In this document: positions 1 through 64,000 of the stretch, piece after piece | Position numbering within the stretch: the stretch's first letter is position 1 | Layout of the letters: each line of letters starts with the position of its first letter | Notes under the pieces: generated by a model | The model's input: only the letters and a program-made list of their open reading frames with translations | Database searches by the model: none | What the model was told of the DNA's origin: nothing | Assembly: GCF_030013595.1 (NCBI RefSeq) | Contig: NZ_CP122768.1 | Length of the DNA: 64,000 nt | Strand: one strand, 5' to 3' | Source of the DNA: Escherichia coli | Lineage (GTDB): Bacteria; Pseudomonadota; Gammaproteobacteria; Enterobacterales; Enterobacteriaceae | Made by a program: the position numbers and the translations under genes

Positions 1-314
1 GTAAAAGGCTTCCAGTCAGCACCAAATCGGTACCGGCCATTACTCTGATTATCCAGTGAATCAACCACTGCTTTGCTCAACAATGCGTTGCCTTCCGTCA
101 GACTGCGCATCGTGTGGTTTGACTCCTTCCAGCCAAACATTTGCTGGAATACCGGAGAAGCAAGGAATGAGCCCGGTTTCCCACAATCAGCCCCCATTTG
201 TTGCGCGAGATGTTCACGCAGCTGCGGGTTGGTTACGCCCATGATACTGAGCGTTGCTTCAGTTGAACGAGACAACGATTGTTCAATAAGTGACGAAAAA
301 TAGCGTGTAGTCAT
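1..314 (-). CDS. Uncharacterised protein, 5' part only (continues past window start); third gene of the 3-gene operon
   Basis: Hand translation of minus strand from ATG at 314..312 gives MTTRYFSSLIEQSLSRSTEATLSIMGVTNPQLREHLAQQMG... open to the window edge; AGGA-type RBS about 8 bp upstream; starts 12 bp after the stop of the upstream gene (327). Not in the ORF track because it is truncated by the window edge. Confidence 0.6.
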   Translation of the reverse strand, partial: MTTRYFSSLIEQSLSRSTEATLSIMGVTNPQLREHLAQQMGADCGKPGSFLASPVFQQMFGWKESNHTMRSLTEGNALLSKAVVDSLDNQSNGRYRFGADWKPF

Positions 315-326
315 CCTTATTCCTTT

Positions 327-1544
327 TTATTTTTTAGCAACATAACGCAACAGGCTGCACTGAAAGATGGTCTTAAACCAGCGGGAATCGAAGTCCCTGA
401 CTTGCCTCAGGAAAAATACGGCACCGGGTTTACGGTCAAATACAGCTTCAAAAGAAGTATTTCCGCTTGCCACAGCTGCAGCGAAGACGGGTAACCAGGC
501 CACGGAATAGCGGTGATTTGCGTCAGGATTAATACCAATCACTGGATTTTTTTGTGACATCATCCATTTATACAGACGCTTGCAGCCATATTCAGGCCAG
601 CGAGCTTCACTGTGCTCACGTAAAAGCTCCTGATACCACCCGTGGACACAAGATTCAGGAATAGACGGAGGGAGATATCCGTTACTTAACCATTTCTCAA
701 TTTCATCGGCATATGTCGGGAACACGAGCCCCAGCCGTTGAAACATATTAGTAACCAGTAATTTCTGGGTTTCCTCCGGTGCACCTTTTTGGCTCAGGAA
801 CAATTTGAAACGCTCAGATGCAGCTTTGATCTCAAAGATGGGGAAAAACTCCCATAGAATAGGGAACTCATTCTCAATACGACTCAGGTACTCTGCTGAC
901 ATTTCAAATTTGAAGAGCGACATCGCCAATGCCTGCGGATGCTGCACTAGTGCACGCCATACTTCAAAGGTTGCCAGCGGTAAATAACCAAATTGATCGT
1001 ACAGGCTACGCATAAATTGCCAGCCGGAATGGGCAGGATCGTTAGCCATCTGTCCGAGAACCAGTGTGATGGTATTAACTTCTGCCTGTGGATTAAAAAG
1101 CTGGGTCGCTTTCTGCAATGAGCGGATGTTGCTTTCTTCTACCGGTAACGAAGATTCGCCACGAATGAAGCAGGGGCGAAAAGCCATCTCCTCACCCGGT
1201 TTAGGAACAACCAACCATGGCCCATTTTTGTTAACGATTGAGCTCAACTCATATTCACCGACAGGCACTCCCTCGCTCATTCTTGATGCTAAGGGGATGG
1301 ATTTCCTCTCGGGTTCACTTAACAGCATGATAACGGGGGAAGGAATCTGCCCAGCACGATGGTTCACTGACTGGCTGAGTAATAGTTCTTTTTCATAATC
1401 ATAGCGCAGGCTGTATTTATAGCGACGAATTTGCCAGGCCATGACCACACCTGCCCCCGTAATACGCATCTCAACAACCTGATCAATACCTGCCTCAAGT
1501 GAAATCAGGTTCTCAATATGTTCGCGCAGACTATAGAGATTCAA
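327..1544 (-). CDS. Uncharacterised 405-aa protein; middle gene of the 3-gene operon
   Basis: Long uninterrupted ORF in the track; 18-bp gap to the upstream gene, 12 bp to the downstream gene; no motif I recognise (no Walker A, no obvious nuclease motif). Confidence 0.7.
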   Translation of the reverse strand: MNLYSLREHIENLISLEAGIDQVVEMRITGAGVVMAWQIRRYKYSLRYDYEKELLLSQSVNHRAGQIPSPVIMLLSEPERKSIPLASRMSEGVPVGEYELSSIVNKNGPWLVVPKPGEEMAFRPCFIRGESSLPVEESNIRSLQKATQLFNPQAEVNTITLVLGQMANDPAHSGWQFMRSLYDQFGYLPLATFEVWRALVQHPQALAMSLFKFEMSAEYLSRIENEFPILWEFFPIFEIKAASERFKLFLSQKGAPEETQKLLVTNMFQRLGLVFPTYADEIEKWLSNGYLPPSIPESCVHGWYQELLREHSEARWPEYGCKRLYKWMMSQKNPVIGINPDANHRYSVAWLPVFAAAVASGNTSFEAVFDRKPGAVFFLRQVRDFDSRWFKTIFQCSLLRYVAKK

Positions 1545-1562
1545 TTCAACAGGACGATCGCT

Positions 1563-3617
1563 CTACGCCGTATAACACCATTCATGCCATGCCTGTAATC
1601 CACTAACGGAGCGCAAATACAACTGCAATGTATATTTTGTCGGCTCACCATTTCTGGAGAACAGAAACGCTCTGGAACCCAGCAGATCATGCAGCGTAAT
1701 GTTTTTATCCAGAGGACGTCCGTTTACATCAAGAGCGAGACAGCCTTTAGCGGGAAAAGGTAACTCAATGTCGATGGGGTCAGCCGCCAAATTAGGCAGA
1801 ACTTGTAATGTAATAAATGCCGGAGGTACCCCTTCCGCTTTAAGTTGTATCTCTGTTCGCCCCTCAGTACGCTTACGTGTAGCCTCCAATGTTTTATCTT
1901 TAAGTTTTGCTACACAAGGATGCTGTGTGGTGATTAAGATAGTGCCTTCATTTGCGTGCATTCCACCTTTTATCTCAATACTGAAATCAGCAGGCAAGAT
2001 ACCGATTTTGCGACGCAAGAGCGTTTCATTGTTACTATTACGGATAGAAAGATATTGAGCCCCCAGCATCTCTTGTATATGACATTGCTCAATTGAAATT
2101 CCGCTCAGGTAACGCGTTACATCAATGCTTTGAATATCCGGTAGTGTAGAAATGACTTTTGGTACACCAATAAATGTTTCATCTGGATGACAAACCCAGC
2201 TTGCACGCTTTCCATTTAGAGCAAACCTTCCGATGCTGATTTGTTCTCTTCCGGTGCGAATCCGATAAGTTTCATTTGCTGTAACTGTAACGTCCTGACA
2301 TCCCTTCACAGGTAGTGCTTTTAGTCCTAATACGTTTACTGCGCTCGATTGGCCATCAAAACCAGCAACATTGCTATTATCCCGAGGGAGTACAATCAGA
2401 ACATCGCTGCTTCGCACACTGCAAGAAGCCTGTCCCTGTAACAGCCATTGATCTGCATCAACGATGAAGGTTAACGGCACCTCACCAATGGCAATTTCAC
2501 TGTCATCAAGTTTAATGCTCCCAACAATCATCCCTCCAGCACGAGCCACTAATGACAAACCAGCCGATGGATTTTGCCTGACAAATCTCACTTCGCTTTT
2601 ACGTAATCGAACTGTTGCCTGTCTGTTTTCCAGGGAAGCATAGGCTGGCCCAAGGCCAGAGACTTCCTCACCATCTTCACAAATGGCAAGTTCAAAGCGC
2701 GTAGTTGACGGCTCGCTTGTTACAGGAAAGGAAACTTCGTCCGGAAGAGATACTATCACCCTAAGCTCATCTGGATGCTTTTCTGACCAATAGAATTGGC
2801 AACGCGTACTCTTATTTTTTTGTAGTCGAGGCTTAGCCTCTACAGAGGCTGCGCATAGCAGTCCATTCAAAAAATGCGTTCCTGTTTCATCATCTAACGG
2901 TATTGGAAACTCGCTTCGCCAGGTAGGGTGAACCTTCTCAAGCTGTTGTACTGGTTCTTTGTGATTTATTAGGTTGTGAGTAAGTACTAAGGAATTGAGG
3001 TTATCAGCCATATGACTGATAAGTTCTACAGAGGTATCTTCGCTAAAAACAGTTGGCAGCGCTGATTTTTCTATGACAGCTCTTGCCAGCGAAAGGGCAG
3101 AAAAACCTGACTGCTTTGCTTGCTCATATTGTCCAAGGATCCTGGAGAAAACAGCCAGAAAGCGACTGTCTGATTCTTTGAGTAGCCGGAAAGGTAAACC
3201 ACCTTCACTGAATAATGTTCCGAGAAAATTGCGTCGTTCAGATTCATAAAATCGAATTGGGCGCAGCCAGTAATCTTCCATCCCTTTCGGTACGATAGTA
3301 CCAAGCTCTGTGGCGGTGAATGAAATCCCTATTTTTTTATATATAGGGTCCCACGTCCATCCGCATTGCCGTTCATAATCCCTGCGGTACCACTCAGAGC
3401 AAAAAAGAACAAAACAGGCAGCAAAGTCCCTATTACATATATTAGATTGTGATTGACCGACCGCACGGAGTAGCTGCGTTAATTGGGTATATTCATCATT
3501 GGTTGCATGATATTCATAAAGAGGACGGCCATCCGGTTGTCTCAACCCTCTAAGATTCACAAAGTTACTTAGCCAGGAAGTACATTTTACCCATGAAATG
3601 TATTCTGATTGACCCAA
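1563..3617 (-). CDS. Uncharacterised 684-aa protein; first gene of the 3-gene operon, positionally equivalent to K-12 yjiT
   Basis: Long ORF next to yjiS with an AT-rich promoter region upstream (3618..4115); GC content visibly lower than neighbouring core genes; no recognisable catalytic motif. Confidence 0.7.
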   Translation of the reverse strand: MGQSEYISWVKCTSWLSNFVNLRGLRQPDGRPLYEYHATNDEYTQLTQLLRAVGQSQSNICNRDFAACFVLFCSEWYRRDYERQCGWTWDPIYKKIGISFTATELGTIVPKGMEDYWLRPIRFYESERRNFLGTLFSEGGLPFRLLKESDSRFLAVFSRILGQYEQAKQSGFSALSLARAVIEKSALPTVFSEDTSVELISHMADNLNSLVLTHNLINHKEPVQQLEKVHPTWRSEFPIPLDDETGTHFLNGLLCAASVEAKPRLQKNKSTRCQFYWSEKHPDELRVIVSLPDEVSFPVTSEPSTTRFELAICEDGEEVSGLGPAYASLENRQATVRLRKSEVRFVRQNPSAGLSLVARAGGMIVGSIKLDDSEIAIGEVPLTFIVDADQWLLQGQASCSVRSSDVLIVLPRDNSNVAGFDGQSSAVNVLGLKALPVKGCQDVTVTANETYRIRTGREQISIGRFALNGKRASWVCHPDETFIGVPKVISTLPDIQSIDVTRYLSGISIEQCHIQEMLGAQYLSIRNSNNETLLRRKIGILPADFSIEIKGGMHANEGTILITTQHPCVAKLKDKTLEATRKRTEGRTEIQLKAEGVPPAFITLQVLPNLAADPIDIELPFPAKGCLALDVNGRPLDKNITLHDLLGSRAFLFSRNGEPTKYTLQLYLRSVSGLQAWHEWCYTA

Positions 3618-4115
3618 AGCAAGCTCCTTAGAGATAAAAGATACAAAAACAAAACCCTACAATACTTCTAATTTGAAAGAAAACTTTTCAAAATATCGTA
3701 TAATTAATCAGGCGGCAACAACTAATTTTTCAGGTCGGTACTATAAATTAATTTTAGATAAAAATGATATCAACTATCTATTAATCACAACTCATTTATC
3801 ACCTGGTTTTATAATTTCAAATGAAAATAAATCTCAAACAATCAAAAAGTATGCAGTAGCTAACATTTAACTTTCCAGGATATAAAACAATTAGAGAAAC
3901 TGCACAATAGCGAATAATGAGAGTTGTAAAGTCAGTCAAAAAACACAAGTAATCAGTGTGCGTTTTTTGACCGTTATCGACATGAGTTTAAAGAGTTTAG
4001 TGAAGAAGATATTCCTGTACACTCCATACCTATTGATGAATTGTCTCGGGAAAATTTTTATAACTTAATTTAAAAACATAAAAACGTTTTATTATATATA
4101 AATCTATAACCCCCA

Positions 4116-4280
4116 TCACTCCACATCCTCCCTGCGTAACCCGATATCCTTCAACCGCTCATCACTCATCTGCTGTAACACCCGCCGGGCCTGCATTTGC
4201 CGCCGCCAACGCCTCACTGCCTGCCAGAGTTGCACAAGTCCAATAAACGGTGCTTTAGCTTTGTTTTCGTGAAATTCCAT
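4116..4280 (-). CDS. yjiS: DUF1127 small protein YjiS
   Basis: Hand translation of minus strand: MEFHENKAKAPFIGLVQLWQAVRRWRRQMQARRVLQQMSDERLKDIGLRREDVE (54 aa), typical DUF1127 sequence; divergent from yjiR as in K-12. Below the 60-aa cutoff of the ORF track. Confidence 0.8.
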   Translation of the reverse strand: MEFHENKAKAPFIGLVQLWQAVRRWRRQMQARRVLQQMSDERLKDIGLRREDVE

Positions 4281-4456
4281 CTGCTGCCTCCTCATCTTTC
4301 AGAGGCTTCATCATCCGCCTTCTGGCAGTTCACAATACAGATGCAAATATTAGTTTTATTTAACATACAGACAGGTTAAAACAGCATCTGCATCCGGTTT
4401 TTTAGCCTCATCTGTACCGGTTTTTCTCTCTGTATGGTCCAAATAAGGAATACAGC

Positions 4457-5869
4457 ATGACGCGTTATCAACATCTGGCAACTCTGCTTGCCGAGCGGAT
4501 TGAGCAAGGGCTGTATCGTCACGGGGAGAAATTGCCGTCGGTGCGCAGCTTAAGTCAGGAGCACGGCGTCAGCATCAGCACCGTGCAGCAGGCGTATCAG
4601 ACGCTGGAGACGATGAAGCTCATCACTCCGCAGCCGCGTTCGGGGTATTTTGTCGCACAACGTAAAGCCCAGCCGCCAGTGCCGCCGATGACGCGTCCGG
4701 TGCAGCGCCCGGTGGAAATTACCCAGTGGGATCAGGTGCTGGATATGCTGGAGGCGCATAGCGACAGTTCCATTGTTCCGTTAAGCAAAAGCACGCCGGA
4801 TGTCGAAACGCCCAGCCTGAAACCGCTCTGGCGGGAGCTAAGCCGGGTAGTGCAGCATAATCTGCAAACCGTTCTCGGTTATGACTTGTTAGCCGGTCAG
4901 CGGGTATTGCGCGAGCAGATTGCCCGCCTGATGCTCGACAGCGGCTCGGTAGTCACCGCCGATGACATCATCATTACCAGCGGCTGCCATAACTCGATGT
5001 CGCTGGCGTTAATGGCGGTGTGTAAACCGGGCGATATTGTCGCGGTCGAATCACCCTGTTATTACGGTTCGATGCAGATGCTGCGCGGCATGGGCGTGAA
5101 AGTGATTGAAATCCCAACCGATCCAGAAACTGGCATCAGCGTTGAAGCGCTGGAACTGGCGCTGGAACAGTGGCCGATTAAAGGCATCATTCTGGTGCCA
5201 AACTGTAATAATCCGCTGGGATTTATTATGCCGGACGCGCGCAAACGGGCCGTTCTCTCTCTCGCTCAGCGTCATGATATTGTGATTTTTGAAGATGATG
5301 TCTATGGCGAACTGGCAACGGAGTATCCGCGCCCGCGGACCATTCATTCCTGGGATATCGACGGGCGAGTGCTGTTGTGCAGCTCGTTCAGTAAAAGTAT
5401 TGCACCTGGCCTGCGTGTGGGCTGGGTCGCGCCGGGACGTTATCACGATAAACTGATGCATATGAAATACGCCATCAGCAGCTTTAATGTACCGTCCACG
5501 CAAATGGCGGCGGCAACGTTTGTGCTGGAAGGTCACTATCATCGCCATATCCGGCGGATGCGGCAGACTTATCAGCGCAATTTGGCGCTTTATACCTGCT
5601 GGATACGGGAATATTTTCCCTGCGAAATCTGTATTACGCGCCCGAAAGGCGGATTTTTACTGTGGATAGAATTGCCTGAACAGGTCGATATGGTCTGCGT
5701 CGCGCGGCAGCTGTGCCGCATGAAAATCCAGGTGGCGGCAGGCTCGATTTTCTCAGCTTCCGGCAAATACCGTAATTGTCTGCGCATCAACTGCGCTTTG
5801 CCGCTCAGCGAAACCTATCGCGAAGCACTGAAGCAAATTGGCGAGGCAGTGTATCGGGCAATGGAATGA
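4457..5869 (+). CDS. yjiR: MocR/GntR-family transcriptional regulator with aminotransferase-like domain
   Basis: 470-aa ORF; N-terminal GntR winged-helix (SVRSLSQEHGVSISTVQQAYQTLE) plus fold-type-I PLP domain. Confidence 0.9.
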   Translation: MTRYQHLATLLAERIEQGLYRHGEKLPSVRSLSQEHGVSISTVQQAYQTLETMKLITPQPRSGYFVAQRKAQPPVPPMTRPVQRPVEITQWDQVLDMLEAHSDSSIVPLSKSTPDVETPSLKPLWRELSRVVQHNLQTVLGYDLLAGQRVLREQIARLMLDSGSVVTADDIIITSGCHNSMSLALMAVCKPGDIVAVESPCYYGSMQMLRGMGVKVIEIPTDPETGISVEALELALEQWPIKGIILVPNCNNPLGFIMPDARKRAVLSLAQRHDIVIFEDDVYGELATEYPRPRTIHSWDIDGRVLLCSSFSKSIAPGLRVGWVAPGRYHDKLMHMKYAISSFNVPSTQMAAATFVLEGHYHRHIRRMRQTYQRNLALYTCWIREYFPCEICITRPKGGFLLWIELPEQVDMVCVARQLCRMKIQVAAGSIFSASGKYRNCLRINCALPLSETYREALKQIGEAVYRAME

Positions 5870-6111
5870 ATTCGAAATAGTGGCGAAGCGCCTGATTTAC
5901 TCTCACGAATCGCCTGTAACTCGTTTTATCTTTATAGCGACATCGCCACGTTCTGGCATGGCTCAGGCAAAGTGTGCTTCGTTCATGCCGGATGCGGCGT
6001 CAACGCCTTACCAGGTCTACAAAATCTTTAAAGTTCAATATATTGAATGGGTTATGTAGACTTGATAAGCGTAGCGCACCAGGCAGCTTTGCGTTTGTCA
6101 TAAGTCTCTGA

Positions 6112-7032
6112 TTAGTACTCGAGCCATGAATCGTGCTCACGGTCAGGCAGGGGCTGCACTAATGCCTGTATTTGCTCTGCCGAAAGTCCGGTAATCTTTT
6201 GTATCCATTCAGGATCTACCCCATTCTGCAAAAACAATCGAAGAATGCGCTGTTCCCCTTTTATACATCCATCATTATGAATTCGCTCTGCAATTGTCAT
6301 TATTCGCTCCCTGTGGTGTGGCATTCGCCTGGTAAGTTCGCTGATAAACTTCTTAAAACGCGCTTCATCGCCAGTCAGTAAAATGTAATTTAACAGCGCG
6401 GTTATCTGGCTGTCATTAGCGCACCCTGTAACCAATAATACTGCCAGTTGATCAATAAGCCCCATTAGATCGCGCTGGCGAATATGCTTTTGGATCAACT
6501 CCAACAGGGCGACTCTGCGGTGCTGCACAATCTCGTCGTCTGGCACGACAGTGACATCCACCAGCGGGAACGCTGCAGTATAAAGCTTCCGTGCAGTAGT
6601 CGGGTCGGCAAATTCGTCCAGCCAGCACAAAGACCAGGGATAAGGACTACGGCTACCGTGATAAAACAGCATCGGGATGACCAGCGGTAGCGGCCGGCGT
6701 TTATCATGCTCGATATGGCGCTGCATCACCGCCATGGAATATCGCATCAGGCGAAAGGCCATATGGATATCCTCGCGGCTCTGATGTTCAATCACTACGT
6801 AAATATAACCATCACCTTCACGGGTCTTTACCGACCACAGAATATCGGAGTGTAGCGCCCGCAATTTTTCATCGACGAAGCTGGCGGATTCCAGTTTTAA
6901 GCTGTCGAGATCGCACAGTTCACGTAAATCTTTGGGTAAGTGGATCTCCATAAAATCCCGCGCGGTGTCAGGGTGCGTGAGAAAGGACTTAAATAATGCG
7001 TCATGCGGCGTGCTGGTCGTGAAGTTTGTCAT
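6112..7032 (-). CDS. rpnD: Rpn-family recombination-promoting nuclease (YhgA-like, PD-(D/E)xK transposase_31)
   Basis: 306-aa ORF with the family N-terminus [11 protein letters not shown]; position between yjiR and mdtM matches K-12 yjiP/yjiQ (rpnD). Intact here. Confidence 0.75.
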
Positions 7033-7498
7033 GGCGATCCGTCACCTGTTGATAAGATGGCCCGACTTTAGCGACTAACAAAACCATTCTCACCCGGCAA
7101 TTTCTCGTTCCCCGAGGCACTTTCCAGGCTATTTTTATTCTTCTGCAAACGATACATTTTTCCGGAAACAGGCTCGCATTTTACATTTCCTGTACCCGGC
7201 AGATATTTCCCTTTCCACCGCACTCTTTTGATTAACCGCAAATTTTAATTACACTTAAGGTGTATATTTTCTATGCAACCCATCAATTCAAGAGGTGTAA
7301 TGTGCTGATGACTATTTGTAATCGTTATACATTCTGACCTGGAGTCAGAAGGTATTTCTCTGTCTGTGTGTTCACAGGCAGTGTGGTTGATTACATGAAA
7401 TTCAGTACATTTGTCCTTCTCGCCTGCCTTTAGTCATTACCGACGGTATTGAATTTCGTTTTCTCCATTGGGGTTCTCCGGACAAGGAGTTGTTTGTT

Positions 7499-8731
7499 AT
7501 GCCACGTTTTTTTGCTCGCCATGCCGCCACGCTGTTTTTCCCGATGGCGTTGATTTTGTATGACTTTGCCGCGTACCTGTCGACGGATCGGATCCAGCCA
7601 GGGATCATTAATGTGGTCCGTGATTTTAATGCCGATGTCAGTCTGGCCCCTGCTGCCGTCAGTCTCTATCTTGCTGGCGGTATGGCGTTACAGTGGCTGC
7701 TGGGGCCGCTTTCCGACAGAATTGGCCGCAGGCCGGTGCTGATTACCGGGGCGTTAATTTTTACCCTTGCCTGCGCCGCGACAATGTTCACCACGTCAAT
7801 GACACAATTTCTTATCGCGCGTGCAATTCAGGGCACCAGTATCTGTTTTATTGCCACCGTTGGTTATGTCACGGTGCAGGAGGCGTTCGGACAGACAAAA
7901 GGGATCAAGTTGATGGCGATTATCACCTCCATCGTACTGATTGCGCCGATTATCGGCCCGCTTTCCGGCGCAGCTCTGATGCACTTTGTGCACTGGAAAG
8001 TCCTTTTTGCCATCATTGCGGTTATGGGTTTTATCTCATTTGTTGGCTTACTGCTGGCGATGCCAGAGACGGTGAAGCACGGCGCGGTTCCATTTAGCGC
8101 CAAAAGCGTCTTGCGCGATTTTCGTAATGTCTTTTGCAATCGGCTGTTCCTCTTTGGCGCAGCAACCATCTCTTTAAGCTATATCCCAATGATGAGCTGG
8201 GTGGCTGTCTCGCCGGTGATCCTGATTGACGCAGGCGGCTTAACGACCTCGCAGTTCGCCTGGACACAGGTTCCGGTGTTCGGCGCGGTGATTGTCGCGA
8301 ATGCCATCGTGGCGCGTTTCGTTAAAGATCCGACCGAACCGCGGTTTATGTGGCGTGCCGTACCCCTTCAACTGGTCGGCCTCGCGCTGTTGATTATCGG
8401 CAATCTGCTGTCGCCGCACGTCTGGCTGTGGTCGGTGCTGGGCACCAGTCTGTATGCTTTCGGGATTGGTTTGATTTTCCCGACCTTATTCCGCTTTACG
8501 CTGTTTTCCAATAACTTACCGAAAGGGACCGTCTCCGCATCGCTGAATATGGTGATCCTGATGGTGATGTCTGTCTCGGTCGAAATCGGCCGCTGGCTGT
8601 GGTTTAACGGCGGTCGCTTGCAGTTTCATCTGTTAGCCGTTGTGGCAGGCGTTATCGTCGTTTTCACCCTGGCCGGATTGCTTAATCGCGTGCGCCAACA
8701 TCAGGCTGCCGAGCTGGCGGAGGAGCGGTGA
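7499..8731 (+). CDS. mdtM: MFS multidrug efflux transporter MdtM
   Basis: 410-aa hydrophobic ORF (start chosen at MPRFF...); MFS signature and synteny. Confidence 0.9.
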
Positions 8732-8771
8732 TTTTTGCGCGATCCTGCCGCCAGGCTCTATTCTTAACGTT

Positions 8772-10052
8772 ATGAATAAACTCATTGAACTCAGACGCGC
8801 CAAAATGTTGGCGCTCTCTTTACTGCTTATCGCCGCTGCTACCTTTGTCGTTACGCTGTTTTTGCCGCCCAATTTTTGGGTGAGCGGCGTGAAGGCGATT
8901 GCTGAAGCGGCGATGGTCGGCGCGCTGGCGGACTGGTTTGCGGTGGTGGCGCTGTTTCGCCGCGTGCCGATTCCGATCATTTCTCGTCATACGGCGATTA
9001 TCCCGCGTAATAAAGACCGGATTGGCGAAAATCTCGGTCAGTTCGTGCAGGAAAAATTTCTCGATACCCAATCGCTGGTGGCATTGATTCGACGTCACGA
9101 ACCGGCGTTGTTGATTGGCAACTGGTTTAGTCAGCCAGAAAACGCCCGCCGCGTTGGTCAGCATCTGTTGCAGATCATGAGCGGTTTTCTTGAACTGACC
9201 GATGATGCGCGTATTCAGCGCCTGCTTAAGCGCGCGGTCCACCGGGCGATTGATAAGGTTGATCTTTCTGGCACCAGTGCGTTGATGCTGGAGAGTATGA
9301 CCAAAAACGATCGTCATCTGGTGCTGCTGGATACGCTGATCGCACAGTTGATCGCCCTTCTCCAGCGCGATAAATCGCGCAAGTTTATCGCCCAGCAAAT
9401 TGTTCGCTGGCTGGAGAGCGAGCATCCACTGAAAGCCAAAATTTTGCCCACTGAATGGCTGGGCGAACATAGCGCGGAGTTGGTTTCTGACGCGGTGAAT
9501 TCTTTGCTTGATGATATCAGCAGCGATCGTGCGCATCAGATCCGCCATGCGTTTGATCGCGCCACCTTTGCCCTGATCGACAAGTTGAAAAACGATCCTG
9601 AAATGGCAGCGCGAGCCGATGCCGTAAAAAGCTATCTGAAAGAAGACGAAGCTTTTAACCGCTATCTCAGTGAATTGTGGGGAGATTTACGGGAATGGCT
9701 GAAAGCGGATATCAACAGTGAAGATTCTCGAGTGAAAGAACGTATCGCGCGGGCGGGTCAATGGTTTGGCGAAACGTTAATTGCCGATGATGCCTTGCGG
9801 GCGTCGTTAAATGGTCATCTGGAACAAGCCGCGCACCGCGTCGCGCCTGAGTTTTCCGCATTCCTGACGCGACATATCAGCGATACGGTAAAAAGCTGGG
9901 ATGCGCAGGATATGTCGCGGCAAATCGAGTTAAATATCGGCAAAGATCTGCAGTTTATCCGTGTCAACGGTACGCTGGTTGGCGGTTGTATTGGGCTAAT
10001 TTTGTATTTGCTTTCGCAGCTCCCGGCCTTGTTCCCCCTCGGCAATTTTTAG
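8772..10052 (+). CDS. yjiN: DUF445 inner-membrane protein YjiN
   Basis: ORF in track; start chosen at MNKLIELRR after the mdtM stop (426 aa); synteny. Confidence 0.85.
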
Positions 10053-10167
10053 AAATCCATGAAAAACTAAGTGGCTAACCGCGAGAGAGATCAAATAAAC
10101 CACACTAAAAGAATGGTAATAATGTGGCCTCTTTTCATTATCTCCCGTGGTACGGGGAAGGAAAATC

Positions 10168-11319
10168 ATGTCACTTGTCACCGATCTACCCGCCATTTTC
10201 GATCAGTTCTCTGAAGCTCGCCAGAAAGGCTTTCTCACCGTCATGGATCTCAAGGAGCGCGGCATTCCGCTGGTTGGCACCTACTGCACCTTTATGCCGC
10301 AAGAGATTCCGATGGCAGCCGGTGCAGTTGTGGTTTCGCTCTGTTCCACCTCTGATGAAACCATTGAAGAAGCCGAGAAAGATCTGCCGCGCAACCTCTG
10401 CCCGCTGATTAAAAGCAGCTACGGCTTCGGCAAAACCGATAAATGCCCCTACTTCTACTTTTCTGATCTGGTGGTCGGTGAAACCACCTGCGACGGCAAA
10501 AAGAAAATGTATGAATACATGGCGGAGTTTAAGCCTGTTCATGTGATGCAGTTACCGAACAGCGTTAAGGACGATGCCTCGCGTGCATTGTGGAAAGCCG
10601 AGATGCTGCGCTTGCAAAAAACGGTAGAAGAACGTTTTGGGCACGAAATTAGCGAAGATGCTCTGCGCGATGCCATTGCGCTGAAAAACCGCGAACGTCG
10701 CGCACTGGCTAATTTTTATCATCTTGGGCAGTTAAATCCTCCGGCGCTTAGCGGCAGCGACATTCTGAAAGTGGTTTACGGCGCAACCTTCCGGTTCGAT
10801 AAAGAGGCGTTGATCAATGAACTGGATGCAATGACCGCCCGCGTTCGTCAGCAGTGGGAAGAAGGCCAGCGACTGGACCCGCGTCCGCGCATTTTAATCA
10901 CCGGCTGCCCGATTGGCGGCGCAGCAGAAAAAGTGGTGCGCGCGATTGAAGAGAATGGCGGCTGGGTTGTCGGTTATGAAAACTGCACCGGGGCGAAAGC
11001 GACCGAGCAATGCGTGGCAGAAACGGGCGATGTCTACGACGCGCTGGCGGATAAATATCTGGCGATTGGCTGCTCCTGTGTTTCGCCGAACGATCAGCGC
11101 CTGCAAATGCTCAGCCAGATGGTTGAAGAATATCAGGTCGATGGCGTAGTTGATGTGATTTTGCAGGCGTGCCATACCTACGCGGTGGAATCGCTGGCGA
11201 TTAAACGTCATGTGCGTCATCAGCACAACATTCCTTATATCGCTATTGAAACAGACTACTCCACCTCAGATATCGGGCAGCTCAGCACCCGTGTCGCGGC
11301 CTTTATTGAGATGCTGTAA
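10168..11319 (+). CDS. yjiM: 2-hydroxyacyl-CoA dehydratase-like protein (HgdB/BcrB family)
   Basis: ORF in track, start at MSLVTDLPAIF; Cys-rich dehydratase-like sequence; synteny with yjiL. Confidence 0.85.
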   Translation: MSLVTDLPAIFDQFSEARQKGFLTVMDLKERGIPLVGTYCTFMPQEIPMAAGAVVVSLCSTSDETIEEAEKDLPRNLCPLIKSSYGFGKTDKCPYFYFSDLVVGETTCDGKKKMYEYMAEFKPVHVMQLPNSVKDDASRALWKAEMLRLQKTVEERFGHEISEDALRDAIALKNRERRALANFYHLGQLNPPALSGSDILKVVYGATFRFDKEALINELDAMTARVRQQWEEGQRLDPRPRILITGCPIGGAAEKVVRAIEENGGWVVGYENCTGAKATEQCVAETGDVYDALADKYLAIGCSCVSPNDQRLQMLSQMVEEYQVDGVVDVILQACHTYAVESLAIKRHVRHQHNIPYIAIETDYSTSDIGQLSTRVAAFIEML

Positions 11320-11322
11320 GGA

Positions 11323-12092
<770 letters not shown>

Positions 12093-12096
<4 letters not shown>

Positions 12097-23376: not shown

Positions 23377-24072
23377 ATGGGGATTGTTATGACACAACAA
23401 GGGGATGCTGTAGCCGGGGAGCTGGCGACAGAAAAAGTGGGCATTAAAGGGTATCTGGCTTTTTTTCTCACCATAATCTTTTTTTCCGGTGTTTTTTCCG
23501 GGACAGACAGTTGGTGGCGCGTTTTTGATTTTTCCGTGCTGAACGGATCGTTTGGGCAACTGCCTGGTGCGAACGGAGCCACCACCTCGTTTCGCGGCGC
23601 GGGTGGCGCGGGGGCTAAAGATGGCTTTCTCTTTGCGCTGGAGCTGGCACCGTCAGTCATTCTCTCTTTGGGGATTATTTCAATTACCGATGGTCTTGGC
23701 GGATTACGCGCCGCGCAGCAGTTAATGACGCCAGTGCTAAAACCGTTGTTGGGCATTCCAGGGATCTGCTCGCTGGCGCTGATCGCTAACCTGCAAAACA
23801 CCGATGCCGCCGCCGGTATGACCAAAGAGCTGGCGCAGGAAGGTGAAATTACCGAACGCGATAAAGTGATTTTCGCCGCATATCAAACCAGCGGTAGCGC
23901 CATTATCACCAACTACTTCTCTTCCGGCGTCGCGGTGTTTGCCTTTCTGGGCACGTCCGTAATCGTACCTTTAGCAGTCATCCTGGTGTTTAAATTTGTC
24001 GGAGCCAACATTTTGCGCGTCTGGCTTAACTTCGAAGAACGTCGCAACCCAACGCAAGGAGCGCAAGCATGA
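23377..24072 (+). CDS. yjiH: Nucleoside-recognition-domain membrane protein YjiH
   Basis: 231-aa hydrophobic ORF, 4-bp overlap with yjiG; synteny. Confidence 0.85.
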   Translation: MGIVMTQQGDAVAGELATEKVGIKGYLAFFLTIIFFSGVFSGTDSWWRVFDFSVLNGSFGQLPGANGATTSFRGAGGAGAKDGFLFALELAPSVILSLGIISITDGLGGLRAAQQLMTPVLKPLLGIPGICSLALIANLQNTDAAAGMTKELAQEGEITERDKVIFAAYQTSGSAIITNYFSSGVAVFAFLGTSVIVPLAVILVFKFVGANILRVWLNFEERRNPTQGAQA

Positions 24073-24530
24073 CAACTCAGGTCCGCAAAAACGTCATGGA
24101 TATGTTTATCGATGGCGCGCGCCGTGGCTTTACTATCGCCACCACCAACCTGCTGCCAAACGTGGTGATGGCGTTTGTCATCATTCAGGCGCTGAAAATT
24201 ACCGGCCTGCTCGACTGGGTGGGGCATATCTGTGAACCGGTAATGGCGCTGTGGGGATTGCCAGGTGAAGCGGCAACCGTCCTTTTAGCCGCATTAATGA
24301 GTATGGGCGGCGCAGTCGGTGTTGCCGCCAGTCTGGCAACCGCTGGCGCATTAACCGGTCACGATGTCACCGTTTTACTGCCCGCGATGTATTTAATGGG
24401 CAACCCGGTGCAAAATGTCGGTCGCTGCCTGGGGACAGCCGAAGTGAATGCCAAATATTACCCGCATATCATTACGGTCTGCGTGATTAACGCATTGCTG
24501 TCGATCTGGGTTATGCAGCTTATTGTTTAA
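24069..24530 (+). CDS. yjiG: Membrane protein YjiG (SpmB-like)
   Basis: 153-aa hydrophobic ORF coupled to yjiH. Confidence 0.85.
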   Translation: MTTQVRKNVMDMFIDGARRGFTIATTNLLPNVVMAFVIIQALKITGLLDWVGHICEPVMALWGLPGEAATVLLAALMSMGGAVGVAASLATAGALTGHDVTVLLPAMYLMGNPVQNVGRCLGTAEVNAKYYPHIITVCVINALLSIWVMQLIV

Positions 24531-24542
24531 CAAGGAGTTACC

Positions 24543-25715
24543 ATGATTGATTATACCGCAGCCGGTTTTACCCTGCTGCAGGGAGCGCATTTGTATGCGC
24601 CGGAAGATCGGGGAGTTTGCGATGTCCTCGTCGCTAACGGCAAAATTATCGCCGTTGCCAGTAATATCCCTTCTGACATTGTACCGGACTGCACGGTTGT
24701 CGATCTCAGCGGGCAGATCCTCTGCCCAGGTTTTATTGATCAACACGTCCATTTGATTGGCGGTGGCGGTGAAGCAGGTCCCACGACGCGCACGCCGGAA
24801 GTGGCGTTAAGTCGTCTGACGGAAGCGGGCGTCACGTCAGTGGTTGGTCTGCTCGGCACTGACTCTATCTCTCGTCACCCGGAATCCCTGCTCGCCAAGA
24901 CCCGTGCGCTCAATGAAGAAGGCATCAGCGCCTGGATGCTGACCGGCGCTTATCATGTCCCTTCCCGCACCATTACAGGTTCCGTGGAAAAAGACGTGGC
25001 GATTATCGATCGCGTGATTGGTGTGAAATGCGCCATCTCTGATCACCGTTCTGCCGCACCTGACGTTTATCACCTGGCTAATATGGCGGCGGAATCCCGC
25101 GTTGGCGGTTTGCTCGGCGGCAAACCTGGCGTCACCGTGTTCCACATGGGCGACAGCAAAAAGGCGTTACAGCCTGTCTATGACCTGCTGGAAAACTGCG
25201 ATGTGCCGATCAGCAAGCTGCTGCCGACCCACGTTAACCGCAACGTTCCGTTGTTTGAGCAGGCGCTGGAGTTTGCACACAAAGGCGGCACTATCGACAT
25301 CACCAGCAGCATTGACGAACCGGTCGCCCCTGCCGAAGGTATTGCCCGCGCCGTTCAGGCCGGTATTCCGCTGGCACGCGTCACCCTCAGCTCCGACGGC
25401 AACGGTAGCCAGCCGTTCTTCGATGACGAAGGGAATTTAACCCATATCGGTGTTGCAGGTTTTGAAACGTTGCTGGAAACCGTGCAGGTGCTGGTCAAAG
25501 ACTATGATTTCAGTATCAGCGATGCCCTGCGCCCGCTCACCAGTAGCGTAGCCGGTTTCCTTAACCTGACCGGGAAAGGCGAAATTCTGCCTGGCAATGA
25601 CGCAGACTTACTGGTCATGACGCCAGAATTGCGCATTGAGCAGGTATACGCTCGCGGCAAACTGATGGTCAAAGACGGCAAAGCCTGCGTGAAAGGAACG
25701 TTTGAAACGGCATAA
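24543..25715 (+). CDS. iadA: Isoaspartyl dipeptidase
   Basis: 390-aa ORF with amidohydrolase-type metal-binding motif (HVHLIGGGGE); synteny. Confidence 0.9.
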   Translation: MIDYTAAGFTLLQGAHLYAPEDRGVCDVLVANGKIIAVASNIPSDIVPDCTVVDLSGQILCPGFIDQHVHLIGGGGEAGPTTRTPEVALSRLTEAGVTSVVGLLGTDSISRHPESLLAKTRALNEEGISAWMLTGAYHVPSRTITGSVEKDVAIIDRVIGVKCAISDHRSAAPDVYHLANMAAESRVGGLLGGKPGVTVFHMGDSKKALQPVYDLLENCDVPISKLLPTHVNRNVPLFEQALEFAHKGGTIDITSSIDEPVAPAEGIARAVQAGIPLARVTLSSDGNGSQPFFDDEGNLTHIGVAGFETLLETVQVLVKDYDFSISDALRPLTSSVAGFLNLTGKGEILPGNDADLLVMTPELRIEQVYARGKLMVKDGKACVKGTFETA

Positions 25716-25779
25716 ACGGTTGTCAGCCGCCCGAATGGACGTAGAATGCCCGCAAGGGCGGCTGACAGAGTAAAACGTA

Positions 25780-26691
25780 ATGGATGACTGTGGTGCGGTT
25801 TTGCATAATATTGAAACTAAATGGCTTTATGATTTTCTGACCCTGGAAAAATGCCGCAATTTTTCCCAGGCGGCAGTTAGTCGCAACGTCTCGCAACCGG
25901 CATTCAGCCGCCGCATCCGTGCACTGGAACAGGCGATTGGCGTTGAATTGTTTAACCGCCAGGTGACGCCGCTGCAACTCTCGGAACAAGGGAAAATCTT
26001 TCATTCGCAGATCCGCCATCTGTTGCAACAGTTAGAAAGCAACCTGGCAGAGCTGCGTGGCGGCAGCGATTACGCGCAACGTAAAATCAAGATAGCCGCT
26101 GCACACTCTCTTTCCCTCGGTCTGTTACCGTCCATTATCAGCCAGATGCCGCCGCTCTTTACCTAGGCGATTGAAGCCATTGATGTTGATGAAGCGGTCG
26201 ATAAACTGCGTGAAGGGCAAAGTGACTGTATTTTTTCCTTTCACGACGAAGATTTGCTGGAAGCGCCGTTTGACCACATTCGCTTATTTGAATCTCAATT
26301 GTTCCCCGTCTGCGCCAGTGACGAACACGGAGAAGCACTGTTTACCCTCGCGCAGCCACACTTTCCGTTACTGAATTACAGCCGCAACTCCTACATGGGG
26401 CGATTGATTAATCGCACCCTGACGCGCCACAGCGAGTTAAGTTTCAGCACCTTTTTTGTCTCTTCGATGAGCGAGCTATTAAAGCAGGTTGCCCTCGACG
26501 GCTGTGGGATTGCCTGGCTGCCGGAATACGCCATCCAACAAGAAATTCGCAGCGGGCAGCTCGTTGTACTGAATCGGGAAGAACTGGTGATCCCGATTCA
26601 GGCCTACGCATACAGGATGAACACCCGTATGAATCCCGTTGCCGAACGCTTCTGGCGTGAACTGCGCGAACTGGAGATTGTGCTTAGCTGA
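25780..26691 (+). pseudogene. hypT: LysR-type regulator HypT (YjiE) interrupted by an in-frame TAG
   Basis: Two track ORFs (25780..26166 and 26254..26691) lie in the same frame, separated only by TAG at 26164..26166; I checked the codons on either side by hand and found no other stop. N-terminal HTH and C-terminal LysR substrate domain are otherwise intact. Confidence 0.8.
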
Positions 26692-27076
26692 CATTCTCCA
26701 GCGTCGCACTACGCCAACCGCCATTATCCCAGACCAGATCAAACGTTAGCGGTTCATCGTCGTGGTACAGCATTATCTCAAGGCTGATCGCCAGCGTGTG
26801 GCAGTACGCTTCTTTCAAATTGACCTGCAACGCCGCAATCCGTGGCTCATGAAATAACAGTGCAGAACGCAGCTGACGGCAATACCAGCTCTGAAGATGT
26901 TTGTCGCTCTGGTTATGCACTTGCCACTCGGGCATGCCTGAAACAAGTAATGACGGTAATGCCGAATGAGGAGAATTAAAAAGAGTGAGGAGATCGCTGC
27001 ATACCGATTTACGCAGCGATGACGTTTTATTGCCTGAAATTTCAGGTAAAACAGCCTGAAGTGATTGGCGCATCAT
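26684..27076 (-). CDS. iraD: Anti-adaptor protein IraD (RpoS stabiliser)
   Basis: [23 protein letters not shown]... (130 aa from the second Met); synteny next to hypT. Confidence 0.85.
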
Positions 27077-27747
27077 TTTGCGCACTCCTGACGTTTAGCA
27101 ACATATGCGGCTTGCCCTGAACACCGGGCACCACTGTATTGATGCTCATTTTCCATAGCCATTCCCTTTTGTTCATTACATCCATGTCAGTCTGAGACAG
27201 GCCTGAATCCTGTCAGCAAAGTATAAAACCTTACTTGCCTATGAATATCTACTGACTTTTCAGGAAAAAAGTCATGATTTGATAAAAATCATCAAACTCA
27301 AAAAAAAACCGCTACTATATTCTGAATATTCCGAATAGTTACGTAGATGAAAATACTTGTCACCGCCGCCACTTAATTTCGGTGGGGAATTATTTATTTC
27401 CGCATAATCATTCATGCATTATTTGAAACAATTAGTTTGTAAATAATATAAATTGATAACATATCAAATACATCAAAAATACCATTCACAGGCATTATTA
27501 ATATAGACATCAATATAGCAACATCAAATTCCAATTAGTAATAAGATATGCTTTTAAATTGCATGCAAATAATTTTAAATGAGCGTTTTTTGATACTTTA
27601 GAGTGTTTCCCACCCTTTAATATCACTGTGTAGAGTTGATATCACTACAACAGAAACATGCATGTCATTTGTTTACTTCTCTTTTTACTACAGAAAAATT
27701 TATCTATTTTTCTAAGCATCAGTGAAATACTCATAAAGGTAACTATT

Positions 27748-28578
27748 ATGTCTATGCCATTAAGCAATGCCCTTCAGAGTCAAATTATTACAGATAATCA
27801 CTTCCTTCATCATCCAAAAGTCGACAATAAGTTAACACGTGAATATGAATATGCACGCATGGATACGGAAAATATCTATCTTCTGCCTCTTGCTCGTGGC
27901 AATAACCATAATTACGATGGAAAAAGCGTTGTCGAAATTAGAAAACTTAATATTAGCAAACAGTCCTGGCCATTTAATTATGTGACAGAAACATGCAGAG
28001 AATTCAATGGTATTACAACAACAGGACGTATGCTCTATCGAAACTTGAAAATCACCTCAGCTTTAGACGAAATATATGGTGGTATATGTAAAAAGGCGCA
28101 TGCTGCCACAGAGTTAGCGGAAGGATTACAACTAAATTTATTTATGAAGAGCCCCTCCGATCCTGTAGAGGACTATACTGTGCATGAAATAACATTAGGC
28201 CCTGGCTGCAATGTTCCTGGTTATGCCGGAACCACGATAGGATATATTTCAACACTTCCAGTTTCTCAGGCAAAAAGATGGACAAATGAGCAGCCAAGGA
28301 TTGATATCTATATTGATCAGATAATGACGGTAACAGGGGTAGCAAATTCTTCCGGATTCGCCGTTGCCGCATTACTTAATGCTAATATTGATATGGGAAA
28401 TGACCCAATAATCGGTATAGAAGCCTATCCCGGTACCGCGGAGATCCATGCAAAAATGGGGTATAAAGTTATCCCCGGTGATGAAAATGCGCCACTTAAA
28501 CGTATGACTCTGCAACCGTCATCTCTTCCAGAACTGTTTGAATTAAAAAATGGTGAATGGAATTATATTGGTAAATAA
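27748..28578 (+). CDS. yjiC: Uncharacterised protein YjiC
   Basis: ORF in track; start chosen at MSMPLSNAL (276 aa); AT-rich; synteny between iraD and uxuR. Confidence 0.7.
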   Translation: MSMPLSNALQSQIITDNHFLHHPKVDNKLTREYEYARMDTENIYLLPLARGNNHNYDGKSVVEIRKLNISKQSWPFNYVTETCREFNGITTTGRMLYRNLKITSALDEIYGGICKKAHAATELAEGLQLNLFMKSPSDPVEDYTVHEITLGPGCNVPGYAGTTIGYISTLPVSQAKRWTNEQPRIDIYIDQIMTVTGVANSSGFAVAALLNANIDMGNDPIIGIEAYPGTAEIHAKMGYKVIPGDENAPLKRMTLQPSSLPELFELKNGEWNYIGK

Positions 28579-28718
28579 CCACTGAGAAGAATGAGTACTA
28601 ATATTCAGGTTATACAGATAGTTAAACAATACCCTGCAATTTACAAAGTAATACTCATTGCAACTTCTTAATTTAAGAAAGCGCAAGGAACGTTTACCCT
28701 TGCGCTTATCATAATCAG

Positions 28719-29492
28719 TCAGGCGTCGACTTTATCCAACGGCCATGAATCAAACAGATAGCCGTCAAAATAAATATCGTCAACGTTCGAGAATTCCAGC
28801 AGACGTTGCTTAACGTTTTCCAGATGCTGCCACATTGCCAGCTTCGCCGCACGGGCATCTTTTTTGATTAACGCGGCGAGGATCTGTTTGTGATCGCCCA
28901 ACCACTCTTTGCGATACAGGCTGTCATCCAGATGGCTGTGCAACTGGATCCACATCGGATTGTTTTCCCGCCACTGCCAGGACTGACGGAATAGCTCCAC
29001 CAGCATGCTGTTATGCGTCGCTTCGGCAATGGCGAGATGGAACTGCATGTCACCACTTTCGCTGCTGCCCGGCGCGCTGGAAGCAAGCTCACGCTCTTCC
29101 AGTTGCAATGCCTGACGCATTTTGACGATATCTTCGCGGGTAGCCTGCAGGGCGGCAAATTCCGCGATGTTACTTTCCAGTAACTGACGCGCCTGTAACA
29201 GCTCAAAAGGACCGGCATCATTGCAGACGTTGGCATCCGGACTGTCTGTGTTCTGGCTGTCTGAGCTATCAAGAACATAAATACCGGCACCCCGGCGCAC
29301 TTCCACCAGCCCTTTGATCTCCAGCATGATCAGCGCTTCACGTACCACCGTCCGCGTGACATCAAGCATTTCTGCAATTTCACGCTCCGGCGGCAGCCGT
29401 TCGCCAGGATTGTACGGCGTCTTTATGATCAGATCGCGGATCATCGCCCCGACTTCCTGGTAAGGTCTTTGCGCAGAGGTGGCAGATTTCAT
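28719..29492 (-). CDS. uxuR: GntR/FadR-family repressor UxuR
   Basis: 257-aa ORF with GntR HTH and FCD domain; synteny with uxuAB. Confidence 0.9.
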   Translation of the reverse strand: MKSATSAQRPYQEVGAMIRDLIIKTPYNPGERLPPEREIAEMLDVTRTVVREALIMLEIKGLVEVRRGAGIYVLDSSDSQNTDSPDANVCNDAGPFELLQARQLLESNIAEFAALQATREDIVKMRQALQLEERELASSAPGSSESGDMQFHLAIAEATHNSMLVELFRQSWQWRENNPMWIQLHSHLDDSLYRKEWLGDHKQILAALIKKDARAAKLAMWQHLENVKQRLLEFSNVDDIYFDGYLFDSWPLDKVDA

Positions 29493-29705
29493 GGTGTTGT
29501 GTCCGTTAGGTGCGGTTAATCAAATTTTGCCGGATGCGGCGTGAATGCCTTATCCGGCCTACAACGGGCAATTTTACGGCACCCGTTAATCTCAAACTAT
29601 ACCATTAGCACTGGAAGTTGGCACGTACAGGTGGGCAAAAAAACGAAAACTGGTCAACCAAATATGCGTTTGATTGACCAGTAAGTCTGTAGGGTAATCA
29701 GTTAG

Positions 29706-31166
29706 TTACAGCGCAGCCACACACTCGCGCGCACCGCGTTCGCACAGCTGCTGATATGCCGCCGTCACCGCGCCAACAAAGTCGGCATTCTGCGGCAGAT
29801 CATCGGCAAAGATACCGCTCAGGCCCAGCAGCGCTTTCACGCGGTCTGCGCCCTGATACTGCGCGTTGATCTTCTGGAACTCCGCCAGCATCGGGTCGAC
29901 CACGTCAATAGCTTTACCCTGCTCATCCACGCCCTGGGTGTAACGCATCCAGCCAGCCACGCCCAGCGCCAGGTGACGCCAGCTACCGCCGTTTTGCAGG
30001 TGCAGACGCACCGGATCCAGCAGACGCTGCGGTAACTTCTGGCTGCCGTCCATTGCAATCTGCCAGGTACGGTGACGCAGAGACGGGTTGCTGAAACGCT
30101 CGATCAGCAGCGTCGCATAGGCGTTCAGGTCTGTACCTTCCGGCATCGACAGCGTTGGCGCTTGTTCCTGCATCATCAGGGCGAAGGCCGCTTTGCGATA
30201 ATCCGGGTTAGTCATGGTGTCGGCAATGGTTTCATAGCCGCCGAGGTAACCGAGGTACGCCAGGAAAGAGTGGCTGCCGTTAAGCATGCGCAGTTTCATC
30301 ATTTCGAACGGCACAACGTCTGCAACGAACTGTGCGCCCACTTTATCCCAGTCCGGACGACCATTAACGAAGTTATCTTCAATCACCCACTGACGGAACG
30401 GTTCGCAGGCAATGGCGCACGGGTCGTAAACACCCAGCTGGTCAGCAATTTCCTGTAAGGTTTCTGGCGTCGCCGCCGGAACGATGCGGTCAACCATGGT
30501 GCACGGGAAGGTGACGTTCTCTTCAATCCATGCCGCCAGCTGTGGATCACGCGCCTGAGCCAGCCCCAGTACCGCGACCTTCGCCACATGACCGTTTTCA
30601 CGCACGTTATCGCAGGACATCACCGTAAATGCTTTCAGCCCTTTTTCACGACGCAGACGCAAGGCTTCGACGATGTAACCAATCGCGGACTTCGGCGCAG
30701 TCGGGTTTTCCAGATCGTGCTTGATCAGCGGGTTATTGAGATCCAGCTGACCGCTTGCCGCATCGGCGCAATAACCTTTCTCTGTGACCGTCAGGGAGAC
30801 AATCGCCGTCTGCGGACGCGCCATCGCGTTGAGAATACCTTCACAACCGTCGATTTCCGGATGCAGGGCTTCTTTCATCGAACCGATAATTTTCAGCTCG
30901 GTGCTTTCTGCGCCTTTTTCCGCCACGGTGTACAGCAGTTGCTGTTTTTTCAGGTTTTCGATCAGCACGCGGTCGTTACCTGGCATCAGGTTAACTTCGC
31001 AGATACCCCAGTCGCTGTCGGTGCTTTCCAGCAGATGATGGGTATACAGCGCCTGGTGCGCGCGGTGAAACGCCCCGCAACCGAGATGCACAATGCGTGA
31101 TTCCAGACGAGAATGATCCCATGACGGGCGGGCAACCGGCAGATTGCTGTCAACAATAGTAGTCAT
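29706..31166 (-). CDS. uxuB: D-mannonate oxidoreductase
   Basis: 486-aa ORF, mannitol-dehydrogenase family with Rossmann motif HLGCGAFHRAH. Confidence 0.9.
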   Translation of the reverse strand: MTTIVDSNLPVARPSWDHSRLESRIVHLGCGAFHRAHQALYTHHLLESTDSDWGICEVNLMPGNDRVLIENLKKQQLLYTVAEKGAESTELKIIGSMKEALHPEIDGCEGILNAMARPQTAIVSLTVTEKGYCADAASGQLDLNNPLIKHDLENPTAPKSAIGYIVEALRLRREKGLKAFTVMSCDNVRENGHVAKVAVLGLAQARDPQLAAWIEENVTFPCTMVDRIVPAATPETLQEIADQLGVYDPCAIACEPFRQWVIEDNFVNGRPDWDKVGAQFVADVVPFEMMKLRMLNGSHSFLAYLGYLGGYETIADTMTNPDYRKAAFALMMQEQAPTLSMPEGTDLNAYATLLIERFSNPSLRHRTWQIAMDGSQKLPQRLLDPVRLHLQNGGSWRHLALGVAGWMRYTQGVDEQGKAIDVVDPMLAEFQKINAQYQGADRVKALLGLSGIFADDLPQNADFVGAVTAAYQQLCERGARECVAAL

Positions 31167-31246
31167 CGTAAACTCCAGAATCCGTCTTCAGAGAGTGACG
31201 GCAAGGAAGAAGGAACCGGCACGGCGCGCAGCCATGCCGGAGGATA

Positions 31247-32431
31247 TTAACGGCTAAAGAAAGCGCGCTGGATCGCCAGTTCGACACCGCGAACTTCGGC
31301 CAGGCCTTTCAGACGACCAATTGCGGAGTAACCTGGGTTGGTTTTCTTCTTCAGGTCGTCCAGCATCTGATGACCGTGGTCCGGACGCATCGGGATCAGG
31401 TCTTCTTTGCCTTCCGCTTTACGACGGTGTTCTTCTTCAACAATCGCTTTCACCACTTCGTACATATCAACGTCACCGTTCAGGTGCGCCGCTTCGTGGA
31501 AGGTTTTCGGGTTATCTTCACGCATGGTGGAGCGCAGATGGGTGAAGTAAATGCGCGGACCAAACTGCTTGATCATATCAACCAGATCGTTGTCAGCACG
31601 CACGCCGTAGGAACCGGTGCACATGGTGAAACCGTTCGCCATGCTGTTTACGGTATCAACCATCCACTGCATATCTTCAATGGTGGAAACAATGCGCGGC
31701 AGGCCGAGGATCGGGCGCGGCGGATCGTCCGGGTGAACAGCCATACGCACGCCGACTTCTTCGGCAACCGGAATAATCGCTTTCAGGAAGACAGCGAAGT
31801 TTTCGCGCAGTTTGGCTTTGTCGATATCTTTGTACAGCTCCAGGTGCTTACGGAACTGGTCGAGGGTATACCCTTCTTCCGCGCCCGGCAGACCGGCAAT
31901 GATGTTACGGGTCAGACGCGCTTTGTCTTCGTCGCTCATAGTGGCGAAGCGTTCAGCGGCCTGAGCAATTTCTTCTTCGGTGTAATCCGCTTCCGCGCCT
32001 GGACGCTTGAGGATATGCATTTCGAATGCAGCGAATTCGATCTGGTCGAAGCGCAGAGCTTTGGAGCCGTCTGGCAGCACGTATTCGAGGTCAGTACGGG
32101 TCCAGTCGAGCACCGGCATGAAGTTGTAGCACACGGTGCGAATGCCGCACTGCGCCAGGTTGCGCAGAGTCTGCTGATAGTTAGCGATCCACTGTTCATA
32201 GTTGCCAGTGTGGGTTTTGATATCTTCGTGAATTGGCACGCTTTCTACGACAGACCATACCAGGCCTGCGTCTTCAACGATCGCCTTGCGTTTGAGGATC
32301 TCTTCTACGGACCATACTTCGCCGTTCGGGATATGGTGCAGCGCGGTAACCACGCCAGTTGCGCCCGCCTGACGGACATCAGCTAAAGAAACCGGATCGT
32401 TTGGGCCGTACCAGCGCCAGGTCTGTTCCAT
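31247..32431 (-). CDS. uxuA: D-mannonate dehydratase
   Basis: ORF with start chosen at [14 protein letters not shown] (394 aa); UxuA family. Confidence 0.9.
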
Positions 32432-32770
32432 GATTTTTCCTCTTTCACATAGTGGGTTCCACAGCAAAGAGACGTGGAGCCCCGGAGTTGTTTAGGTATC
32501 CGGATGAACAACCAGACCGCAGCCGTGGCGTTGCATCGGATGAGATGGCGTATAAGTTCTACCTTTTGGTAAGACATGTCAACCCGAAATCTAAAATTGG
32601 TTAACCACATCACAAGAATTTCACTCTCCTGGTTGTTGCTGCAAATTGCAGCAAAGGGTAATCGATGGTTATTGATCAGAGGATGTGACATTCATCGCAA
32701 CAATGGTTGACCAATTTACATAACATGTCGCCCAAAATAACAACGGTTCAACCAGGTAAGGTAAAACGTT

Positions 32771-34114
32771 ATGCATGTGCTTAACATTCTCTGGGTGGTA
32801 TTCGGCATTGGTCTGATGCTGGTACTGAATTTGAAGTTCAAAATCAATTCAATGGTGGCTTTGTTGGTGGCGGCGCTGTCCGTCGGGATGCTGGCGGGCA
32901 TGGATTTGATGTCGCTGCTGCACACCATGAAAGCGGGCTTCGGCAACACGCTGGGGGAACTGGCTATCATCGTGGTGTTCGGTGCGGTCATCGGTAAATT
33001 GATGGTCGACTCCGGCGCGGCGCACCAGATAGCGCATACGCTGCTGGCGCGTCTCGGTCTGCGCTATGTACAGCTGTCGGTGATTATCATCGGCCTGATT
33101 TTCGGTCTGGCGATGTTTTATTAAGTGGCCTTTATCATGTTAGCGCCGCTGGTTATTGTTATTGCCGCCGAAGCTAAAATTCCGTTCCTGAAACTGGCGA
33201 TCCCGGCAGTAGCAGCTGCCACTACCGCACATTCACTGTTCCCACCGCAGCCGGGTCCGGTGGCGCTGGTGAATGCTTATGGCGCGGATATGGGGATGGT
33301 TTATATCTATGGCGTACTGGTGACGATCCCAAGTGTCATCTGCGCAGGTCTGATCCTGCCGAAGTTCCTCGGCAATCTTGAGCGCCCAACGCCATCATTC
33401 CTGAAAGCAGATCAACCGGTAGATATGAATAATCTGCCCTCTTTCGGCGTTTCGATTCTGGTGCCGCTGATCCCGGCGATCATTATGATCTCTACCACCA
33501 TCGCCAATATCTGGCTGGTAAAAGATACCCCTGCCTGGGAAGTGGTTAACTTTATCGGTTCCTCGCCGATTGCAATGTTTATTGCGATGGTGGTTGCATT
33601 CGTACTCTTCGGCACCGCGCGCGGGCACGATATGCAGTGGGTGATGAACGCTTTTGAAAGCGCGGTGAAGAGTATTGCAATGGTGATTCTGATCATCGGT
33701 GCGGGTGGCGTGCTGAAGCAGACCATCATCGACACCGGCATTGGCGACACCATCGGCATGTTGATGTCCCACGGCAATATCTCGCCCTACATCATGGCAT
33801 GGCTGATCACCGTACTGATTCGTCTGGCGACGGGTCAGGGTGTCGTTTCGGCGATGACCGCTGCCGGGATTATCAGTGCAGCAATCCTTGATCCAGCAAC
33901 TGGTCAGCTGGTTGGCGTGAATCCGGCGCTGCTGGTACTGGCGACGGCTGCGGGTTCCAACACCCTCACCCACATTAACGATGCATCTTTCTGGTTGTTC
34001 AAAGGTTACTTTGACCTGTCAGTAAAAGATACGTTGAAAACCTGGGGTCTGCTGGAGCTGGTCAACTCCGTGGTTGGGCTGATTATTGTGCTGATTATTA
34101 GCATGGTAGCGTAA
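32771..34114 (+). pseudogene. gntP: GntP-family gluconate/fructuronate permease interrupted by an in-frame TAA
   Basis: Track ORFs 32771..33124 and 33125..34114 are in one frame; the only break is TAA at 33122..33124 (...[15 protein letters not shown]...). Combined length 447 codons, as expected for GntP. Confidence 0.8.
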
Positions 34115-34169
34115 AAGAACACCTGAGCCTGCCATTGGCAGGCTCTGACTGATGACAAAGTCTAAAAAT

Positions 34170-34335
34170 GTGCCCGGCCAGTCCCCTCGCCCCTCCGGGG
34201 AGAGGGTTAGGGTGAGGGGAACAGACCAGCAAAGTGCGCTTTGTTTATGCCAGATGCGACGCTGACGCGTCTTATCTGGCCTACAAAGGGCTAACGTGCA
34301 GGTTTTGTAGGTCTGATAGCGTAGCGCCTCAGGTA
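34170..34335. repeat. Cluster of REP/BIME palindromic elements
   Basis: Convergent gntP-fimH intergenic region contains CCCCTCGCCCCTCCGGGGAGAGGG and TGCCAGATGCGACGCTGACGCGTCTTATCTGGCCTACA REP-type palindromes. Confidence 0.6.
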
Positions 34336-34363
34336 CCAGCATTAGCAATGCGCTGTAATTTTT

Positions 34364-35266
34364 TTATTGATAAACAAAAGTCACGCCAATAATCGATTGC
34401 ACATTCCCTGCAGTCACCTGCCCTCCGGTACGTGCGTAATTTGCCGTTAATCCCAGACTTACCGCCGAAGTCCCTACTGCTCCTAACGATACCGTGTTAT
34501 TCGCTGGAATAATCGTACCGTTGCGCGTCAACTGTACGCCGACGCCCTGCGCTGGTGAAAACGACGCGGTATTGGTGAAAATCGAGTTGCCCGCATCTGC
34601 GGTTGTGCCGGAGAGGTAATACCCCAGGTTTTGGCTTTTCGCACAATAAACGGTAAGAGGAATTGGCACTGAACCAGGGTAGTCCGGCAGAGTAACGGTG
34701 ACATCACGAGCAGAAACATCACAGCCGCCAGTAGGCACCACCACATCATTATTGGCGTAAATATTCCACACAAACTGGAAATCATCGCTGTTATAGTTGT
34801 TGGTCTGTCGCAAAATTAGCACGGCAATTAATGAGCCAGCTTTAATCGCCACCCCGCCAGCACTGCTCACAGGCGTCAAATAAAGCGCCACCGGCCACGG
34901 CTTATCCGTTCTCGAATTATAAACAACCCGCGGCGTTTCGCTGGTGGTAGGAAATGGATAGCTACTGCCACTATATTTTACGGTCCCGGAAAAATTAGAT
35001 AACACGCCGCCATAAGCCGAGCCTCGTTGCAGTGTGACATAGTCTGTAATGGTTTCCGGGTAATCGTTATGGCAAAAGATTTGCGTCGAAAGATCTACGA
35101 CCAGGTTTTGCCCCACATTCACGGCGGGCGCAAGGTTTACATAAACATTGGCGCTGCCACCGCCAATAGGGATAGCGGTACCATTGGCGGTTTTACAGGC
35201 GAATGACCAGGCATTTACCGACCAGCCCATCAGCAGTACAGCAAACAGGGTAATAACTCGTTTCAT
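34364..35266 (-). CDS. fimH: Type 1 fimbrial tip adhesin FimH
   Basis: ORF MKRVITLFAVLLMGWSVNAWSFACKTANGTAIPIGGG... is near-identical to the FimH lectin-domain sequence as I recall it. Confidence 0.95.
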   Translation of the reverse strand: MKRVITLFAVLLMGWSVNAWSFACKTANGTAIPIGGGSANVYVNLAPAVNVGQNLVVDLSTQIFCHNDYPETITDYVTLQRGSAYGGVLSNFSGTVKYSGSSYPFPTTSETPRVVYNSRTDKPWPVALYLTPVSSAGGVAIKAGSLIAVLILRQTNNYNSDDFQFVWNIYANNDVVVPTGGCDVSARDVTVTLPDYPGSVPIPLTVYCAKSQNLGYYLSGTTADAGNSIFTNTASFSPAQGVGVQLTRNGTIIPANNTVSLGAVGTSAVSLGLTANYARTGGQVTAGNVQSIIGVTFVYQ

Positions 35267-35285
35267 TACAATCATCTCTTCGGGT

Positions 35286-35789
35286 TCAGCTGTAGGTATA
35301 GGTGATGCTAATCACTGCCTGAATGGTTCCCTGAGTGGCTCCGCCATTTACCGTCAATGCTCTGACCTGTAACGGGAAGTGCGCTGATTGTGAGGAATCA
35401 TCCACCTGAACTGTTTTGGTTGCGCCACTATTCAATGTGTTGCCACTGTCATCCTGTCGCTCTAACTGGATGTTTTGCGCGGTCCCCTGGTTTTTATAAT
35501 ATCCGGTACTGTCGGCTGCCCCGCTGAAGCTGGCGGTGACCCTCGACGTTCCCACCGGACAATTAGTCAACTCAAGCGCAACATCATGCCAGGCCGATGC
35601 CGCCCCGGCAGACATCAGACTGAAAGAATAAAGATCGCCGAGATCTACCGTGGCATTGGTGGTGGAAACCGTGCACGGTTTGGCGACGACCTTACCGTTC
35701 ACCGTGATGGTGACATCGGCTGCCTGTATCGTCGCACTTGCGAGCGCCAACATTGCCGCCAATAAATACCCACGTTTGCGCCATTTCAT
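35286..35789 (-). CDS. fimG: Type 1 fimbrial minor subunit FimG
   Basis: 167-aa pilin-like ORF in conserved fim order. Confidence 0.9.
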   Translation of the reverse strand: MKWRKRGYLLAAMLALASATIQAADVTITVNGKVVAKPCTVSTTNATVDLGDLYSFSLMSAGAASAWHDVALELTNCPVGTSRVTASFSGAADSTGYYKNQGTAQNIQLERQDDSGNTLNSGATKTVQVDDSSQSAHFPLQVRALTVNGGATQGTIQAVISITYTYS

Positions 35790-35801
35790 GAGCATCTCCA
35801 G

Positions 35802-36332
35802 TTACTGATATTCAAGAGTGAAGGTAGCCGTGGCATTGATATGCCCCGCAGTGACAGGCACCTGTGTCGCCATTAGCCGGGCGTAAAAATTCAGCGTATT
35901 TGGTTTACCCGGCGTCAGGGTCGTCCACGAAAGCGCGGACGATGGGGCATTAAGGGGTATCTGATTTTGTTGCTCATTCAGAAGCTGTATTCCCAGTCCC
36001 GCAGCCGCTGACACCGTATTTTCAAGTGCAAGCAGGTTGGCATTGTGGCTATCTGCAACACCGGTAAACCCAACTTTTACGGCAGAAACGGCATTACCAC
36101 AGGGTGACAGCAAAATACGAAATGGAACGACAGGAGTCGTCGCGCCAATGTTGTTAAATTGCTTCGCCGCGTTTTCCATCAGATCAACAGTAAAATTGGT
36201 TGATTCAGCGGCCACACTACAGCCGTTATCTCTGACATAGCCGCGGATAGTAATCGTGCTATCCGCAGCCAAAGCGTGACTCACCGCCAGCCACAAAAAA
36301 GCGCACAGAAGATAAAAAGGTTTGTTTCTCAT
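35802..36332 (-). CDS. fimF: Type 1 fimbrial minor subunit FimF
   Basis: 176-aa pilin-like ORF in conserved fim order. Confidence 0.9.
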
Positions 36333-36341
36333 CACGCCCCC

Positions 36342-38978
36342 TTAACGACATTCAGCTGATAGCTGGGTTAATAACTGCTGCTGACTCTCTGGTGGCAGTT
36401 GATAATTGGCGACACAATGAGCATTTTCCTCTTCTCCCCATTTCACCTGAACTTTTCCCGCTAGAGGCATTCCGCTGAGGTAAACCTGACCATTATCCGC
36501 AACAATGCCGCTACTCTGGCTACTCTCTGATGTCACCATCGCCCCAAACGGCAGCGGCTTATTATTGTGGGTTAGCGTCATGAGCAGTTTTATCCCAACG
36601 CGCGCTTTAAACTCTGCTCGCACGATCGCTCCACGAGTGGGAACAACGTTAGCGACCGCGTTATCTAAATCGACGTTATCAGCCAGGGTATTGGTATCCA
36701 GCGCCACTCTGTTTTCCCGATATTCAGTGGCATAAGGCAGCACGGCATAACCGCGCCAGTCGGTACGCACCCCCGTCTGGTTTTCGACTTTTGCATCTTT
36801 TGCGCCAGGCGCTTTAACAAGCACCACCGTATCGTTTAACGGCTGCCCCAGCGTTACGCCATTGGCATGAGCCAGTACCCCACCGCTGACTCCATAATAG
36901 AGCTGCTTAATATCATCGCTATGGCTGTAACCGATGTTGGCATTGCCGTAACCACCGCGATAATTCAGCGTGGCGTAGCCTGTGCTTCCGCTATTACCAT
37001 CGCCTCCCCCGGCATAGCCGGTTTGCACGCTATAGCTGAGGTTGTTGTCTTCCAGCAACGTACCGTATACACCGGCCAGATTGGTCATCCGACCGTTGAG
37101 ATCGTGTGACATGCTGTAGCTGGCACTGGCATGTCGCCACTGAGATTTACTGTCAGAACGCAGCCAGTGGCTGAAAGGAATATTGACGTTAAGCGCTAAC
37201 ATCTGATCCCGTCCTTTTTGCCAGGCGTTTTTCGTCAGGCTATAGCTGAGCGTCCAGTTGATATCTTCGAATGCAGTATTTAAACCAGCCTGGAATTGCT
37301 CATCGACATTACTCGTTCCCCAATAAGTTTGATGGCTACCACTCAAATACAGTGTTGATGTGCGCCCGAGTTGCTGAGTAACGGTGAGTTGTAATTTCCC
37401 GCGTTTGTTATAAGCGAGATTGTAATAGTCGGTGAATTTCGGCTTAACCTGAATAACACCATCCTGTGTTTCGATGTTGTAGCCATTCATTCGACTGTAT
37501 GTTGTATCAGCGAAATTAAAATACCCACTGGTCGAATAACGGTAACCCACTAACTGAATATTCGTGCCTGATTCATTGAGCGATTTGTTATAGAGAAAAC
37601 GCACCGATTGTCCGTCATGCTGACTGTCATCGGGAAGTGTGGAATTAGCCTGCGTCATATCCACAGACAGAGCGCCCAGTGCCCCCATGTTTTTCCCGAT
37701 ACCGAAATTAAAAGCACGATAACGATCCGCCAGTTGCGTTCCACCATATATTGTCCAGCCAGCCGGAAGGCCGTGGAGTAATGTACTCTGGAAAAAGCGA
37801 GGTTTTTCCTGCTGCGCATTTCCACTACGGTATTCTCCTGCCGTAATGGAATAACGAGTATGTCCTTCCCGTTGCAAAAGCGGGACTGACGAATAGGGTA
37901 CGGTAAAGATCTGCGTGCTGCCGTCAGCCTCTTTAATCGTTACCTGCAAGTCACCACTATTACCTGCGGCATAGATATCGTTGATGGTAAAAGGCCCCGG
38001 TGGCACCGTACTATTATAAATGTCATACCCATTTTGTTTAATAGTGACCTGTGCAGTACCACGAGCAATACCGTGGATCACCGGGGCAAATCCTCTTTGG
38101 CTATCGGGTAACATATTGTCATCTGAGGCCAATTGTGCGCCGCGAAAGTTAATACCATCGAAAATATCGCCCTGGGTATAACCATCACCCAGCGTCAGCC
38201 GGGAACGTAACGGAATTATGTCTCGCTCAAGCCAGGTATTGATATGCTGCCATTTATTTTTGCTACCTGATGAACTGTCGTTACTGTTATAACTCCAGGT
38301 GGTATTGTCGCGTAAACGCCACGCACCAATATTTAGCCCACTCTGTAGGTTTAAATATGCATAATGGCTGTTACTACCAATCCGATTCTGTACACTATTT
38401 CCGCTGAAATTATAATTGAGCAAGCCGGCATTAATACCGGGATCCCACAACTCAGGAGGAATATATCCACGCGCGCGATTACTCATAAATGCCTGAGGGA
38501 TCGTCAGGTTGAGTCGCTGCTGACCAACATCTAAATGCGCAGTAGCGTCATGGATCATTGAGGTTAATGGCACGCAGGCATCATCCGCCAGCAGATTCAT
38601 ACCGGAGACAGAAGCCGTATTCAGCCCCATACTGGCAAGTTGCGCGCGTGTCAGGCAGGGAACAATCCCTTGTTCACTGTCGCCCGTGTTAAATGTGACA
38701 TCACGCGTTGCCATATAACCATTATTCAAATAGATATCGACGCGATACGTCCCTGGCGGTAATTCTTGCCCATTTTCAAAACGCGATAAATCGGCCACAG
38801 CCTGGGGATCATCCGCTAAAAAGCGCGGATTAAAATAGAGTTCGGCAGATGACAAAGGTGCCTGTGCGGCAAAAGCACAGGCGACAAAGAGCCGGACAAA
38901 AAGACCAGCCAAACGATGCTTACGAACATGCAAGCATTGTGTGTTTCGCTGGTAAAGTCTTAAATTCAGATATGACAT
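36342..38978 (-). CDS. fimD: Fimbrial outer-membrane usher FimD
   Basis: 878-aa usher-family ORF. Confidence 0.95.
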   Translation of the reverse strand: MSYLNLRLYQRNTQCLHVRKHRLAGLFVRLFVACAFAAQAPLSSAELYFNPRFLADDPQAVADLSRFENGQELPPGTYRVDIYLNNGYMATRDVTFNTGDSEQGIVPCLTRAQLASMGLNTASVSGMNLLADDACVPLTSMIHDATAHLDVGQQRLNLTIPQAFMSNRARGYIPPELWDPGINAGLLNYNFSGNSVQNRIGSNSHYAYLNLQSGLNIGAWRLRDNTTWSYNSNDSSSGSKNKWQHINTWLERDIIPLRSRLTLGDGYTQGDIFDGINFRGAQLASDDNMLPDSQRGFAPVIHGIARGTAQVTIKQNGYDIYNSTVPPGPFTINDIYAAGNSGDLQVTIKEADGSTQIFTVPYSSVPLLQREGHTRYSITAGEYRSGNAQQEKPRFFQSTLLHGLPAGWTIYGGTQLADRYRAFNFGIGKNMGALGALSVDMTQANSTLPDDSQHDGQSVRFLYNKSLNESGTNIQLVGYRYSTSGYFNFADTTYSRMNGYNIETQDGVIQVKPKFTDYYNLAYNKRGKLQLTVTQQLGRTSTLYLSGSHQTYWGTSNVDEQFQAGLNTAFEDINWTLSYSLTKNAWQKGRDQMLALNVNIPFSHWLRSDSKSQWRHASASYSMSHDLNGRMTNLAGVYGTLLEDNNLSYSVQTGYAGGGDGNSGSTGYATLNYRGGYGNANIGYSHSDDIKQLYYGVSGGVLAHANGVTLGQPLNDTVVLVKAPGAKDAKVENQTGVRTDWRGYAVLPYATEYRENRVALDTNTLADNVDLDNAVANVVPTRGAIVRAEFKARVGIKLLMTLTHNNKPLPFGAMVTSESSQSSGIVADNGQVYLSGMPLAGKVQVKWGEEENAHCVANYQLPPESQQQLLTQLSAECR

Positions 38979-39044
38979 TATTCCTCCGGTTTAAAATCAC
39001 CCGGCAGTCAATTCTTTTTATTCAGGCGAAAAATTCCCCCTGCG

Positions 39045-39770
39045 TTATTCCATTACGCCTGTCATTTTGGGGGTAAGTGCGCCATAATCATTTATTGTTC
39101 GGTAAGTAATATTGCTTCCTGCATCAGAAGGCAATTTAACCGTGCTTTCGCCCATTGGAGGCACCAATGCATTTTCAAGAACCCGGGTTCCGGCATTCAA
39201 CTCTGTTACCGTCAGGTAATAGGGTGTCGGGTTAATCAGCGTCAGAGAATTCGCGCTACGACGAAATCTTAATTTTTCTGCGGCCTGATCGGGTGGCAAC
39301 GCTAATTTAGCCGGGCGATAGTACAGTTTAATGCGGCTGATAATTGCGAGCTGTAGCGTATTCTCAGTCAATTTTGATTTATCCATTGACGGAATCGCTT
39401 TAACGTTCATCCAGAATAAACTTTCCCGATCCTGTGGCAATTGGTTATTTGTTGCATCAAGAATACGCAAGGTATTCTCTTTTTTTCCCTTCATCGCAAA
39501 CAGAGGAGGCGTCACGATAAAACGACCATCCTTTACACCATCGGCATTTTCCACCCATGATTGAATTAAATAGGTGCTATTTTCATCATTATTTGTCACG
39601 GCAAGTTGCACTTGTTTTTGCCCTGCCGGATAAATTACGCGAGTCGCACCTAAGGCCACTCCCGCTTCAGCGCGTCCGGCAACCATCATTGCCATGAACA
39701 TCAGGATACCTGCCAGCAAGCAGAATGTTATTTCCTGCGATTTCCTTACATTGACGTTTTTATTACTCAC
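39045..39770 (-). CDS. fimC: Periplasmic fimbrial chaperone FimC
   Basis: 241-aa PapD-like chaperone ORF. Confidence 0.95.
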   Translation of the reverse strand: MSNKNVNVRKSQEITFCLLAGILMFMAMMVAGRAEAGVALGATRVIYPAGQKQVQLAVTNNDENSTYLIQSWVENADGVKDGRFIVTPPLFAMKGKKENTLRILDATNNQLPQDRESLFWMNVKAIPSMDKSKLTENTLQLAIISRIKLYYRPAKLALPPDQAAEKLRFRRSANSLTLINPTPYYLTVTELNAGTRVLENALVPPMGESTVKLPSDAGSNITYRTINDYGALTPKMTGVME

Positions 39771-39806
39771 TGTCCTGTTCCTGTTATCACATTATCTGCT
39801 GAACAA

Positions 39807-40346
39807 TTACTGATAGGTTAAAGAGAACCAGGCCTGGGCATTGGCGATGCCGCCAGTAACCCGACGCCCGGTAGCACGATATTTGGCGATGAAATGTAGC
39901 GAAGTAGAGCCTGAGTAAAGCCGTTTCCAGTTTGCTGGAGGACGATTAATCGGTACGAGGTTTCCTTCATCATCAAATAACGCTACGCCAATATTTGTGG
40001 CTATCCCTGGCCCCTCTCCCACGGAAAGCACATCCGGATTTTTACCATCCGCGACACCGTGAAACGCCACACCCACACGTTCACTCACCACCGTGCTACA
40101 TTCCCGTAAATGAATAACAAAAGGCACCGGTGCGCTATCTTCCCCTACCGCATGAAACCGGTTACTGCTGATTTGCCCCATATTGACCGTCATTTGTTTA
40201 TCACCAGCTTCAACTCGGCAAGTTTCCGCAATAATGACGCCCTGAAATTGCATATTTCCGCCGGGCAGCGTGGTATTCCATTTATTTCCGGCCAGAGCAA
40301 ACATTGGCAGCAACGACGCTAATAGAAATAATCTCTTCCTTTTCAT
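39807..40346 (-). CDS. fimI: Fimbrial protein FimI
   Basis: Pilin-like ORF; start chosen at [12 protein letters not shown] (179 aa) although the frame is open further upstream to 40478. Confidence 0.85.
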
Positions 40347-40410
40347 CGTTATTTTTATCGCACAAGGGTGGGCATCCCTGCCCGTAATGACGTCCCTGAA
40401 CCTGGGTAGG

Positions 40411-40959
40411 TTATTGATACTGAACCTTGAAGGTCGCATCCGCATTAGCTGCGCCAGGGGTTGCGGCACCGGTTGCAAAATAACGCGCCTGGAACGGAAT
40501 GGTGTTGGTTCCGTTATTCAGGGTTGTTTCTGAACTAAATGTCGCACCGTCCAGCGCCAGCGCAGCACCCGTTCTGTCCAGGATCTGCACACCAACGTTT
40601 GTTGCGCTACCCGCAGCTGAACTCTGCAGAGCCAGTACATCAGTATGCGTAGCATCAATTGCCGTACCTAAGAAGGCAACAGCGGCTTTTGTGGCAACAG
40701 TGGTATCGCAATCATTCAGCTGAATGTTAAAACCAACGGCAGAGCTGGTTGCTCCAGCCTGCTTCAGGCTAGCGGTACGAACCTGGCCCAACTGAACGGT
40801 TTGATCAACAGAGCCTGCATCAACTGCGCAAGCGGCGTTAACAACTTCCCCTTTAAAGTGAACGGTCCCACCATTTACCGTCGTAGTATCGGCCAGAGCC
40901 GCTGCGGAACTGAGGGACAGAGCCGACAGAACAACGATTGCCAGAGTTTTAATTTTCAT
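40411..40959 (-). CDS. fimA: Type 1 fimbrial major subunit FimA
   Basis: [26 protein letters not shown]... (182 aa from this Met). Confidence 0.95.
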
Positions 40960-41078
40960 GCTGCTTTCCTTTAAAAAAACTATTTCTAAATCGACATGGG
41001 CAGTCGTTCTGTACACTTTGTTTTGTCAACGAGTTTGACTGCCAACACTGCACAGTTTTCCCCCAAAAGATGAAACAT

Positions 41079-41392
41079 TTGGGGCCATTTTGACTCATAG
41101 AGGAAAGCATCGCGCACAAACTTTTTCAGTTTATTTGTTGGCTTAATATTCTATTGTTATCTTTATTTATAGATTTTTATATTGCATGATGTGGTTTTTG
41201 GAGAGAAGAATGAGGAAGATGCGTCGAGCCACAGAAACGTTAGCTTTACATATAGCGGAGGTGATGTGAAATTAATTTGCAAGAGAAATAATTTACATAT
41301 CAAACAGTTAGATGCTTTTTGTCGTTTTTTAATATTTTTATGCTTGAGAAAAAATACGTAACTTATTTATGATATGGACAGTTTGGCCCCAA
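41079..41392. promoter_or_regulatory. fimS: fimS invertible phase-variation switch (314 bp between 9-bp inverted repeats)
   Basis: TTGGGGCCA at 41079..41087 and its reverse complement TGGCCCCAA at 41384..41392, located between fimA and fimE; spacing of exactly 314 bp matches the described fim switch. Confidence 0.9.
41344..41373 (+). promoter_or_regulatory. Sigma70-like promoter inside fimS (TTGAGA-18 bp-TATGAT), reading toward fimE
   Basis: Hexamers read directly from sequence at 41344..41349 and 41368..41373; predicted start about 41380, immediately before the fimE-proximal inverted repeat. Confidence 0.5.
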
Positions 41393-41438
41393 TTGTCTTG
41401 TATTTATTTGTTTTTGCCTTTGCTATCAATAAGTTAAA

Positions 41439-42035
41439 TTAAACCTCTTCTCTTTTTAATTTTTCGTTTATGAGATTATTTCTTTCCCATAATCCGGCAA
41501 AACGAGCAGCATTACTGGCGGTATAACGCACTGTATGGCGAATATTTCGATGCCCGAGATAATCCTGAATTAAACGGGTATCTGCACCACGCTCCGCCAG
41601 TTCATAACCGCAAGCATGCCTTAACATATGAGGATGAGTCTGCGTTACGGTTCCAGCTTCAATGCCGGCATCGCGAATAATGCGATAGGCCTGCTGGCGA
41701 GAAAGCCGACTCCCGCGGCGAGAAATAAATATAGCGTCGGTCCGGTCAGCGCCTTTCCAGTTAGCACGTTCCTGGGTCCAGCGTTCCACGGCTTCACGCT
41801 CATCAAAACGTAACGGGTGAACGGTAGAAAATCCGTTCTTCAGTCGGCGAATATTTATTCGACCTTCATTAAGGTCAAGATCCTGATAATGCAGATCAAG
41901 CAGTTCACTAATACGCATCCCATGCCGATATGCCAACAGAATAAGACAATAATCTCTGGCTCCCGTTGCCCCGTAACAAACCGCCTGCATCATGGCCTGA
42001 ACTTCTTTACCGGTAAGATAACGACGTTTACTCAC
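41439..42035 (-). CDS. fimE: Tyrosine recombinase FimE (fim switch ON-to-OFF)
   Basis: 198-aa integrase-family ORF with the R..H..R..Y catalytic region (HPHMLRHACGYELA...LGHRNIRHTVRYT). Confidence 0.95.
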   Translation of the reverse strand: MSKRRYLTGKEVQAMMQAVCYGATGARDYCLILLAYRHGMRISELLDLHYQDLDLNEGRINIRRLKNGFSTVHPLRFDEREAVERWTQERANWKGADRTDAIFISRRGSRLSRQQAYRIIRDAGIEAGTVTQTHPHMLRHACGYELAERGADTRLIQDYLGHRNIRHTVRYTASNAARFAGLWERNNLINEKLKREEV

Positions 42036-42512
42036 AATAGTAGTACTCCTGACTGAGATATATTTGAATGAATACCTATAGGAAACCTCAATCGGTCAAA
42101 ATTAGCCCAATAGATAAAAAGATAACCACACACGAAGTGATGTGGCTATCAGTCAATTACATTAAATATCATACAAAAATAAAATATCACCGATGTGACA
42201 ACATCTATTTTCATTGATTTGATTCAATATAACAATAGATTGCAGAAGATTAACTTCCAGTTGCTTAAAAAATAAAGAAAAAAGTGTGGAAACAGGAGAA
42301 TTTAAGTGATGTGTAAATTTATGAATGATTTTGTTTATTTATTTTGAAGAACATAAACCATTGGATTTTGTATGGGTATGGTTAACTTAATGTTTATTAT
42401 GATAATTAAGAATCACACTTACAATAACATCAATTAATAAATGGTTAATCATTTTTGATATATCGTAAGAATAATGTAGTTTTTAACACCATCCCTGGTA
42501 TCTCGACTATCT

Positions 42513-43115
42513 CTATAAAACAGCGTGACGCTGTCGTCCTCTGGCTCTATCCCAGATGCCGTAAAAACGCCCTGCATTGCTGGCGGTATACCAGACAGTA
42601 TGACGAATATTGCGATGCCCAAGATAATCCTGGATAAGTCGCGTATCTATTCCCATATTCGCCAAAGCAAAACCACACGAATGGCGTAACATGTGCGGAT
42701 GAATCTCCAGTGACAACCCGGCATTACCACCAGAAGTCGAGATAATATGGTAAAACTGTTGCCGAGAAAGCGGATTCCCCTTACGTGATAAAAATACCCA
42801 CTCGCTCTCAGCATGCGGATACGAAGTACGGATACTCAACCAGTTTTTTAAAGCCTGAACTTCTTTGTTCAATAGCGGGTGCGTTGTTGAAAAGCCTTTT
42901 TTTAATCGATGGATATATATACACTTTGCCTTAAGATCAATATCCGAAATCCTCAATCGACAAATTTCACTCGCCCGGAAACCATGAATAAAACAAAGCA
43001 AAGTCAGACAATAATTACGTGCTGCATGAGGCCCGGTATTTGCTGCTTTAAGGAGTGACTCGATTTCACTATGGGTAAGGAAGTTCCTTTTTTTGTTATC
43101 AGCCTTATTCTTCAT
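42513..43115 (-). CDS. fimB: Tyrosine recombinase FimB (fim switch, both directions)
   Basis: 200-aa paralogue of FimE (HPHMLRHSCGFALA...LGHRNIRHTVWYT). Confidence 0.95.
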   Translation of the reverse strand: MKNKADNKKRNFLTHSEIESLLKAANTGPHAARNYCLTLLCFIHGFRASEICRLRISDIDLKAKCIYIHRLKKGFSTTHPLLNKEVQALKNWLSIRTSYPHAESEWVFLSRKGNPLSRQQFYHIISTSGGNAGLSLEIHPHMLRHSCGFALANMGIDTRLIQDYLGHRNIRHTVWYTASNAGRFYGIWDRARGRQRHAVL

Positions 43116-44127
43116 CGTTTTCCCTTATAATTACAGACGCGCACTAGCTGTGCTGGGTTAGCAATAAACCAACAATTTAATCCTGATTATGTTTATAAAA
43201 GCGAACGTTTGCTTAATAACTAACGTAAGTGAACCAGTTCTTCTGAGCGAACTTAAATGGAGTAGCGATAGTTACTTATAATAACTTTGCCATACAAACG
43301 CCATGCTCTTGCATGCTATGTACCTTTATATATTTATCAATCTGATACGAATCTAATAATAACCCTCATCATTAATGCAACTAATCTTATCTATATATCA
43401 TGTGATATGTTCTGTAACAAGTAAAATCAACATAAAAAATTCAGCAAAATTTAATATTCGTTCAACTAGCCGTCTCACATATGACATTATTAGTCAACTG
43501 CATTTGCCACAAAATGGCTATTTCATGGAACGCAGTAATTTCTTAGTGGCTATTATCAAGCTAATTCTTAGGTCCCTAGCGATTATTCCTGGCTGGTTCG
43601 TCAGTTTAGGTCATGAGATTGTTACATTCCTTTTTATCCTGGAGATATGGGGGAACGCAGGCGACGCTTTTTCATCTACATCCGTTGGTAAATATGGCTT
43701 TGGTCACTACGACTTAAACCCTCCTCAATCACAGCTACTCGCCGGGCGATACGGCAAACAAGCTAATTGAAACATCATCCTGAAAACACCAGCATCAACA
43801 AGCCTCTCCAGATCGACATCAGGAGTGACCAGTTACAAGCCACAAACCAAGAAACATATTTCATGATGAGAATTATGCTCAGCCTGATGGCGGGTAAACA
43901 CTTATTTTCACCAAGCTCACTGAGTTAGCTTGCAAAGCTTTCTTTGTTTAGATTCTAAATAAATTATTTATAAAACAGATAATTAAAAGAAAATCTTTAG
44001 TTTTTGAAGACCACCGCAAGTGTTCGTCTGGCTTCACATGGCATCTGCCTCTTAGAAAAAGATCGACATATTTTGTGACACGAATTGCAAATCTGGTTTT
44101 GTTGTATGGATTGCGTGATTTTTGATC

Positions 44128-44147
44128 TGGTATAACAGGTATAAAGG
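44128..44147. promoter_or_regulatory. Candidate NanR operator (tandem GGTATA repeats) upstream of nanC
   Basis: GGTATAACAGGTATAAAGGT lies about 420 bp upstream of nanC; NanR is known to bind repeated GGTATA hexamers. Confidence 0.55.
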
Positions 44148-44566
44148 TGCACCACGATAGTCAATGAGACTGGGCATCTCGTAATCTATGGCAAACATCA
44201 CTTCAGTTCTTTCACATCGGGTGATGAAAATGCACTTCAGTCTGAAAGGAATATGAAAATGAGATCAACAGACACTCTATTTTATGACTCTGGGTAAAAT
44301 GGATTGAGTAAGTGATATAGCTTACGAACATTCAAATCAATTAAACATCAGAAGAGATTTTATACTCAGGTATTTAATCTGGTTCTCTGTTTATTTAAAT
44401 AATGTGGAAAGAGAATTTTCACAGGAGACCTTATACAAAAAATATAAAATAAGCTACCCGTTGCCAAAGACACTATAAGCCTGGCAAAAAATATTACACA
44501 ACATAAATGCTAATTGTTTATGCGGGCTTTGTATTGCTTTCTGTATCCTACAAATGAGTGAAATTT

Positions 44567-45283
44567 ATGAAAAAGGCTAAAATACTTTCTGGCGTATTAT
44601 TACTGTGCTTTTCGTCACCATTAATTTCTCAGGCTGCGACACTGGACGTACGTGGTGGATATCGTAGCGGAAGCCATGCCTATGAGACTCGACTCAAAGT
44701 CAGTGAGGGATGGCAAAATGGATGGTGGGCAAGCATGGAAAGTAATACCTGGAATACCATTCATGATAATAAAAAGGAAAATGCCGCACTCAATGATGTT
44801 CAGGTTGAAGTTAATTACGCGATTAAACTTGATGATCAATGGACGGTGCGCCCGGGAATGTTAACGCATTTTAGCAGCAACGGCACACGCTACGGACCCT
44901 ACGTAAAACTGTCCTGGGACGCGACAAAAGATCTTAATTTTGGCATTCGCTATCGTTACGACTGGAAAGCTTACCGACAACAAGACTTATCCGGTGATAT
45001 GTCTCGTGATAACGTTCATCGTTGGGATGGATATGTCACTTACCATATTAATAGTGATTTCACCTTCGCATGGCAAACGACGCTATACAGCAAACAGAAC
45101 GATTATCGCTATGCAAACCATAAGAAATGGGCGACGGAAAATGCATTTGTTCTACAATACCATATGACGCCCGATATTACGCCATACATAGAATATGACT
45201 ACCTTGACCGTCAGGGTGTTTACAACGGCAGAGATAATTTATCGGAAAACAGTTATCGCATTGGTGTGTCATTTAAACTGTAG
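44567..45283 (+). CDS. nanC: KdgM-family outer-membrane sialic acid channel NanC
   Basis: ORF with start chosen at MKKAKILSGVLLLCFSSPLISQA (238 aa), aromatic C-terminus typical of beta-barrels. Confidence 0.9.
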   Translation: MKKAKILSGVLLLCFSSPLISQAATLDVRGGYRSGSHAYETRLKVSEGWQNGWWASMESNTWNTIHDNKKENAALNDVQVEVNYAIKLDDQWTVRPGMLTHFSSNGTRYGPYVKLSWDATKDLNFGIRYRYDWKAYRQQDLSGDMSRDNVHRWDGYVTYHINSDFTFAWQTTLYSKQNDYRYANHKKWATENAFVLQYHMTPDITPYIEYDYLDRQGVYNGRDNLSENSYRIGVSFKL

Positions 45284-45302
45284 TAGACAGGAGACAGTCA
45301 CA

Positions 45303-46409
45303 ATGAATAAAACAATAACGGCGCTTGCTATCATGATGGCTTCATTTGCCGCAAACGCGTCTGTATTACCGGAAACTCCTGTGCCATTTAAAAGTGGTAC
45401 CGGAGCAATTGATAACGACACTGTCTACATTGGTTTAGGTAGCGCAGGTACGGCATGGTACAAGCTGGATACACAGGCCAAAGATAAAAGATGGACAGCG
45501 TTAGCTGCATTCCCTAGCGGACCGAGAGATCAAGCAACCTCTGCATTTATTGATGGCAATCTGTATGTGTTTGGCGGCATTGGCAAAAACAGCGAGGGCT
45601 TGACTCAGGTATTTAATGACGTACACAAATACAACCCCAAAACCAATAGCTGGGTTAAATTGATGTCGCACGCGCCGATGGGCATGGCGGGCCATGTGAC
45701 TTTTGTACACAACGGCAAGGCTTATGTTACTGGCGGTGTTAACCAGAATATCTTCAATGGCTATTTTGAAGATCTCAACGAGGCTGGAAAAGATTCAACC
45801 GCTATAGATAAAATCAACGCCCACTATTTTGACAAAAAAGCAGAAGATTATTTCTTCAATAAGTTTCTGTTGTCTTTTGATCCCTCAACACAGCAATGGA
45901 GTTACGCTGGCGAATCTCCCTGGTACGGAACGGCTGGTGCGGCGGTTGTGAATAAAGGTGATAAAACCTGGCTTATTAATGGCGAAGCCAAACCAGGATT
46001 GCGAACGGATGCCGTATTTGAACTTGATTTCACCGGTAATAATTTAAAATGGAATAAGCTTGATCCCGTCTCATCACCAGATGGCGTCGCTGGCGGTTTT
46101 GCGGGGATAAGCAATGATTCTCTTATATTTGCCGGAGGGGCCGGATTCAAAGGTTCACGAGAAAATTACCAGAACGGTAAGAACTATGCGCATGAAGGTC
46201 TGAAAAAATCATATAGCGCTGATATTCATCTTTGGCATAACGGGAAATGGGATAAATCGGGTGAATTATCGCAAGGTCGGGCCTACGGAGTATCATTGCC
46301 CTGGAATAATAGTCTATTGATTATTGGCGGTGAAACTGCAGGCGGCAAAGCGGTGACGGATTCAGTTTTGATCTCTGTGAAGGATAATAAAGTCACAGTA
46401 CAAAACTAA
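45303..46409 (+). CDS. nanM: N-acetylneuraminate mutarotase NanM (Kelch-repeat beta-propeller)
   Basis: ORF in track, start chosen at MNKTITALAIMMASFAANA (368 aa); synteny after nanC. Confidence 0.9.
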   Translation: MNKTITALAIMMASFAANASVLPETPVPFKSGTGAIDNDTVYIGLGSAGTAWYKLDTQAKDKRWTALAAFPSGPRDQATSAFIDGNLYVFGGIGKNSEGLTQVFNDVHKYNPKTNSWVKLMSHAPMGMAGHVTFVHNGKAYVTGGVNQNIFNGYFEDLNEAGKDSTAIDKINAHYFDKKAEDYFFNKFLLSFDPSTQQWSYAGESPWYGTAGAAVVNKGDKTWLINGEAKPGLRTDAVFELDFTGNNLKWNKLDPVSSPDGVAGGFAGISNDSLIFAGGAGFKGSRENYQNGKNYAHEGLKKSYSADIHLWHNGKWDKSGELSQGRAYGVSLPWNNSLLIIGGETAGGKAVTDSVLISVKDNKVTVQN

Positions 46410-46473
46410 TGCTTCAGGGCCCCAGTAAAGGGGCCCTGCTATCAATTTATCATTTCAATTACGCGAAAATTAT

Positions 46474-47454
46474 ATGAACGCAATAATATCGCCCGATTAT
46501 TACTATGTTCTTACCGTTGCTGGTCAGTCTAATGCCATGGCGTATGGCGAAGGACTGCCATTACCGGACGGGGAAGATGCGCTTCATCCCAGAATTAAAC
46601 AATTAGCGAGATTTGCGCATACGCATCCCGGAGGCCCGTCATGTCACTTTAACGACATTATTCCACTGACTCACTGCCCACACGATGTTCAGGATATGCA
46701 GGGTTATCACCATCCTCTGGCAACGAATCATCAAACACAGTACGGCACCGTTGGCCAGGCACTGCATATAGCACGGAAATTACTGCCCTTCATTCCTGAT
46801 AATGCAGGGATTCTCATCGTTCCGTGTTGCCGTGGCGGATCGGCTTTTACCGCGGGCAGCGAAGGGACATATTCAGAACGGCACGGAGCCAGCCATGATG
46901 CTTGTCGTTGGGGAACGGATACTCCGCTATACCAGGATTTAGTCAGCAGAACGCGAGTCGCACTGGCAAAAAATCCGCATAACAAATTCCTCGGCGTATG
47001 CTGGATGCAAGGCGAATTTGACTTAATGACCAGTGACTACGCGTCACACCCTCAATACTTTAATCATATGGTTGAAGCCTTTCGTAGGGATCTAAAACAA
47101 TACCATTCTCAGCTTAATAATATTACTGACGCACCGTGGTTTTGCGGCGATACCACCTGGTACTGGAAAGAAAATTTCCCTCATGCGTATGAAGCGATTT
47201 ATGGCAATTATCAAAATAATGTTTTAGCCAATATTATTTTCGTCGACTTCCAGCAACAAGGTGAAAGAGGACTGACGAACGCGCCTGATGAAGATCCGGA
47301 CGATTTAAGCACGGGATATTACGGTTCAGCGTACCGGTCACCGGAGAACTGGACGACGGCACTGCGAAGCAGTCATTTCAGCGCGGCAGCCCGTCGGGGG
47401 ATTATTTCTGACAGGTTTGTAGAAGCAATTTTGCGGTTTTGGCGCGAAAGGTGA
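46474..47454 (+). CDS. nanS: 9-O-acetyl-N-acetylneuraminate esterase NanS
   Basis: 326-aa ORF; synteny in the nanCMS operon. Confidence 0.85.
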   Translation: MNAIISPDYYYVLTVAGQSNAMAYGEGLPLPDGEDALHPRIKQLARFAHTHPGGPSCHFNDIIPLTHCPHDVQDMQGYHHPLATNHQTQYGTVGQALHIARKLLPFIPDNAGILIVPCCRGGSAFTAGSEGTYSERHGASHDACRWGTDTPLYQDLVSRTRVALAKNPHNKFLGVCWMQGEFDLMTSDYASHPQYFNHMVEAFRRDLKQYHSQLNNITDAPWFCGDTTWYWKENFPHAYEAIYGNYQNNVLANIIFVDFQQQGERGLTNAPDEDPDDLSTGYYGSAYRSPENWTTALRSSHFSAAARRGIISDRFVEAILRFWRER

Positions 47455-47608
47455 GCGTTCATTAATTTGATTTATTTGCATCCATTAGCGCTTTTAACTG
47501 CTCCGGCGAAAACGGTGGTTTGCGTCGGTGCAACATCGCATGGCAATTGGGGTACACAGGCAGCAAAAAAACAAATGAGATCAAGGTAATATATCTTCAC
47601 TTGCAGGC

Positions 47609-48538
47609 TTGAACAGCAGAAAATTTGCGAGCATGATCGCAATTATTTCACTGCCAGGGATATCAATGGCTTCCAGTAAATCGCTACAGCAGGCAATTGC
47701 CAATATAAAAATCTGGCACAAGGGTGAACAGCGCGCGCCGCATAAGCCATTGTTATTGCTATACGTATTAGCGGGATACCTGAATGGACATCCGCGCCTT
47801 TTCGATTATGGATCGGAAATCTACGAACCTCTGCACAGTTTACTGGAACGTTTTGGGCCACAGCGTTCACAGTACCGACCTGATATGCCGTTCTGGCGAT
47901 TACAAGGCGACGGATTCTGGCAATTACACAATGCCGAGCTTTGCTCAACAGCAGGGAGCAGCCGACAACCACCAGTGAAGGAACTGATTGAATACCACGT
48001 TGCAGGCGGTTTCGATGAACAGCACTACGCCCTGGTAACTGGCAATAAAAAACTCATCAATACTCTGGCGCAACAGATACTCGAAGCGCACTTCACCGAG
48101 AGTATTCAGGAAGAAATTGCTGACGAGCTGGGTTTTGATCTCCAGCAAATCCGTAAACAGCGCGACCCGTTATTTCGCAAAAATGTATTACGCGCTTATA
48201 AATACCAGTGCGCGATATGTGGCTTTAATATGCGCCACGACGACGCCACCGTCGCGCTTGAAGCGGCGCATATAAAATGGAAACAGCACGGCGGTCCTTG
48301 TGAAATTCCTAATGGCCTAGCGCTTTGCGCAATTCACCATAAAGCCTTTGATAAAGGATCGATTGGCCTGGACGAAAATATGCGGGTACTGGTATCAGAT
48401 GCGGTAAACGGCGGAGGGATCGTTGAGAGATTATTCTGGGATTTTGACGGGAAAACTATTGCGTTGCCGCAGGTGCGTAAAAATTACCCTTATGAGGTGT
48501 TTGTTGAGTGGCATCGGAAAGAGGTTTTTAGGGGGTGA
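47609..48538 (+). CDS. HNH-endonuclease domain protein with uncharacterised N-terminal domain (possible type IV restriction-like enzyme)
   Basis: C-terminal HNH signature CAICGF...EAAHIKWKQHGGPCEIPNGLALCAIHHKAFD; N-terminal ~200 residues unassigned. Confidence 0.65.
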   Translation: MNSRKFASMIAIISLPGISMASSKSLQQAIANIKIWHKGEQRAPHKPLLLLYVLAGYLNGHPRLFDYGSEIYEPLHSLLERFGPQRSQYRPDMPFWRLQGDGFWQLHNAELCSTAGSSRQPPVKELIEYHVAGGFDEQHYALVTGNKKLINTLAQQILEAHFTESIQEEIADELGFDLQQIRKQRDPLFRKNVLRAYKYQCAICGFNMRHDDATVALEAAHIKWKQHGGPCEIPNGLALCAIHHKAFDKGSIGLDENMRVLVSDAVNGGGIVERLFWDFDGKTIALPQVRKNYPYEVFVEWHRKEVFRG

Positions 48539-49094
48539 GGTTGATAACTATCGCAGTATGTTCAATATTGCTGACATAATCAGTGCAGGATCTTGCCGCT
48601 AGTTTACAACTCGCCTTCGATAGCGGCGCAAAACGAGTTCTGTTGCCGATATCCTGGGCTATGGATATTTCAACAGTTCCGGCAGAGTTGTTTACCAAGT
48701 TTCAGGTAAGTTTTTACTCATAACCGGTTGATGCGGTTTATAAGGCGCTGGATGTGAATTAACACATTCCTCAGTTTATTTACAAAAGGATTATTCCCAT
48801 TTGATATAATATAAGTGCCAATTTACTTTTTCAATGGAATATATCTCGGCTAAATAACAATAAAACTTATCGCTAATGGATTAAATAAACAATTTTCTAA
48901 TTTATTTCACCACCTTTGATATAGAAATTGATGGTGTTGTCGCTGCCATTGCTTATGGTGATGATAAAATCCACGTTTCTGGATCGGTGCGTAGAAAATC
49001 ATCACTACCTTGATATTTTGATGCGATATGATCATACCGTTCCGTAGTACCAATTTCAACTTCAGGCTAAACCCCAACATTAAAAAATTTAGAG

Positions 49095-49136
49095 TTATTC
49101 ACTGATTATATTATCATTAATATAATCAGTGAATAA
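49095..49136. repeat. Perfect 19-bp inverted repeat with 4-bp spacer
   Basis: TTATTCACTGATTATATTA-TCAT-TAATATAATCAGTGAATAA, checked base by base; lies 116 bp downstream of the 651-aa gene. Confidence 0.8.
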
Positions 49137-49251
49137 CATGGACTATATAATAAATTGCTCTAATCATTTCCCTTACGAATATATGGGCCAAAAGCCCAAG
49201 AATCATAATAAGGGTGATGGACTAATTTTTCATTAAATCGAACACTATAAG

Positions 49252-51207
49252 TTAATTTTTTATATTTTTACGTACAGCATTAATACTGGGCAAAGAGGAA
49301 AGATAATCTATAAACTTATCGATAGTGATTTCCCCTTCGCAACACTCAAACCCATCAATGATATTTTTCGCCATTTTTCCATTTTCATTTGTTTGATATA
49401 TCACTCCAGGTATTCGTTGAAAAAAACTAGATAATGCATATTTGTCCGCTACATATGTATCATCCACATGATATTTCCCACCGAGCATAGTTGTAGTAAC
49501 AATAAGCTTATACACACCTTTGGGTTGCCATGTTGATGGTAGTTCGAATTCTTTAATGATCACATCAAGATGATTAAGATAATGTTCAGAAATTCGATTT
49601 ATTTGTTGAAAATAAGAACGCATAAATTTATTATTATGATCATGTATTAATGAGCTATCTCCAACGATGTTACACACTTGCTGATAGTACTTACCATAAT
49701 ATATTGGTTGACCATTTGATTTTAGTTCTGTAAAAATCAAACAATCATCCAAGAGAATCACGCAATCGCACTGATAATTAGCATGAGCATCAATTGGAGA
49801 AGCTTTAATCCCCGCATCACGAACTTGTTTTATAAATTGTTGTTCATGAAATCGCCCTTTACTTGCTTGAGAAATTTTTTTGGAACCAAATAATGACATT
49901 AGAGAGCGAGTCACTGAGCTATTTGCTATTAATGCAGGCATTAAGAATAAACCGTCCATACAGGGAATAAATGGGCAATCATTAAGATCATGTGATTTTG
50001 AATTGAAGGTAAAATAATCTATCAGTTTTTTTGCTGCATCTGCTGCAATCCCCTTACGTTGAAAGAATGATAACCAACTCTCACGGCTTTTTATGATCAG
50101 CCAGCGCTCCAACTGTAGGGGTATAGGCTTTGTCGATGAAAATCTTTTGCTCATTTCTTCTTTAGATAACTCGACTAAACATTGATAAGCGTGCACCCAA
50201 TTAAATAATGATATATTCCCATATTCTTCATGAAGGTCATCAGGAGACATATTTTCTAACTCGCTTAGATGAAATGAGCTAAAAACGCCATCAGAATTTA
50301 AGTAAGATGGCATATGATCCTTTACCCAACTATTTAGATGAAAATGTTTGTTACTAAATTCATGAACTTCGCTATATAGATGTGACGCTCTCATCATTAG
50401 TCTATTTCTTGCAATCTCATAATCTCGGTATAAACAAAAACTATCAACCTCAAGAGAGTAAATGTTATTATCCAATTTTGTAAATACTGCACTACTTAGT
50501 CTGAAAAAATCTCTTACTCTGCTTAATGAGTCAAAAACATTCCACTCATTAAGGTACCCTCCCATTGAAAGCAAGGTTTGTTTATTCACACAAGAAGTTA
50601 GTTTCAATGGCCCATGAGTCCGTAAATAAGAAAATATTCTTCCGGTGTAATTGGCTACCTCATCAAATGCCCTATCGATAACTCGAAAATATTCGATATC
50701 AGGTTCAGCATGAATATTAATATTTTCAGAAACGATAAATAATGGAAAAATCCTCTTCATTTTTTTAGGATCATTGACCACAACCAAGGATGATAATGAT
50801 GATAAAAACATCTCACAAAACATGATGAGATTAAGTATTAATGCATGTGATTTTTTTGTATTTTTACGCCAAATACCAGCACATTTTGTAGCCGCAAAGA
50901 AAGAATTATTTATATCATGCATAATTTTACATTGACTCTCGAACTCAGAGATTAGTTCAATGTTATCAGGAAATGAGTTTCCTAGCTCATTAATACATTT
51001 TTTGAATGTATTGTTATACTCAACTTCAGTCTGAACTGAAAATCTATTATAATAGATGGAAGATATTCTTAGCACATCCAAGGCGATATCTATACTAATA
51101 TCATCTCTTTTTATGTACTCACAAAAAAAAGAACAAAACTGTTTCGGGTCGTTAGCAAGATTACTAATTCTAGTGGTATCATAAACTTTTTCCATTTTTC
51201 CATACAT
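49252..51207 (-). CDS. Uncharacterised low-GC 651-aa protein at the leuX islet
   Basis: Long ORF in strongly AT-rich DNA immediately 3' of tRNA-Leu (leuX); possible PD-(D/E)xK-like motif (CDCVILLDDCLIFTELK) near residue 480; otherwise no recognisable domain. Confidence 0.7.
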   Translation of the reverse strand: MYGKMEKVYDTTRISNLANDPKQFCSFFCEYIKRDDISIDIALDVLRISSIYYNRFSVQTEVEYNNTFKKCINELGNSFPDNIELISEFESQCKIMHDINNSFFAATKCAGIWRKNTKKSHALILNLIMFCEMFLSSLSSLVVVNDPKKMKRIFPLFIVSENINIHAEPDIEYFRVIDRAFDEVANYTGRIFSYLRTHGPLKLTSCVNKQTLLSMGGYLNEWNVFDSLSRVRDFFRLSSAVFTKLDNNIYSLEVDSFCLYRDYEIARNRLMMRASHLYSEVHEFSNKHFHLNSWVKDHMPSYLNSDGVFSSFHLSELENMSPDDLHEEYGNISLFNWVHAYQCLVELSKEEMSKRFSSTKPIPLQLERWLIIKSRESWLSFFQRKGIAADAAKKLIDYFTFNSKSHDLNDCPFIPCMDGLFLMPALIANSSVTRSLMSLFGSKKISQASKGRFHEQQFIKQVRDAGIKASPIDAHANYQCDCVILLDDCLIFTELKSNGQPIYYGKYYQQVCNIVGDSSLIHDHNNKFMRSYFQQINRISEHYLNHLDVIIKEFELPSTWQPKGVYKLIVTTTMLGGKYHVDDTYVADKYALSSFFQRIPGVIYQTNENGKMAKNIIDGFECCEGEITIDKFIDYLSSLPSINAVRKNIKN

Positions 51208-51883
51208 CCTATTGTCTAAATTACTATAAAACTAGCCACTTAACTAATAATTATAAATTTCATCTTTTACACCTTGCATTTTTATAACCAATGAAATCTA
51301 CAACAAGCAACTGATGGATAATCCGATATTGGTCGCATTTAATGGCATGGTAGCAAAGTTTTCATCACATACCTCCTTTGCACCAGAATAAACGCCAGAG
51401 ATCTGAAATTGCGAGTACACTACAGAAATTGTACTGCCGGTCCCATCAGCATAAAACCATAGTTACACAGGTAATCATCATTATTCGCCAAGATAATAAA
51501 TATTATTCGGTAGAATAGCGTTCTCAGGTGGTCAGTAAAATTGTCTTCAACAAGATGTCTGCGCATCTCGTCTGCTAGCCCTACATAACTGCTCTCGACC
51601 GAAACTATTTATTGAATGTTCACCAAGGTGGCGTGGAGACAAAATGACGTCTTTTGATATTAGCTACCTGAGCCACATGGTCAAAACGTTCAAGTAGCAT
51701 ACCGAAACCACCCTGCCCACGTAATGTGGACGATGCAGCTTCCAGCCAGAGCAAACTTGGGACCATCGACTACAAAATGAAGAATACTGAACTGCTTTTC
51801 TGGCAGGCCTATATACTGCACGGATATGGGTGATTTCAGACACAAAAAAAGCCGCTCTTGAGCGACTCGATTTGCATACGGTG

Positions 51884-51968
51884 TGGTGCCGAAGGCCGGA
51901 CTCGAACCGGCACGTATTTCTACGGTTGATTTTGAATCAACTGCGTCTACCGATTTCGCCACTTCGGC
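51884..51968 (-). tRNA. leuX: tRNA-Leu (anticodon CAA), leuX
   Basis: Reverse complement of 51884..51968 is GCCGAAGTGGCGAAATCGGTAGACGCAGTTGATTCAAAATCAACCGTAGAAATACGTGCCGGTTCGAGTCCGGCCTTCGGCACCA, with wild-type CAA anticodon and encoded CCA end. Confidence 0.95.
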
Positions 51969-52163
51969 ACTGAAGAGGTATGCGGAAAACGTTGTGGATT
52001 ATACCTGTCGCACGCCACCATGCAAGCGCCAGCTTGCTCGCACCTCGCTAAGTGCTGAAATTTTCAGCATTGCATACAGCGATGTGTAACCTTTGTCACA
52101 CTCCAGGCACCCCGCCCTGCCATGCTCTACACTTCCCAGACAACACCAGAGAAGGACCAAAAA

Positions 52164-53183
52164 ATGTCGATGATAAAAAGCTATGCCGCAAAAGAAGCTG
52201 GCGGCGAACTGGAACTTTATGAGTATGATCCCGGTGAATTGAAGCCACAATATGTTGAAGTGCAGGTGGATTACTGCGGGATCTGCCATTCCGATCTGTC
52301 GATGATCGACAACGAATGGGGATTTTCACAATATCCGCTGGTTGCCGGGCATGAGGTGATTGGGCGCGTGGTGGCACTAGGGAGCGCCGCGCAGGATAAA
52401 GGTTTGCAGGTCGGTCAGCGTGTCGGGATTGGCTGGACGGCGCGTAGCTGTGGTCACTGCGACGCCTGTATTAGCGGTAATCAGATCAACTGCGAGCAAG
52501 GTGCGGTGCCGACGATTATGAATCGCGGTGGCTTTGCCGAGAAGTTGCGTGCGGACTGGCAATGGGTGATTCCACTGCCAGAAAATATTGATATCGAGTC
52601 CGCCGGGCCGCTGTTGTGCGGCGGTATCACGGTCTTTAAACCACTGTTGATGCACCATATCACTGCTACCAGCCGCGTTGGGGTAATTGGTATTGGCGGG
52701 CTGGGGCATATCGCTATAAAACTTCTGCACGCAATGGGATGCGAGGTGACAGCCTTTAGTTCAAATCCGGCGAAAGAGCAGGAAGTACTGGCGATGGGTG
52801 CCGATAAAGTGGTGAATAGCCGCGATCCGCAGGCACTGAAAACACTTGCGGGGCAGTTCGATCTCATTATCAACACCGTCAACGTCAGCCTCGACTGGCA
52901 GCCCTATTTTGAGGCGCTGACCTATGGCGGTAATTTCCATACGGTCGGTGCGGTTCTCACGCCGTTGCCGGTTCCGGCCTTTACGCTGATTGCGGGCGAT
53001 CGCAGTGTCTCTGGTTCTGCTACCGGCACGCCTTATGAGTTGCGTAAGCTGATGCGCTTTGCCGCCCGCAGCAAGGTTGCGCCGACCACCGAACTGTTCC
53101 CGATGTCGAAAATAAACGACGCCATCCAGCATGTGCGCAACGGTAAGGCGCGTTACCGCGTGGTTCTGAAAGCCGATTTTTGA
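52164..53183 (+). CDS. ahr: Zn-dependent NADPH aldehyde reductase Ahr (YjgB)
   Basis: ORF with start chosen at [14 protein letters not shown] (339 aa); MDR family Zn-ligand motif GHEVIG and CGICHSD. Confidence 0.9.
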
Positions 53184-53312
53184 TCCCTTTGCCGGGTGCC
53201 TGTCGCCCGGCACTTAACTCTCTTTGGAAGGCGTCTCGCAATCTGCTGAATTTAGCGGTGAAGAGTGCGCAGCCGTTGCCTATACTCCAGGCAGGAAACT
53301 GGAGGAAATCTC

Positions 53313-54815
53313 ATGAGCGAACCCCTGTTAATTGCCCGCACGTCGGATACAGAACTGTTTTTATTGCCGGGAATGGCGAATCGTCACGGGCTGATTACTG
53401 GCGCAACGGGGACGGGTAAAACCGTTACGCTGCAAAAACTGGCAGAGTCATTGTCGGAAATCGGTGTTCCGGTGTTTATGGCCGATGTGAAAGGTGATTT
53501 AACGGGAGTTGCGGAGGGAGGTACATCTTCGGAAAAACTGCTCGCAAGGCTTAAAAATATCGGCGTAAATGACTGGCAACCTCATGCTAATCCGGTGGTG
53601 GTGTGGGATATCTTTGGCGAGAAAGGCCACCCGGTGCGGGCGACGGTTTCGGATCTGGGGCCGCTGTTGCTGGCGCGACTGTTGAATCTCAACGATGTGC
53701 AATCTGGCGTGCTGAATATTATCTTTCGTATTGCTGATGATCAGGGGCTGTTACTGCTCGACTTTAAAGATTTGCGGGCGATTACCCAGTACATCGGCGA
53801 TAACGCCAAATCCTTCCAGAATCAGTACGGTAATATCAGTAGCGCATCGGTTGGTGCCATCCAGCGCGGGCTGTTATCGCTGGAACAGCAAGGCGCAACA
53901 CACTTTTTTGGTGAGCCGATGCTGGATATCAAAGACTGGATGCGCACCGATGCCAACGGTAAAGGCGTTATCAATATCCTCAGCGCCGAGAAGCTTTATC
54001 AGATGCCGAAACTGTACGCCGCCAGTCTGCTGTGGATGCTTTCAGAGTTGTATGAACAATTGCCGGAAGCGGGCGATCTGGAGAAACCAAAACTGGTGTT
54101 TTTCTTCGACGAGGCACATCTGCTGTTTAACGATGCACCGCAGGTACTGCTGGATAAGATTGAGCAGGTAATAAGGCTTATTCGCTCAAAAGGCGTGGGC
54201 GTCTGGTTCGTTTCGCAAAACCCGTCAGATATTCCGGATAATGTGCTCGGCCAGCTCGGTAATCGCGTTCAACACGCTTTACGGGCTTTTACGCCCAAAG
54301 ATCAGAAAGCAGTAAAAGCTGCGGCGCAAACCATGCGGGCCAATCCAGCGTTTGATACCGAAAAGGCAATCCAGGAACTGGGGACCGGCGAGGCGTTGAT
54401 CTCGTTTCTCGATGCGAAAGGAAGTCCTTCAGTGGTGGAGCGGGCGATGGTGATCGCACCTTGTTCGCGAATGGGGCCGGTGACGGAAGATGAGCGTAAC
54501 GGCCTGATTAATCACTCCCCTGTGTATGGCAAGTATGAAGATGACGTGGACCGCGAGTCCGCCTATGAGATGTTGCAAAAAGGCTTTCAGGCCAGTATCG
54601 AGCAGCAAAATAATCCTCCCGCGAAAGGGAAAGAGGTGGCGGTGGATGACGGTATTCTTGGTGGATTGAAGGATATTTTGTTTGGCACTACCGGACCACG
54701 CGGCGGGAAGAAAGATGGAGTGGTGCAAACAATGGCGAAAAGCGCCGCCCGCCAGGTGACGAATCAGATTGTGCGTGGGATGTTGGGGAGTTTGCTGGGG
54801 GGGAGAAAAAGGTAA
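53313..54815 (+). CDS. yjgR: DUF853 P-loop NTPase YjgR
   Basis: ORF with start chosen at [11 protein letters not shown] (500 aa); Walker A GATGTGKT. Confidence 0.9.
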
Positions 54816-54975
54816 GTCAGGTGCGATTTGTCTTTGCCTGATGCGACGCTGGCGCGCTTTATCATGCCTACACTACTGCAATATATTGAATTTTCATGAT
54901 TTTTCAGGCATGAACGAAGCACACTTTGCTAACAATAATAAAGGGAGCTTTCGCTCCCTTTATTCGTTCATCAGG

Positions 54976-56058
54976 TTACGATTTTCTCATTAACAGCCAC
55001 AGGCTGATTAAGAAGAAGCTGGCGCTTGGCAACAGTGCGCCGATAATCGGCGGGATGCCGTAAACCAACGTCAGCGGGCCGAAGATCTGGTCCAGTACGT
55101 AGAAGACAAAACCGAAGCTGATACCGGTGACCACACGCACGCCCATCGGTACGCTACGCAGTGGGCCAAAGATAAACGACAGCGCCATCAGCATCATCAC
55201 CGCCACGGATAGAGGCTGGAAGATTTTGCTCCACATGTTGAGCTGATAACGTCCGGCATCCTGACCGCTCGACTTTAGATACTTCACATAGTTGTGCAAA
55301 CCACTGATGGAGAGTGCATCCGGGTCCAGTGCCACCACGCCCAGTTTGTCTGGCGTGAGGTTGGTTTTCCAGGTGCCGCTCACCGTCTGCGAACCGGTGA
55401 TCTGTTTCGGATTGGTCAGATCAGATTCATCAACCTGCGACAGACGCCAGACTTTATGTTCCGGGTCAAACTTCGCGGTAGCGGCATAGCGTACGGATTG
55501 CAGACGACGATTCTCGTTAAAGGCATAAATACTGATGCCACCTAACTCTTCGTCACCTTTAACCCGCTCAATGTAGACGAAGTTGTTGCCATCTTTCGCC
55601 CATAAGCCTTGCTGAGTAGAGAGCAACGAGCCGCCGTACATCGCCTGCGCACGGTAGTTACGCGCCATCTGTTCGCCCTGCGGCGCGACCCATTCGCCAA
55701 TCGCCATCGTCAGCAAGACCAGCGGAATGGCGGTTTTCATCACCGACAGCGCTACCTGCATACGGGTAAAACCAGAAGCCTGCATCACCACCAGTTCGCT
55801 GCGCTGCGCCAGCATCCCAAGACCAAGCAACGCCCCAAGCAGAGCCGCCATCGGGAAGAAGATTTGCACATCTTTCGGCACGCTCAGCAAGGTATACATT
55901 CCTGCGCCTAACGCGTCGTAACTCCCCTGCCCGGCTTTTTTCAGCTGATCGACAAACTTGATAATGCCCGACAGCGACACCAGCATGAACAGCGTCATCA
56001 TGATGGTGGTGAAAATAGTTTTACCGATATAGCGGTCAAGTACGCCAAAAGGTTGCAT
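54976..56058 (-). CDS. lptG: LPS export ABC permease LptG
   Basis: 360-aa membrane ORF overlapping the lptF stop; synteny. Confidence 0.95.
   Translation of the reverse strand: MQPFGVLDRYIGKTIFTTIMMTLFMLVSLSGIIKFVDQLKKAGQGSYDALGAGMYTLLSVPKDVQIFFPMAALLGALLGLGMLAQRSELVVMQASGFTRMQVALSVMKTAIPLVLLTMAIGEWVAPQGEQMARNYRAQAMYGGSLLSTQQGLWAKDGNNFVYIERVKGDEELGGISIYAFNENRRLQSVRYAATAKFDPEHKVWRLSQVDESDLTNPKQITGSQTVSGTWKTNLTPDKLGVVALDPDALSISGLHNYVKYLKSSGQDAGRYQLNMWSKIFQPLSVAVMMLMALSFIFGPLRSVPMGVRVVTGISFGFVFYVLDQIFGPLTLVYGIPPIIGALLPSASFFLISLWLLMRKS

Positions 56059-64000: not shown

What the first reader, a model, noticed from the sequence alone, without database searches (positions are those of the whole stretch)
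1..4115. Uncharacterised three-gene operon in the yjiS-proximal defence-island hotspot
Three minus-strand genes (684 aa, 405 aa, and a third starting at 314 and running off the window) are packed with 18-bp and 12-bp gaps behind an AT-rich ~500-bp leader, and are transcribed away from yjiS. None contains a motif I can assign (no Walker A, HNH, PLD, methylase or helicase signature in the visible parts). The position is the edge of the E. coli immigration-control region, where K-12 carries yjiT/yjiV, mcrBC and hsd, and which is a well-known variable locus for anti-phage systems. GC content is visibly below that of the flanking core genes. Tight coupling, accessory location and lack of known domains make this the strongest candidate for an undescribed multi-gene system, plausibly defensive.
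Basis: partly seen in the sequence, partly recalled or inferred. Interest (0 to 1): 0.8.

Follow-up and report, generated by a model that had tools for sequence, protein, structure and literature searches.

The report
Druantia III with broken druH gene
The supposed new three-gene operon is the known two-gene anti-phage system Druantia type III (druH-druE, the full-length form of E. coli yjiT/yjiV), and its first gene is cut in two by a single premature stop codon, so it is ordinary and probably inactive in this strain.

Summary
The ORFs, the 18- and 12-nt gaps, the AT-rich 498-bp leader and the lower GC are all present as described. The 684-aa and 405-aa ORFs are one gene: they share a frame and are separated by one TAG. 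The closest relatives read TTG (Leu685) there and annotate a single 1096-aa YjiT. PADLOC assigns both pieces to one DruH profile (positions 1-684 and 691-1099 of 1100) and the third ORF to the DruE N-terminus. NCBIfam assigns the first two to YjiT_fam. Related genomes show a 2113-aa DruE followed by mcrBC-hsd, and K-12 yjiT/yjiV are deletion remnants of this locus. Druantia III has a published mechanism and solved structures. Both proteins are required, and the DruH C-terminal part, which is needed for defence, lies beyond the stop. The stop is real: identical alleles occur in about 24 draft or SRA contigs. It is absent from 5,426 complete genomes and is recent, with 3 substitutions in 9.6 kb against an intact relative. 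Other lineages carry independent lesions in the same gene. Verdict: a known defence system with druH pseudogenised; low interest.

The parts
1566..3617 (-). druH (yjiT) codons 1-684: N-terminal helical domain plus most of the Ig-like array. It is called as a separate 684-aa ORF only because of the stop that follows.
   Evidence: PADLOC PDLC00049 DruH3 positions 1-684 of 1100, E=0. NCBIfam NF038336 YjiT_fam positions 1-678 of 1090, 754 bits. Pfam YjiT_N + YjiT_2nd. The same start (TTG at 3617) is annotated in relatives.
1563..1565 (-). Premature amber stop (TAG) at druH codon 685. Intact alleles read TTG (Leu). The change is one transversion at window position 1564.
   Evidence: The TAG 30-mer gives 0 hits and the TTG 30-mer hits 176 complete genomes at 100%. 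The TAG is present in L004-L011.
327..1562 (-). druH (yjiT) codons 686-1096 and the natural stop: the last Ig-like domain(s) and the C-terminal helical domain. The 405-aa ORF is listed from the TTG at 1544.
   Evidence: PADLOC PDLC00049 positions 691-1099 of 1100, E=1.6e-209. NCBIfam YjiT_fam positions 687-1090 of 1090. It is in frame with the upstream piece. There is no Shine-Dalgarno sequence before the TTG at 1544.
1..314 (-). 5' end of druE (orthologue of the K-12 yjiV pseudogene). The first 104 codons of a 2113-codon helicase-nuclease gene are visible; the rest runs off the window.
   Evidence: PADLOC DruE3 PDLC00035, E=2.3e-37. It is identical to L001 and to the carriers, where the ORF is 2113 aa with DEAD, YjiV_N, Helicase_C and MZB domains. 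It matches PDB 9tu7 DruE at E=0.
3618..4115 (-). AT-rich intergenic leader between yjiS and druH; presumed promoter region of the druHE operon.
   Evidence: GC is 0.316 in window 3501-4000. One weak sigma-70-like site lies at 3780..3751, which is fewer than in shuffles, and no terminator was found. There is no Rfam family. The function of this region is inferred, not shown.
4116..4280 (-). yjiS (DUF1127), a conserved flanking gene on the same strand. It is context only and not part of the system.
   Evidence: Annotation in relatives and in K-12.

Best explanation
The region is a type III Druantia anti-phage locus (druH followed by druE) at the yjiS side of the E. coli immigration control region. 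It is the full-length version of what survives in K-12 as yjiT and the yjiV pseudogene.

The published mechanism for the family is as follows. [quoted passage not shown] It binds or processes single-stranded or forked phage DNA and, through its C-terminal domain, engages DruE. DruE is a large YprA-like helicase-nuclease that unwinds and degrades phage replication intermediates without killing the cell.

In this strain a single TTG-to-TAG change at druH codon 685 splits the gene into the 684-aa and 405-aa ORFs. The stop falls inside a beta-sandwich domain. It detaches the part of DruH that carries the C-terminal half of the ssDNA/ATP pocket and the DruE-contacting domain.

The most likely state is therefore a recently pseudogenised druH and a non-functional Druantia system, with druE still intact only because too little time has passed for it to decay.

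Shown here: the identity of the genes, the single-base lesion, its inheritance in a clone, and its position in the fold model. Inferred: loss of function.
For: - **Family assignment.** PADLOC DruH3 and DruE3 profiles match collinearly across the stop, as does NCBIfam YjiT_fam. A profile of homologues hits PDB DruH 9tud at E=4e-41 over positions 14-944. hhalign against Sakai ECs_5259 gives probability 99.7. DruE matches 9tu7 at E=0 and is 33% identical over its full length to Sakai DruE.
- **One gene, not two.** The two ORFs share a frame. Relatives at 99.6-99.9% identity have one 1096-aa CDS with TTG at that codon. All 120 listed homologues with at least 94% query coverage are single proteins of about 1063-1117 aa.
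- **Context.** druE (2113 aa), mcrC, mcrB, symE and hsd follow in relatives and in carriers. K-12 yjiT/yjiV equal this locus minus 3.0-kb and 2.2-kb deletions.
- **The lesion is real.** The exact 684-aa and 405-aa products occur on 14 and 17 contigs. 24 contigs from NCBI and SRA projects carry the allele, and the 8 fetched loci all have the TAG and are identical to the window over 3617 nt.
- **The lesion is recent.** Carriers differ from intact L001 by only 3-4 substitutions in 9645 nt.
- **Functional consequence.** Both genes are required for defence. [quoted passage not shown] The DruH C-terminal domain contacts the DruE stalk. The AF2 model places codon 685 at the end of strand 677-685, with strand 690-693 following.
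- **Recurrent decay of the same gene.** There is a 1-nt deletion at codon 619 in another lineage and an IS truncation in a third. K-12 has deletions, and one genome has an IS100 insertion (H6).
Against: - Loss of function was not tested.
- druE is intact in every carrier, although with 3-4 substitutions of divergence this carries no weight either way.
- A start codon (TTG) lies 18 nt after the stop, and an ATG at 1442 has a G-rich stretch upstream, so a separately translated C-terminal piece is conceivable.
- Low-level amber readthrough, or a suppressor tRNA elsewhere in the genome, cannot be excluded.
- The experimentally studied systems are a divergent subtype (DruH about 22% and DruE 33% identical). 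The mechanism and the residue requirements are therefore transferred by homology. The exact counterparts of R1031, H1062, R1064 and K1067 could not be aligned.
- The mechanism papers are mostly 2026 preprints and disagree on details: whether DruH is an ssDNA binder, a 3'-5' exonuclease or a dimer-dependent nickase, and whether the DruH-DruE complex is stable.
Confidence: 0.82

Rival explanations
1. Split but functional. The 684-aa N-fragment and a C-fragment re-initiated just after the stop (TTG at 1544 or ATG at 1442) are both made and reassemble non-covalently into a working DruH, so the system still defends.
For: Start codons lie 18 and 120 nt after the stop, and the ATG at 1442 is preceded by GGGGGCAGG. 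DruH N- and C-terminal domains contact each other extensively in the solved structures. druE is intact in all carriers.
Against: There is no Shine-Dalgarno sequence before the TTG at 1544. The break lies inside a predicted beta-sandwich, not in a linker, and starting at the ATG would drop 34 more residues. No natural two-gene DruH appears among 120 homologues; shorter entries are partial or lesion products. The intact druE is uninformative at 3-4 substitutions of divergence.
Confidence: 0.07
2. Readthrough or suppression. The amber codon is read through, either by a suppressor tRNA elsewhere in the genome or by near-cognate decoding, giving enough full-length DruH for defence.
For: The lesion is a single UAG, so any amber suppressor would give a full-length protein. 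The ancestral residue is Leu at a poorly conserved column of the family alignment, so most inserted residues would probably be tolerated.
Against: The only tRNA gene in the window, leuX, has its normal CAA anticodon and is not the supP suppressor. Amber suppressors are uncommon in natural isolates, and spontaneous UAG readthrough in E. coli is low (general knowledge, not tested here). The rest of the genome was not available.
Confidence: 0.06
3. Sequencing or assembly artefact. The gene is really intact, and the stop is an error in this assembly.
For: None of 5,426 complete RefSeq genomes carries the TAG.
Against: The identical allele is present in 24 contigs from two NCBI assemblies and several independent SRA/ERA runs, and the 8 loci fetched all show TAG. 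The change is a transversion in non-repetitive sequence. Carriers differ elsewhere, with mcrC intact or split and one druE SNP, so they are not one data set.
Confidence: 0.02
4. One reading: an undescribed three-gene defence system with no known domains.
For: Pfam-A as installed gives no hit for the protein. No classical catalytic motif is visible in the window.
Against: Full-length, collinear matches to the DruH and DruE profiles and to NCBIfam YjiT_fam. Newer Pfam families YjiT_N, YjiT_2nd and YjiV_N exist. There are solved structures and published mechanisms. Two of the 'three genes' are one gene.
Confidence: 0.01

Closest known systems
E. coli K-12 yjiT / yjiV (immigration control region)
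   Same: Same chromosomal locus and orthologous DNA at 96-98% identity, lying between yjiS and mcrC. NCBIfam and Pfam name the families after these genes (YjiT_fam, YjiT_N, YjiV_N).
   Different: K-12 has lost about 3.0 kb (the 3' half of druH plus the 5' end of druE) and about 2.2 kb inside druE. The window has the full-length locus with a single nonsense codon instead.
Druantia type III of E. coli ATCC 8739 / NCTC12923 / EDL933 / Sakai (ECs_5259-ECs_5260, leuX island SpLE6/OI-172). This is the experimentally and structurally characterised system (PDB 9tud DruH, 9tu7 DruE).
   Same: The same two-gene druH-druE architecture, protein sizes (1096/2113 aa against 1119/2104 aa) and domain order. 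Homology is full-length: DruE is 33% identical with conserved helicase motifs, and DruH aligns with hhalign probability 99.7 over about 930 columns. The predicted DruH fold has the same layout of helical NTD, Ig-like array and helical CTD.
   Different: It is a divergent subtype: DruH is only about 22% identical and belongs to a different PADLOC profile (PDLC00049 against PDLC00047). It sits at a different chromosomal site, the ICR next to yjiS, not the leuX island flanked by Zorya II and ARMADA II. I found no paper that states it tested this ICR-type variant. Here druH is also interrupted.
Druantia type III of Pseudomonas aeruginosa and Mycolicibacterium smegmatis
   Same: A two-component DruH-DruE system in which both genes are required. 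DruH has the NTD, six Ig-like domains and a CTD. DruE is a helicase-nuclease.
   Different: These are distant orthologues with a different phage spectrum. They were not compared residue by residue here.
Druantia types I, II and IV
   Same: They share the DruE helicase core. Window-type DruE hits the DruE1, DruE2 and DruE4 profiles over residues ~1105-1731.
   Different: Those types pair DruE with DruABCD, DruMFG and so on. None of these is present here, and the partner is DruH.

Membership tests
Druantia type III (DruH + DruE) | A DruE protein: about 2000-aa YprA-like DEAD/DEAH helicase with an MZB (DUF1998) domain. | tested here: met
   The visible 104 aa match PADLOC DruE3 at 2.3e-37. The same gene in identical-allele carriers and in relatives is 2113 aa, with DruE3 PDLC00037 at E=0 over 1-2109 and Pfam DEAD, YjiV_N, Helicase_C and MZB. 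It matches PDB DruE 9tu7 at E=0. Only the first 314 nt lie in the window itself.
Druantia type III (DruH + DruE) | A DruH protein (about 1100 aa, YjiT family) encoded immediately upstream of druE on the same strand. | tested here: met
   PADLOC DruH3 PDLC00049 covers positions 1-684 and 691-1099 of 1100 with the two ORFs. NCBIfam YjiT_fam scores 754 and 485 bits against a cutoff of 150. There is a 12-nt gap to druE.
Druantia type III (DruH + DruE) | No other Druantia accessory genes (DruA-D, DruM/F/G); a two-gene operon. | tested here: met
   In relatives and carriers the neighbours are yjiS upstream and mcrC (convergent) downstream.
Druantia type III (DruH + DruE) | DruH architecture: N-terminal helical domain, array of Ig-like domains, C-terminal helical domain. 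| tested here: met
   The AF2 model of the intact allele (pLDDT 76.9) has helices in 1-258, beta domains in 272-818 and helices in 834-1095. Foldseek finds tandem Ig/FnIII ectodomains. Solved DruH was not in that structure library, so there is no direct structural superposition; sequence-profile homology to 9tud is E=4e-41.
Druantia type III (DruH + DruE) | Both ORFs intact (a functional system as scored by PADLOC or DefenseFinder). | tested here: not met
   druH carries TAG at codon 685. The locus is therefore a member by descent and a probable pseudogene by state.
Druantia type III (DruH + DruE) | Conservation of the DruH residues shown to matter in the studied system (R1031, H1062, R1064, K1067 pocket; N-terminal cleft R22/K28/E64 of PaDruH). 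| tested here: inconclusive
   The N-terminal region is strongly conserved (R23, D29, R31 and E75 are invariant in A1). The last ~150 residues could not be aligned reliably to the studied type. Only PADLOC PDLC00047 collinearity (ORF2 3-394 against 718-1105 of 1118) places them downstream of the stop.
Druantia type III (DruH + DruE) | Anti-phage activity that depends on both genes. | not testable with these tools
   Shown for the ATCC 8739, P. aeruginosa and M. smegmatis systems. It was not shown, in the papers I read, for the ICR-type variant or for this allele.

The most novel reading that the evidence does not exclude
The amber-split druH is not dead. Either the two fragments (or a read-through product) still support defence, or the 684-aa fragment, which carries the putative exonuclease cleft and the Ig-like domains but lacks the DruE-binding and ATP/ssDNA-pocket domain, has a separate or dominant-negative activity that was selected in this clone. 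Separately, the ICR-resident YjiT-type Druantia III (22%/33% identical to the studied E. coli system) may have a different trigger or phage range.
Probability: 0.07. Interest if true: 0.35.

Novelty: already known. Interest (0 to 1): 0.1.

Why it matters
It matters little for discovery, because the locus is a textbook hit for existing defence-system annotators. There are three modest points of value.
- It shows explicitly that K-12 yjiT/yjiV are deletion remnants of a Druantia III operon.
- It shows that this ICR-resident subtype is repeatedly inactivated in E. coli by independent events: nonsense, frameshift, IS insertion and deletion. That is relevant to how defence systems are gained and lost.
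- It is a caution for ORF-based scans. Two tightly 'coupled' ORFs in the same frame should first be tested as one broken gene.

Tried and rejected
- **Pfam-A scan of the intact DruH** gave no hit even at E<=10. The installed library predates YjiT_N/YjiT_2nd, which appear only in precomputed annotations.
- **phmmer of the 405-aa piece against the PDB** found nothing meaningful.
- **A profile of the last 260 residues** also failed to reach 9tud, so the pocket residues R1031, H1062, R1064 and K1067 could not be mapped one to one.
- **mafft --add of the Sakai DruH into the family alignment** gave a register inconsistent with HMMER and hhalign, and I discarded it.
- **Foldseek against the PDB** returned only generic tandem Ig/FnIII receptors at low TM scores. 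The library copy ends in April 2026 and evidently lacks the DruH entries.
- **Rfam scan of 1-4500** gave only sub-threshold snoRNA noise near yjiS.
- **Promoter and terminator scan of the leader** found one weak site, fewer than in shuffles, and no terminator, so no promoter is claimed.
- **leuX as a possible supP amber suppressor** was rejected, because the anticodon is CAA.
- **A possible flaw in the 61-mer test** (TAG plus a second SNP would also score 98.4%) was closed with 30-mer queries and a positive control.
- **An intact druE as evidence of retained function** was considered and rejected, because carriers are only 3-4 substitutions from an intact relative.
Full report
**Observation**

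The three minus-strand ORFs exist at the stated coordinates: 3617..1563 (684 aa), 1544..327 (405 aa) and 314..<1 (104 codons visible). The gaps are 18 and 12 nt. The 498-bp region between yjiS and the first ORF is AT-rich, with GC 0.316 in window 3501-4000. The ORFs run at 42-49% GC against 52-59% for yjiR.

Translating 3617..1 in one frame gives 684 codons, one TAG, six codons, and then the 405-aa ORF without any shift.

**Identity**

- Against PADLOC, ORF1 matches DruH profile PDLC00049 at positions 1-684 of 1100 (E=0). ORF2 matches the same profile at positions 691-1099 (E=1.6e-209). The truncated third ORF matches the first ~104 positions of DruE type III profiles (E=2.3e-37).
- NCBIfam gives the same picture with NF038336 'YjiT_fam / STY4851/ECs_5259 family' (positions 1-678 and 687-1090 of 1090), far above the curated cutoff.
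- 223 of 5,426 complete E. coli genomes carry at least 80% of window 1-4300.
- The two closest genomes I opened (99.9% and 99.6% identity) annotate a single 3291-nt yjiT CDS at exactly window 327..3617. It is followed by a 6342-nt DEAD/DEAH helicase gene, then mcrC, mcrB, symE and hsd. That helicase (2113 aa) matches DruE3 end to end and matches PDB chains deposited as DruE (9tu7, E=0).
- Homologues of the intact protein across Enterobacterales, Pseudomonas, methanotrophs and others are uniformly single proteins of about 1095-1117 aa.

**The lesion**

The window differs from the nearest intact relative at three positions in the 3.6 kb of druH. One is T for A at 1564, which turns TTG (Leu685) into TAG.

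A 30-mer centred on the stop finds no complete E. coli genome. The TTG version of the same 30-mer finds 176 genomes at 100%.

The stop is nevertheless not an error:
- The exact 684-aa and 405-aa products are on record on 14 and 17 contigs.
- 24 contigs from two NCBI assemblies and several unrelated SRA/ERA runs encode the 684-aa product.
- The eight loci fetched all carry TAG, are identical to the window over 3617 nt, and encode an intact 2113-aa DruE.
- They differ from one another by one druE SNP and by mcrC being intact or split, so they are separate isolates of one clone.
- They differ from the intact relative by only 3-4 substitutions in 9645 nt. The mutation is therefore recent, and the intactness of druE says nothing about selection.

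**Relation to K-12**

Aligning the MG1655 yjiS-mcrC interval to the intact locus gives three collinear blocks at 96-98% identity, with about 3.0 kb and 2.2 kb missing. K-12 yjiT is thus the 5' half of druH, and the yjiV pseudogene is the remains of druE. The window does not carry something in place of yjiT/yjiV; it carries their full-length form.

**What is known about the system**

Druantia type III is no longer uncharacterised.
- Both genes are required for defence in the E. coli ATCC 8739 system (10.64898/2026.05.13.724758) and in the P. aeruginosa system (10.64898/2026.05.13.724313).
- DruH was explicitly assigned to the YjiT family of the immigration control region (PMC13192584).
[quoted passage not shown] It binds ssDNA in a pocket between Ig5 and the C-terminal domain that ATP competes for. 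[quoted passage not shown]
- In the Pseudomonas system DruH is reported as a 3'-5' exonuclease with an N-terminal cleft. Its C-terminal helical domain contacts the DruE stalk, releasing the autoinhibited DruE dimer onto forked DNA.
- The papers disagree on details, and most are preprints.

**Position of the stop in the protein**

- A 23-sequence profile of the window-type DruH aligns collinearly with solved DruH 9tud (E=4.2e-41, positions 14-944 against 12-957). It also aligns with Sakai ECs_5259 (hhalign probability 99.7). ECs_5259 carries exactly the residues named in the papers.
- In these alignments codon 685 corresponds to about residue 690-699 of the studied protein. Y733, D735, R1031, H1062, R1064 and K1067 therefore fall in the detached 405-aa piece. 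The last four are placed there only by collinearity with PADLOC PDLC00047, because direct alignment of the extreme C-terminus failed.
- An AlphaFold2 model of the intact allele (pLDDT 76.9) reproduces the architecture of helical NTD, Ig-like array and helical CTD. It puts residue 685 at the end of strand 677-685, with strand 690-693 of the same beta domain following. The cut is inside a folded domain, not in a linker.
- There is no Shine-Dalgarno sequence before the TTG at 1544.

**Subtype**

The window-type system is a divergent subtype relative to the studied E. coli one. That system sits in the leuX island SpLE6/OI-172 next to Zorya II and ARMADA II. DruH is about 22% identical and DruE 33% identical between the two. 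I found no paper stating that the ICR-type variant itself was tested. The mechanism is therefore transferred by homology.

**Recurrent decay**

The same gene is broken independently elsewhere:
- a 1-nt deletion at codon 619 giving 630 + 433 aa in another allele (indexed in 42 blocks of the collection);
- an IS3-family insertion truncating the 5' 1.9 kb in a third genome;
- IS100 inside yjiT in strain 2012C-4221;
- the K-12 deletions.

PADLOC even holds separate profiles for C-terminal DruH fragments (PDLC00042 and PDLC00043).

**Verdict**

This is a known two-gene defence system, Druantia type III, at its known E. coli location. druH was recently inactivated by an amber mutation in a small clone.

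The residual uncertainty is whether the split gene retains any activity through re-initiation or readthrough. I rate that unlikely, at about 0.13 combined. Interest is low.

Noticed in passing
window 49252..51207 (-), next to leuX tRNA-Leu(CAA) at 51884..51968 (-): A 651-aa ORF in the leuX integration hotspot has no NCBIfam and no PADLOC match at E<=1e-3. It sits beside a defence gene and may deserve its own look.
   Followed up: partly
window 47609..48538 (+): A 309-aa ORF matches NF045808, 'phosphorothioated DNA-binding restriction endonuclease' (439 bits), and PADLOC HNH profiles. This is a second, known-type defence gene in the window. In the relative NZ_CP062824 the same leuX site holds a larger island with an extra HNH endonuclease, a JetD-domain protein, a 1478-aa hypothetical protein, a WYL protein and an integrase remnant.
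   Followed up: partly
L016/L017 4013..7302; L018 5000..7302; hit H6 (NZ_CP027437): There are independent inactivations of the same ICR-type druH in other E. coli lineages: a 1-nt deletion at codon 619 (630 + 433 aa), an IS3-family truncation, and an IS100 insertion. This suggests the subtype is frequently lost.
   Followed up: partly
L005, L009, L010 (mcrC region, e.g. L005 19702..20747): Some carriers of the druH amber allele also have mcrC split into 108-aa and 222-aa ORFs, while others have an intact 348-aa mcrC. A second immigration-control gene is being lost within the same clone.
   Followed up: no
window 6112..7032 (-): The Rpn-family recombination-promoting nuclease gene (rpnD) is an intact 306-aa ORF here and in relatives, whereas K-12 annotates rpnD as a pseudogene.
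   Followed up: no
window ~4278 (yjiS 5' end); L001 16289..17517: The closest complete genome (HCP5S3_I2) has an IS3-family element inserted at the start of yjiS, exactly where its similarity to the window ends. Several other close relatives also have IS3 insertions within the 4.3-kb interval.
   Followed up: no
protein P0117: A 921-aa E. coli protein cluster (229 members) is 98% identical to the query over 40% of the query length and combines the YjiT_N and YjiT_2nd domains with MZB (PF09369). It looks like an in-frame DruH-DruE fusion created by a deletion of the K-12 kind.
   Followed up: no

Follow-up and report, generated by a model that had tools for sequence, protein, structure and literature searches.

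Does the Rpn-family gene located between yjiR and mdtM in this Escherichia coli strain encode an intact nuclease, at a locus that is annotated as two fragments, yjiP and yjiQ, in K-12? We investigated this question in a window of 64,000 nucleotides (the whole stretch of DNA analyzed), considering for rpnD the integrity of the open reading frame (ORF), family membership, catalytic residues, the internal start and ribosome-binding site, repeat polymorphism, purifying selection, and allele frequencies. An earlier note had described a single Rpn ORF of 306 aa between yjiR and mdtM, and both its coordinates and its length proved exact when checked against the ORF list and synteny. Indeed, rpnD forms one unbroken ATG-to-TAA ORF of 306 codons (Table 1), flanked by yjiR (4457..5869, plus strand) on one side and by mdtM (about 7499..8731, plus strand) on the other. 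The genes yjiS and yjiT are located upstream and yjiN and yjiM downstream, in an order identical to that of K-12, and the closest genome, that of pig isolate HCP5S3_I2, has the same gene order as the window; synteny around rpnD is common to K-12 and many other E. coli strains. RefSeq entry WP_024230320.1 annotates a near-identical gene, and since its sole nucleotide difference from the window rpnD is synonymous, the encoded protein is the same. Strain HCP5S3_I2 shares this identical protein and the flanking genes, but it carries an IS3 element between yjiS and yjiR that is absent from the window. Position and top identity to K-12 rpnD assign the predicted product to the RpnD orthologue group, rather than to RpnA, RpnB, RpnC, or RpnE.

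Table 1. Features of rpnD and of its predicted products in the window
Feature	Coordinates	Strand	Basis or remark
rpnD CDS, product RpnD-L (306 aa)	6112..7032	-	ORF list, PF04754, TIGR01784
Codon D11, conserved acidic residue	7000..7002	-	Invariant; RpnA-D11A inactive (PMC5350276)
Codon D63, catalytic Asp of the PD motif	6844..6846	-	Invariant; RpnA-D63A dead in vivo and in vitro (PMC5350276)
Codons E82-H83-Q84, ExQ version of (D/E)xK	6781..6789	-	Invariant "IEHQS"; RpnA-E82A and Q84K inactive (PMC5350276)
Codon R94, conserved Arg	6751..6753	-	Invariant; RpnA-R94A without recombination phenotype (PMC5350276)
Codon 104, CAG (Gln); amber TAG in K-12	6721..6723	-	DNA alignment, K-12 translation, 30-mer counts
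Codons 164-167, PDDE, outside the nuclease core	6532..6543	-	Invariant; RpnA-D165A hyperactive (PMC5350276)
Candidate internal promoter for a short transcript: ATGACA, 18-nt spacer, TG-TAAATT	6387..6416	-	Approximately 87 nt 5' of the internal ATG
Shine-Dalgarno-like AGGGAG, 6 nt 5' of the internal ATG	6307..6312	-	Sequence reading
Nested in-frame ORF RpnD-S, 62 aa from M245, presumed intragenic antitoxin	6112..6300	-	Alignment of M245 to RpnA M244
Repeat insertion junction, codons 257/258	6261..6262	-	Window has the zero-insert allele; orthologues carry 1, 2, or 3 units

Alignment with the K-12 copy (b4584; repaired version "yjiPc" in Kingston et al. 2015/2017) showed that the two genes are collinear over 921 nt with zero indels and are alike in their yjiR-rpnD-mdtM locus and in a tail without repeat units. 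Nucleotide identity was about 92-93% and amino acid identity 94%, the approximately 20 amino acid substitutions being concentrated in the last 62 residues. Both the DNA alignment and the translation of the K-12 gene revealed a difference at codon 104, which is CAG in the window and the amber codon TAG in K-12, and this single nonsense substitution explains the yjiP/yjiQ split. The PGAP annotation labels the K-12 copy an Rpn-family pseudogene with an "internal stop," the RefSeq record of MG1655 also lists rpnD as a pseudogene, and in a published table of genes rpnD has the synonyms yjiP and yjiQ and is assigned two UniProt entries. Thus, the statement in the earlier note that the K-12 locus is annotated as two fragments was borne out, and the K-12 gene is not an equally intact one.

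The frequencies of the two alleles were determined with a 30-mer centered on the codon-104 site, by megablast requiring an exact 28-base word, in 5,426 complete E. coli genomes. The CAG version matched 3,445 and the TAG version 339 of these genomes; among the 30 TAG matches listed, almost all were named K-12 derivatives or laboratory strains (MG1655, DH1, DH5a, J53, EMG2, and ER strains). These counts bear on whether the K-12 "split" might be an annotation or sequencing artifact with no real difference behind it, a reading for which we found no support and to which we attach practically no credence. The TAG 30-mer occurs in independently sequenced genomes, and Kingston et al. 2015 had to synthesize a repaired K-12 yjiP to obtain activity (PMC4498929); together with the codon-104 alignment, this refutes the artifact. 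We had also considered an amber suppressor as the source of active K-12 RpnD in Kingston et al. 2017 and rejected it, since the repaired gene had been synthesized in the 2015 paper.

The nonsense allele being real, we inspected the annotation of 21 E. coli genomes besides that of the window and found the rpnD CDS intact in 17 of them. The four others were K-12 with its internal stop, an O157:H7 strain, strain 600055, and one genome in which rpnD was lost beside an IS1 remnant. The O157:H7 gene is frameshifted by a 37-nt insertion (36 + 1) inside the region of the four-residue repeats, and that of strain 600055 is interrupted at gene position about 457 by a 125-bp insertion, which we take from its appearance to be an ERIC-type repeat; these two inactivations are independent of each other. 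Since the gene is intact in most of the inspected genomes and CAG outnumbers TAG, intact rpnD is the norm of the species, with occasional independent losses. K-12 is the exception, and the intact state is not special to the genome studied here. This difference is already known, as is the protein of the window through its RefSeq entry: Kingston et al. 2015 (PMC4498929) reported that a complete YjiP is encoded by most E. coli, so that the K-12 difference was published in 2015.

Family membership was assessed with profile searches. The window protein matched PF04754 (Transposase_31, YhgA-like) with an E value of 1.1e-86 and 290 bits (cutoff, 21) over residues 8-210, covering profile positions 1-202 of 203, and it reached 159.9 bits against the NCBIfam Rpn family TIGR01784 (cutoff, 52.1). 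RpnD-L is thus predicted to consist of a PD-(D/E)XK-type nuclease domain (Transposase_31/YhgA-like, residues 8-210) and a variable tail at the C terminus. The NCBIfam equivalogs for RpnA and for an ISNCY transposase both aligned, and both remained under their cutoffs, a result to be expected of a paralogue. In the alignment with K-12 RpnD and the paralogues that the earlier note had called for, identity was 94% to RpnD and 48-63% to RpnA, RpnB, RpnC, and RpnE. The catalytic residues, whose loss would have spoken against a nuclease, were all retained: the family-specific PD-(D/E)XK set (D11, D63, E82-x-Q84, and R94) is complete at verified positions, D165 of the PDDE motif is present too, and none of the six residues varies when the protein is aligned with K-12 RpnA, RpnB, RpnC, and RpnE. 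The Pfam match and this alignment settle the assignment of the predicted protein to the Rpn/YhgA-like family (PF04754). Three residues, A197, C256, and V300, were not seen in 9 aligned orthologues. At residue 203 the window protein has G where the 9 orthologues have E, and G is also found in the paralogues RpnA, RpnB, RpnC, and RpnE.

Structure and defense-system searches were less informative. AlphaFold2, run on an alignment of 9 sequences, gave a low-confidence model (mean pLDDT, 52.8), whose predicted elements (H34-39, E40-47, E64-70, E76-84, H91-109, E117-124) follow an order that fits the core of the PD-(D/E)XK alpha-beta-beta-beta-alpha-beta fold. A Foldseek search of this low-confidence model against the PDB yielded no match at an E value of ≤0.001, and a phmmer search of the full protein against PDB sequences yielded none at an E value of ≤0.01, the latter because the tail of the RpnA-S crystal structure has diverged too far for phmmer. 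PADLOC v2 returned no match for the long or the short rpnD product, the Rpn family evidently being absent from its 2023 library.

The family name Transposase_31 and older "putative transposase" labels point to another identity, that of a mobile-element transposase. The NCBIfam model NF007418, "ISNCY family transposase," indeed aligned with an E value of 9e-118, but its score of 392.8 bits lies below the 583-bit cutoff. Moreover, we searched for terminal inverted repeats and flanking direct repeats around rpnD and found none, and the gene occupies a fixed, single-copy chromosomal site in approximately 4,700 genomes (median, one place per genome). Zhong et al. likewise described rpn genes as lacking inverted repeats, target-site duplications, or evidence of autonomous transposition (PMC10400941). 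We therefore consider a transposase highly improbable and discarded this identity on the grounds of the absent repeats, the fixed single-copy site, and the ISNCY score.

To return to the nuclease, selection on rpnD was estimated by the Nei-Gojobori method from comparisons of the window gene with those of K-12, UTI89, and strain 1002W03. Over codons 1-244, comprising the nuclease domain, dN/dS was 0.06-0.13 at a dS of 0.17-0.26, the synonymous divergence from K-12 in this domain being 0.26. Over codons 245-306, the C-terminal tail, dN/dS was 0.7-0.8 at a dS of 0.05-0.11. The first values indicate strong purifying selection on the nuclease domain, whose function has been preserved over a long divergence time, and the second indicate that the tail is evolving almost freely or under diversifying pressure. 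The low dN/dS of the nuclease domain therefore speaks for a full-length protein that functions, not for a gene in decay. It also bears on the idea that rpnD, intact as it is, might be physiologically inert, being rarely expressed or permanently inhibited by an excess of its small product RpnD-S, with no phenotype relative to K-12. The only full-length Rpn proteins detected in MG1655 are RpnB, RpnC, and RpnE, and the small proteins are abundant (PMC10400941), which fits inertness, although the failure to detect RpnD-L in that strain is expected from the amber codon. The independent natural inactivations (O157:H7 frameshift, 125-bp insertion in 600055, IS1-adjacent deletion) also suggest that loss of the gene is tolerated. 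However, both the long-term selection on the full-length sequence at such synonymous divergence and the predominance of intact copies among the sampled genomes speak against an inert gene, which we regard as unlikely.

The locus also stands out by its divergence from MG1655. In 300-nt bins, identity drops to 91-94% between positions 5700 and 7500, a trough that covers rpnD and both of its spacers, and the flanking bins are mostly 95-100% identical. A segment with ≥99% identity over 5870-7490 was found in only 4 of the 5,426 genomes, and the rpnD allele of the window is thus rare. Effective recombination is known to be high around hsd and the restriction island, and this may be the cause of the trough. 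We also considered that the rare allele, with its zero-repeat helix and its A197, C256, and V300 residues, might differ from others in toxin-antitoxin affinity or in phage specificity, the trough then reflecting long-term balancing or diversifying selection, not hitchhiking, at the edge of a restriction/defense island; we deem this quite improbable.

The tail coincides with a second, nested reading frame. The ATG of M245 is located at positions 6298-6300, and M245-T246 is invariant across the paralogues and aligned with M244 of RpnA, an internal start that was confirmed by experiment (PMC10400941). Together with the Shine-Dalgarno-like element, this provides the window rpnD with a putative in-frame internal start and ribosome-binding site. 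The predicted product, RpnD-S, showed a weak, subthreshold match to DUF4351 (E = 0.09). For K-12, published Ribo-RET data show peaks at internal start codons in frame in 5/5 rpn genes. All 5 of the tagged small Rpn proteins were detected in MG1655, and internal transcription starts were reported in all K-12 rpn genes (PMC10400941). In the region of the window gene, we found 5 sigma-70-like sites compared with 2.6 ± 1.6 expected from shuffled sequences, a difference that was not significant; hence, the internal promoter is no more than a candidate.

The orthologues differ in length (306, 310, 314, and 318 aa, from genes of 921, 933, 945, and 957 nt), and their alignment showed that 0-3 four-residue units (LGRE; LGME-KGKE; LGRE-RGRK-EGKV) are inserted approximately 12-13 residues after M245. 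The zero-insert form is common to the window, K-12, and UTI89, and the 314-aa form is the most frequent one in the sampled genomes. Zhong et al. 2023 described a hypervariable four-residue repeat 8-20 residues after the RpnS start (PMC10400941), and the rpnD polymorphism, judged from the alignment, is this repeat. The 37-nt insertion in the O157:H7 gene suggests error-prone repeat expansion.

Taken together, the gene in the window is very probably a wild-type, intact rpnD that encodes two products, RpnD-L and the nested RpnD-S, as a gene-within-a-gene toxin-antitoxin pair with a likely antiphage role. For this allele we infer, by analogy with published Rpn systems, that it is expressed, that its long product is an active nuclease and its short product an antitoxin, and that it may serve against phages. 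K-12 yjiP with its stop repaired was toxic, induced the SOS response, and raised RecA-independent recombination (PMC4498929; PMC5350276), and RpnA is a Mg2+-dependent, Ca2+-stimulated DNA endonuclease in vitro (PMC5350276). Deletion of rpnA-D in K-12 left basal recombination unchanged (PMC5350276), although rpnD was already broken in that background. Zhong et al. 2023 (PMC10400941) reported an internal start in each K-12 rpn gene, giving rise to a small C-terminal RpnS that binds and neutralizes the toxic full-length nuclease RpnL, as shown for RpnA, RpnB, and RpnP2; plasmid-borne RpnP2 protected against T-even phages, antiphage activity having been demonstrated for RpnP2 only. The Rpn proteins are thus currently viewed as an intragenic toxin-antitoxin/antiphage system, not as a dedicated recombination enzyme or a transposase (PMC10400941). 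The suggestion of the earlier note that an intact copy could retain nuclease activity is therefore plausible, since all residues that RpnA needs are present and repaired K-12 RpnD was active.

By analogy with RpnA, RpnB, and RpnP2, RpnD-L would be a toxic, divalent-cation-dependent DNA endonuclease that is largely sequence nonspecific. Its overproduction would cause DNA breaks, SOS induction, and death of recA cells, and the raised RecA-independent replacement recombination would be a by-product of DNA breakage; effects of this kind were demonstrated in vivo for repaired K-12 RpnD and in vitro for RpnA (PMC4498929; PMC5350276). RpnD-S, made in excess from M245, would bind RpnD-L via the shared helical C-terminal domain and hold the nuclease inactive until some signal, possibly tied to phage infection, frees it; antiphage defense would be the likely role of the pair. 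The amber codon at position 104, a lesion confined to the K-12 lineage, removes the toxin.

Compared with RpnA (YhgA), the characterized exemplar of the family, RpnD of the window shows approximately 58-60% identity over the collinear domain and shares its key residues and the internal Met. However, it is a paralogue at another locus, and its C-terminal extension is 13 residues longer, with a different tail sequence. RpnP2-LS (Zhong et al. 2023) belongs to the same family and has the same gene-within-a-gene layout and the hypervariable helix of four-residue repeats; in contrast to plasmid-borne RpnP2 with its anti-T-even activity, RpnD is chromosomal. K-12 keeps the coding sequence of the small antitoxin, whose product was detected in MG1655 (PMC10400941), but cannot make the full-length toxin, whereas wild strains such as that of the window carry the genes for a nuclease toxin and a nested antitoxin. 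Work on RpnD function (recombination, DNA damage, phage defense) therefore needs a repaired or wild allele. Annotation pipelines and readers that start from K-12 should be prepared to find rpnD intact in most E. coli. The finding matters little by itself and confirms K-12 as the odd one out at rpnD.

Several further features were observed in the neighborhood. In the spacer between yjiR and rpnD, at approximately 5985-6085, we noted two paired palindromic units of REP-like type (GCCGGATGCGGCGT... and ...GATAAGCGTAGCGCACCAGGC), which K-12 has in a diverged form; the pair probably represents a BIME-type element located downstream of the convergent yjiR and rpnD genes. The spacer between rpnD and mdtM contains, upstream of mdtM, a mini-ORF (7302-7337, plus strand; MTICNRYTF) with a conserved counterpart in K-12, the small protein YtiE (b4823, VLMTICNRYTF). 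A yjiT-like ORF of 684 aa (1563-3617, minus strand) runs beyond approximately position 2109, where homology to K-12 stops; K-12 yjiT itself carries the PGAP flag "missing C-terminus." In the closest genomes a DEAD/DEAH-box helicase gene lies next upstream, and this region looks like the border of a variable restriction/defense island. A Pfam search of the 684-aa product found no domain. In UTI89 and 1002W03, mdtM is absent and yjiN directly follows rpnD, yjiR is replaced or truncated, and GmrSD/DUF262 or type I restriction genes adjoin rpnD. Hence, the surroundings of the gene also vary among E. coli strains.

Follow-up and report, generated by a model that had tools for sequence, protein, structure and literature searches.

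In a 64,000-nucleotide stretch of Escherichia coli DNA (hereafter the window), the gene encoding the hypochlorite-responsive LysR regulator HypT carries a single amber codon in place of the Trp129 codon. The locus is a genuine, heritable, lineage-specific nonsense pseudogene of an ordinary type, representing a gene-inactivating allele of a kind for which public genomes already contain annotated examples. An inherited G:C to A:T change at position 26165, which converted Trp129 into an amber codon and left a young hypT pseudogene, very probably accounts for the whole of the observation.

Translation shows that the amber TAG (26164-26166) shares its frame with the hypT ATG at 25780. Past the TAG, the frame reads AIEAIDVDE... 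to the normal stop codon at 26689-26691 and contains no other interruption. The locus is composed of the following features:

25780..26691, plus strand: hypT (yjiE/qseD) frame, 303 codons plus stop, with one interruption
26164..26166, plus strand: Trp129 (TGG) changed to amber TAG; the changed base is 26165, G to A
25780..26166, plus strand: predicted 128-aa product ending ...SQMPPLFT, from translation, Pfam and the Salmonella structure
26167..26691, plus strand: remainder of hypT, codons 130-303, untranslated, from alignment to the intact allele

The identity of the gene is established by the conserved order of iadA (24543-25715), hypT (25780-26691) and iraD (26684-27076, minus strand), by its near-identity to K-12 b4327 and by the presence of HTH_1 and LysR_substrate domains. 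The same gene order is found in K-12 and in the genome HCP5S3_I2, whose 99.9% identical locus is annotated as hypT. When aligned to K-12 b4327, the window gene differs at 29 nucleotides and four amino acids (V7, T189, Q260 and E267), in addition to the stop. Codon 129 of K-12 MG1655 hypT (b4327) is TGG, encoding Trp. The uninterrupted frame of 303 codons that a functional hypT possesses is therefore broken by the TAG at codon 129; whereas K-12 and Salmonella HypT (PDB 5YDW, 5YDO) are intact, the window translation ends at residue 128. An earlier sequence-only reading had described a hypT frame split by one TAG and had given TGG at this position in K-12; frame, synteny and the alignment to b4327 agree with both statements. 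Relative to intact orthologues, the gene contains one in-frame stop that is derived and heritable, as is characteristic of a nonsense pseudogene.

The derived state of the codon is evident from comparison with HCP5S3_I2 (pig faeces, UK), the nearest complete RefSeq genome. Around hypT the two sequences differ at one base in 6,912 bp, which is the G versus A at 26165; over the whole comparison there are ∼42 SNPs across 62 kb plus IS1 and IS3 differences. Codon 129 is TGG in K-12, O157:H7, HCP5S3_I2 and 2012C-4221, and a 31-mer carrying TGG matches 5,241 of the 5,426 complete RefSeq E. coli genomes, with 836 matches when the window flanks are used. The corresponding TAG-centred 31-mer with window flanks matches 0 of the 5,426, and the window haplotype is absent from this set. 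The hypT amber codon postdates the split from HCP5S3_I2.

The amber allele is carried by many other deposited sequences. The exact 128-aa product is found on 136 contigs (253 index blocks). Across 6.4 kb, TAG included, two loci, L003 and L004 (GCA_002968075.1 and GCA_012651895.1), show no difference from the window. Further carriers were found by searching with the downstream 145-aa ORF, and the same haplotype, with hypT split, occurs in GCA_002968075.1, GCA_002460785.1, GCA_021649405.1, GCA_002233385.1, ERR4899789, SRR31486705 and ERR5386557, which differ from the window by 1-5 SNPs across 11-20 kb; one locus (L027) additionally has a 5-bp indel. Overall, the TAG and the haplotype recur in eight or more assemblies or read sets of independent origin, with 0-5 SNPs over 6-20 kb. 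Chance statistics do not apply to a single base change, for which reproducibility across assemblies is the relevant test. Since the same haplotype and the same TAG recur across many independent assemblies, the TAG is a true heritable marker of a small clade rather than an artefact. A search by WGS accession for publications on the carrier assemblies found none.

The predicted product was compared with the known domain organization of HypT. Pfam assigns HTH_1 to residues 14-72 and LysR_substrate to residues 99-297. In the structure of Salmonella HypT, which is 82% identical (PDB 5YDW/5YDO), the DNA-binding domain (DBD) spans residues 1-93, the hinge residues 94-99 and the regulatory domain (RD) residues 100-302 (PMC6397515). 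The linker helix α-4, itself part of the DBD, holds the DBD dimer together, and the HypT tetramer depends on the RD-RD as well as the DBD-DBD interface (PMC6397515). The HOCl-binding residues are Ser110, Tyr205 and Met206, the last of which has been called the hallmark (PMC6397515); Met123, Met206 and Met230 are each needed for HypT activity (PMC6397515; PMC3792123; PMC7464077), and Cys150 is required for stability (PMC3792123). The residue at the Trp129 position is not invariant, being Tyr in Salmonella HypT.

The 128-aa product retains the hinge and the full winged-HTH DBD, linker helix included, along with the first 29 RD residues (100-128), among them Ser110 and Met123. Tyr205, Met206, Met230, Cys150 and the RD-RD dimer interface are lost, together with ∼86% of the effector domain; a fragment that keeps the DNA-binding domain and lacks the effector domain is also what the sequence-only reading had described, and both Pfam and the published domain boundaries bear this out. 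The DNA still has codons for Ser110, Met123, Met206 and Met230, but the last two lie 3' of the stop and would be untranslated.

The G:C to A:T transition at 26165 would have occurred in an ancestor of the sub-lineage, changed Trp129 to amber and been inherited since. RF1 would terminate translation after residue 128. Because Met206, Met230 and the dimer interface are gone, HOCl-responsive regulation should be lost; judged from domain content, a HOCl-responsive tetrameric regulator should be unable to form. The lost outputs would comprise the induction of Met, Cys and sulfur genes and the repression of iron uptake, making hypT in effect a young pseudogene. As a counter-point, the gene carries no signal of decay in this lineage, and the 525 bp downstream of the stop match the intact allele at every position. 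LysR regulators cut down to DBD plus linker are able to dimerise, and by analogy the 128-aa fragment may have some residual DNA binding. Isolates of the lineage are predicted to be without HypT adaptation to hypochlorite, either derived from neutrophils or originating from chlorine disinfectants, and any QseD input to motility or virulence regulation is likewise predicted to be lost.

No in-frame ATG or GTG was found between the stop and Met206. The first canonical in-frame start after the stop is a TTG at 26254 (codon 159), which has no convincing Shine-Dalgarno sequence, and the 173-aa ORF called by the annotators begins at an ATT located 3 nt past the stop. The idea that the gene is split and that its RD half still works was considered and rejected on the absence of ATG or GTG before Met206 and of a Shine-Dalgarno sequence at TTG159; with no good downstream start signal, a useful RD-only protein is unlikely. 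Polarity is not an issue because iraD is convergent and no co-transcribed gene lies 3' of hypT.

The possibility that the strain truly has TGG and that the TAG is a sequencing or assembly error deserves attention because the change is the only difference from the closest complete genome in 6.9 kb and because TAG with these flanks occurs in no complete RefSeq genome. The sequence-only reading had itself proposed a check against other assemblies, and the outcome of that check speaks against error: the TAG haplotype is shared by the independent assemblies and read sets described above, which come from different projects, the 128-aa product has been deposited on well over a hundred contigs, and 26165 lies outside any homopolymer. 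An error is extremely improbable and is effectively refuted for the lineage. Alternatively, the codon might be read through, by a suppressor tRNA encoded elsewhere or by a near-cognate tRNA, to yield useful full-length HypT. The undamaged state of hypT 3' of the stop and a second derived amber codon in the sub-lineage, in yjiT (1563-1565), are consistent with this reading, and an amber suppressor could reside in glnV, tyrT, serU or another gene beyond the window. It has been argued (PMC7918605) that persistent in-frame stops in bacterial genes reflect readthrough, which would also favor it. The single tRNA gene in the window offers no such suppressor:

51884..51968, minus strand: leuX, tRNA-Leu with anticodon CAA (wild type, not supP), the sole tRNA in the window

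The anticodon is confirmed as CAA, upholding the earlier statement that no supP is evident in the window. Several further observations argue against readthrough. Of the 34 coding SNPs, two are nonsense changes, which is about what unselected recent mutation would give, with the expected rate being our own estimate. An ochre codon in gntP, in the same region, is beyond rescue by an amber suppressor, and one other lineage with the Trp129 amber (L011, described below) shows further decay of hypT. Basal readthrough of UAG in E. coli is low. Useful readthrough is thus considered very unlikely, and an inherited nonsense pseudogene remains the preferred reading.

The two other interrupted genes were also characterized. 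In yjiT (327-3617, minus strand), codon 685 is TAG at 1563-1565 and TTG (Leu) in HCP5S3_I2, and the amber codon splits the 1,096-aa YjiT into ORFs of 684 aa and 405 aa. The 684-aa product occurs in 26 blocks, including GCA_021649405.1, which is also a hypT-amber carrier. In gntP (32771-34114, plus strand), an in-frame TAA at codon 118 (33122-33124) gives ORFs of 117 aa and 329 aa. The gene is split in HCP5S3_I2 as well, where it is annotated 'internal stop', and the hypT-amber loci that reach gntP (L027-L030) have the same split, with ORFs of 117 aa and 325 aa. As the split is common to HCP5S3_I2 and the hypT-amber carriers, the gntP pseudogene appears to be older than the hypT mutation.

Stops at Trp129 are not restricted to the window clade. 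They occur on at least seven haplotypes, four with TAG (the window clade, L005, L007 and L011) and three with TGA (L006/L009, L008 and L010). Among the complete RefSeq genomes, 4 of ∼5,245 have a codon-129 stop, all on other haplotypes: CP059288.1 and CM172482.1 have TAG, and CP025903.1 and CP035822.1 have TGA. These four resemble the window in the gene, the codon and the 128-aa product. They differ from it at codon 130, which is GCA instead of GCG, and, in the haplotypes compared, by 6-21 nucleotides in the first 540 nt; being on different haplotypes, these other codon-129 stops arose independently. PGAP flags the gene as a pseudogene with an internal stop in the two that were inspected, CP059288.1 and CP025903.1. 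In L011 (GCA_016671825.1), the Trp129 TAG lies on a divergent haplotype that has also suffered a 359-bp deletion of hypT nt ∼500-858, a further loss as expected of a dead gene.

Other nonsense alleles of hypT are present as well. Q51*, Q61*, Q70*, Q84*, Q100* and W246* were all found mid-contig with real stop codons, and Q61* is on at least four haplotypes. Many prefix records on short contigs are genes cut by contig ends, and only counts from long contigs and inspected loci were used; raw counts from deposited contigs of Gln-to-stop prefixes had been tried as a baseline and were dropped since most were such contig-end cuts. With every one-step nonsense allele that was sought being on record, hypT appears to be dispensable in nature. 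A text search of the literature for nonsense or pseudogene alleles of hypT returned only unrelated papers. In the loci L003-L010, gene callers list the disrupted hypT as two LysR family genes, one of 128 aa and the other of 145 aa (from the TTG) or 173 aa (from the ATT). Such split calls inflate protein databases with fragments, and hypT here should be annotated as a pseudogene rather than as two LysR-family genes.

A different truncation of the same gene is known from O157:H7. In strain PV15-279 (L014), hypT carries Y17*, a TAT to TAA change at codon 17, for which PGAP gives a 284-aa product restarting at codon 20 and no pseudogene flag. PGAP treatment is inconsistent in this respect, with the O157:H7 Y17* allele given a 284-aa product and the codon-129 stops called pseudogenes. 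PMC5053249, citing Habdas et al. 2010, reports a truncated QseD (QseD, YjiE and HypT being one protein) in EHEC and, citing Habdas 2010, reports that the truncated QseD of O157:H7 represses ler. The O157:H7 and window alleles are alike in that a nonsense mutation has been fixed in a natural lineage in the same gene. However, the O157:H7 stop precedes the HTH, so that the RD is kept and the N-terminal start of the HTH region is lost; the window allele is the opposite, with the HTH kept and the RD lost. The window gene is not a short QseD of the O157:H7 type: its codon 17 is TAT (Tyr) and its stop is at codon 129.

The O157:H7 precedent raises the alternative that the truncation is a selected (pathoadaptive), functional isoform, acting as an HTH-only, signal-blind repressor that would dimerise by its linker helix and occupy HypT/QseD operators, as an RD-only restart product like O157:H7 QseD, or as both. 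The reported repression of ler by the Y17* product (PMC5053249, citing Habdas 2010) favors this alternative, as do the presence in the fragment of linker helix α-4, the DBD dimer interface (PMC6397515), and the recurrence of Trp129 stops on the haplotypes listed above, including the non-hot-spot TGA. On the other side, the one-step nonsense alleles at Q51, Q61, Q70, Q84, Q100 and W246 are recorded too, as expected for a gene that is dispensable and has been sampled very widely. Trp129 stops are also rare among complete genomes, a good restart signal was not found downstream of the stop, and the 29 orphan RD residues would probably destabilise the fragment. A functional isoform is accordingly rated highly improbable. 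The broader proposal, that HypT/QseD truncation is selected in natural E. coli (Y17*, Q61* on its several haplotypes and W129* on its own, TGA included) and that the 128-aa HTH-plus-linker fragment is a signal-blind DNA-binding isoform rewiring HOCl, iron, motility or LEE regulation, is decidedly unlikely. Simple inactivation by an inherited nonsense mutation is preferred over both.

The context of the mutated base suggests how such a mutation could have arisen. The ancestral sequence is ACC TGG GCG, and enumeration of CCWGG motifs identifies a Dcm site at this point:

26162..26166, plus strand: ancestral Dcm site CCTGG, now CCTAG

Position 26165 is the fourth position of CCTGG and pairs with the inner C, the Dcm-methylated position, of bottom-strand CCAGG; the substitution has turned G:C into A:T at the inner base pair of the CCWGG motif. 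Such sites are hot spots for G:C to A:T transitions, with deamination of 5-methylcytosine partly countered by Vsr repair (PMC13250602; PMC2715241). Deamination of the bottom-strand 5-methylcytosine would give exactly the TGG to TAG change. Six CCWGG sites are present in hypT, four of which could give an amber codon (Q30, Q61, W129 and W246). The nonsense alleles were counted in index blocks, where the counts mix independent events with clonal expansion and the W129* count pools TAG and TGA:

W129*, Dcm site (TAG route): 253 index blocks, 131 on contigs >10 kb
Q61*, Dcm site: 111 index blocks, 45 on contigs >10 kb
Q51*, non-Dcm: 74 index blocks, 5 on contigs >10 kb
Q70*, non-Dcm: 91 index blocks, 3 on contigs >10 kb
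Q84*, non-Dcm: 113 index blocks, 1 on contigs >10 kb
Q100*, non-Dcm: 48 index blocks, 3 on contigs >10 kb

On contigs >10 kb, W129* and Q61*, the two amber alleles at Dcm sites, outnumber the others, and the four non-Dcm Gln-to-stop alleles account for 1-5 blocks each, a pattern in keeping with a hot spot. The occurrence of Trp129 TGA, which is not at the 5-methylcytosine position, on three haplotypes versus four for TAG speaks against the hot spot as the sole cause. Amber hot spots at CCAGG in lacI are the classical example of this type of mutation. The window allele is like them in that a G paired with the inner C of CCWGG has undergone a G:C to A:T change giving TAG; unlike the lacI hot spots, its origin is read from sequence context only. 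An origin of the Trp129 amber codon at the Dcm site is plausible, at roughly even odds; the dcm gene itself lies outside the window. With its two most abundant amber alleles at Dcm sites, hypT may serve as an example from nature of a mutational hot spot familiar from textbooks.

Several other differences between the window and HCP5S3_I2 were recorded. In the window, a type III effector/pentapeptide-repeat gene (12669-14639, plus strand) forms one unbroken ORF of 656 aa; in HCP5S3_I2 the gene is interrupted by IS1. Around 4272, between yjiS and yjiR, the window is without an IS3-family element that HCP5S3_I2 carries. A hypothetical gene adjoining leuX (49252-51207, minus strand, ∼650-680 aa) has a 1-bp indel at 49256 relative to HCP5S3_I2, which is near the 3' end of the gene and alters the C-terminus. 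The segment beside leuX (46700-51200) is variable, and the annotation of its 99.9% identical counterpart in HCP5S3_I2 lists gene remnants, among them an HNH endonuclease fragment, along with a restriction endonuclease that binds phosphorothioated DNA.

Follow-up and report, generated by a model that had tools for sequence, protein, structure and literature searches.

The gntP locus and its ochre codon

The window, a stretch of 64,000 nucleotides of Escherichia coli DNA (contig NZ_CP122768.1), carries a pseudogene of gntP, the gene for the fructuronate/gluconate:H+ symporter, on the plus strand at 32771..34114, where 447 codons are interrupted at codon 118. The gene order, uxuR-uxuB-uxuA, gntP and fimH (fimH-fimA region), is that of annotated genomes. 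The interruption is a premature ochre codon, TAA, at 33122..33124 (plus strand), which replaces Glu118 through a G-to-T change at 33122. An N-terminal ORF of 117 residues plus the stop (32771..33124, plus strand) ends with GLAMFY. A C-terminal remnant ORF of 329 codons (33125..34114, plus strand) begins with VAFIMLAPL at GTG119, and the frame is open from this GTG (33125) to the normal stop at 34112..34114. Gene callers start the downstream ORF at ATG123 (33137), which gives a product of 325 residues.

The two pieces are collinear with positions 1–117 and 120–447 of NF007459, the NCBIfam equivalog for gluconate permease GntP, which has 447 positions; PF02447 (GntP_permease) is recorded for both. 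When the stop is replaced by Glu, the 447-residue protein scores 908.7 bits against NF007459, above the cutoff of 647, and an exact look-up shows that it is identical to GNTP_ECOLI. The locus shares with K-12 GntP (P0AC94, NF007459, PF02447) 100% identity once codon 118 is restored, a position divergent from uxuAB and adjoining fimH, and a full-length, collinear profile match. In contrast to K-12, the window frame is broken at codon 118 and yields only fragments of 117 and 329 residues; for lack of an uninterrupted full-length frame, it belongs to the GntP family as a pseudogene rather than as a functional member. Neither the ORFs nor the alignment with NF007459 reveals a second interruption, which agrees with an earlier sequence-only reading that the TAA alone breaks the permease frame.

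The same reading had taken Glu (GAA) as the K-12 codon and the lesion as a one-base change. Both points are borne out by the identity of the restored protein to GNTP_ECOLI and by strain 2012C-4221, the closest complete genome with an intact gntP, which reads TAT GAA GTG at this site. GAA occupies codon 118 in 2012C-4221, in EFF60 and in every other intact allele examined, and E118 is invariant among the aligned Edwardsiella and Citrobacter orthologs. Across 31242..34858 (3.6 kb), from uxuA through the shared control region and gntP to the gntP-fimH spacer, the window and 2012C-4221 differ at a single position, 33122 (T in the window, G in 2012C-4221). The gntP lesion is a single G-to-T transversion that converts GAA to TAA in an otherwise unchanged gene.

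The neighboring uxu genes are intact, as the sequence-only reading had stated for uxuAB. The genes uxuA (mannonate dehydratase; 31247..32431, minus strand) and uxuB (fructuronate reductase; 29706..31166, minus strand) encode proteins identical to those of 2012C-4221, in which gntP is intact. UxuA is WP_000438582.1 in 2012C-4221 and in two isolates from UK pig faeces, HCP5S3_I2 and LCP30S3_I5; UxuB is WP_000208189.1, and its gene differs from that of 2012C-4221 by 17 synonymous changes. The regulator gene uxuR (28719..29492, minus strand) is an uninterrupted ORF of 257 residues with zero base differences from the annotated uxuR of the pig isolates (WP_000833682.1). The divergent uxuA-gntP control region (32432..32770) is unchanged relative to 2012C-4221 and contains, according to the literature, a UxuR site, as UxuR binds the gntP/uxuA spacer (PMC5934670).

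Inheritance and apparent recurrence of the allele

An exact 71-mer that contains the TAA is present in two of 5,426 complete E. coli genomes and absent from the other 5,424. The two genomes are those of the pig isolates HCP5S3_I2 and LCP30S3_I5, in both of which gntP is a pseudogene according to PGAP ('internal stop'; NZ_CM149870.1 and NZ_CM149862.1). They are by far the nearest complete genomes to the window, with a reported identity of 100.0% over 24 kb, compared with 99.4% for the next genome. A comparison with the window over 64 kb shows 42 SNPs, one 1-bp indel, one IS1 and one IS3 difference, and the 12 kb around the TAA contain four SNPs. These differences indicate that the window strain and the pig isolates are distinct and that the allele is shared by descent. 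The isolates match the window in the stop (TAA), its codon and its haplotype; unlike the window, they carry a G82S change and IS1 and IS3 insertions, and they lack the hypT and yjiT stops described below.

The same TAA was found by exact-product look-ups in at least five draft assemblies (GCA_002968075.1, GCA_021647095.1, GCA_002233385.1, GCA_012651895.1 and GCA_021646965.1), which are 99.95–100% identical to the window over 4–16 kb. The allele is confined to genomes that are 99.9–100% identical to the window, plus one metagenome contig. A search of the JGI metagenomes with a TAA-bearing 31-mer, in which both flanking synonymous variants were allowed, returned no match.

The sequence-only reading had offered sequencing error as one account of the stop and had proposed a comparison with related strains. 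This comparison speaks against error: 2012C-4221 has GAA, and the pig isolates and the drafts share the TAA. For the window strain truly to carry GAA, the TAA would have to be a sequencing or assembly error, and the observation that contigs from other backgrounds stop or start exactly at gntP nt 351–353, which could reflect ambiguous base calls, would fit that. However, neither random nor systematic error would follow phylogeny, as this allele does in both complete genomes and in five or more drafts produced by different projects, and we consider an error extremely unlikely. Because the allele follows one lineage across independent projects, with a sense codon in intact orthologs and outgroups and the lesion repeated in independent related assemblies, it is a genuine mutation that one E. 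coli lineage has inherited.

The gntP sequence of the window has acquired no further change and that of the pig isolates one missense, which are too few events for a constraint test. The scarcity of secondary lesions suggests that the loss is recent, and it makes the evidence of decay thin. The missense in the pig isolates is a derived G82S (GGC to AGC), equivalent to window position 33014.

The metagenome contig (ERZ27247176 k141_43149) carries the same TAA on a different haplotype, with 33 synonymous differences from the window gntP, the nearest of which lies 4 bp upstream. The closest complete genome to this second background is that of EFF60, a strain from swine-manure effluent with an intact gntP; the contig is 99.94% identical to it, with five SNPs over 8 kb, and within gntP the two differ only at nt 352. 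The TTC-TAT-TAA version that marks the second haplotype was not found in complete genomes. The TAA of this single metagenome contig looks like an independent occurrence of G352T.

Other lesions lie close to the same codon. In CP090319.1, an IS1 (3207..3992 of the retrieved segment) is inserted in gntP with a 9-bp target duplication, TATGAAGTG, that corresponds exactly to codons 117–119; in the uxuA-gntP-fimH region this strain shares only about 98% identity with the window. Another strain has a 10-bp deletion just upstream of codon 118. Contigs from other backgrounds end at gntP nt 352 and nt 351 or start at nt 353, and one scaffold has an N-gap after nt 357. Such breaks could reflect a mixture of G and T at nt 352 within samples, an IS insertion or assembler behavior. 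The 117-residue product is indexed on 243 contigs, most of them short. We considered a mutational hotspot at codon 118 on the basis of the IS1 insertion, the scaffold gap, the contig ends and the second TAA haplotype, but did not adopt it: look-ups by the exact 117- and 325-residue products return only lesions in codons ~115–122 or frameshifts just upstream, so the clustering is an ascertainment effect.

Consequences for the protein and other lesions in the window

The TAA removes 330 of 447 residues (74%). A sequence search of PDB chains with the restored GntP gave no match, and the truncation was placed by hydropathy. The stop falls within a hydrophobic stretch (residues 95–147), and the N-terminal product would comprise roughly three and a half transmembrane segments. 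Upstream of GTG119 and ATG123, the predicted anti-Shine-Dalgarno pairing energies are -1.9 and -2.8 kcal/mol, respectively, and the reference values in the window are a background median of -2.55 and a real-gene median of -5.75 kcal/mol; neither start has a ribosome-binding site above background. With the break in the middle of a membrane segment, 74% of the protein lost and weak downstream starts, the window gntP is most likely a null allele.

Restoration of function would require that the two fragments cooperate or that the stop be read through. Co-expressed halves of some transporters can form a working transporter, and a split GntP might still function if ribosomes restarted at the GTG (33125) or the ATG123 (33137) codon and the two pieces, of 117 and ~329 residues, assembled. 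The GTG directly abuts the stop (TAAGTG), so low-level reinitiation is conceivable; the GntP sequence is unchanged in both fragments, and the allele has persisted through some divergence, with no further lesions in the window copy. However, pairing at both starts is only at background level, the break lies inside a hydrophobic membrane segment rather than in a loop, and the pig isolates have since gained G82S in the N-terminal piece. Persistence needs no retained function either, since gntP is deleted in ~16% of genomes. We regard a functional split GntP as very unlikely.

A nonsense suppressor tRNA from another part of the genome would have to read through the TAA of gntP and also the TAG codons in hypT and yjiT; the three in-frame stops within 64 kb (one TAA, two TAG) could all be read by an ochre suppressor. 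The chance of this is close to negligible. The only tRNA gene in the window is leuX, which can mutate to an amber suppressor, but its anticodon is the normal CAA. The lesions also differ in distribution, as the pig isolates carry the gntP stop and neither the hypT nor the yjiT stop. Termination is most efficient at UAA, and ochre suppressors are rare in natural isolates. There is no support for reinitiation followed by complementation between the fragments, nor for suppression. Programmed recoding, whether as selenocysteine, as pyrrolysine or by readthrough, was also rejected: the codon is UAA, which is not known to encode selenocysteine or pyrrolysine, GAA stands at this site in the orthologs, and only one lineage and one metagenome contig carry the stop.

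A second nonsense lesion in the window had been claimed in the sequence-only reading, and the window in fact contains two besides that of gntP. The gene hypT (yjiE, hypochlorite-response regulator; 25780..26691) has W129* (TGG to TAG) at 26164..26166, and yjiT (327..3617, minus strand) has L685* (TTG to TAG) at 1563..1565. Comparison with the pig isolates and 2012C-4221 identifies both window stops as derived. The hypT stop is common to GCA_002968075.1, GCA_012651895.1 and GCA_021646965.1, which belong to the same sub-lineage, and its presence in three drafts indicates that this lesion is real too. Because the pig isolates carry the gntP stop only, the hypT stop is probably later than that of gntP. 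The window-specific SNPs comprise about nine nonsynonymous or nonsense and seven synonymous changes, with transitions and transversions mixed. We rejected a mutator signature, since the mixed spectrum and the ratio of about 9:7 reflect ordinary recent divergence.

Several further differences were observed. At the same Trp codon of hypT, TAG and TGA stops also occur in unrelated backgrounds with intact gntP. The annotated YjiT of the pig isolates is intact, with 1096 residues. Their IS1 splits a pentapeptide-repeat/type III effector gene that is intact in the window (12669..14639; 656 residues), and their IS3-family element adjoins yjiS at about window 4272..4277, where the window has no insertion. 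Compared with the pig isolates, the window has lost 1 bp at 49256, close to the 3′ end of a minus-strand hypothetical gene of ~678 residues (49160..51196 in relatives), and this deletion alters the C-terminus of the protein.

Loss of gntP in E. coli and the uptake probably affected

A search with the gntP coding sequence identified 4,531 complete genomes with a copy that covers at least 80% of the query, and about 848 of 5,379 complete genomes (~16%, roughly one in six) retain only a remnant of 190–217 bp. The structure of the remnant and its intact flanks were inspected in two of the ~848 genomes, 214-4 and STEC299, in which gntP nt 1–58, a filler of ~54 bp and the last ~105 nt of the gene lie between intact uxuA and fimH (2501..2720 and 2501..2750 of the two inspected segments). 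The deleted portion is equivalent to window 32829..34009. This internal-deletion allele resembles that of the window in that GntP is lost while uxuA, uxuB and fimH are intact on either side. It differs in that about 1.2 kb is replaced by the filler and that it occurs in ~16% of genomes, whereas the window has a point mutation in one rare lineage. Some Shigella have lost the entire gntP-uxuABR segment, and gene loss around gntP is thus already known from the E. coli/Shigella complex (PMC4374849); these large deletions take uxuABR and fim, whereas in the window gntP alone is hit and fim and uxu are intact. The E118* allele itself is already known, as RefSeq annotates the identical allele as a pseudogene, and the species commonly loses gntP but keeps uxuAB. 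gntP appears to be among the E. coli genes most often lost while neighboring catabolic genes stay.

GntP was originally described as a high-affinity gluconate permease, and other gluconate carriers are GntT, GntU and IdnT. UxuB and UxuA also act on intracellular fructuronate that is formed from glucuronate (ExuT, then UxaC). Since fructuronate also arises inside the cell in this way, uxuAB would remain useful without GntP. More recent work assigns GntP to the UxuR regulon as the fructuronate transporter (Bates Utz et al. 2004, as cited in PMC5934670), and gntP has likewise been called "encoding a fructuronate transporter" (PMC4374849). The lost function is most likely the uptake of external fructuronate. 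The sequence-only reading had suggested relaxed selection on the pathway as a whole. Relaxed or absent selection would apply to the transporter, which is dispensable, as it is deleted with uxuAB kept in ~16% of genomes, but not to the pathway, in which UxuA, UxuB and uxuR are intact; whatever relaxation exists concerns the transporter and the uptake of external fructuronate.

We consider it highly probable that an inherited G-to-T nonsense mutation produced a young gntP pseudogene and that the transporter is dispensable. In the scheme that we propose, a spontaneous transversion turned codon 118 from GAA (Glu) into TAA, and the change became fixed in the lineage of the window strain, the two UK pig isolates and several drafts. 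Translation would yield only 117 of the 447 residues, with the break midway through a membrane segment, and no functional permease. External fructuronate uptake would be lost and gluconate entry covered by other GntP-family transporters, while glucuronate could still be imported by ExuT and catabolized with the intact UxuB and UxuA. The persistence of the allele may be due to many E. coli being able to do without GntP; the gene has been lost repeatedly by other routes. The predicted phenotype of the strain is no growth on external fructuronate with continued use of glucuronate and gluconate. In annotation, the window gntP should be labeled a pseudogene, as PGAP does for the same allele.

The loss of GntP might instead be advantageous in gut E. 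coli, perhaps in those associated with swine, with E118* as one of several convergent knock-outs in which uxuAB are kept. G352T also occurs on the unrelated EFF60-like haplotype, the gene is broken elsewhere by the IS1 insertion at TATGAAGTG, the 10-bp deletion and the widespread internal deletion, and both complete TAA genomes as well as EFF60 come from swine sources. However, the recurrence near codon 118 is an ascertainment effect, the second G352T occurrence is known from a single metagenome contig, and neutrality alone should yield the same nonsense change more than once when hundreds of thousands of assemblies are searched. A full-text literature search returned nothing relevant to adaptive gntP loss. 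We regard selection for the loss as unlikely; if it did operate, free fructuronate uptake would be costly in some niche. The frequent loss of gntP with its catabolic neighbors kept could bear on studies of sugar-acid nutrition in the gut.

Copies of gntP-like sequence were also observed on plasmids. Plasmid-borne fragments were considered as the source of 117-residue 'partial' proteins labeled as Klebsiella and were rejected, as the plasmid matches, nine full-length copies aside, miss the 5′ end. On 169 plasmids, mostly of Klebsiella, there is an unannotated, ~85%-identical 3′ fragment of a gntP-like gene that corresponds to gntP nt ~964–1344. A full-length E. coli-like gntP is present on nine very large 'plasmid' records, some of which are chromosome-sized.

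Follow-up and report, generated by a model that had tools for sequence, protein, structure and literature searches.

The fim switch of Escherichia coli, fimS, is a textbook system in which FimB inverts the element either way and FimE inverts it mainly in the ON-to-OFF direction, the two enzymes recombining within 9-bp repeats and binding the flanking half-sites, with IHF, Lrp, H-NS, and Fis influencing the inversion (PMC9993118, PMC11316696, PMC2636892). In the published model, the fimS promoter reads through the inverted repeat IRR into fimA in the ON orientation and is cut off from fimA in the OFF orientation. A Rho-dependent terminator in fimS is either joined to or parted from fimE, depending on the orientation, resulting in a feedback on FimE production (PMC9993118, PMC11316696, PMC2636892). 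FimE is described to be dominant in wild-type cells. The hyxS and ipuS elements, together with the recombinases FimX, IpuA, IpuB, and HbiF, belong to the same class, being promoters inverted by a tyrosine recombinase (PMC6458436), but are found at other loci and have other repeats than fimS.

The segment described here lies in a 64-kb E. coli window (the whole stretch of DNA that was analysed) and represents the canonical fim switch of E. coli, an already known element in its commonest assembled state. The gene order on the minus strand is fimB-fimE-fimS-fimA, as indicated by the open reading frames and the annotation of a relative. It places fimS within the 479-bp intergenic region between fimE and fimA, directly upstream of fimAICDFGH, and the open reading frames of fimI, fimC, fimD, fimF, fimG, and fimH were all found downstream of fimA. 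A 20-kb stretch of the window is 99.9% identical to two chromosomes of pig-faecal E. coli, where PGAP names all fim genes. The coordinates of the features are collected in Table 1.

Table 1. Features of the fim switch and its surroundings in the window.
Feature	Position	Strand	Remarks
fimS, 314-bp invertible element, OFF orientation	41079..41392		colinear with MG1655 fimS
IRR, 9-bp inverted repeat TTGGGGCCA adjoining the fimA side	41079..41087	+	exact match; invariant in 7 alleles
IRL, 9-bp inverted repeat TTGGGGCCA adjoining the fimE side	41384..41392	-	exact match; invariant in 7 diverse alleles
Presumed fimA promoter: -35 TTGAGA (41344..41349), 18-nt spacer, -10 TATGAT (41368..41373)	41344..41373	+	best sigma70-like site
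SnaBI site TACGTA, published orientation assay	41355..41360		sequence match
BstUI site CGCG, published orientation assay; near the fimA-proximal repeat in OFF	41111..41114		sequence match
HinfI site GACTC, other published orientation assays	41092..41096		sequence match
fimE, tyrosine recombinase, mainly ON-to-OFF	41439..42035	-	198-aa ORF; 100% identical to MG1655 FimE; annotated FimE in the nearest relative
fimB, tyrosine recombinase, both directions	42513..43115	-	200-aa ORF; 100% identical to MG1655 FimB; annotated FimB in the nearest relative
fimA, major type 1 fimbrial subunit, first gene of fimAICDFGH	40411..40959	-	182-aa product

The 9-bp sequence TTGGGGCCA occurs exactly twice in the window, and the two copies enclose the 314 bp, which agrees with the sequence-only reading of the locus as a 314-bp invertible element with both 9-bp repeats. 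When the whole window was shuffled 100 times, two or more chance matches to TTGGGGCCA arose 8 times; the specificity of the pair lies in its pairing, its spacing, and its position between fimE and fimA. With one mismatch allowed, no other plausible pair of fim-type repeats turned up in the window, and a tblastn search with FimB and FimE indicated that the window encodes no additional Fim-type recombinase. The Rfam scan of positions 38000..45000 did not match any family. An exact copy of the 35-nt FimR2 small RNA of MG1655 is located just downstream of fimA (40366..40400, minus strand).

The fimS of K-12 MG1655 (NC_000913.3, between fimE b4313 and fimA b4314) shares with the window the length of 314 bp, the inverted repeats, and the orientation. 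The promoter region, FimB, and FimE are identical between the two, and fimS is colinear without any indel, differing only by five single-nucleotide polymorphisms at positions 110, 114, 203, 218, and 278, counted from IRL, whereas FimA differs in 10 residues. This is the outcome of the alignment to reference fimS sequences that had been proposed along with the sequence-only reading. Between IRL and the fimE stop codon (41393..41438), the T-run of the window falls 2 bp short of the one in MG1655, and several substitutions are present. This region varies in other alleles too. In the published model of fimS, IHF site 1 adjoins IRL (PMC9993118, PMC11316696, PMC2636892).

The sequence-only reading had called the switch OFF because the only strong sigma70-like promoter in the element, TTGAGA-18-TATGAT, is directed toward fimE. 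The site holds up as the best candidate: it scores 10/12, which is the top sigma70-like match in positions 40900..42600, and points away from fimA, while the only other site inside fimS, TTGTTA-18-TATATT (41154..41183), also on the plus strand, reaches 9/12, and the fimA-directed minus strand of fimS has no sigma70-like site reaching the threshold. However, the motif by itself carries little evidential weight, a match of at least 10/12 having been obtained in 404 of 2,000 dinucleotide shuffles (20%) of fimS, which has a G+C content of 32%. The number of promoter-like sites in 40900..42600 likewise shows no enrichment, with 5 found versus 5.7 expected from the shuffles.

Given that a 10/12 match is not significant in such AT-rich DNA, one could ask whether the assembled orientation is really ON, with the true fimA promoter at another place in the element, directed toward fimA. 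We consider this exceedingly improbable. Besides the lack of a promoter-like site on the fimA-directed strand, the fragment patterns obtained by running two independent published restriction assays in silico are those of OFF. The SnaBI assay with the Inv-1/Inv-2 primer pair is described to yield fragments of 161 and 440 bp for OFF and 403 and 198 bp for ON (PMC4374849). The in silico PCR on the window gives a 602-bp amplicon, which SnaBI cuts into 160 and 442 bp, at a site that had been noted beforehand at about position 41355 together with the suggestion of this assay. The BstUI assay with the primers OL4 and OL20 is described to yield 539 and 187 bp for OFF and 433 and 293 bp for ON (PMC9993118), and the window yields 538 and 188 bp. 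After flipping positions 41088..41383 in silico, the fragments change to 404 and 198 bp for SnaBI and to 292 and 434 bp for BstUI, being the ON patterns, whereas MG1655, with which the window is colinear, gives the same OFF patterns as the window in both assays. The two digests refute the ON reading, which was rejected.

A further landmark points in the same direction. The primers for the Fis probe of PMC9993118 converge on positions 41060..41194 of the window, spanning IRR, and the Fis site of that probe was published as “promoter-distal” (PMC9993118). As the promoter-distal Fis end adjoins fimA in the window, the promoter end adjoins fimE, opposite to what the ON reading would need. For the HinfI orientation assay, fragments of 520 and 124 bp are described for ON and 405 and 239 bp for OFF (PMC11582573); these sizes discriminate the orientation only with the primer positions, and our orientation call rests on SnaBI and BstUI. 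Taken by these digests, the colinearity with MG1655, and the Fis landmark, fimS is in phase OFF in the window, as the sequence-only reading had it, and this evidence for the orientation is stronger than the promoter motif from which that reading started.

The TTGAGA and TATGAT hexamers are presumed to be the fimA promoter, PfimA, reportedly mapped by Olsen & Klemm 1994. A literature search for a paper giving the fimA -35 and -10 hexamers or the mapped start returned unrelated matches only. The site is found at the end of fimS opposite to the published “promoter-distal” Fis site, and its sequence in the window is the same as in MG1655. In seven aligned alleles, which diverge by up to about 5% in the rest of fimS, no variation occurs in either hexamer or in the sequence that runs from the -35 element across IRL to about 20 bp past it. 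The position and the conservation together suggest that TTGAGA-18-TATGAT functions as the fimA promoter, in which case the transcription start would be near position 41380.

The spacer between the hexamers is not of the same length in all strains. The urine isolate 1162T7 has a fimS of 313 bp with one A fewer in the A-run of the promoter spacer, which results in a spacer of 17 nt versus 18 nt in the window. A 17-nt spacer is closer to the sigma70 optimum than an 18-nt spacer. Seven more matches span 313 bp as judged from their records (H77, H112, and H114 to H118); these are mostly human isolates, and H77 is ATCC 25922.

We also observed a 12-nt inverted repeat, TAACTTATTTAT / ATCAATAAGTTA, with 92% complementarity, at positions 41359..41370 and 41425..41436 of the window. 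One arm is located in the fimS promoter spacer and the -10 element and the other outside fimS, near the fimE stop codon, so that the repeat exists only in the OFF orientation. It may be a chance occurrence in AT-rich DNA.

To see how the orientation is distributed in the species, the 661-bp fimA-fimS-fimE segment as assembled was searched against 5,426 complete E. coli genomes, 4,721 of which carry the segment; the other 705 show no match to it. The window's orientation (OFF) was found in 4,457 of the 4,721 genomes (about 94%), counting genomes with at least 80% of the query matched in one piece, and the exact flip (ON), found as a one-piece match to the query with fimS flipped in silico, in 248 (about 5%). 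The remaining 16 genomes have neither intact orientation, presumably due to insertions or deletions. The fimS element thus occurs in both orientations in nature, with the breakpoints at the inverted repeats. The reference genome of UTI89 is reported to be OFF too (PMC6458436).

Examples of ON-oriented elements are found in the isolate SC418 (NZ_LR778147.1) and the strain H6 (NZ_CP010170.1), which have the same inverted repeats and flanks and match the window at 311 to 312 of 314 positions after reverse-complementing. Unlike in the window, TTGAGA-18-TATGAT reads toward fimA in the ON-oriented genomes. In the two ON-oriented loci that we aligned (L003 and L004), the inversion covers precisely the stretch of fimS between the 9-bp repeats, the flanks being colinear, and the element is identical to the reverse complement of the window's fimS at 311 to 312 of 314 positions (312 for L003). 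Both carry the same FimE protein accession as the nearest OFF relative of the window, so the capture of the ON state is not explained by a loss of fimE.

The numbers also bear on whether the orientation reflects the majority state of the culture or an arbitrary choice of the assembler from a roughly balanced mixture of ON and OFF cells. Cultures are often heterogeneous for invertible elements (PMC6458436), which speaks for the latter, but an arbitrary choice should produce a roughly even split among the assemblies, whereas 4,457 versus 248 was observed, a split consistent with ON-to-OFF switching by FimE being dominant, as published. We rejected the arbitrary choice based on this split and consider it quite unlikely. 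With FimE dominant, most cells are expected to be OFF, which accounts for the 94:5 split. The assembly would then report the majority state, FimE driving most cells OFF, and the sequenced culture would be a mixed population with an OFF majority. Being found in about 94% of the assemblies with the region, OFF is the default for a strain with an intact fimE and tells little about the individual strain. The sequence-only reading had seen implications for type 1 fimbriation of the sequenced culture in the OFF orientation, which is overstated for the same reason.

An OFF orientation is also what a strain with a permanently locked switch would show, as in O157:H7 or in fimB-defective Shigella, and the IHF and Lrp factors lie outside the window. 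A switch locked OFF instead of a reversible OFF phase is nevertheless highly improbable here, given that FimB and FimE have their full length with 100% identity to the K-12 proteins, both inverted repeats are intact, and fimS has no indel compared to K-12. The allele is moreover a common one, being present with at least 99% identity in 1,061 genomes. The fimS of the O157:H7 strain EDL933 shares the locus, the inverted repeats, the promoter hexamers, and the assembled orientation with the window, but has only 298 bp, as 16 bp are deleted about 30 bp upstream of the -35 element. This O157:H7-type deletion leaves the switch locked in OFF. In the alignment, the window is gapless across the 16 bp missing from EDL933, so the deletion is absent. 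On these grounds, a locked switch was rejected, and the earlier statement that the switch is not deletion-locked can be upheld.

Since both the recombinases and the two repeats are intact, the switch is most likely competent, and nothing suggests a lock in cis. This evidence covers the cis sites and the recombinases in the window, with IHF, Lrp, H-NS, and Fis being outside of it. We infer that this strain really switches.

All results together, among which we found no contradicting evidence, almost certainly describe a canonical fimS in the OFF phase, with a most likely competent switch and an assembly that would have captured the majority state of a culture driven OFF by FimE. Mechanistically, fimS is a 314-bp segment with the presumed promoter for the type 1 fimbrial operon, inverted by the adjacent FimB and FimE. 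In the assembled OFF phase, the promoter end adjoins fimE and points away from fimA, and hence fimAICDFGH would not be transcribed from the fimS promoter.

In the OFF state, the fimS promoter runs convergent to fimE, with about 60 bp separating it from the fimE stop codon. This raises the possibility that a convergent or antisense transcript of the OFF state helps to set the FimE levels or, alternatively, that the window-specific variants, meaning the five single-nucleotide polymorphisms within fimS plus the 2-bp indel beside IRL, in the region of the IHF site 1 known from the literature, shift the switching bias of this lineage. We regard either of these as improbable, as a slim chance beside the canonical OFF switch; nothing unusual in the sequence suggests an antisense transcript or a shifted bias.

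Two observations concern the neighborhood of the fim locus. The gluconate permease gene gntP (32771..34114, plus strand) has an in-frame stop at codon 118 (33122..33124), and in the 99.9%-identical relative HCP5S3_I2, it is also a pseudogene with an “internal stop” according to PGAP. In the nearest relative (L002), positions 17667..18539, corresponding to about 47666..48538 on the plus strand of the window, are annotated as a phosphorothioated-DNA-binding restriction endonuclease, located downstream of nanC and nanM. The endonuclease is flanked by several gene fragments (of a sialate O-acetylesterase and an HNH endonuclease), an arrangement suggestive of a small variable island adjoining the fim/nan region.

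Judged by their sequences, the fim operon, its switch, and the recombinases all seem functional, and the OFF assembly is no sign of a fimbriation defect or of new biology. The main value of the finding is a point of annotation, as the RefSeq/PGAP features under every fimS match are “none”. It matters for the prediction of type 1 fimbrial expression from an assembly, given that the promoter is invertible and is assembled OFF here, as it is in about 94% of the genomes that carry the region.

Follow-up and report, generated by a model that had tools for sequence, protein, structure and literature searches.

In Escherichia coli K-12, NanR and NagC control nanCMS and activate fimB remotely, with IHF assisting NagC, and H-NS repression close to the promoter of fimB is relieved by SlyA; both sialic acid and GlcNAc reduce fimB expression and hence the off-to-on switching of type 1 fimbriae (PMC3173223; PMC5401889; PMC5934670). 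fimB is among the operons that require two NagC sites, bound cooperatively via DNA looping (PMC5401889). The described NagC loops at nagE-nagB, chb and glmU likewise consist of two cooperating 23-bp sites with a DNA-bending protein between them (PMC5401889), as does the fimB pair; unlike those loops, however, the NagC-bound complex of the fimB pair activates a promoter approximately 470 bp away. NanR binds no more than 5 bp from a GATC at nanA, nanC and yjhB (PMC5155068), and genomic SELEX places it on the nanC/fimB spacer (PMC5934670). In vitro, NanR stays bound at the nanC/fimB site even with Neu5Ac (PMC5934670), so the mechanism may involve more than NanR simply coming off the DNA. Both NanR binding and the Neu5Ac response are known from K-12 DNA (PMC8012715, PMC5934670). 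Host-source markers already make use of the variable sequence between nanCMS and fimB (PMC11267920).

Here, we compare with these systems the fimB-nanC region of an E. coli window, i.e., the whole stretch of 64,000 nucleotides that was analysed. The fimB start codon (ATG, minus strand) ends at 43115 and the nanC ATG lies at 44567, such that the two genes are divergent and enclose an interval of exactly 1451 bp (43116..44566; 36% G+C), which agrees with the gap of about 1.45 kb given in the earlier note. A GTG at 44558 serves as the nanC start in the mechanical ORF list only. The encoded FimB and NanC proteins are each 100% identical to their K-12 MG1655 counterparts. The corresponding K-12 spacer between b4311 and b4312 has the same flanking genes in the same orientation and a length of 1455 bp (NC_000913.3 4539502..4540956). 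It aligns with ours end to end and without rearrangement, with 55 substitutions and 6 gap columns over 1456 columns (95.8% identity), and the segment from nanS to fimI forms a single 7.4-kb BLAST match to K-12 at 97.6% identity. The features on which the comparison depends are listed below in the order of their coordinates.

42513..43115, minus strand: fimB coding sequence, a 200-aa ORF (Pfam Phage_integrase, E = 2e-58) for the tyrosine recombinase that flips the fim switch.
43116..43385, minus strand: putative fimB 5' leader of about 270 nt, placed from the SlyA positions and PMC3173223.
43391..43420 (approximate), minus strand: probable fimB core promoter, TTGTTA and TATATA separated by 17 bp, 6-7 nt upstream of the putative start.
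43525..43770, plus strand: hypothetical protein WP_157909759.1 (PGAP), 81 aa, annotated in the near-identical strain HCP5S3_I2.
43553..43564, no strand assigned: SlyA operator O_SA1 in the variant form TTAGCtTGATAA, located by sequence search; the K-12 form according to PMC3173223 is TTAGCaTGATAA.
43568..43579, no strand assigned: SlyA operator O_SA2, CTAGGGACCTAA, identical to K-12.
43855..43877, no strand assigned: predicted NagC operator O_NC2 (published as 'fimB2'), an exact match, CATAATTCTCATCATGAAATATG on the fimB strand.
43878..44060, no strand assigned: spacer between O_NC2 and the GATC on the O_NC1 side, 183 bp, hypervariable in sequence and fixed in length.
44061..44064, no strand assigned: Dam GATC adjoining O_NC1, kept in 11 of 12 alleles (PigCaeca_2 has TATC).
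44067..44089, no strand assigned: predicted NagC operator O_NC1 (published as 'fimB1'), an exact match, TGCAATTCGTGTCACAAAATATG on the fimB strand.
44124..44127, no strand assigned: Dam GATC abutting the NanR operator, found by sequence search and within 5 bp of it.
44129..44151, plus strand: predicted NanR operator GGTATA-ACA-GGTATA-AA-GGTGCA, recognised by identity to the K-12 nanC operator and by pattern scan.
44152..44566, plus strand: putative nanC leader of about 415-440 nt, placed from the operator position, with transcription predicted to begin at about 44123..44131.
44567..45283, plus strand: nanC coding sequence (Pfam KdgM porin, E = 1e-28), a sialic-acid outer-membrane channel.

The NanR operator, both NagC sites, O_SA2, both operator-adjacent GATCs and the 212- and 62-bp spacings between operators are identical in K-12. 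Taken together, the sequence comparison indicates that the locus is very probably the orthologue of the K-12 nanC-fimB control region, in which one operator set would serve two divergent transcription units. This is in line with the earlier note, which regarded the interval as the known sialic acid/GlcNAc control region, and the operators do match the published K-12 sites. The region represents well-studied E. coli control biology and, because the NanR and NagC sites are intact, is ordinary here. Of the 5426 complete E. coli genomes, 5109 contain it, although only 64 carry an intergenic allele at least 99% identical to ours. The intergenic region of one pig isolate, HCP5S3_I2, is identical, and the genome of this isolate matches window positions 23116..64000 at 99.94%. 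When contigs were scanned once with a degenerate pattern for the fimB N-terminus, the matches listed were a short MAG contig and a record from E. coli, with no other Escherichia species among them.

In all its units, the third among them, the NanR operator equals that of K-12 nanC. Two perfect GGTATA hexamers (44129..44134 and 44138..44143) are followed by the degenerate unit GGTGCA (44146..44151). The tandem repeats placed at 44128..44147 by the earlier note are thus real but displaced by one nucleotide, the string GGTATAACAGGTATAAAGGT spanning 44129..44148. A search of the 64 kb for GGTATA-N3-GGTATA-N2-GGT with up to two mismatches returned this site alone, with zero mismatches, against a mean of 0.08 matches expected from dinucleotide-preserving shuffles. 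The window operator and the K-12 nanA, nanX (yjhB) and nanC operators have in common a 26-nt core, TGATCTGGTATAACAGGTATAAAGGT, and the TGATCTGG junction is present at all three K-12 NanR operators. The operators of nanATEK-yhcH and nanXY (yjhBC), described as (GGTATA)3 (PMC8012715), share with ours this core with its Dam site and hexamer spacers of 3 and 2 nt, but their third hexamer is GGTATA whereas that of the present operator and of K-12 nanC is GGTGCA. Moreover, activation of a distant gene (fimB) has been credited to the nanC operator and not to the other two. Since a two-repeat oligonucleotide showed a similar NanR affinity but formed only two complexes (PMC8012715), the number of NanR dimers loaded on the operator in our window may be lower. 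The operator is positioned 438 bp upstream of the nanC ATG, an arrangement found also in K-12, and 744-766 bp upstream of the putative fimB start. No direct or tandem repeats were found in the region beyond the operator. A partial inverted copy in the fimB leader (TATATAAAGGTACA, 43319..43332, minus strand) was considered as a second NanR site and rejected, because it is one of 49 matches to the NanR motif at three mismatches in the window, with 35 expected by chance.

To score the NagC sites, we built a matrix from eight of the ten sites in Table 1 of PMC3098098, with the two fimB sites removed, palindromised it and scanned the whole window. O_NC2 was the best match in the 64 kb (19.8 bits) and exceeded the best match of all 500 intergenic shuffles. 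O_NC1 ranked third in the window and second within the region (11.6 bits); it is marginal alone, given a 95th percentile of 14.3 bits for the best match in shuffles, and exceeds the 95th percentile for the second-best match. Both sites are base-for-base identical to those of K-12. The distance from O_NC2 to O_NC1 is 212 bp and that from O_NC1 to the NanR operator is 62 bp, in all 12 alleles. For the fimB NagC sites of K-12, Sohanpal et al. 2007 reportedly also give 212 bp. O_NC2 lies 470-492 bp upstream of the putative fimB start. A CRP-like sequence, TGTGA-N6-TTGCA, overlaps O_NC1 at 44074..44089 with two mismatches; 0.72 such matches are expected by chance, and this candidate CRP site, although placed where the literature would lead one to look, was discarded as indistinguishable from chance.

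We examined conservation in 12 alleles sampled at regular intervals along the ranking by similarity; K-12, ST131, O157:H7 and APEC IMT5155 are among them. Of the 1470 intergenic columns, 178 are variable (12%). None of the 28 columns of the GATC and NanR operator varies, nor does any of the 23 columns of O_NC1, and O_NC2 varies in 1 of 23, its outermost base. The NagC-NagC interval (43878..44066), on the other hand, varies in 46 of 189 columns (24%), with no indels between the NagC sites in any of the 12 alleles; all indels fall outside the 297-bp module at 43855..44151. Here, we show that 1) the operators are essentially invariant, 2) their spacing is fixed, and 3) variability peaks in the spacer that separates the NagC sites. 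A second panel, comprising the eight strains with full flanks, gave a nucleotide diversity of 0.079 for the spacer and 0.008 for the operator block, compared with 0.044 at the four-fold sites of fimB and 0.016 at those of nanC. Both panels were chosen by intergenic similarity; the counts over the whole collection are free of that choice and point in the same direction. Of the 5099 genomes with the 91-bp block spanning O_NC1 and the NanR operator (44061..44151), 4027 have it at 100% identity. The flanking genes are much more uniform than the spacer: among 5065 records with a nanC match, 4764 are at least 99% identical in nanC DNA, and fimB is 95-100% identical everywhere (97.8-100% in sampled records). 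Operators and spacings that do not change, set in rapidly evolving DNA, form a clean natural footprint; it independently supports the K-12 operator map and indicates that what is conserved in the spacer is its length and not its sequence. This contrast is the one mildly unexpected result, the strain having a rare allele of the rapidly evolving spacer.

On the fimB side, the SlyA sites have been described as lying 194 to 167 bp upstream of where fimB transcription begins (PMC3173223). From these distances and the positions of the SlyA sites here, we infer that fimB transcription starts near 43385. The resulting distances of the NanR operator and O_NC2 (744-766 and 470-492 bp) agree with PMC3173223, where the distant operators are placed 'between around 760 and 470 bp upstream'. 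The putative promoter sits within the longest invariant run of the 12 alleles (43355..43458), and this 104-bp stretch is identical in K-12. A scan for consensus promoters in the region gave 2 matches, compared with 6.6 expected, and none at the positions expected for the nanC or fimB promoter. The two SlyA operators (O_SA2, CTAGGGACCTAA, and O_SA1, published as TTAGCATGATAA) retain their 3-bp spacing and are expected at about -170 to -190 relative to the fimB start. O_SA1 reads TTAGCTTGATAA here and differs from K-12 by one substitution (A to T) away from the SlyA consensus, which it matches at 9 of 12 positions, compared with 10 of 12 in K-12. On the nanC side, the leader varies in 8.6% of its columns across the 12 alleles, and the predicted fold of its RNA is no more stable than that of shuffled sequence (z = -0.49). 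No Rfam family matched the region at the gathering threshold or at E <= 1.

For this strain, we infer from K-12 experiments that the proteins bind, in which direction they regulate and where transcription starts, and a working model would run as follows. The 297-bp module is composed, in order, of O_NC2, a 189-bp spacer that IHF is reported to bend, O_NC1, 39 bp, and the NanR operator with its GATC. O_NC1 and the NanR operator would lie on or just downstream of the nanCMS promoter and keep nanCMS off, until repression is lifted by N-acetylneuraminate via NanR or by GlcNAc-6-phosphate via NagC. The same NanR and NagC complexes would also stimulate fimB from 470-760 bp upstream of its promoter, with SlyA at 43553..43579 counteracting H-NS near that promoter. 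Host sialic acid or GlcNAc would then lower fimB expression, and with it off-to-on switching of type 1 fimbriae, and would at the same time induce the NanC, NanM and NanS uptake functions.

A first alternative holds that the operators are retained but that regulatory output differs in this lineage, the spacer and the weaker O_SA1 changing, relative to K-12, either how much fimB is expressed at baseline or how sensitively it responds to GlcNAc or sialic acid. The spacer has indeed diverged, with 12 differences from K-12 in 183 bp (6.6%), 11 of which cluster in approximately 55 bp, and with one K-12 GATC lost. Its allele is rare: just 3 of the 5426 genomes reach 99% identity to it, whereas 2645 lie at 90-95% and 828 at 80-90%. 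Segregating sites are also more frequent in the spacer than at flanking four-fold synonymous sites (41/183 vs 15/176, Fisher p = 4e-4), although unconstrained DNA would show high diversity anyway. Regarding IHF, one K-12 match with a single mismatch (AAACAAATAGTTA) is weakened to two mismatches here, but two other one-mismatch matches at 43958..43972 are unchanged between the window and K-12. These lie at the spacer midpoint (the midpoint between O_NC2 and O_NC1 is 43972), where the literature expects them, and are statistically indistinguishable from chance (about 0.42 expected). IHF tolerates sequence variation, which likewise counts against a changed output, as does the strict preservation of module length and phasing. 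Finally, the lower consensus match of O_SA1 is offset by the presence of the same base in the ST131 and O157:H7 alleles, so the variant is a common natural allele. We therefore consider an altered output in this strain unlikely. The related and more general idea, that the 183-bp spacer could act as a tuning element for lineage-specific fimB levels or GlcNAc/sialic acid sensitivity, seems to us equally doubtful; if true, changes in intrinsic spacer curvature or in IHF or H-NS affinity would set these levels or sensitivities, and so the propensity to switch on type 1 fimbriae in different hosts.

A second alternative is that the ORF at 43525..43770 encodes a small hydrophobic protein antisense to the fimB promoter region, contrary to the earlier note, which had called the gap non-coding. 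This ORF is the only one annotated in the gap (in HCP5S3_I2), would encode 131 aa if read from the ATG at 43375, and is intact in 7 of the 12 alleles, two of them with an in-frame 12-bp insertion. However, its frame is broken by frameshift or nonsense mutation in the other five (K-12, where it is frameshifted, O157:H7, strain 746, ABW_A19 and PigCaeca_2). Its codon variants are 6 synonymous to 15 non-synonymous, without an excess at third positions relative to the two other frames, and its product has no Pfam family. All 91 database relatives (64-100% identity) come from the same E. coli locus and none from elsewhere, and those that appeared divergent are E. coli alleles with a 70-bp deletion, a 17-bp deletion, single-base indels or an IS insertion. 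Given the broken frames and the lack of purifying selection, the 81-codon ORF is, as judged from its alleles, not a gene, which makes a protein product very improbable and leaves the gap non-coding as the note had it; the 'hypothetical protein' that PGAP places there does not merit the status of a gene. The 135-codon stop-free stretch to which the frame belongs is reached in only 1% of shuffles and represents a small curiosity.

The reading that the GGTATA repeats and NagC-like sites are functionless chance matches in AT-rich DNA (36% G+C), to which the chance-level frequency of the loose NanR motif and the non-significant matrix score of O_NC1 alone lend some support, is effectively refuted by the uniqueness of the strict NanR pattern, by the score of O_NC2 above every shuffle and, above all, by the identity of the sites to experimentally characterised K-12 sites and their invariance across diverse E. 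coli while the intervening DNA varies.

Under the orthologous reading of the locus, the regulatory architecture has been kept despite differences in the neighbouring island, as the earlier note had maintained. The distance from nanS to tRNA-Leu(CAA) is only 4.4 kb here, compared with a K-12 interval (KpLE2) that we take to be about 40 kb, consistent with K-12 coordinates. Because the leuX island is thus reduced to about 4 kb, the third NanR-regulated operon, nanXY (yjhBC), is not next door, and the link between sialic acid/GlcNAc sensing and fimbrial phase switching appears structurally intact nonetheless. The importance of this observation beyond annotation quality is small. The nanR, nagC, ihf and slyA genes all lie outside the 64-kb window.

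The two proteins encoded on either side of the control region, NanC and FimB (fimB, 42513..43115), are identical to those of K-12, yet the intervening DNA is 4% different. At the nucleotide level, nanC (44567..45283) is unusually uniform in E. coli, with at least 99% identity in 4764 of 5065 records. Diversity is high in the spacer (43878..44060) that separates the two NagC sites, O_NC2 (43855..43877) and O_NC1 (44067..44089). Nucleotide diversity there is 0.079, compared with 0.044 and 0.016 at the four-fold sites of fimB and nanC, respectively, so that this non-coding segment is more variable than the synonymous sites of the genes adjoining it. Only 3 of 5426 genomes carry a spacer with at least 99% identity to the allele in the window, and 828 match it at only 80-90% identity. 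The length of the spacer is constant. A 9-bp patch near 43988..43996 takes seven distinct sequences among 12 strains, and some lineages (K-12, O157:H7) have a GATC within it that the window lacks.

Variation at the SlyA site O_SA1 (43553..43564), upstream of fimB, is confined to one polymorphic position, which is A in K-12, T in the window, ST131 and O157:H7, and C in PigCaeca_2, another strain of the 12-allele panel. O_SA1 matches 9 of 12 SlyA consensus positions in the window vs 10 of 12 in K-12. The same stretch overlaps an open reading frame antisense to the fimB upstream region:

43525..43770, + strand: 81-codon ORF (131-codon form starting at 43375), for which the PGAP annotation of HCP5S3_I2, a near-identical genome from a pig isolate, gives a hypothetical protein, WP_157909759.1.

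The frame is open in 7 of the 12 alleles and disrupted in K-12 and O157:H7; 99% of shuffles give a shorter run without stop codons. We saw no purifying selection on it across the 12 alleles, and no homologues of its product were found at other loci. WP_157909759.1 is probably a spurious gene call.

Natural disruptions of the fimB-nanC locus occur in other strains, including L005 (ST131), L013 (APEC IMT5155), the metagenome contigs L017 and L019, and hits H28/H29. In the ST131 genome fimB is truncated, and in APEC IMT5155 it is frameshifted. Contig L017 has an IS (DDE transposase) within the intergenic region, and the match of L019 stops just short of the NanR operator. Additionally, a 70-bp deletion has removed both SlyA sites from contig L018, and partial matches in some genomes begin at position 263 of the intergenic region.

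On a larger scale, one collinear BLAST segment against K-12 (window 40075..47457) spans fimE-fimS-fimA; therefore, the fim switch has the orientation of the MG1655 reference sequence. Beyond it, the leuX island (47455..51883) is only about 4.4 kb, compared with about 40 kb in K-12:

47609..48538: HNH-family endonuclease, with PADLOC matches to the HNH model and to those for type II and type IV (methyl-directed) restriction enzymes.
51884..51968, - strand: tRNA-Leu(CAA), leuX, at which the island lies.

The sister genome annotates this endonuclease as a phosphorothioated-DNA-binding restriction endonuclease. A 651-aa ORF in the island (49252..51207, - strand) had no Pfam or PADLOC match, and the NanR-regulated nanXY operon is absent from the window. 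The second-best match to the NagC matrix in the window (51479..51501, 13.8 bits, CATTATTCGCCAAGATAATAAAT) sits between this ORF and leuX, and is probably a chance match.

Elsewhere in the window, gntP (32771..34114, + strand) contains an internal stop codon and is likewise labelled a pseudogene in HCP5S3_I2. Finally, Rfam Ysr276 (Yersinia sRNA 276, antisense type) gave a strong match at 57983..58177 on the - strand (185.8 bits, E = 6e-56), falling inside, and antisense to, the pepA coding region (57425..58936, + strand).

Follow-up and report, generated by a model that had tools for sequence, protein, structure and literature searches.

The short interval that separates nanS from leuX in the window (here the whole 64,000-nucleotide stretch of Escherichia coli DNA under analysis) very likely shows leuX, a site of integration and defence hotspot #37, in its unoccupied state, in which an intact attachment site is directly followed by the native chromosomal flank. 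The interval spans positions 47455-51883 (~4.4 kb), as the earlier note had delimited it, from the 3' end of nanS (46474-47454) to the tRNA-Leu(CAA) gene leuX, placed on the minus strand at 51884-51968 by ARAGORN and matched by the Rfam tRNA model at 59.4 bits; ahr and yjgR lie on the leuX side, nanCMS and fim on the nanS side. The leuX locus is already published as a defence hotspot and is not new as such: hotspot #37 was described by Hochhauser, Millman and Sorek 2023 (PMC10121019), who found BREX confined to hotspots #1 and #37 and called sites with ≤3 genes "empty", and it is anchored by leuX, with defence genes present there in 97% of isolates (PMC12707154). The window has the same chromosomal position, between ahr-yjgR/leuX and nanS-fim, and the repertoire known from the hotspot recurs in relatives, namely BREX-1, AbiE, McrBC, type I RM, CP4-like modules and integrases of the P4 type. 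With two coding genes plus remnants, the window falls under the PMC10121019 definition of an empty site; although the survey counts such sites as empty, this one keeps a restriction gene that is still intact, scars left by BREX and a nuclease gene of an uncharacterised kind.

Only two long open reading frames occur in the interval, at 47609-48538 on the plus strand and at 49252-51207 on the minus strand (651 aa), and the coding content amounts to two protein genes and three gene remnants (an HNH stump, a brxL 3' end and a PLD-like 5' end). The earlier description of an islet holding only an HNH gene and a 651-aa frame was therefore right as to the long frames and missed the remnants at 47462-47566, 48550-48759 and 48860-49044. 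GC content is depressed over 48.6-51.8 kb, with values of 0.33-0.40 within 48545-51831, and the reported AT-richness of the long minus-strand frame is real (GC 0.327, GC3 0.258, against GC3 values of 0.58-0.61 in ahr and yjgR). Between this gene and the leuX terminator lies an islet-specific non-coding leader (51196-51831, no strand assigned, GC 0.40), in which six-frame translation gave no ORF, Rfam no RNA family and tblastn no integrase remnant; it occurs in 357 of 5,426 complete E. coli genomes.

The boundary of the islet at leuX is defined by comparison with strains in which the site is occupied. A rho-independent terminator hairpin of leuX was found by terminator scan at 51849-51868 on the minus strand, and the 52 nt that follow the tRNA gene are kept also in island-bearing strains such as K-12 (megablast coverage of K-12-like genomes starts at 51832, and the sequences were compared). 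The attachment-site core corresponds to the final 24 nt of leuX (51884-51907, minus strand). In E. coli 536 this islet is found again, 98.5% identical over the stretch that starts at nanS and runs up to and including position 51907, beyond which the 536 sequence continues into PAI II-type genes (CbtA/YeeU, DUF932, antirestriction), and the homology of four IMG/VR contigs to the window stops at the same base; in 536 and in these four contigs, wherever an island has been inserted, a partial copy of the 24-nt core adjoins the islet. Since islands elsewhere sit between leuX and the islet and end at this partial leuX repeat, the islet is to be read as the native flank of the attachment site, and the proposal that it stands in place of a large island fails. 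K-12 has leuX followed by intB and KpLE2, as the earlier note had stated, and HS carries an integrase, HNH, IS3 and McrBC between leuX and the same phosphorothioate-dependent restriction endonuclease (PT-REase) gene that flanks nanS in the window.

The absence of an integrase and of a direct repeat of the leuX 3' end, first judged by eye, was borne out computationally. Within 48500-52000 no integrase ORF was found, and tblastn searches with K-12 IntB, the HS integrase and a Pectobacterium P4-type integrase yielded matches at chance level; a 25-mer from the leuX 3' end (≤3 mismatches) matched only itself in the 64 kb, and a 16-mer, searched with the same tolerance, gave chance matches within the 64 kb, all far off and none in the interval. 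PAI II536 and KpLE2 use the same attachment site as the leuX of the window, and the distal end of PAI II536 in strain 536 is the partial leuX repeat directly adjoining the islet; the window, in contrast, has no integrase, repeat or island and thus constitutes a target-site flank outside that class. As regards the hallmarks of tRNA-integrated islands, a tyrosine integrase and a distal repeat are both absent, and strain-variable presence together with atypical composition is found for 48545-51831 only.

Population counts were obtained from 5,426 complete E. coli genomes. The 676 bp closest to leuX are present in 357 of them (about 6%), UTI89, 536 and O145:H28 strains among them, and in 104 of these 357 carriers the islet is contiguous with leuX, while ~70% of carriers appear to have an island between leuX and the islet. 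The arrangement is therefore accessory, as had been supposed, and not the conserved state of the species, though only its leuX-proximal 3.3 kb (48545-51831) are accessory; the PT-REase segment is not strain-variable. The PT-REase gene or a fragment of it lies beside nanS in 4,892/5,426 genomes (about 90%), including K-12, where a 206-nt stump is left next to nanS/ythB, and it is matched over ≥80% of its length in 1,301 genomes. Because it is near-universal in E. coli, this end does not belong to a strain-specific island, and the HNH gene cannot be counted as islet cargo.

Three remnants record earlier losses from the flank. The first, on the minus strand at 47462-47566, comprises the final 35 codons (105 nt) of a 216-aa HNH endonuclease gene, as identified from PGAP annotation and junction sequences; it results from a ~0.57 kb deletion between 12-bp direct repeats (ACAGGCAGCAAA), of which one copy remains at 47556-47567. 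PGAP annotates an intact copy of this gene in MN06021 (WP_001037972.1), and in HCP5S3_I2, HS and 536 it records a pseudogene that is partial. The second, on the plus strand at 48550-48759, preserves the brxL 3' end, coding for residues ~606-694 of the Lon-like protease of BREX-1, with 68.5% identity over 89 aa to the BrxL of PapM-32-1 (tblastn, E 1.5e-27) and matches to the PADLOC BrxL profile (7e-14) and TIGR02653 (1.7e-16). The third, also on the plus strand at 48860-49044, is the frameshifted 5' part (first ~62 codons, 185 nt) of a PLD-like gene, recognised by tblastn as three collinear segments in different frames matching the PapM-32-1 PLD-like protein (E 1.3e-15); this is the gene that comes after brxL in BREX-bearing strains, and the DNA across both remnants is 84.7% identical to brxL-PLD of PapM-32-1.

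At the same position PapM-32-1 has nanS, the HNH stump, the PT-REase gene, one hypothetical gene, brxA-brxL and the PLD-like gene. The type 1 cassette brxA-brxB-brxC-pglX-pglZ-brxL, complete in PapM-32-1, is not present in the window, where ~89 brxL codons survive; the 210 nt left from the end of brxL and the 185 nt left from the start of the PLD-like gene show that a BREX-1 cassette formerly stood at the locus and was deleted, leaving these two ends behind. The BREX-PLD-AbiE block of PapM-32-1 is bounded by an integrase pseudogene beside a leuX-like sequence (25964-26034 of locus L009), which is 79% identical to window positions 51832-51906, and this indicates that BREX came in on an integrase island.

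These observations can also be accommodated, if with low probability, by regarding the whole 4.4 kb as the collapsed remnant of one integrase-borne island, whose integrase and distal repeat went in a single large deletion and whose site would be occupied but disabled. The brxL and PLD-like fragments do prove at least one internal deletion, and both the integrase pseudogene at the end of the PapM-32-1 block and the low GC over 48.6-51.8 kb are in line with such a history. Against it, leuX is complete, no integrase remnant is detectable by tblastn, the PT-REase end is shared by nearly the whole species, and other islands integrate exactly at the leuX 3' end with the islet as their distal flank, so that the site is functionally free. 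The two alternatives of the earlier note, an empty site or a deletion remnant, thus each hold in part: the attachment site is unoccupied, yet deletion remnants (brxL, PLD-like, HNH stump) lie inside the islet. The native flank was itself once acquired, as its low GC and the BREX remnant show, so that native is not to be equated with ancestral to the species; it would be a long-resident mosaic of defence genes in slow decay, and in other strains P4-type integrase islands enter between it and leuX.

The intact gene at the nanS end encodes a PT-REase of 290 aa (47666-48538, plus strand; annotated from the ATG at 47666 within the ORF 47609-48538), with an N-terminal sulfur-binding domain (SBD) and a C-terminal HNH nuclease bearing CxxC...CxxH. 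It scores 439.5 bits against NCBIfam NF045808 (cut-off 180), residues 6-289 aligning to profile positions 2-284 of 284, and its C-terminus matches Pfam HNH_2 (1.5e-9) and contains CAICG...EAAHI...PNGLALCAIHH. By phmmer, residues 5-142 match the ScoMcrA SBD structures 5zmo/5zmm/5zmn (1e-6 to 4e-6), and the HNH domain of TagI is matched too. Equivalents of the sulfur-pocket residues H116, R/K117 and P165 are present (APHKP versus ALHRP, MPFW versus YPFW); K at 117 with a residue other than Tyr at 164 is usual for readers of the GAAC type (PMC6224610). The protein is 77% identical over its full length to the homolog from LY180 (E. coli W lineage), which was shown to bind Rp-PT DNA and to prevent a dnd cluster from being transferred (Liu et al. 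2018, PMC6224610), and PT-dependent cleavage or restriction activity has been reported from experiments for two homologs, the LY180 protein (PMC6224610) and EcoWI (PMC7461809). The tested LY180 gene adjoins the leuX integrase, whereas that of the window adjoins nanS at the opposite end of the hotspot, so the two may be paralogs or alleles. The same two-domain architecture characterises the EcoWI/ScoMcrA-homolog family, with 290 aa and 33.2 kDa computed here against 33.4 kDa reported for EcoWI; as no EcoWI accession is given in PMC7461809 or PMC6224610, this likeness is one of size and architecture. The defence role proposed for the HNH protein is accordingly well supported, by the NF045808 score and the identity to a tested homolog, as that of a predicted enzyme of the known SBD-HNH family. 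By homology, its SBD would read Rp-phosphorothioate links in incoming DNA and the dimeric HNH domain would cut nearby, which would restrict DNA from dnd-positive donors.

The second gene, on the minus strand at 49252-51195, encodes 647 aa of a NERD-like PD-(D/E)xK nuclease family; the count of 651 aa comes from taking the first ATG of the ORF 49252-51207. It had been described as an orphan, but at least 227 homologous clusters (50% identity representatives) match it at E≤1e-3, and it is not a complete gene but a truncated copy of one that encodes 678 aa in relatives; at that length its stop would fall at 49160 of the window. One nucleotide is missing from a T7/A7 run (49257-49262), and the final 32 residues are lost as a result. 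A perfect palindrome at 49094-49137 on the minus strand (20+20 nt with a 4-nt loop, then a T-run; 100% complementary in the repeat search and detected by a terminator-like scan) is likely the terminator of this gene, lying 23 nt past the full-length stop codon. There is a considerable chance, if somewhat short of even, that the truncation is a homopolymer error of sequencing or assembly and that the gene is intact in the strain: long-read consensus sequences err most often by indels in homopolymers, one T of the T7 run is the sole length difference from HCP5S3_I2 and LCP30S3_I5, the two nearest genomes (99.9% identical), in which the run is intact, and nothing in the sequence speaks against an error. 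On the other hand, other disrupted alleles exist in public data, among them one with a 222-bp internal duplication (IMG/VR contig L022), and a genuine frameshift is therefore also credible, in which case the copy in the window may be inactive.

The protein has a confident predicted structure with nuclease-fold matches, in which the N-terminal half is helical and is accompanied by a winged-helix-like module and by a NERD-like PD-(D/E)xK core of restriction-endonuclease-like fold with the E...D...ExK catalytic constellation, and its full-length structural relatives are named "NERD domain-containing protein" in UniProt. D477, E490 and K492 do not vary across 70 homologs, in which E451, Q531 and R534 reach ≥90% conservation, and all of these are kept in the window copy. 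Pfam matches among these 70 members were to NERD in 12 (E≤0.1; four at E≤1e-3), Card1 in four and Mrr in two, while the E. coli protein itself matched no Pfam family, NERD (PF08378) included, and nothing in PADLOC or NCBIfam beyond a weak PDC-M29B match (E 0.0011). The family extends from Firmicutes to Enterobacterales and is not in PADLOC 2.0, Pfam or NCBIfam.

A parallel is offered by ZwsA, a stand-alone NERD nuclease of Pseudomonas aeruginosa which protects from RNA phages and has the composition VHS-DUF647-NERD-S4, with catalytic residues E535/D567/E580/K582 and a mass of 82.4 kDa with tag (bioRxiv 10.64898/2026.04.06.716636). In both cases one large protein unites a helical region at its N-terminus, a NERD-type E...D...ExK core and a small domain at its C-terminus, both genes lie within genomic islands or defence hotspots, and the spacing from D to ExK is the same (D477/E490/K492 in the E. 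coli protein, D567/E580/K582 in ZwsA). ZwsA is the larger of the two, and the comparison is by description, the preprint giving neither sequence nor accession; the ZwsA catalytic residues at ZwsA numbering were found in 0/239 homologs.

Taken together, fold, location and a few neighbourhoods make the gene a plausible, putative stand-alone defence nuclease, most likely its role, so that of the two defence candidates proposed earlier the HNH protein is well supported and this one plausible only. Distant homologs have type I RM and a Cap4 nuclease, Gabija and SLFN, or an integrase, a KAP NTPase and Mrr as neighbours, and the homolog neighbourhoods in Izhakiella, Xenorhabdus and a Bacillus plasmid contain no defence genes. 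It is less likely than not that the gene has no part in immunity and is instead either a selfish or orphan gene in decay or a nuclease for housekeeping or repair, kept by hitch-hiking in a recombination-prone region. Such a reading would suit the lack of a curated family and of any PADLOC 2.0 match above noise, the solitary copies among housekeeping genes in Izhakiella and Xenorhabdus, and the disrupted alleles here and in L022 along with the many partial or truncated entries of the family in the protein collection. The invariance of the catalytic residues over diverse homologs and the full-length architecture kept from Firmicutes to Proteobacteria argue instead that a nuclease is under purifying selection. 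Immunity genes would fit the patchy distribution, the low GC, the position in the defence hotspot that is busiest in E. coli and the presence of defence neighbours at three distant loci, and the example of ZwsA shows that a stand-alone NERD nuclease can protect Pseudomonas from RNA phages (bioRxiv 10.64898/2026.04.06.716636). Returning to the defence reading, we tentatively suggest, as a possibility that falls well short of even odds, that the 678-aa protein belongs to a family of stand-alone immune nucleases not described before, in which a helical N-terminal sensor and the winged helix would control a NERD-type PD-(D/E)xK nuclease directed against phages (possibly RNA phages, by analogy with ZwsA) or plasmids.

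In conclusion, the islet is largely ordinary, with one intact restriction enzyme from a family already known, leftovers of a BREX system that has been lost, and a nuclease gene that is uncharacterised and may be broken. The gain is mainly one of bookkeeping, in that functional restriction genes and informative scars can persist at hotspot sites which surveys count as empty, and the sequence adjacent to leuX in these strains, being target-site flank, helps to delimit the pathogenicity and defence islands inserted at leuX. For practical purposes the lead to follow is the gene of the NERD family, a confidently modelled and widely conserved nuclease architecture situated in the busiest defence hotspot of E. 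coli and carried by well-studied uropathogenic strains; if its proposed role is true, an unrecognised defence gene would reside in the "empty" leuX hotspot of ~6% of E. coli, UTI89, 536 and O145:H28 strains among them.

In this piece of E. coli chromosome, the interval 47455-51883 is exactly the stretch that runs from leuX downstream to nanS. On one side lie nanC, nanM and nanS (+), the last ending at 47454, and on the other tRNA-Leu(CAA) leuX (51884-51968, -), the sole tRNA found by ARAGORN in the window, beyond which come ahr and then yjgR. Two long ORFs occupy the interval, one on the plus strand (47609-48538, with the start placed at ATG 47666 in the annotation of near-identical genomes, giving 290 aa) and one on the minus strand (49252-51207, 651 aa). 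GC content drops from about 0.48 to 0.29-0.37 across 48.6-51.4 kb, and the GC3 of the second ORF is 0.258 versus 0.58-0.61 for ahr and yjgR, a profile which confirms that the ORF is AT-rich. The nanS gene itself (46474-47454) is a complete 326-aa ORF in the window; in the near-identical genomes HCP5S3_I2, MN06021, HS and 536, PGAP treats its counterpart as a pseudogene, a partial sialate O-acetylesterase, whose 3' end is overlapped on the opposite strand by a 90-nt ythB-like ORF, and this discrepancy looks like an annotation inconsistency.

The earlier note had seen by eye neither an integrase nor a direct repeat of the leuX 3' end in this interval, and both statements held in computational searches. 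The last 25 nt of leuX, with up to three mismatches, match only leuX itself in the 64-kb window, and the last 16 nt match elsewhere at chance level only, always far outside 47455-51883. A tblastn search of 48500-52000 for integrase remnants, using K-12 IntB, the HS integrase and a Pectobacterium P4-type integrase, returned nothing above chance, and six-frame translation of 51208-51883 gave only short broken frames, so that neither approach found an integrase remnant in that segment. At permissive Rfam thresholds the tRNA was the only non-coding RNA found.

The arrangement is accessory, as had been proposed: the leuX-proximal 676 bp are present in 357 of 5,426 complete genomes, including UTI89, O145:H28 strains and 536, and only 104 of this set give an uninterrupted match to a probe that spans the boundary between islet and leuX. 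Strain 536 shares the islet at 98.5% identity over the stretch between nanS and position 51907 of the window, which is 24 nt into leuX, and past that point the CP4-like genes of the large leuX island abut the islet; four IMG/VR contigs lose homology at the same base. These junctions indicate that integrase-driven islands insert at the leuX 3' end, displacing the islet intact. The islet is thus the flank of an attachment site and the window its unoccupied state, which upholds the empty-site reading; the framing of the islet as an alternative to large islands fails on 536, which has both. The 52 nt after leuX (51832-51883) include the leuX terminator and are also conserved in island-bearing K-12, with a different hairpin sequence. 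Because, between window 51832-51883 and 991-1045 of K-12 locus L011, the hairpin stems differ while the flanking motifs (GTATG.AAAT ... TTTTTTT.TG.CTGAAATC) are kept, island-borne attachment sites seem to bring along a tRNA terminator of their own.

The 290-aa protein matches the NCBIfam model NF045808, "phosphorothioated DNA-binding restriction endonuclease", end to end (439.5 bits, cut-off 180) and contains a Pfam HNH_2 domain; in alignments, the first 140 residues correspond to the sulfur-binding domain of ScoMcrA, whose structure is solved, and the C-terminal part corresponds to TagI. An E. coli homolog synthesised from CP006584.1 (4690337-4691716) binds Rp-phosphorothioate DNA and restricts a dnd cluster (Liu et al. 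2018, PMC6224610), and the LY180 protein from the locus of this tested homolog is 77% identical to the window protein over its full length. By sequence, the window enzyme belongs to a characterised restriction family, which bears out the suggestion of defence-related content. EcoWI, a 33.4-kDa enzyme that cuts GpsAAC/GpsTTC at N7/N6 (PMC7461809), is of the same family; a mass of 33.2 kDa is computed for the window protein. The LY180 gene (4842-5717 of locus L025, taken from NC_022364.1) directly follows the leuX integrase, and a type I RM system comes after it; this second copy, a paralog of the W lineage, thus lies at the leuX-integrase end of the hotspot, whereas the window copy lies at the opposite, nanS-adjacent end.

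The segment 47455-48780 is matched in 4,892 of the 5,426 complete genomes (in 1,301 of them with 80% or more of it covered), in K-12 derivatives the gene survives between nanS/ythB and yjhR as a frameshifted stump of 206 nt, and in E. coli HS an integrase, an HNH gene, IS3 and McrBC lie between leuX and the endonuclease gene. This gene therefore marks the conserved edge of the variable region on the nanS side and is not cargo, the role in which it had earlier been cast. The K-12 stump spans about 206-248 nt and is 90% identical to window 47686-47933; it is annotated by PGAP in NEB10-beta and has no feature in NC_000913.3.

Deletion remnants, one of the possibilities raised earlier, are indeed present. 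Upstream of the endonuclease gene, 47462-47566 (-) is what is left of another HNH endonuclease gene, namely its final 35 codons; that gene is complete (216 aa) in most islet carriers. The truncating deletion of about 0.57 kb lies between two copies of the 12-mer ACAGGCAGCAAA (4102-4113 and 4685-4696 in locus L002, with 47556-47567 in the window), and the resulting allele is common to the window, HS, 536 and PapM-32-1. On the other side of the endonuclease gene, 48550-48759 codes for the C-terminal ~89 residues of BrxL (tblastn E 1.5e-27; PADLOC BrxL 7e-14; TIGR02653 1.7e-16), and at 48860-49044 tblastn finds the start of a PLD-like gene (~62 codons), broken up over three reading frames. PapM-32-1 has a complete BREX-1 cassette at the equivalent position, followed by the PLD-like gene; over the remnants, its sequence and that of the window are 84.7% identical. 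This match in arrangement indicates that a BREX-1 system was once present at the islet and has since been deleted; BREX is reported from hotspots #1 and #37 only (Hochhauser et al., PMC10121019). Within the PapM-32-1 array (25171-26034 of locus L009), a 71-nt leuX-like sequence, 79% identical to window 51832-51906, adjoins an integrase pseudogene, which indicates tandem accretion of at least two leuX islands and that the BREX block itself once arrived on an integrase element.

The AT-rich ORF is a shortened form of a gene that in relatives spans 2,037 nt and encodes 678 aa (WP_000417002.1). One T is missing from a T7 run at 49257-49262 in the window, so that, counted from the annotated start, 647 aa are left. 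The 32 residues lost, which the AlphaFold model folds with confidence into two beta-strands, include Y650, P662, D665 and W667, positions that do not vary in the seven closest homologs. The T run is complete in both of the nearest genomes, which are 99.9% identical with 5 SNPs and the T-run indel over 4.4 kb, and the window frameshift may for this reason be a homopolymer sequencing error. Another disrupted allele is found on an IMG/VR contig (IMGVR_UViG_2617271340_000008, 8001-10256), where the gene carries a 222-bp tandem duplication equivalent to window 50514-50736. A search for terminal repeats bounding the gene as a mobile cassette gave only chance AT-rich matches, apart from a perfect 44-nt palindrome at 49094-49137 (20-nt arms, 4-nt loop), 23 nt past the full-length stop. 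This palindrome, kept in relatives with 1-3 changes, is terminator-like, though unusually long and AT-rich; each arm also scores as a sigma-70-like promoter.

The ORF had been called an orphan, a description that does not stand, as at least 227 clusters (50% identity) match the 678-aa protein at E<=1e-3. In an alignment of 70 members D477, E490 and K492 never vary and E451, Q531 and R534 hardly do; this pattern is the PD-(D/E)xK signature. The E. coli protein itself has no match in Pfam, nor in NCBIfam, PHROGs or PDB sequences, with either a single sequence or a profile; NERD, Card1 and Mrr models match 12, 4 and 2 of the 70 family members (E<=0.1), and PADLOC gives only a marginal PDC-M29B match at the catalytic motif. 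The AlphaFold model is confident (pLDDT 91.3, pTM 0.90) and comprises an all-helical half (~1-355), a winged-helix-like module (~362-440), the nuclease core (~445-600) and, after it, a small beta-rich C-terminal domain. Foldseek found no significant full-length match in the PDB. In AFDB50, by contrast, the structure is matched along its whole length (TM 0.7-0.97) by proteins of 630-730 aa labelled "NERD domain-containing", whose sources include Salmonella, Xenorhabdus, Bacillus, Paenibacillus, Listeria, Streptococcus and Legionella.

Searching again with the 70-sequence profile gave the 91 close relatives already found and no others, and a related-locus search with the close alignment retrieved only E. 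coli fragments labelled viral. No homolog was found in phage genomes, and plasmids hold only five, all distant. The gene is solitary among housekeeping genes in Izhakiella and Xenorhabdus and adjoins a P4-type integrase in Pectobacterium; of three distant homologs, one neighbours a type I RM system together with a Cap4 nuclease, one neighbours Gabija together with an SLFN protein, and the third is part of an integrase/KAP/Mrr element. No conserved partner gene emerged from these neighbourhoods, to which three homologs on short metagenomic contigs contributed no gene context. In three distant or moderately distant homologs a small unrelated gene lies directly upstream, overlapping or abutting (6480-7010, 176 aa, on a Priestia plasmid, L024; 6020-6997, 325 aa, HTH_17, in L015; 6466-7653, 395 aa, in L007), unlike the E. 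coli gene, which has none.

The P. aeruginosa protein ZwsA, which has several domains including NERD and acts as a stand-alone protein, has been shown to cut the genomes of ssRNA phages (bioRxiv 10.64898/2026.04.06.716636), and the D-to-ExK spacing of its catalytic residues (E535/D567/E580/K582) equals that of the E. coli protein. Its residue numbering was found in no homolog among those fetched, and the likeness is one of analogy, not membership.

In conclusion, the observation made in the earlier note is correct and its interpretation partly right. The leuX locus corresponds to hotspot #37 in Hochhauser et al. 2023 (PMC10121019), described as anchored by leuX and as having the highest occupancy among 41 E. 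coli defence hotspots (PMC12707154), and in that survey (PMC10121019) the window, with its two genes, would score "empty". Both the hotspot and the family of the phosphorothioate-dependent enzyme are thus already known, and the BREX scars and gene stumps are ordinary decay. The testable lead at this locus is the NERD-family gene, whose 678-aa product is possibly a stand-alone immune nuclease.

Follow-up and report, generated by a model that had tools for sequence, protein, structure and literature searches.

The gene at positions 47666–48538 (+ strand) of the window, a 64,000-nucleotide stretch of an Escherichia coli chromosome, very probably encodes an SBD-HNH restriction endonuclease, a stand-alone, modification-dependent enzyme similar to EcoWI that, by analogy with characterised relatives, most likely cuts incoming DNA that carries sulfur on its backbone. 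The predicted protein matched the NCBIfam family NF045808, “phosphorothioated DNA-binding restriction endonuclease”, across profile positions 2–284 of 284 (439.2 bits, E = 5.4e-132; curated cutoff, 180 bits), and near-identical E. coli orthologues carry the same name in RefSeq. A Pfam-A scan returned HNH_2 alone, in the C-terminal part (E = 1.5e-9), without an SBD family; precomputed Pfam assignments give every close homologue PF13391 together with PF26340, presumably the ScoMcrA DNA-SBD family. The Pfam and NCBIfam matches lie far above chance and bear out the C-terminal HNH nuclease proposed in a preliminary description of this DNA. That description had further suggested a modified-DNA reader fused to the nuclease, and the NF045808 match, together with the sequence matches and predicted fold of a sulfur-binding domain (SBD), supports its reading as a putative modification-dependent restriction enzyme and singles out phosphorothioated (PT) DNA among the targets it had listed. 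Authors differ on whether enzymes of the EcoWI kind belong to Type IV or to Type IIM. Family membership, domain folds, the intact pocket and catalytic residues, the chromosomal context and the distribution of the gene were established directly. The SBD-HNH family, including its E. coli members, has already been characterised (PMC6224610, PMC7461809) and public annotation already names the gene correctly; a published experiment on the exact window allele was not found. The window gene is an ordinary member of a curated, experimentally characterised family and leaves current understanding unchanged.

An uninterrupted frame spans 47609–48538 (+ strand; 309 codons counted from a TTG), the opposite strand being riddled with stops, and all of the motifs previously quoted from it (HKPLLLLYVLAGYLNGHPRLFDYG, PFWRLQGDGFWQL, CAICGF, HIKWKQHGG, and NGLALCAIHH) were found. 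While the open frame first described is real, its start has been moved: the endonuclease likely begins at the ATG at 47666 rather than the TTG at 47609, giving a protein of 290 aa plus stop (MASSKSLQQ..., 33.2 kDa). The ATG is preferred because RefSeq orthologues are annotated from the same codon, because position 2 of the NF045808 profile aligns first at residue 25 of the 309-aa ORF, and because full-length homologues measure 289–291 aa; the TTG was dropped as the true start on these grounds. An AGGGA is located 8 nt upstream of the ATG. The 5′ extension of the maximal ORF (47609–47665, + strand), which is without family-profile coverage and is non-coding in the orthologue annotation, is probably an untranslated leader. 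A small palindrome, TTGCGA-N6-TCGCAA, occurs at 47625–47642, 24 nt upstream of the ATG and inside the 109-bp upstream region that has been retained, and could be an operator or a leader hairpin.

The N-terminal module had been put at about 200 residues and described as a domain that could not be named. The module is present, but it consists of an SBD of about 160 aa (residues ~1–160; 47666–48145, + strand), a domain also found in ScoMcrA, SprMcrA, and Hga, and of a helical linker that runs to about residue 177. The SBD is identified as such because SBD structures were matched both by sequence and by fold, alongside the conserved pocket and the PF26340 assignment of close homologues. In a phmmer search of PDB sequences, residues 23–161 (309-aa numbering) matched the ScoMcrA SBD (5zmo/5zmm/5zmn; E about 1e-6, with E = 8e-7 for 5zmo), and the SprMcrA SBD (7cc9/7ccd/7ccj) was matched at E about 5e-3. 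Structure prediction and conservation were based on an alignment of 128 diverse full-length homologues (35–77% identical), and the resulting AlphaFold (AF2) model had a mean pLDDT of 95.7 and a pTM of 0.89. When the model was compared to the PDB using Foldseek, as had been suggested for reader domains, SBD structures ranked first and the HNH domains of TagI, VcaM4I, and EcoKMcrA came next. The match to 5zmo had a probability of 1.00 (target-normalised TM, 0.78; rmsd, 3.0 Å; 157 columns), and the target-normalised TM values were 0.70–0.76 for the SprMcrA SBD (7cc9, 7ccd, 7ccj) and 0.68–0.72 for the Hga SBD (8h0l). SRA and YTH domains were absent from the Pfam scan and the Foldseek matches of the protein.

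ScoMcrA reads the Rp sulfur with H116, R117, Y164, P165, and A168 (PMC6224610), which by alignment correspond to H26, K27, M74, P75, and R78 of the window protein (290-aa numbering). The sulfur pocket is intact in the window protein (H26, K27, and P75, with M74 in place of Y164). All 128 homologues share K27, 119 of them have H26 and 126 have P75, and conservation exceeds 92% at each of F76, L79, D82, and W85. For ScoMcrA, R117 is a Lys in most homologues and R117K was reported to be neutral, and the position of Y164 is variable, with Y164M reported to strengthen PT-DNA binding (PMC6224610). The residue introduced by Y164M is the one that the window protein has at this position (M74). A presumed base-reading loop lies at residues ~93–105, where the pLDDT of the model falls to 85.

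The helical linker between the domains (residues ~161–178, from the AF2 secondary structure; 48146–48199, + strand) has a pLDDT that dips to 78 at residues 161–170 and is the least conserved stretch between the window protein and the leuX-side paralogue of E. coli W (61% identity compared to 86% in the HNH domain). It is followed by the HNH (beta-beta-alpha-Me) nuclease domain and C-terminal tail (residues ~179–290; 48200–48535, + strand), identified by Pfam HNH_2 and by the TagI, VcaM4I, and EcoKMcrA HNH matches; the TagI HNH domain was also matched by the C-terminal part in the PDB sequence search. Seven HNH and zinc residues are all intact in the window protein, including C182 and N216, which are invariant amongst the 128 homologues, and C185, H202, C221, H224, and H225, which are at least 96% conserved. 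By analogy, C182, C185, C221, and H224 would fit a Cys/His zinc site (CxxC...CxxH), and H202, N216, and H225 would fit the His-Asn-His catalytic set of beta-beta-alpha-Me nucleases.

In the mechanism proposed for the enzyme, the SBD would dock on double-stranded DNA such that the Rp sulfur of a phosphorothioate enters a small hydrophobic pocket (H26, M74, P75, and R78), with K27 forming a salt bridge, and the flexible loop (residues ~93–105) would read the adjacent bases, most likely in a GpsAAC/GpsTTC context. This is the motif written by enterobacterial DndABCDE systems. The helical linker would position the zinc-stabilised HNH domain a few base pairs to one side of the PT site, where H202 would act as the general base and N216 and H225 would serve for the metal, and the HNH domain would cut both strands with Mg2+, probably as a dimer. 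Because the host is proposed to lack PT in its own DNA, neither a cognate modification gene nor an immunity gene would be needed, and destruction would be limited to incoming plasmids or phages from dnd+ hosts. On PT dependence, the sequence context, the distance of the cut, dimerisation, the metal needed, and restriction in vivo, this proposal follows the characterised relatives.

Along the window, the gene order is fimE, fimB, nanC, nanM, nanS, the endonuclease, an ORF of 651 aa (− strand), the tRNA-Leu(CAA) gene leuX, ahr, yjgR, and lptG. The endonuclease gene has a GC content of 48.5%, near that of the host, and the 3 kb towards leuX have 31–37% GC, so that the gene lies on the border of the variable island at leuX. 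Copies covering at least 80% of the coding sequence were found in 1914 of 5426 complete E. coli genomes (about a third), at the sensitivity of blastn. A stretch of 583 bp present in most strains has been deleted from the window between two 12-bp direct repeats (ACAGGCAGCAAA), with the junction near 47557–47568. All that the deletion spared of another HNH endonuclease gene, transcribed divergently, is its final 34 codons (47462–47566, − strand), identified by a translation that matches the C-terminus of WP_001037972.1, a 216-aa HNH endonuclease that is intact in many strains. The same deletion occurs in E. coli W and HCP5S3_I2, where the remnant is annotated as a pseudogene. The N-terminus of intact WP_001037972.1 weakly matches the head region (29–92) of the PADLOC model PDLC03662, of which positions 94–231 match the window SBD.

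E. coli W possesses two SBD-HNH paralogues, 75% identical, at opposite ends of a ~45-kb leuX island (L003, 16158–17033; L004, 7973–8845). Two type I RM systems, McrBC-like genes, and toxin-antitoxin modules are also carried on this island. The nanS-adjacent paralogue, WP_000168572.1, is the syntenic orthologue of the window gene (98.3% identical; five substitutions, I108N, G156R, K179N, A194T, and H208Q) and shares the 583-bp upstream deletion; a publication naming it was not found. Downstream of it in W lie McrBC-family and type I RM genes, which fits a defence-island setting, whereas the window has the 651-aa ORF at this position. The second paralogue, WP_000199891.1, the ScoMcrA homologue of W and LY180, has the same SBD-linker-HNH arrangement (291 aa compared to 290 aa; 76–77% identity), identical pocket motifs (HKPLLLLYVL and RPDMPFWRL), and an identical HNH core. 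It occurs in the same species and the same leuX–nanS variable region, but beside the leuX integrase rather than nanS, and is much rarer (187 of 5426 genomes).

Experimental data exist for this second paralogue, the ‘Eco’ SBD homologue of Liu et al. (2018), who synthesised the gene with its own promoter from LY180 (PMC6224610), a derivative of W in which the presence of WP_000199891 was confirmed. The SBD binds Rp but not Sp PT-DNA, binding is lost in a pocket Pro-to-Asn mutant, and the gene restricts transfer of a Salmonella dnd cluster (PMC6224610). EcoWI, described by Lutz et al. (2020), is an Mg2+-dependent dimer that cuts GpsAAC/GpsTTC at N7/N6 and completely restricts dnd+ plasmids in vivo (PMC7461809). 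The main texts and supplement of PMC7461809 and PMC9521924 do not give an accession or sequence for EcoWI. EcoWI is probably the leuX-side paralogue WP_000199891, as favoured, suggestively, by the mass match alone (33,410 Da for the leuX-side and 33,311 Da for the nanS-side protein; published predicted mass, 33.4 kDa, PMC7461809), and ‘Eco’ and ‘EcoWI’ are listed as separate entries elsewhere (PMC10602919). On either assignment, a relative characterised by experiment in the same species is at least 76% identical to the window protein.

The chief, if modest, residual uncertainty concerns sequence specificity, which in the common allele beside nanS may not be that of the characterised paralogue. 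The differences between the window protein and WP_000199891 are concentrated in the linker and the SBD, including the presumed base-reading loop. The SBD diverges more (74% identity) than the HNH domain (86%), and the loop, aligned as AGSSRQPPVK in the window protein and S-GSRQPPRR in WP_000199891, contains an indel as well as V104R and K105R, so the sequence context could differ. A PT-dependent nuclease with a context unlike that of EcoWI/WP_000199891 (e.g., GpsATC, GpsGCC, CpsCA, or promiscuous) would explain why E. coli W keeps two coexisting paralogues that are only 75% identical, and base-contact residues do vary with specificity (PMC6224610, PMC10602919). This reading is nonetheless unlikely, as all five of the active SBD-HNH enzymes of Lutz et al. 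preferred GpsAAC/GpsTTC despite identities of ~28% (PMC7461809), GpsAAC/GpsTTC is the enterobacterial dnd motif, and an identity of 76% is high. Slightly more doubtful is an extended form of the same idea, in which the nanS-adjacent allele is functionally distinct from EcoWI/WP_000199891, with another or a broader PT context, as part of a small E. coli repertoire of PT readers tuned to different dnd/ssp motifs, and in most strains would act together with the small HNH endonuclease next door, the one lost from the window by deletion.

There is a small chance that the gene, though intact in appearance, is silent or decaying, the upstream deletion having removed its promoter as part of an erosion of the locus like that in K-12. 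The deletion ends 109 bp upstream of the ATG, and a consensus scan of these 109 bp identified no convincing sigma-70 promoter. In K-12 derivatives, the corresponding site beside nanS holds only a frameshifted, truncated remnant of the gene, adjoining the yjhR pseudogene (L005, 4011–4216, in E. coli XL10-gold). Consensus scans, however, overlook many real promoters, the ORF of the window is full-length with every conserved residue intact, and the ORF has also stayed intact in the distant strains with the same deletion, E. coli W and HCP5S3_I2.

The similarity of the HNH domain to those of TagI, VcaM4I, and EcoKMcrA, and the label of the nearest PADLOC models (‘Type IV methyl-directed restriction enzyme’), could instead indicate a Type IV enzyme dependent on base modification (5mC, 5hmC, or 6mA), such as EcoKMcrA, TagI, or ScoMcrA via its SRA domain, rather than on PT. 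This is very improbable, as only the nuclease half shows the likeness. Sequence matches to 6ghs and 6ghc stayed within query residues 179–268 (309-aa numbering), in the HNH region, whole-chain TM values were no higher than 0.21–0.31 in Foldseek, and an N-terminal modified-base reader of the EcoKMcrA/TagI type was not detected. The PADLOC model PDLC03662 was matched at 94–231, a segment that lines up with the SBD of ScoMcrA (chain residues 95–233). An SRA, YTH, or McrA-type reader was ruled out, since the N-terminal domain matches SBDs only, and an N-terminal fold of any of these three kinds was absent from the PDB sequence search, the Pfam scan, and the Foldseek matches. Next to no probability attaches to a mobile homing endonuclease of the HNH kind or a nuclease of phage descent, and such an origin was ruled out. 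Phage homing endonucleases often contain HNH domains, and residues 144–246 are matched by PHROG HNH families, but the phage-family matches cover the HNH part only, most of the protein was found in a single short, unannotated phage record among 50,697, and the gene occupies a fixed chromosomal site beside nanS in many strains with no intron or intein context.

Those large ORFs of the 64-kb window that were scanned or recognised by their order are not dnd genes but the nan and leuX neighbours, an adhesin, a pentapeptide protein, and YjiT. The 651-aa ORF between the endonuclease gene and leuX (49252–51207, − strand; 33% GC) had no match in Pfam, NCBIfam, PHROGs, or PDB sequences, and its sole match was a weak one to PADLOC PDC-M29B (residues 465–514). 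A D...ExK-like motif, DDCLIFTELK, was spotted by eye in its C-terminal part, around the region matching PDC-M29B. The ORF is frameshifted in strain 2014C-3338 and replaced by the McrBC-like genes in E. coli W; other strains carry different genes there, and no functional link to the endonuclease was established. Just downstream of this ORF, at 49094–49137, is a perfect AT-rich palindrome with 20-bp arms (GTTATTCACTGATTATATTA-ATGA-TAATATAATCAGTGAATAAC) that could terminate transcription in both directions or be bound by a protein. Elsewhere, an inverse autotransporter (intimin/invasin-like) adhesin of 1746 aa (17194–22434, + strand), of which the N-terminal 840 aa match the IatC model below its cutoff, appears to sit between kptA- and yjiJ-like ORFs, judged by ORF order and sizes alone. 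A 656-aa protein (12669–14639, + strand) has a C-terminal pentapeptide-repeat region (residues ~372–625) with weak matches to the repeats of HetL, Qnr, and PipB2, and has no assignment for its N-terminal half. A gene of the YjiT/STY4851 family (327–3617, − strand) is split into ORFs of 684 aa and 405 aa, covering profile positions 1–678 and 687–1090, and is probably a pseudogene or the product of a sequencing frameshift.

By analogy with its relatives, the window gene would mark its strain as able to restrict DNA from PT-modifying (dnd+) bacteria, such as some Salmonella and E. coli, a capacity relevant to horizontal gene transfer and to the cloning of dnd clusters. Enzymes of the family already serve as reagents, as in EcoWI-seq for the mapping of PT sites.

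Outside of E. coli, the relatives of the window protein differ in how the SBD is combined with other domains. ScoMcrA of Streptomyces coelicolor (5ZMM/5ZMN/5ZMO) has a homologous SBD (about 20% identity to that of the window protein) with the same sulfur pocket and, as in the window protein, a C-terminal HNH domain, but at a length of at least 560 aa, compared to 290 aa, it includes an extra N-terminal head and an SRA domain. Neither of these was encountered in the 290-aa window protein, for which the 5zmm alignment was limited to chain residues 95–233 and no SRA fold was matched. The PT context recognised by ScoMcrA is GpsGCC and its preferred metal is Mn2+; it cleaves 5mC/5hmC DNA as well, and its cut distance is variable (PMC6224610, PMC7461809). 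Hga of Hahella ganghwensis (8H0L) shares the SBD fold and PT-dependent restriction with the class of the window enzyme, though its effector is of the PD-(D/E)XK type and not HNH, its L4 loop is short, and it is promiscuous as to sequence (PMC10602919). SprMcrA, Ksp11411I, Bsp305I, Mae9806I, and Sau43800I are, like the window protein, two-domain SBD-HNH proteins without an SRA domain. Enzymes of this SprMcrA type have ~28% identity to EcoWI, with differing metal preferences and cut distances, and cleave in a PT-dependent manner near GpsAAC/GpsTTC (PMC7461809).

Follow-up and report, generated by a model that had tools for sequence, protein, structure and literature searches.

A predicted NERD-branch PD-(D/E)xK nuclease at the leuX hotspot of Escherichia coli, with a probable stand-alone role in anti-phage defense and a truncated allele

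The AT-rich gene lying beside leuX in Escherichia coli belongs to a broad, undescribed family of proteins of ~650–700 aa that represents a known kind of nuclease. We consider it fairly probable that this horizontally acquired gene encodes a stand-alone PD-(D/E)xK nuclease of the NERD branch that acts as a single-protein anti-phage sensor and effector. In the proposed mechanism, the N-terminal region would restrain the nuclease, keeping it inactive or off target, until a protein or nucleic acid of phage origin is encountered; the released core would then cleave phage, and possibly host, nucleic acid (DNA or RNA) in a metal-dependent manner. The window, that is, the whole stretch of 64,000 nucleotides analyzed here, carries a frameshifted copy of this gene, and the features of the locus are compiled in Table 1.

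Table 1 Features of the leuX-side gene and its surroundings in the window
Feature	Position	Strand	Basis or remark
Terminator-like hairpin	49094..49137	-	20-bp perfect stem, 4-nt loop, T-rich tail; 22 nt past the ancestral stop
Phosphorothioated-DNA-binding HNH restriction endonuclease	47666..48538	+	NF045808, 439 bits against a cut-off of 180
brxL remnant (BREX-1 Lon-like protease), last ~59 codons	48580..48759	+	Internal stop
ORF as reported, a truncated allele of the 678-aa NERD/PD-(D/E)xK protein	49252..51207	-	651 aa (first ATG) or 647 aa (51195)
Ancestral gene frame, 678 aa with A7 run	49160..51195	-	Annotation in other E. coli (WP_112024742, WP_000417002)
Frameshift site, A6	49256..49261	-	One base shorter than in every other complete genome among those listed; A7 in 2 aligned references
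Out-of-frame coding remnant of the C-terminal 32 aa, KLTYSVRFNEKLVHHPYYDSWAFGPYIRKGND	49160..49251	-	Comparison with the intact gene, and model
Predicted PD-(D/E)xK (NERD-type) core, residues ~447–600	49408..49869	-	Model and conservation
Predicted catalytic motif D481-x12-E494-L-K496	49720..49767	-	100% conserved in 110 full-length relatives
Middle region, residues ~361–446	49870..50127	-	Near-invariant D407-x2-D410-C-P412 motif
N-terminal all-alpha domain, residues ~5–360	50128..51195	-	No Pfam match; generic helical fold matches only
tRNA-Leu(CAA) gene leuX, island insertion hotspot	51884..51968	-	676 nt upstream of the ORF

The ORF spans 1956 nt and encodes 651 aa when counted from the first ATG. 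Its GC content (0.327, with a GC3 of 0.258) compares with 0.478 for the window and 0.52–0.55 for the flanking genes ahr and yjgR, and its product is abundant in Ser, Leu, Ile, Lys, Asn, and Phe. These values agree with the preliminary description, made from the letters of the DNA, which had reported a very AT-rich ORF of 651 codons at these coordinates and an Asn/Lys/Ile/Phe-rich protein. The chance of an open frame of 651 codons arising at this composition is ~7e-24, and the ORF is a real gene. The second ATG (M5, 51195) is likely to be the true start, since PGAP selected it and the alignments of relatives begin there; the product from M5 comprises 647 aa in this allele. The E. coli protein gave no significant match in scans of Pfam, NCBIfam, and PHROGs, in line with the earlier statement that it contains no recognizable domain. 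Within the 676-nt leader and the 3′ spacer, no convincing small ORF was detected, nor any Rfam family besides the tRNA.

A weak PD-(D/E)xK-like stretch had been suspected near residue 480, where the sequence reads D-C-VILLDD-CLIFT-ELK (residues 481–496). All 110 full-length relatives retain D481, E494, and K496, and 97% retain E455; the D-to-E offset of 13 residues (12 between) is found in 109 of the 110. The AlphaFold model built on a 137-sequence alignment (pLDDT 93.6, pTM 0.92) contains the alpha-beta-beta-beta-alpha-beta core and places D481, E494, and K496 on predicted strands and E455 on a predicted helix, as expected for the fold; an earlier run on eight enterobacterial sequences had reached a pLDDT of 56 and was discarded, a shortcoming that the larger alignment remedied. 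The core is formed by helices at residues 449–464 (carrying E455), 504–515, and 532–544 (Q535, R538) and by strands at residues 468–472, 480–486 (D481), 489–496 (E494, K496), 564–571, and 584–588 (D588). On the strength of this conservation and of the model, D481…E494-L-K496 is a genuine PD-(D/E)xK catalytic triad and the protein a predicted nuclease. The early guess is thereby borne out by an invariant triad and a confidently modeled nuclease fold, and no clear homology to a non-defense family emerged.

Structural comparison points in the same direction. The best PDB structure matches of the model were all restriction-type or defense nucleases (Upx, FokI, Hna, McrC, Can2, and Shedu); these matches span only the ~100–200-residue nuclease portion common to those enzymes. 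Neither the single protein nor the family profile retrieved anything usable from PDB sequences, the profile yielding no match at E ≤ 10. Outside the core, the conserved middle region carries a DLxDCP motif and has an order of secondary-structure elements that would fit a winged helix, and a small C-terminal alpha/beta module follows the catalytic core in the 678-aa protein. Conservation within the family is lowest in the N-terminal third; low conservation is usual for immune sensor domains, and we propose that the all-alpha domain serves as a sensor or regulatory module.

These non-catalytic domains might instead read DNA modification, in which case the protein would be a modification-dependent (type IV-like) restriction endonuclease whose core cuts modified phage DNA directly, neither needing a phage protein as trigger nor involving an abortive component. 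Such an enzyme would be consistent with the weak Mrr_cat matches of two relatives and with the phosphorothioate-dependent HNH enzyme that is the immediate neighbor of the gene. We nevertheless regard it as unlikely, given that no SRA, SBD, YTH, EVE, DUF3578, or similar reader domain was found when 68 members were scanned against Pfam, NCBIfam, and PADLOC, that the N-terminal domain is all-alpha and resembles only generic helical folds, and that the nuclease-fold matches are limited to the common nuclease portion.

The term orphan, under which the protein had first been listed, proved to be wrong. Its relatives form 357 clusters at 50% identity, almost all of 600–730 aa and aligned end to end, and they span Proteobacteria, Firmicutes, and Planctomycetes, including the genera Bacillus, Listeria, Streptococcus, and Legionella as well as many metagenomes; full-length structural homologs from several phyla are available as AFDB models, which superpose at TM 0.7–0.97. 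In UniProt, these AFDB relatives carry the name "NERD domain-containing protein". Among 68 relatives, the Pfam NERD model (PF08378) matched 11 at E ≤ 0.1, three of them at E ≤ 1e-3 (best E 9e-5), and the E. coli protein did not match it even at E ≤ 10; Mrr_cat, Card1, and Hjc also appeared as weak Pfam matches among the same 68 relatives. Pfam, NCBIfam, and PADLOC hold no model for the family, and no published experiment on any of its members was found in the literature. A phage-derived protein family was considered and dropped, as the BFVD viral fold library gave no match at E ≤ 1e-3. The conservation of architecture and triad in 357 clusters from several phyla implies that the family is an active enzyme kept under purifying selection.

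Adjacency to leuX, claimed at the outset, was confirmed (Table 1), and the gene occupies this hotspot in 339 of 5426 complete E. coli genomes (~6%), including 536, APEC O1, IHE3034, and NU14. The leuX slot of E. coli is a variable defense hotspot: the window carries the HNH restriction endonuclease and the brxL remnant, and the same slot in strain EC596 holds BREX-1 with an intact brxL, a PLD-like gene, and AbiEi/Eii. An operon shared with the phosphorothioate-dependent HNH enzyme was rejected, as the two genes are convergent, an interval of ~620 nt containing pseudogene remnants separates them, and in other genomes the relatives do not have this enzyme as a neighbor. The convergent arrangement thus places both genes in the same defense islet and in separate operons. 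This island version lacks an integrase and an att repeat, and the 3′ end of leuX is not duplicated.

Neighborhood evidence was drawn from a sample of 12 loci. Defense or mobile-element genes were present in at least 8 of the 11 informative neighborhoods of relatives, a proportion that comes from a small sample without a background control. The genes adjoining the relatives comprise the following: a type I restriction–modification system with a Cap4 nuclease; Gabija, a Schlafen-like protein, and a WYL regulator within Tn7-like cargo; a KAP NTPase, Mrr, and PIN on an integrase island; pPIWI_RE at the end of a Bacillus prophage; AbiEi/Eii; CTD10/DUF2326; and a YobI ATPase with HNH. The Izhakiella relative is surrounded by housekeeping genes with no other defense gene nearby, and the Xenorhabdus relative has mainly housekeeping surroundings together with a lactamase-fold neighbor matching the Anti-Pycsar Apyc1 Pfam model and distal T6SS-type genes. 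No neighbor is conserved across 13 loci, and the gene is therefore stand-alone.

When searched against PADLOC-DB v2.0.0 (2023), the E. coli protein matched no system model; its best match was the candidate PDC-M29B, with E = 1e-3 over 50 residues (466–515), and ten distant relatives yielded weak nuclease-core matches only (CARF_PDDEXK, viperin-associated NERD, and Csx1). The initial suggestion of a stand-alone anti-phage or abortive-infection protein is therefore supported in part, by genomic context at the leuX hotspot and among the relatives, and not by a PADLOC system model.

The length of 651 aa had been taken for that of the full gene, and the frameshift behind it was missed; the intact gene encodes 678 aa. 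Compared with this 678-aa E. coli gene, the window has one A fewer in an A7 run (T6 on the plus strand), and the resulting A6 run leads into a TAA stop at 49252–49254 that cuts off the last 32 residues. This comparison identifies the 651-aa ORF as a truncated allele that derives from the 678-aa gene through a one-base deletion. The lost residues are conserved among enterobacterial relatives, and in the AlphaFold model the tail forms a beta-hairpin (residues 650–669). Since the deletion in the A7 run removes this terminal beta-hairpin, the window copy is probably weakened or inactive.

Over 100 bases around the A6 site, only UM146 and APEC E956 are identical to the window (2 of 339 complete genomes), and the remaining complete genomes among the matches listed span one base more at this site. 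The exact 647-aa truncated product is recorded on 18 contigs. A one-off sequencing error is an unlikely cause of the frameshift, given the same truncated protein on 18 contigs and the allele in two complete genomes. The recurrence of the A6 allele on 18 contigs indicates that loss of the tail is tolerated and hence that the gene is dispensable, a point that is neutral on the question of defense. This natural allele also provides a ready-made test of the need for the C-terminal hairpin.

The frameshifted copy can also be read as evidence for a function outside defense, with the protein acting as a nuclease for a mobile element (in maintenance, addiction, or homing) or for DNA repair, or being a decaying passenger that has become a functionless pseudogene in this strain. 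The missing integrase and att repeat would suit this account, as would the several relatives located on prophages, transposons, and integrase islands and the two that are lone inserts amid largely housekeeping genes. It is very unlikely in our assessment. Both the catalytic triad and the architecture over the full length persist across phyla and 357 clusters. Of the 339 complete E. coli genomes carrying the gene, just 2 are identical to the A6 allele of the window over the site, and the others among the matches listed span one base more. Viral proteins include no significant structural relative, the family shows no conserved link to one element type, and in prophages it sits where cargo usually does, after the lysis genes.

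Returning to a role in defense, a more specific proposal can be put forward tentatively, as a real possibility somewhat short of an even chance. A single-gene anti-phage system that spans phyla and has yet to be described may have the intact 678-aa protein as its founding member in E. coli. The new all-alpha N-terminal domain and the invariant DLxDCP module would sense a phage cue and release the NERD nuclease, which may act on RNA in the manner of ZwsA, and the gene would occupy an accessory-effector slot downstream of the BREX and phosphorothioate-restriction genes at leuX. Should the intact allele protect against phage, a widespread single-gene system would join the defense catalog, and a function would be assigned to a large block of proteins labeled only "NERD domain-containing". 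The protein would also offer a compact sensor-plus-nuclease in which to study how an N-terminal domain recognizes infection.

NERD modules recur in defense systems (PMC10952713, PMC12839542), and those systems share with the leuX-side protein the same core fold and the E…D…ExK signature. In those systems, however, the module either shares a polypeptide with helicase, kinase, or PLD domains or works as part of a multi-gene set, whereas the leuX-side gene is single and encodes an undescribed 360-aa helical N-terminal domain. A close likeness by published description is to ZwsA (Zowangsin) of Pseudomonas aeruginosa, a stand-alone protein of ~80 kDa that cleaves PP7 and MS2 RNA, combines a helical N-terminus with a NERD core (E535, D567, E580, K582) and a small RNA-binding domain at the C-terminus, and constitutes an experimental precedent for a single-protein NERD defense effector (bioRxiv 10.64898/2026.04.06.716636). 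As far as that description allows comparison, the two share a single-gene organization, a similar size, a helical N-terminus, a NERD core, a small C-terminal domain, and a location in defense islands. Compared by published residue numbers, both have the ExK motif 13 residues after D, and the catalytic residues of ZwsA lie ~85 positions further along.

This similar layout and identical offset raise the alternative that the leuX-side protein is likewise an RNA-targeting defense endonuclease, cleaving phage RNA such as ssRNA phage genomes rather than DNA. PD-(D/E)xK enzymes are mostly DNases, which counts against this alternative. In the family, moreover, D falls at residues 411–500 and K at 69–76% of the length, as opposed to D567 and K at ~80% in ZwsA. 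None of the family proteins, among 150 representatives and the matches of the first search, has E/D/E/K at positions 535/567/580/582 in ZwsA numbering. The Pfam scan at E ≤ 0.1 found S4, VHS, and DUF647, the flanking domains of ZwsA, in 0 of 68 members, a weak negative because the domain assignments in the ZwsA preprint are partly structure-based. Two word-indexed protein searches, one with the family profile (returning the E. coli clade only) and one with the high-GC member P0113 (returning one metagenomic relative), revealed no Pseudomonas member linking the family to ZwsA. Taken on this evidence, a strictly RNA-targeting enzyme of the ZwsA type seems improbable.

For the preferred reading of an autoregulated single-protein effector, two further comparisons are informative. 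In the defense proteins Shedu (SduA) and Hna, a PD-(D/E)xK nuclease is joined to variable N-terminal modules or to helicase modules, and they resemble the leuX-side protein in the logic of a variable N-terminal sensor joined to a conserved nuclease; their PADLOC models do not match it, however, and it contains neither a helicase domain nor DUF4263. Upx is an experimental precedent for a single-protein PD-(D/E)xK defense effector (PMC13099982). At 1212–1272 aa, Upx is about twice as long as the 678-aa protein, and its layout of an NTD nuclease, a regulatory MD, and a CTD nuclease is not shared, since no second nuclease domain corresponding to the NTD nuclease was seen in the leuX-side protein. 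Even so, 205 residues of Upx superpose on the leuX-side model, with 13% identity over the aligned part, and in both proteins a single polypeptide carries large non-catalytic domains that buttress a C-terminal PD-(D/E)xK core. Upx illustrates the principle proposed here for the leuX-side protein, that of an autoinhibited nuclease freed by a phage protein.

The AT-rich gene beside leuX represents a family of candidate single-gene defence nucleases with an undescribed N-terminal domain and a likely mechanism of familiar type; the window's own copy of this candidate defence gene is frameshifted. The gene order is that of the E. coli chromosome, nanC-nanM-nanS / islet / leuX / ahr-yjgR-lptGF. The preliminary description was accurate on the open reading frame, on its low GC content (0.327, with GC3 of 0.258; the window as a whole has 0.478, ahr and yjgR 0.52–0.55) and on its proximity to leuX, the tRNA-Leu(CAA) gene 676 nt upstream. 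The chance probability of so long an open frame in DNA this AT-rich is ~7e-24. Translation probably starts at the second ATG, M5 (51195), which is the PGAP start and the position where the alignments of all relatives begin; M1 lacks spacing for a ribosome-binding site, because AGG directly abuts its ATG. The spacer towards leuX, in which no annotation, convincing ORF or Rfam match was found, is >99% conserved across about 337 E. coli genomes and may be a promoter or leader, or a leftover of an older island end.

Features of the leuX islet and predicted regions of the target protein (window coordinates; residues numbered from the first ATG)
Feature	Position	Strand	Basis or remark
nanS (sialate O-acetylesterase)	46474–47454	+	intact in the window
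Phosphorothioated-DNA-binding HNH restriction endonuclease	47666–48538	+	NF045808, 439 bits
brxL remnant (BREX-1 Lon-like protease), last ~59 codons	48580–48759	+	internal stop
PLD-like gene remnant, about 200 nt	~48830–49044	+	~84% identical to the gene's 5' part
Target ORF, 651 aa	49252–51207	-	
D407-x2-D410-C-P412 motif	~49972–49989 (residues 407–412)	-	97–100% in 110 relatives
Spacer between target gene and leuX, 676 nt	51208–51883		
Target, N-terminal region	about 360 residues		all-alpha; AlphaFold model
Target, middle module	residues about 361–446		AlphaFold model
Target, core helices	residues 449–464, 504–515, 532–544		AlphaFold model
Target, core strands	residues 468–472, 480–486, 489–496, 564–571, 584–588		AlphaFold model
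Target, C-terminal module			small, alpha/beta; AlphaFold model

The ORF in the window is a truncated allele of a 678-aa gene; both reference loci examined annotate it as 2037 nt encoding a 'hypothetical protein'. Aligned with these references, the window is one A short of an A7 run (T6 at 49256–49261, plus strand), and the frame stops at TAA 49252–49254 instead of 49160. The 32 lost residues, KLTYSVRFNEKLVHHPYYDSWAFGPYIRKGND, are conserved in enterobacterial relatives and are modelled as a confident beta-hairpin (residues 650–669); 22 nt past the ancestral stop, and not past that of the window, is a terminator-like hairpin whose 20-bp stem is perfect. The exact truncated 647-aa product is on record on 18 contigs, and two complete genomes (those of UM146 and APEC E956) match the window exactly across the frameshift site, so the A6 allele is real but rare and not a one-off sequencing error; among the matches listed, all other complete genomes span one base more. 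Conservation and the structural model suggest that this allele, without its terminal hairpin, is probably impaired. One rival reading is a non-defence or decaying gene. Of 5426 complete E. coli genomes, 339 have the gene at this locus, and well-known strains of extraintestinal pathogenic E. coli are among them.

AlphaFold confidence for the target was low with 8 sequences (pLDDT 56) and high with 137 (pLDDT 93.6, pTM 0.92), the predicted secondary-structure order comprising four regions. The motif initially noticed as a weak PD-(D/E)xK-like stretch (residues 481–496, DCVILLDDCLIFTELK) is a genuine, selected active site, because the fold model is joined by conservation in 110 full-length relatives: D481, E494 and K496 are each 100% conserved and E455 97%, with a D-to-E offset of 13 residues in 109. 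Predicted fold and motif thus place the protein in the PD-(D/E)xK superfamily. Other near-invariant positions are D407, D410, P412, G451, Q535, R538 and D588, and conservation is lowest across the N-terminal 320 residues. The D407-x2-D410-C-P412 motif, upstream of the nuclease core, equals the catalytic triad in conservation. The middle module has a putative winged-helix appearance, and the active-site geometry is likewise inferred. Among 68 relatives scanned, Pfam NERD matched 11 at E<=0.1 and 3 at <=1e-3, with weak matches to Card1, Mrr_cat and Hjc, and the E. coli protein itself gave no Pfam match; by sequence, NERD membership is borderline.

The protein had also been described as an orphan, which did not hold. 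A word-indexed search reached Enterobacterales only (Salmonella, 75%; Izhakiella, 52%; Xenorhabdus; Pectobacterium; Pantoea, 41%). An enterobacterial profile searched against 1.84 billion cluster representatives retrieved 357 proteins at E<=1e-3, of which 184 reached E<=1e-10; almost all measure 600–730 aa and align end to end. Foldseek against AFDB50 returned full-length structural homologues (TM 0.7–0.97) from Bacillus, Priestia, Paenibacillus, Listeria, Enterococcus, Streptococcus, Ruminiclostridium, Agrobacterium, Legionella, Brevundimonas, Paracidovorax and one planctomycete; these carry the automatic UniProt name 'NERD domain-containing protein'. Viral protein structures yielded no significant match to the model, and the literature search found no publication on the family.

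In the islet, the target gene and the phosphorothioate (PT)-dependent HNH enzyme gene are convergent. For the latter, the ORF finder placed the start at TTG 47609, probably too far upstream, and PGAP at an ATG near 47666. Between the two genes lie both the brxL remnant (TIGR02653 positions 617–675 of 675, E 7e-23; PADLOC BrxL 1e-18), labelled a 'peptidase' or 'hypothetical' pseudogene depending on the record, and the PLD-like remnant. In EC596 and O111 strains, the PLD-like gene follows an intact brxL at the same slot; BREX and this accessory gene have apparently been deleted or replaced in the window. The leuX slot is a defence hotspot with exchangeable cargo, since in EC596 it is filled by the PT enzyme, a BREX-1 system that has decayed but keeps an intact brxL, the PLD-like gene and AbiEi/AbiEii, with an integrase remnant adjoining leuX. 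The nanS side also varies between strains: nanS is truncated in the three genomes matching the window most closely (L001, L002, L017), where an additional HNH endonuclease gene, or what remains of one, follows.

Neighbourhoods of relatives in other organisms share no conserved partner gene. They include a type I R-M system with Cap4 nuclease; Tn7-like cargo beside TniQ/TnsD that combines Gabija with a Schlafen-like protein and a WYL regulator (L007 3821–7860); KAP NTPase, Mrr and PIN in an integrase island; AbiEi/AbiEii; CTD10/DUF2326; HNH, SNase and YobI ATPase; an integrase in Pectobacterium; transposases at a Ruminiclostridium prophage end; and, at a Bacillus prophage end past the lysis genes, an adjoining Argonaute-like pPIWI_RE gene (L012/L013 10828–12516). 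The pPIWI_RE and Gabija loci may serve co-occurrence studies. In Izhakiella and Xenorhabdus, the relative stands alone as an insert, with mostly housekeeping genes around it.

The protein is best read as a stand-alone defence nuclease that combines sensor and effector, in which a conserved NERD core would be controlled by the variable N-terminal domain. The initial proposal is partly supported: the nuclease assignment stands on fold and motif, and the candidate defence role on genomic context. The substrate may be DNA or RNA; most PD-(D/E)xK enzymes cut DNA. A second rival is a type IV-like restriction enzyme; nothing was found placing the target among Mrr-type type IV enzymes, Shedu or Hna. 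Another rival is an RNase resembling ZwsA, a stand-alone NERD protein that cleaves ssRNA phage genomes (bioRxiv 10.64898/2026.04.06.716636). However, ZwsA D567 and K582 (~80% of its length) fall outside the target family's range (D at 411–500, K at 69–76%), and its VHS, DUF647 and S4 domains were not detected in the Pfam scan of 68 relatives. The family is a well-defined, easily testable defence candidate, common in E. coli and widespread elsewhere. No PADLOC 2023 model matches the protein. Although the target is not a member of Upx, the autoinhibited Upx nuclease, freed by a phage protein (PMC13099982), offers an analogue of the proposed mechanism, as do Shedu and Hna for its sensor-plus-nuclease plan.
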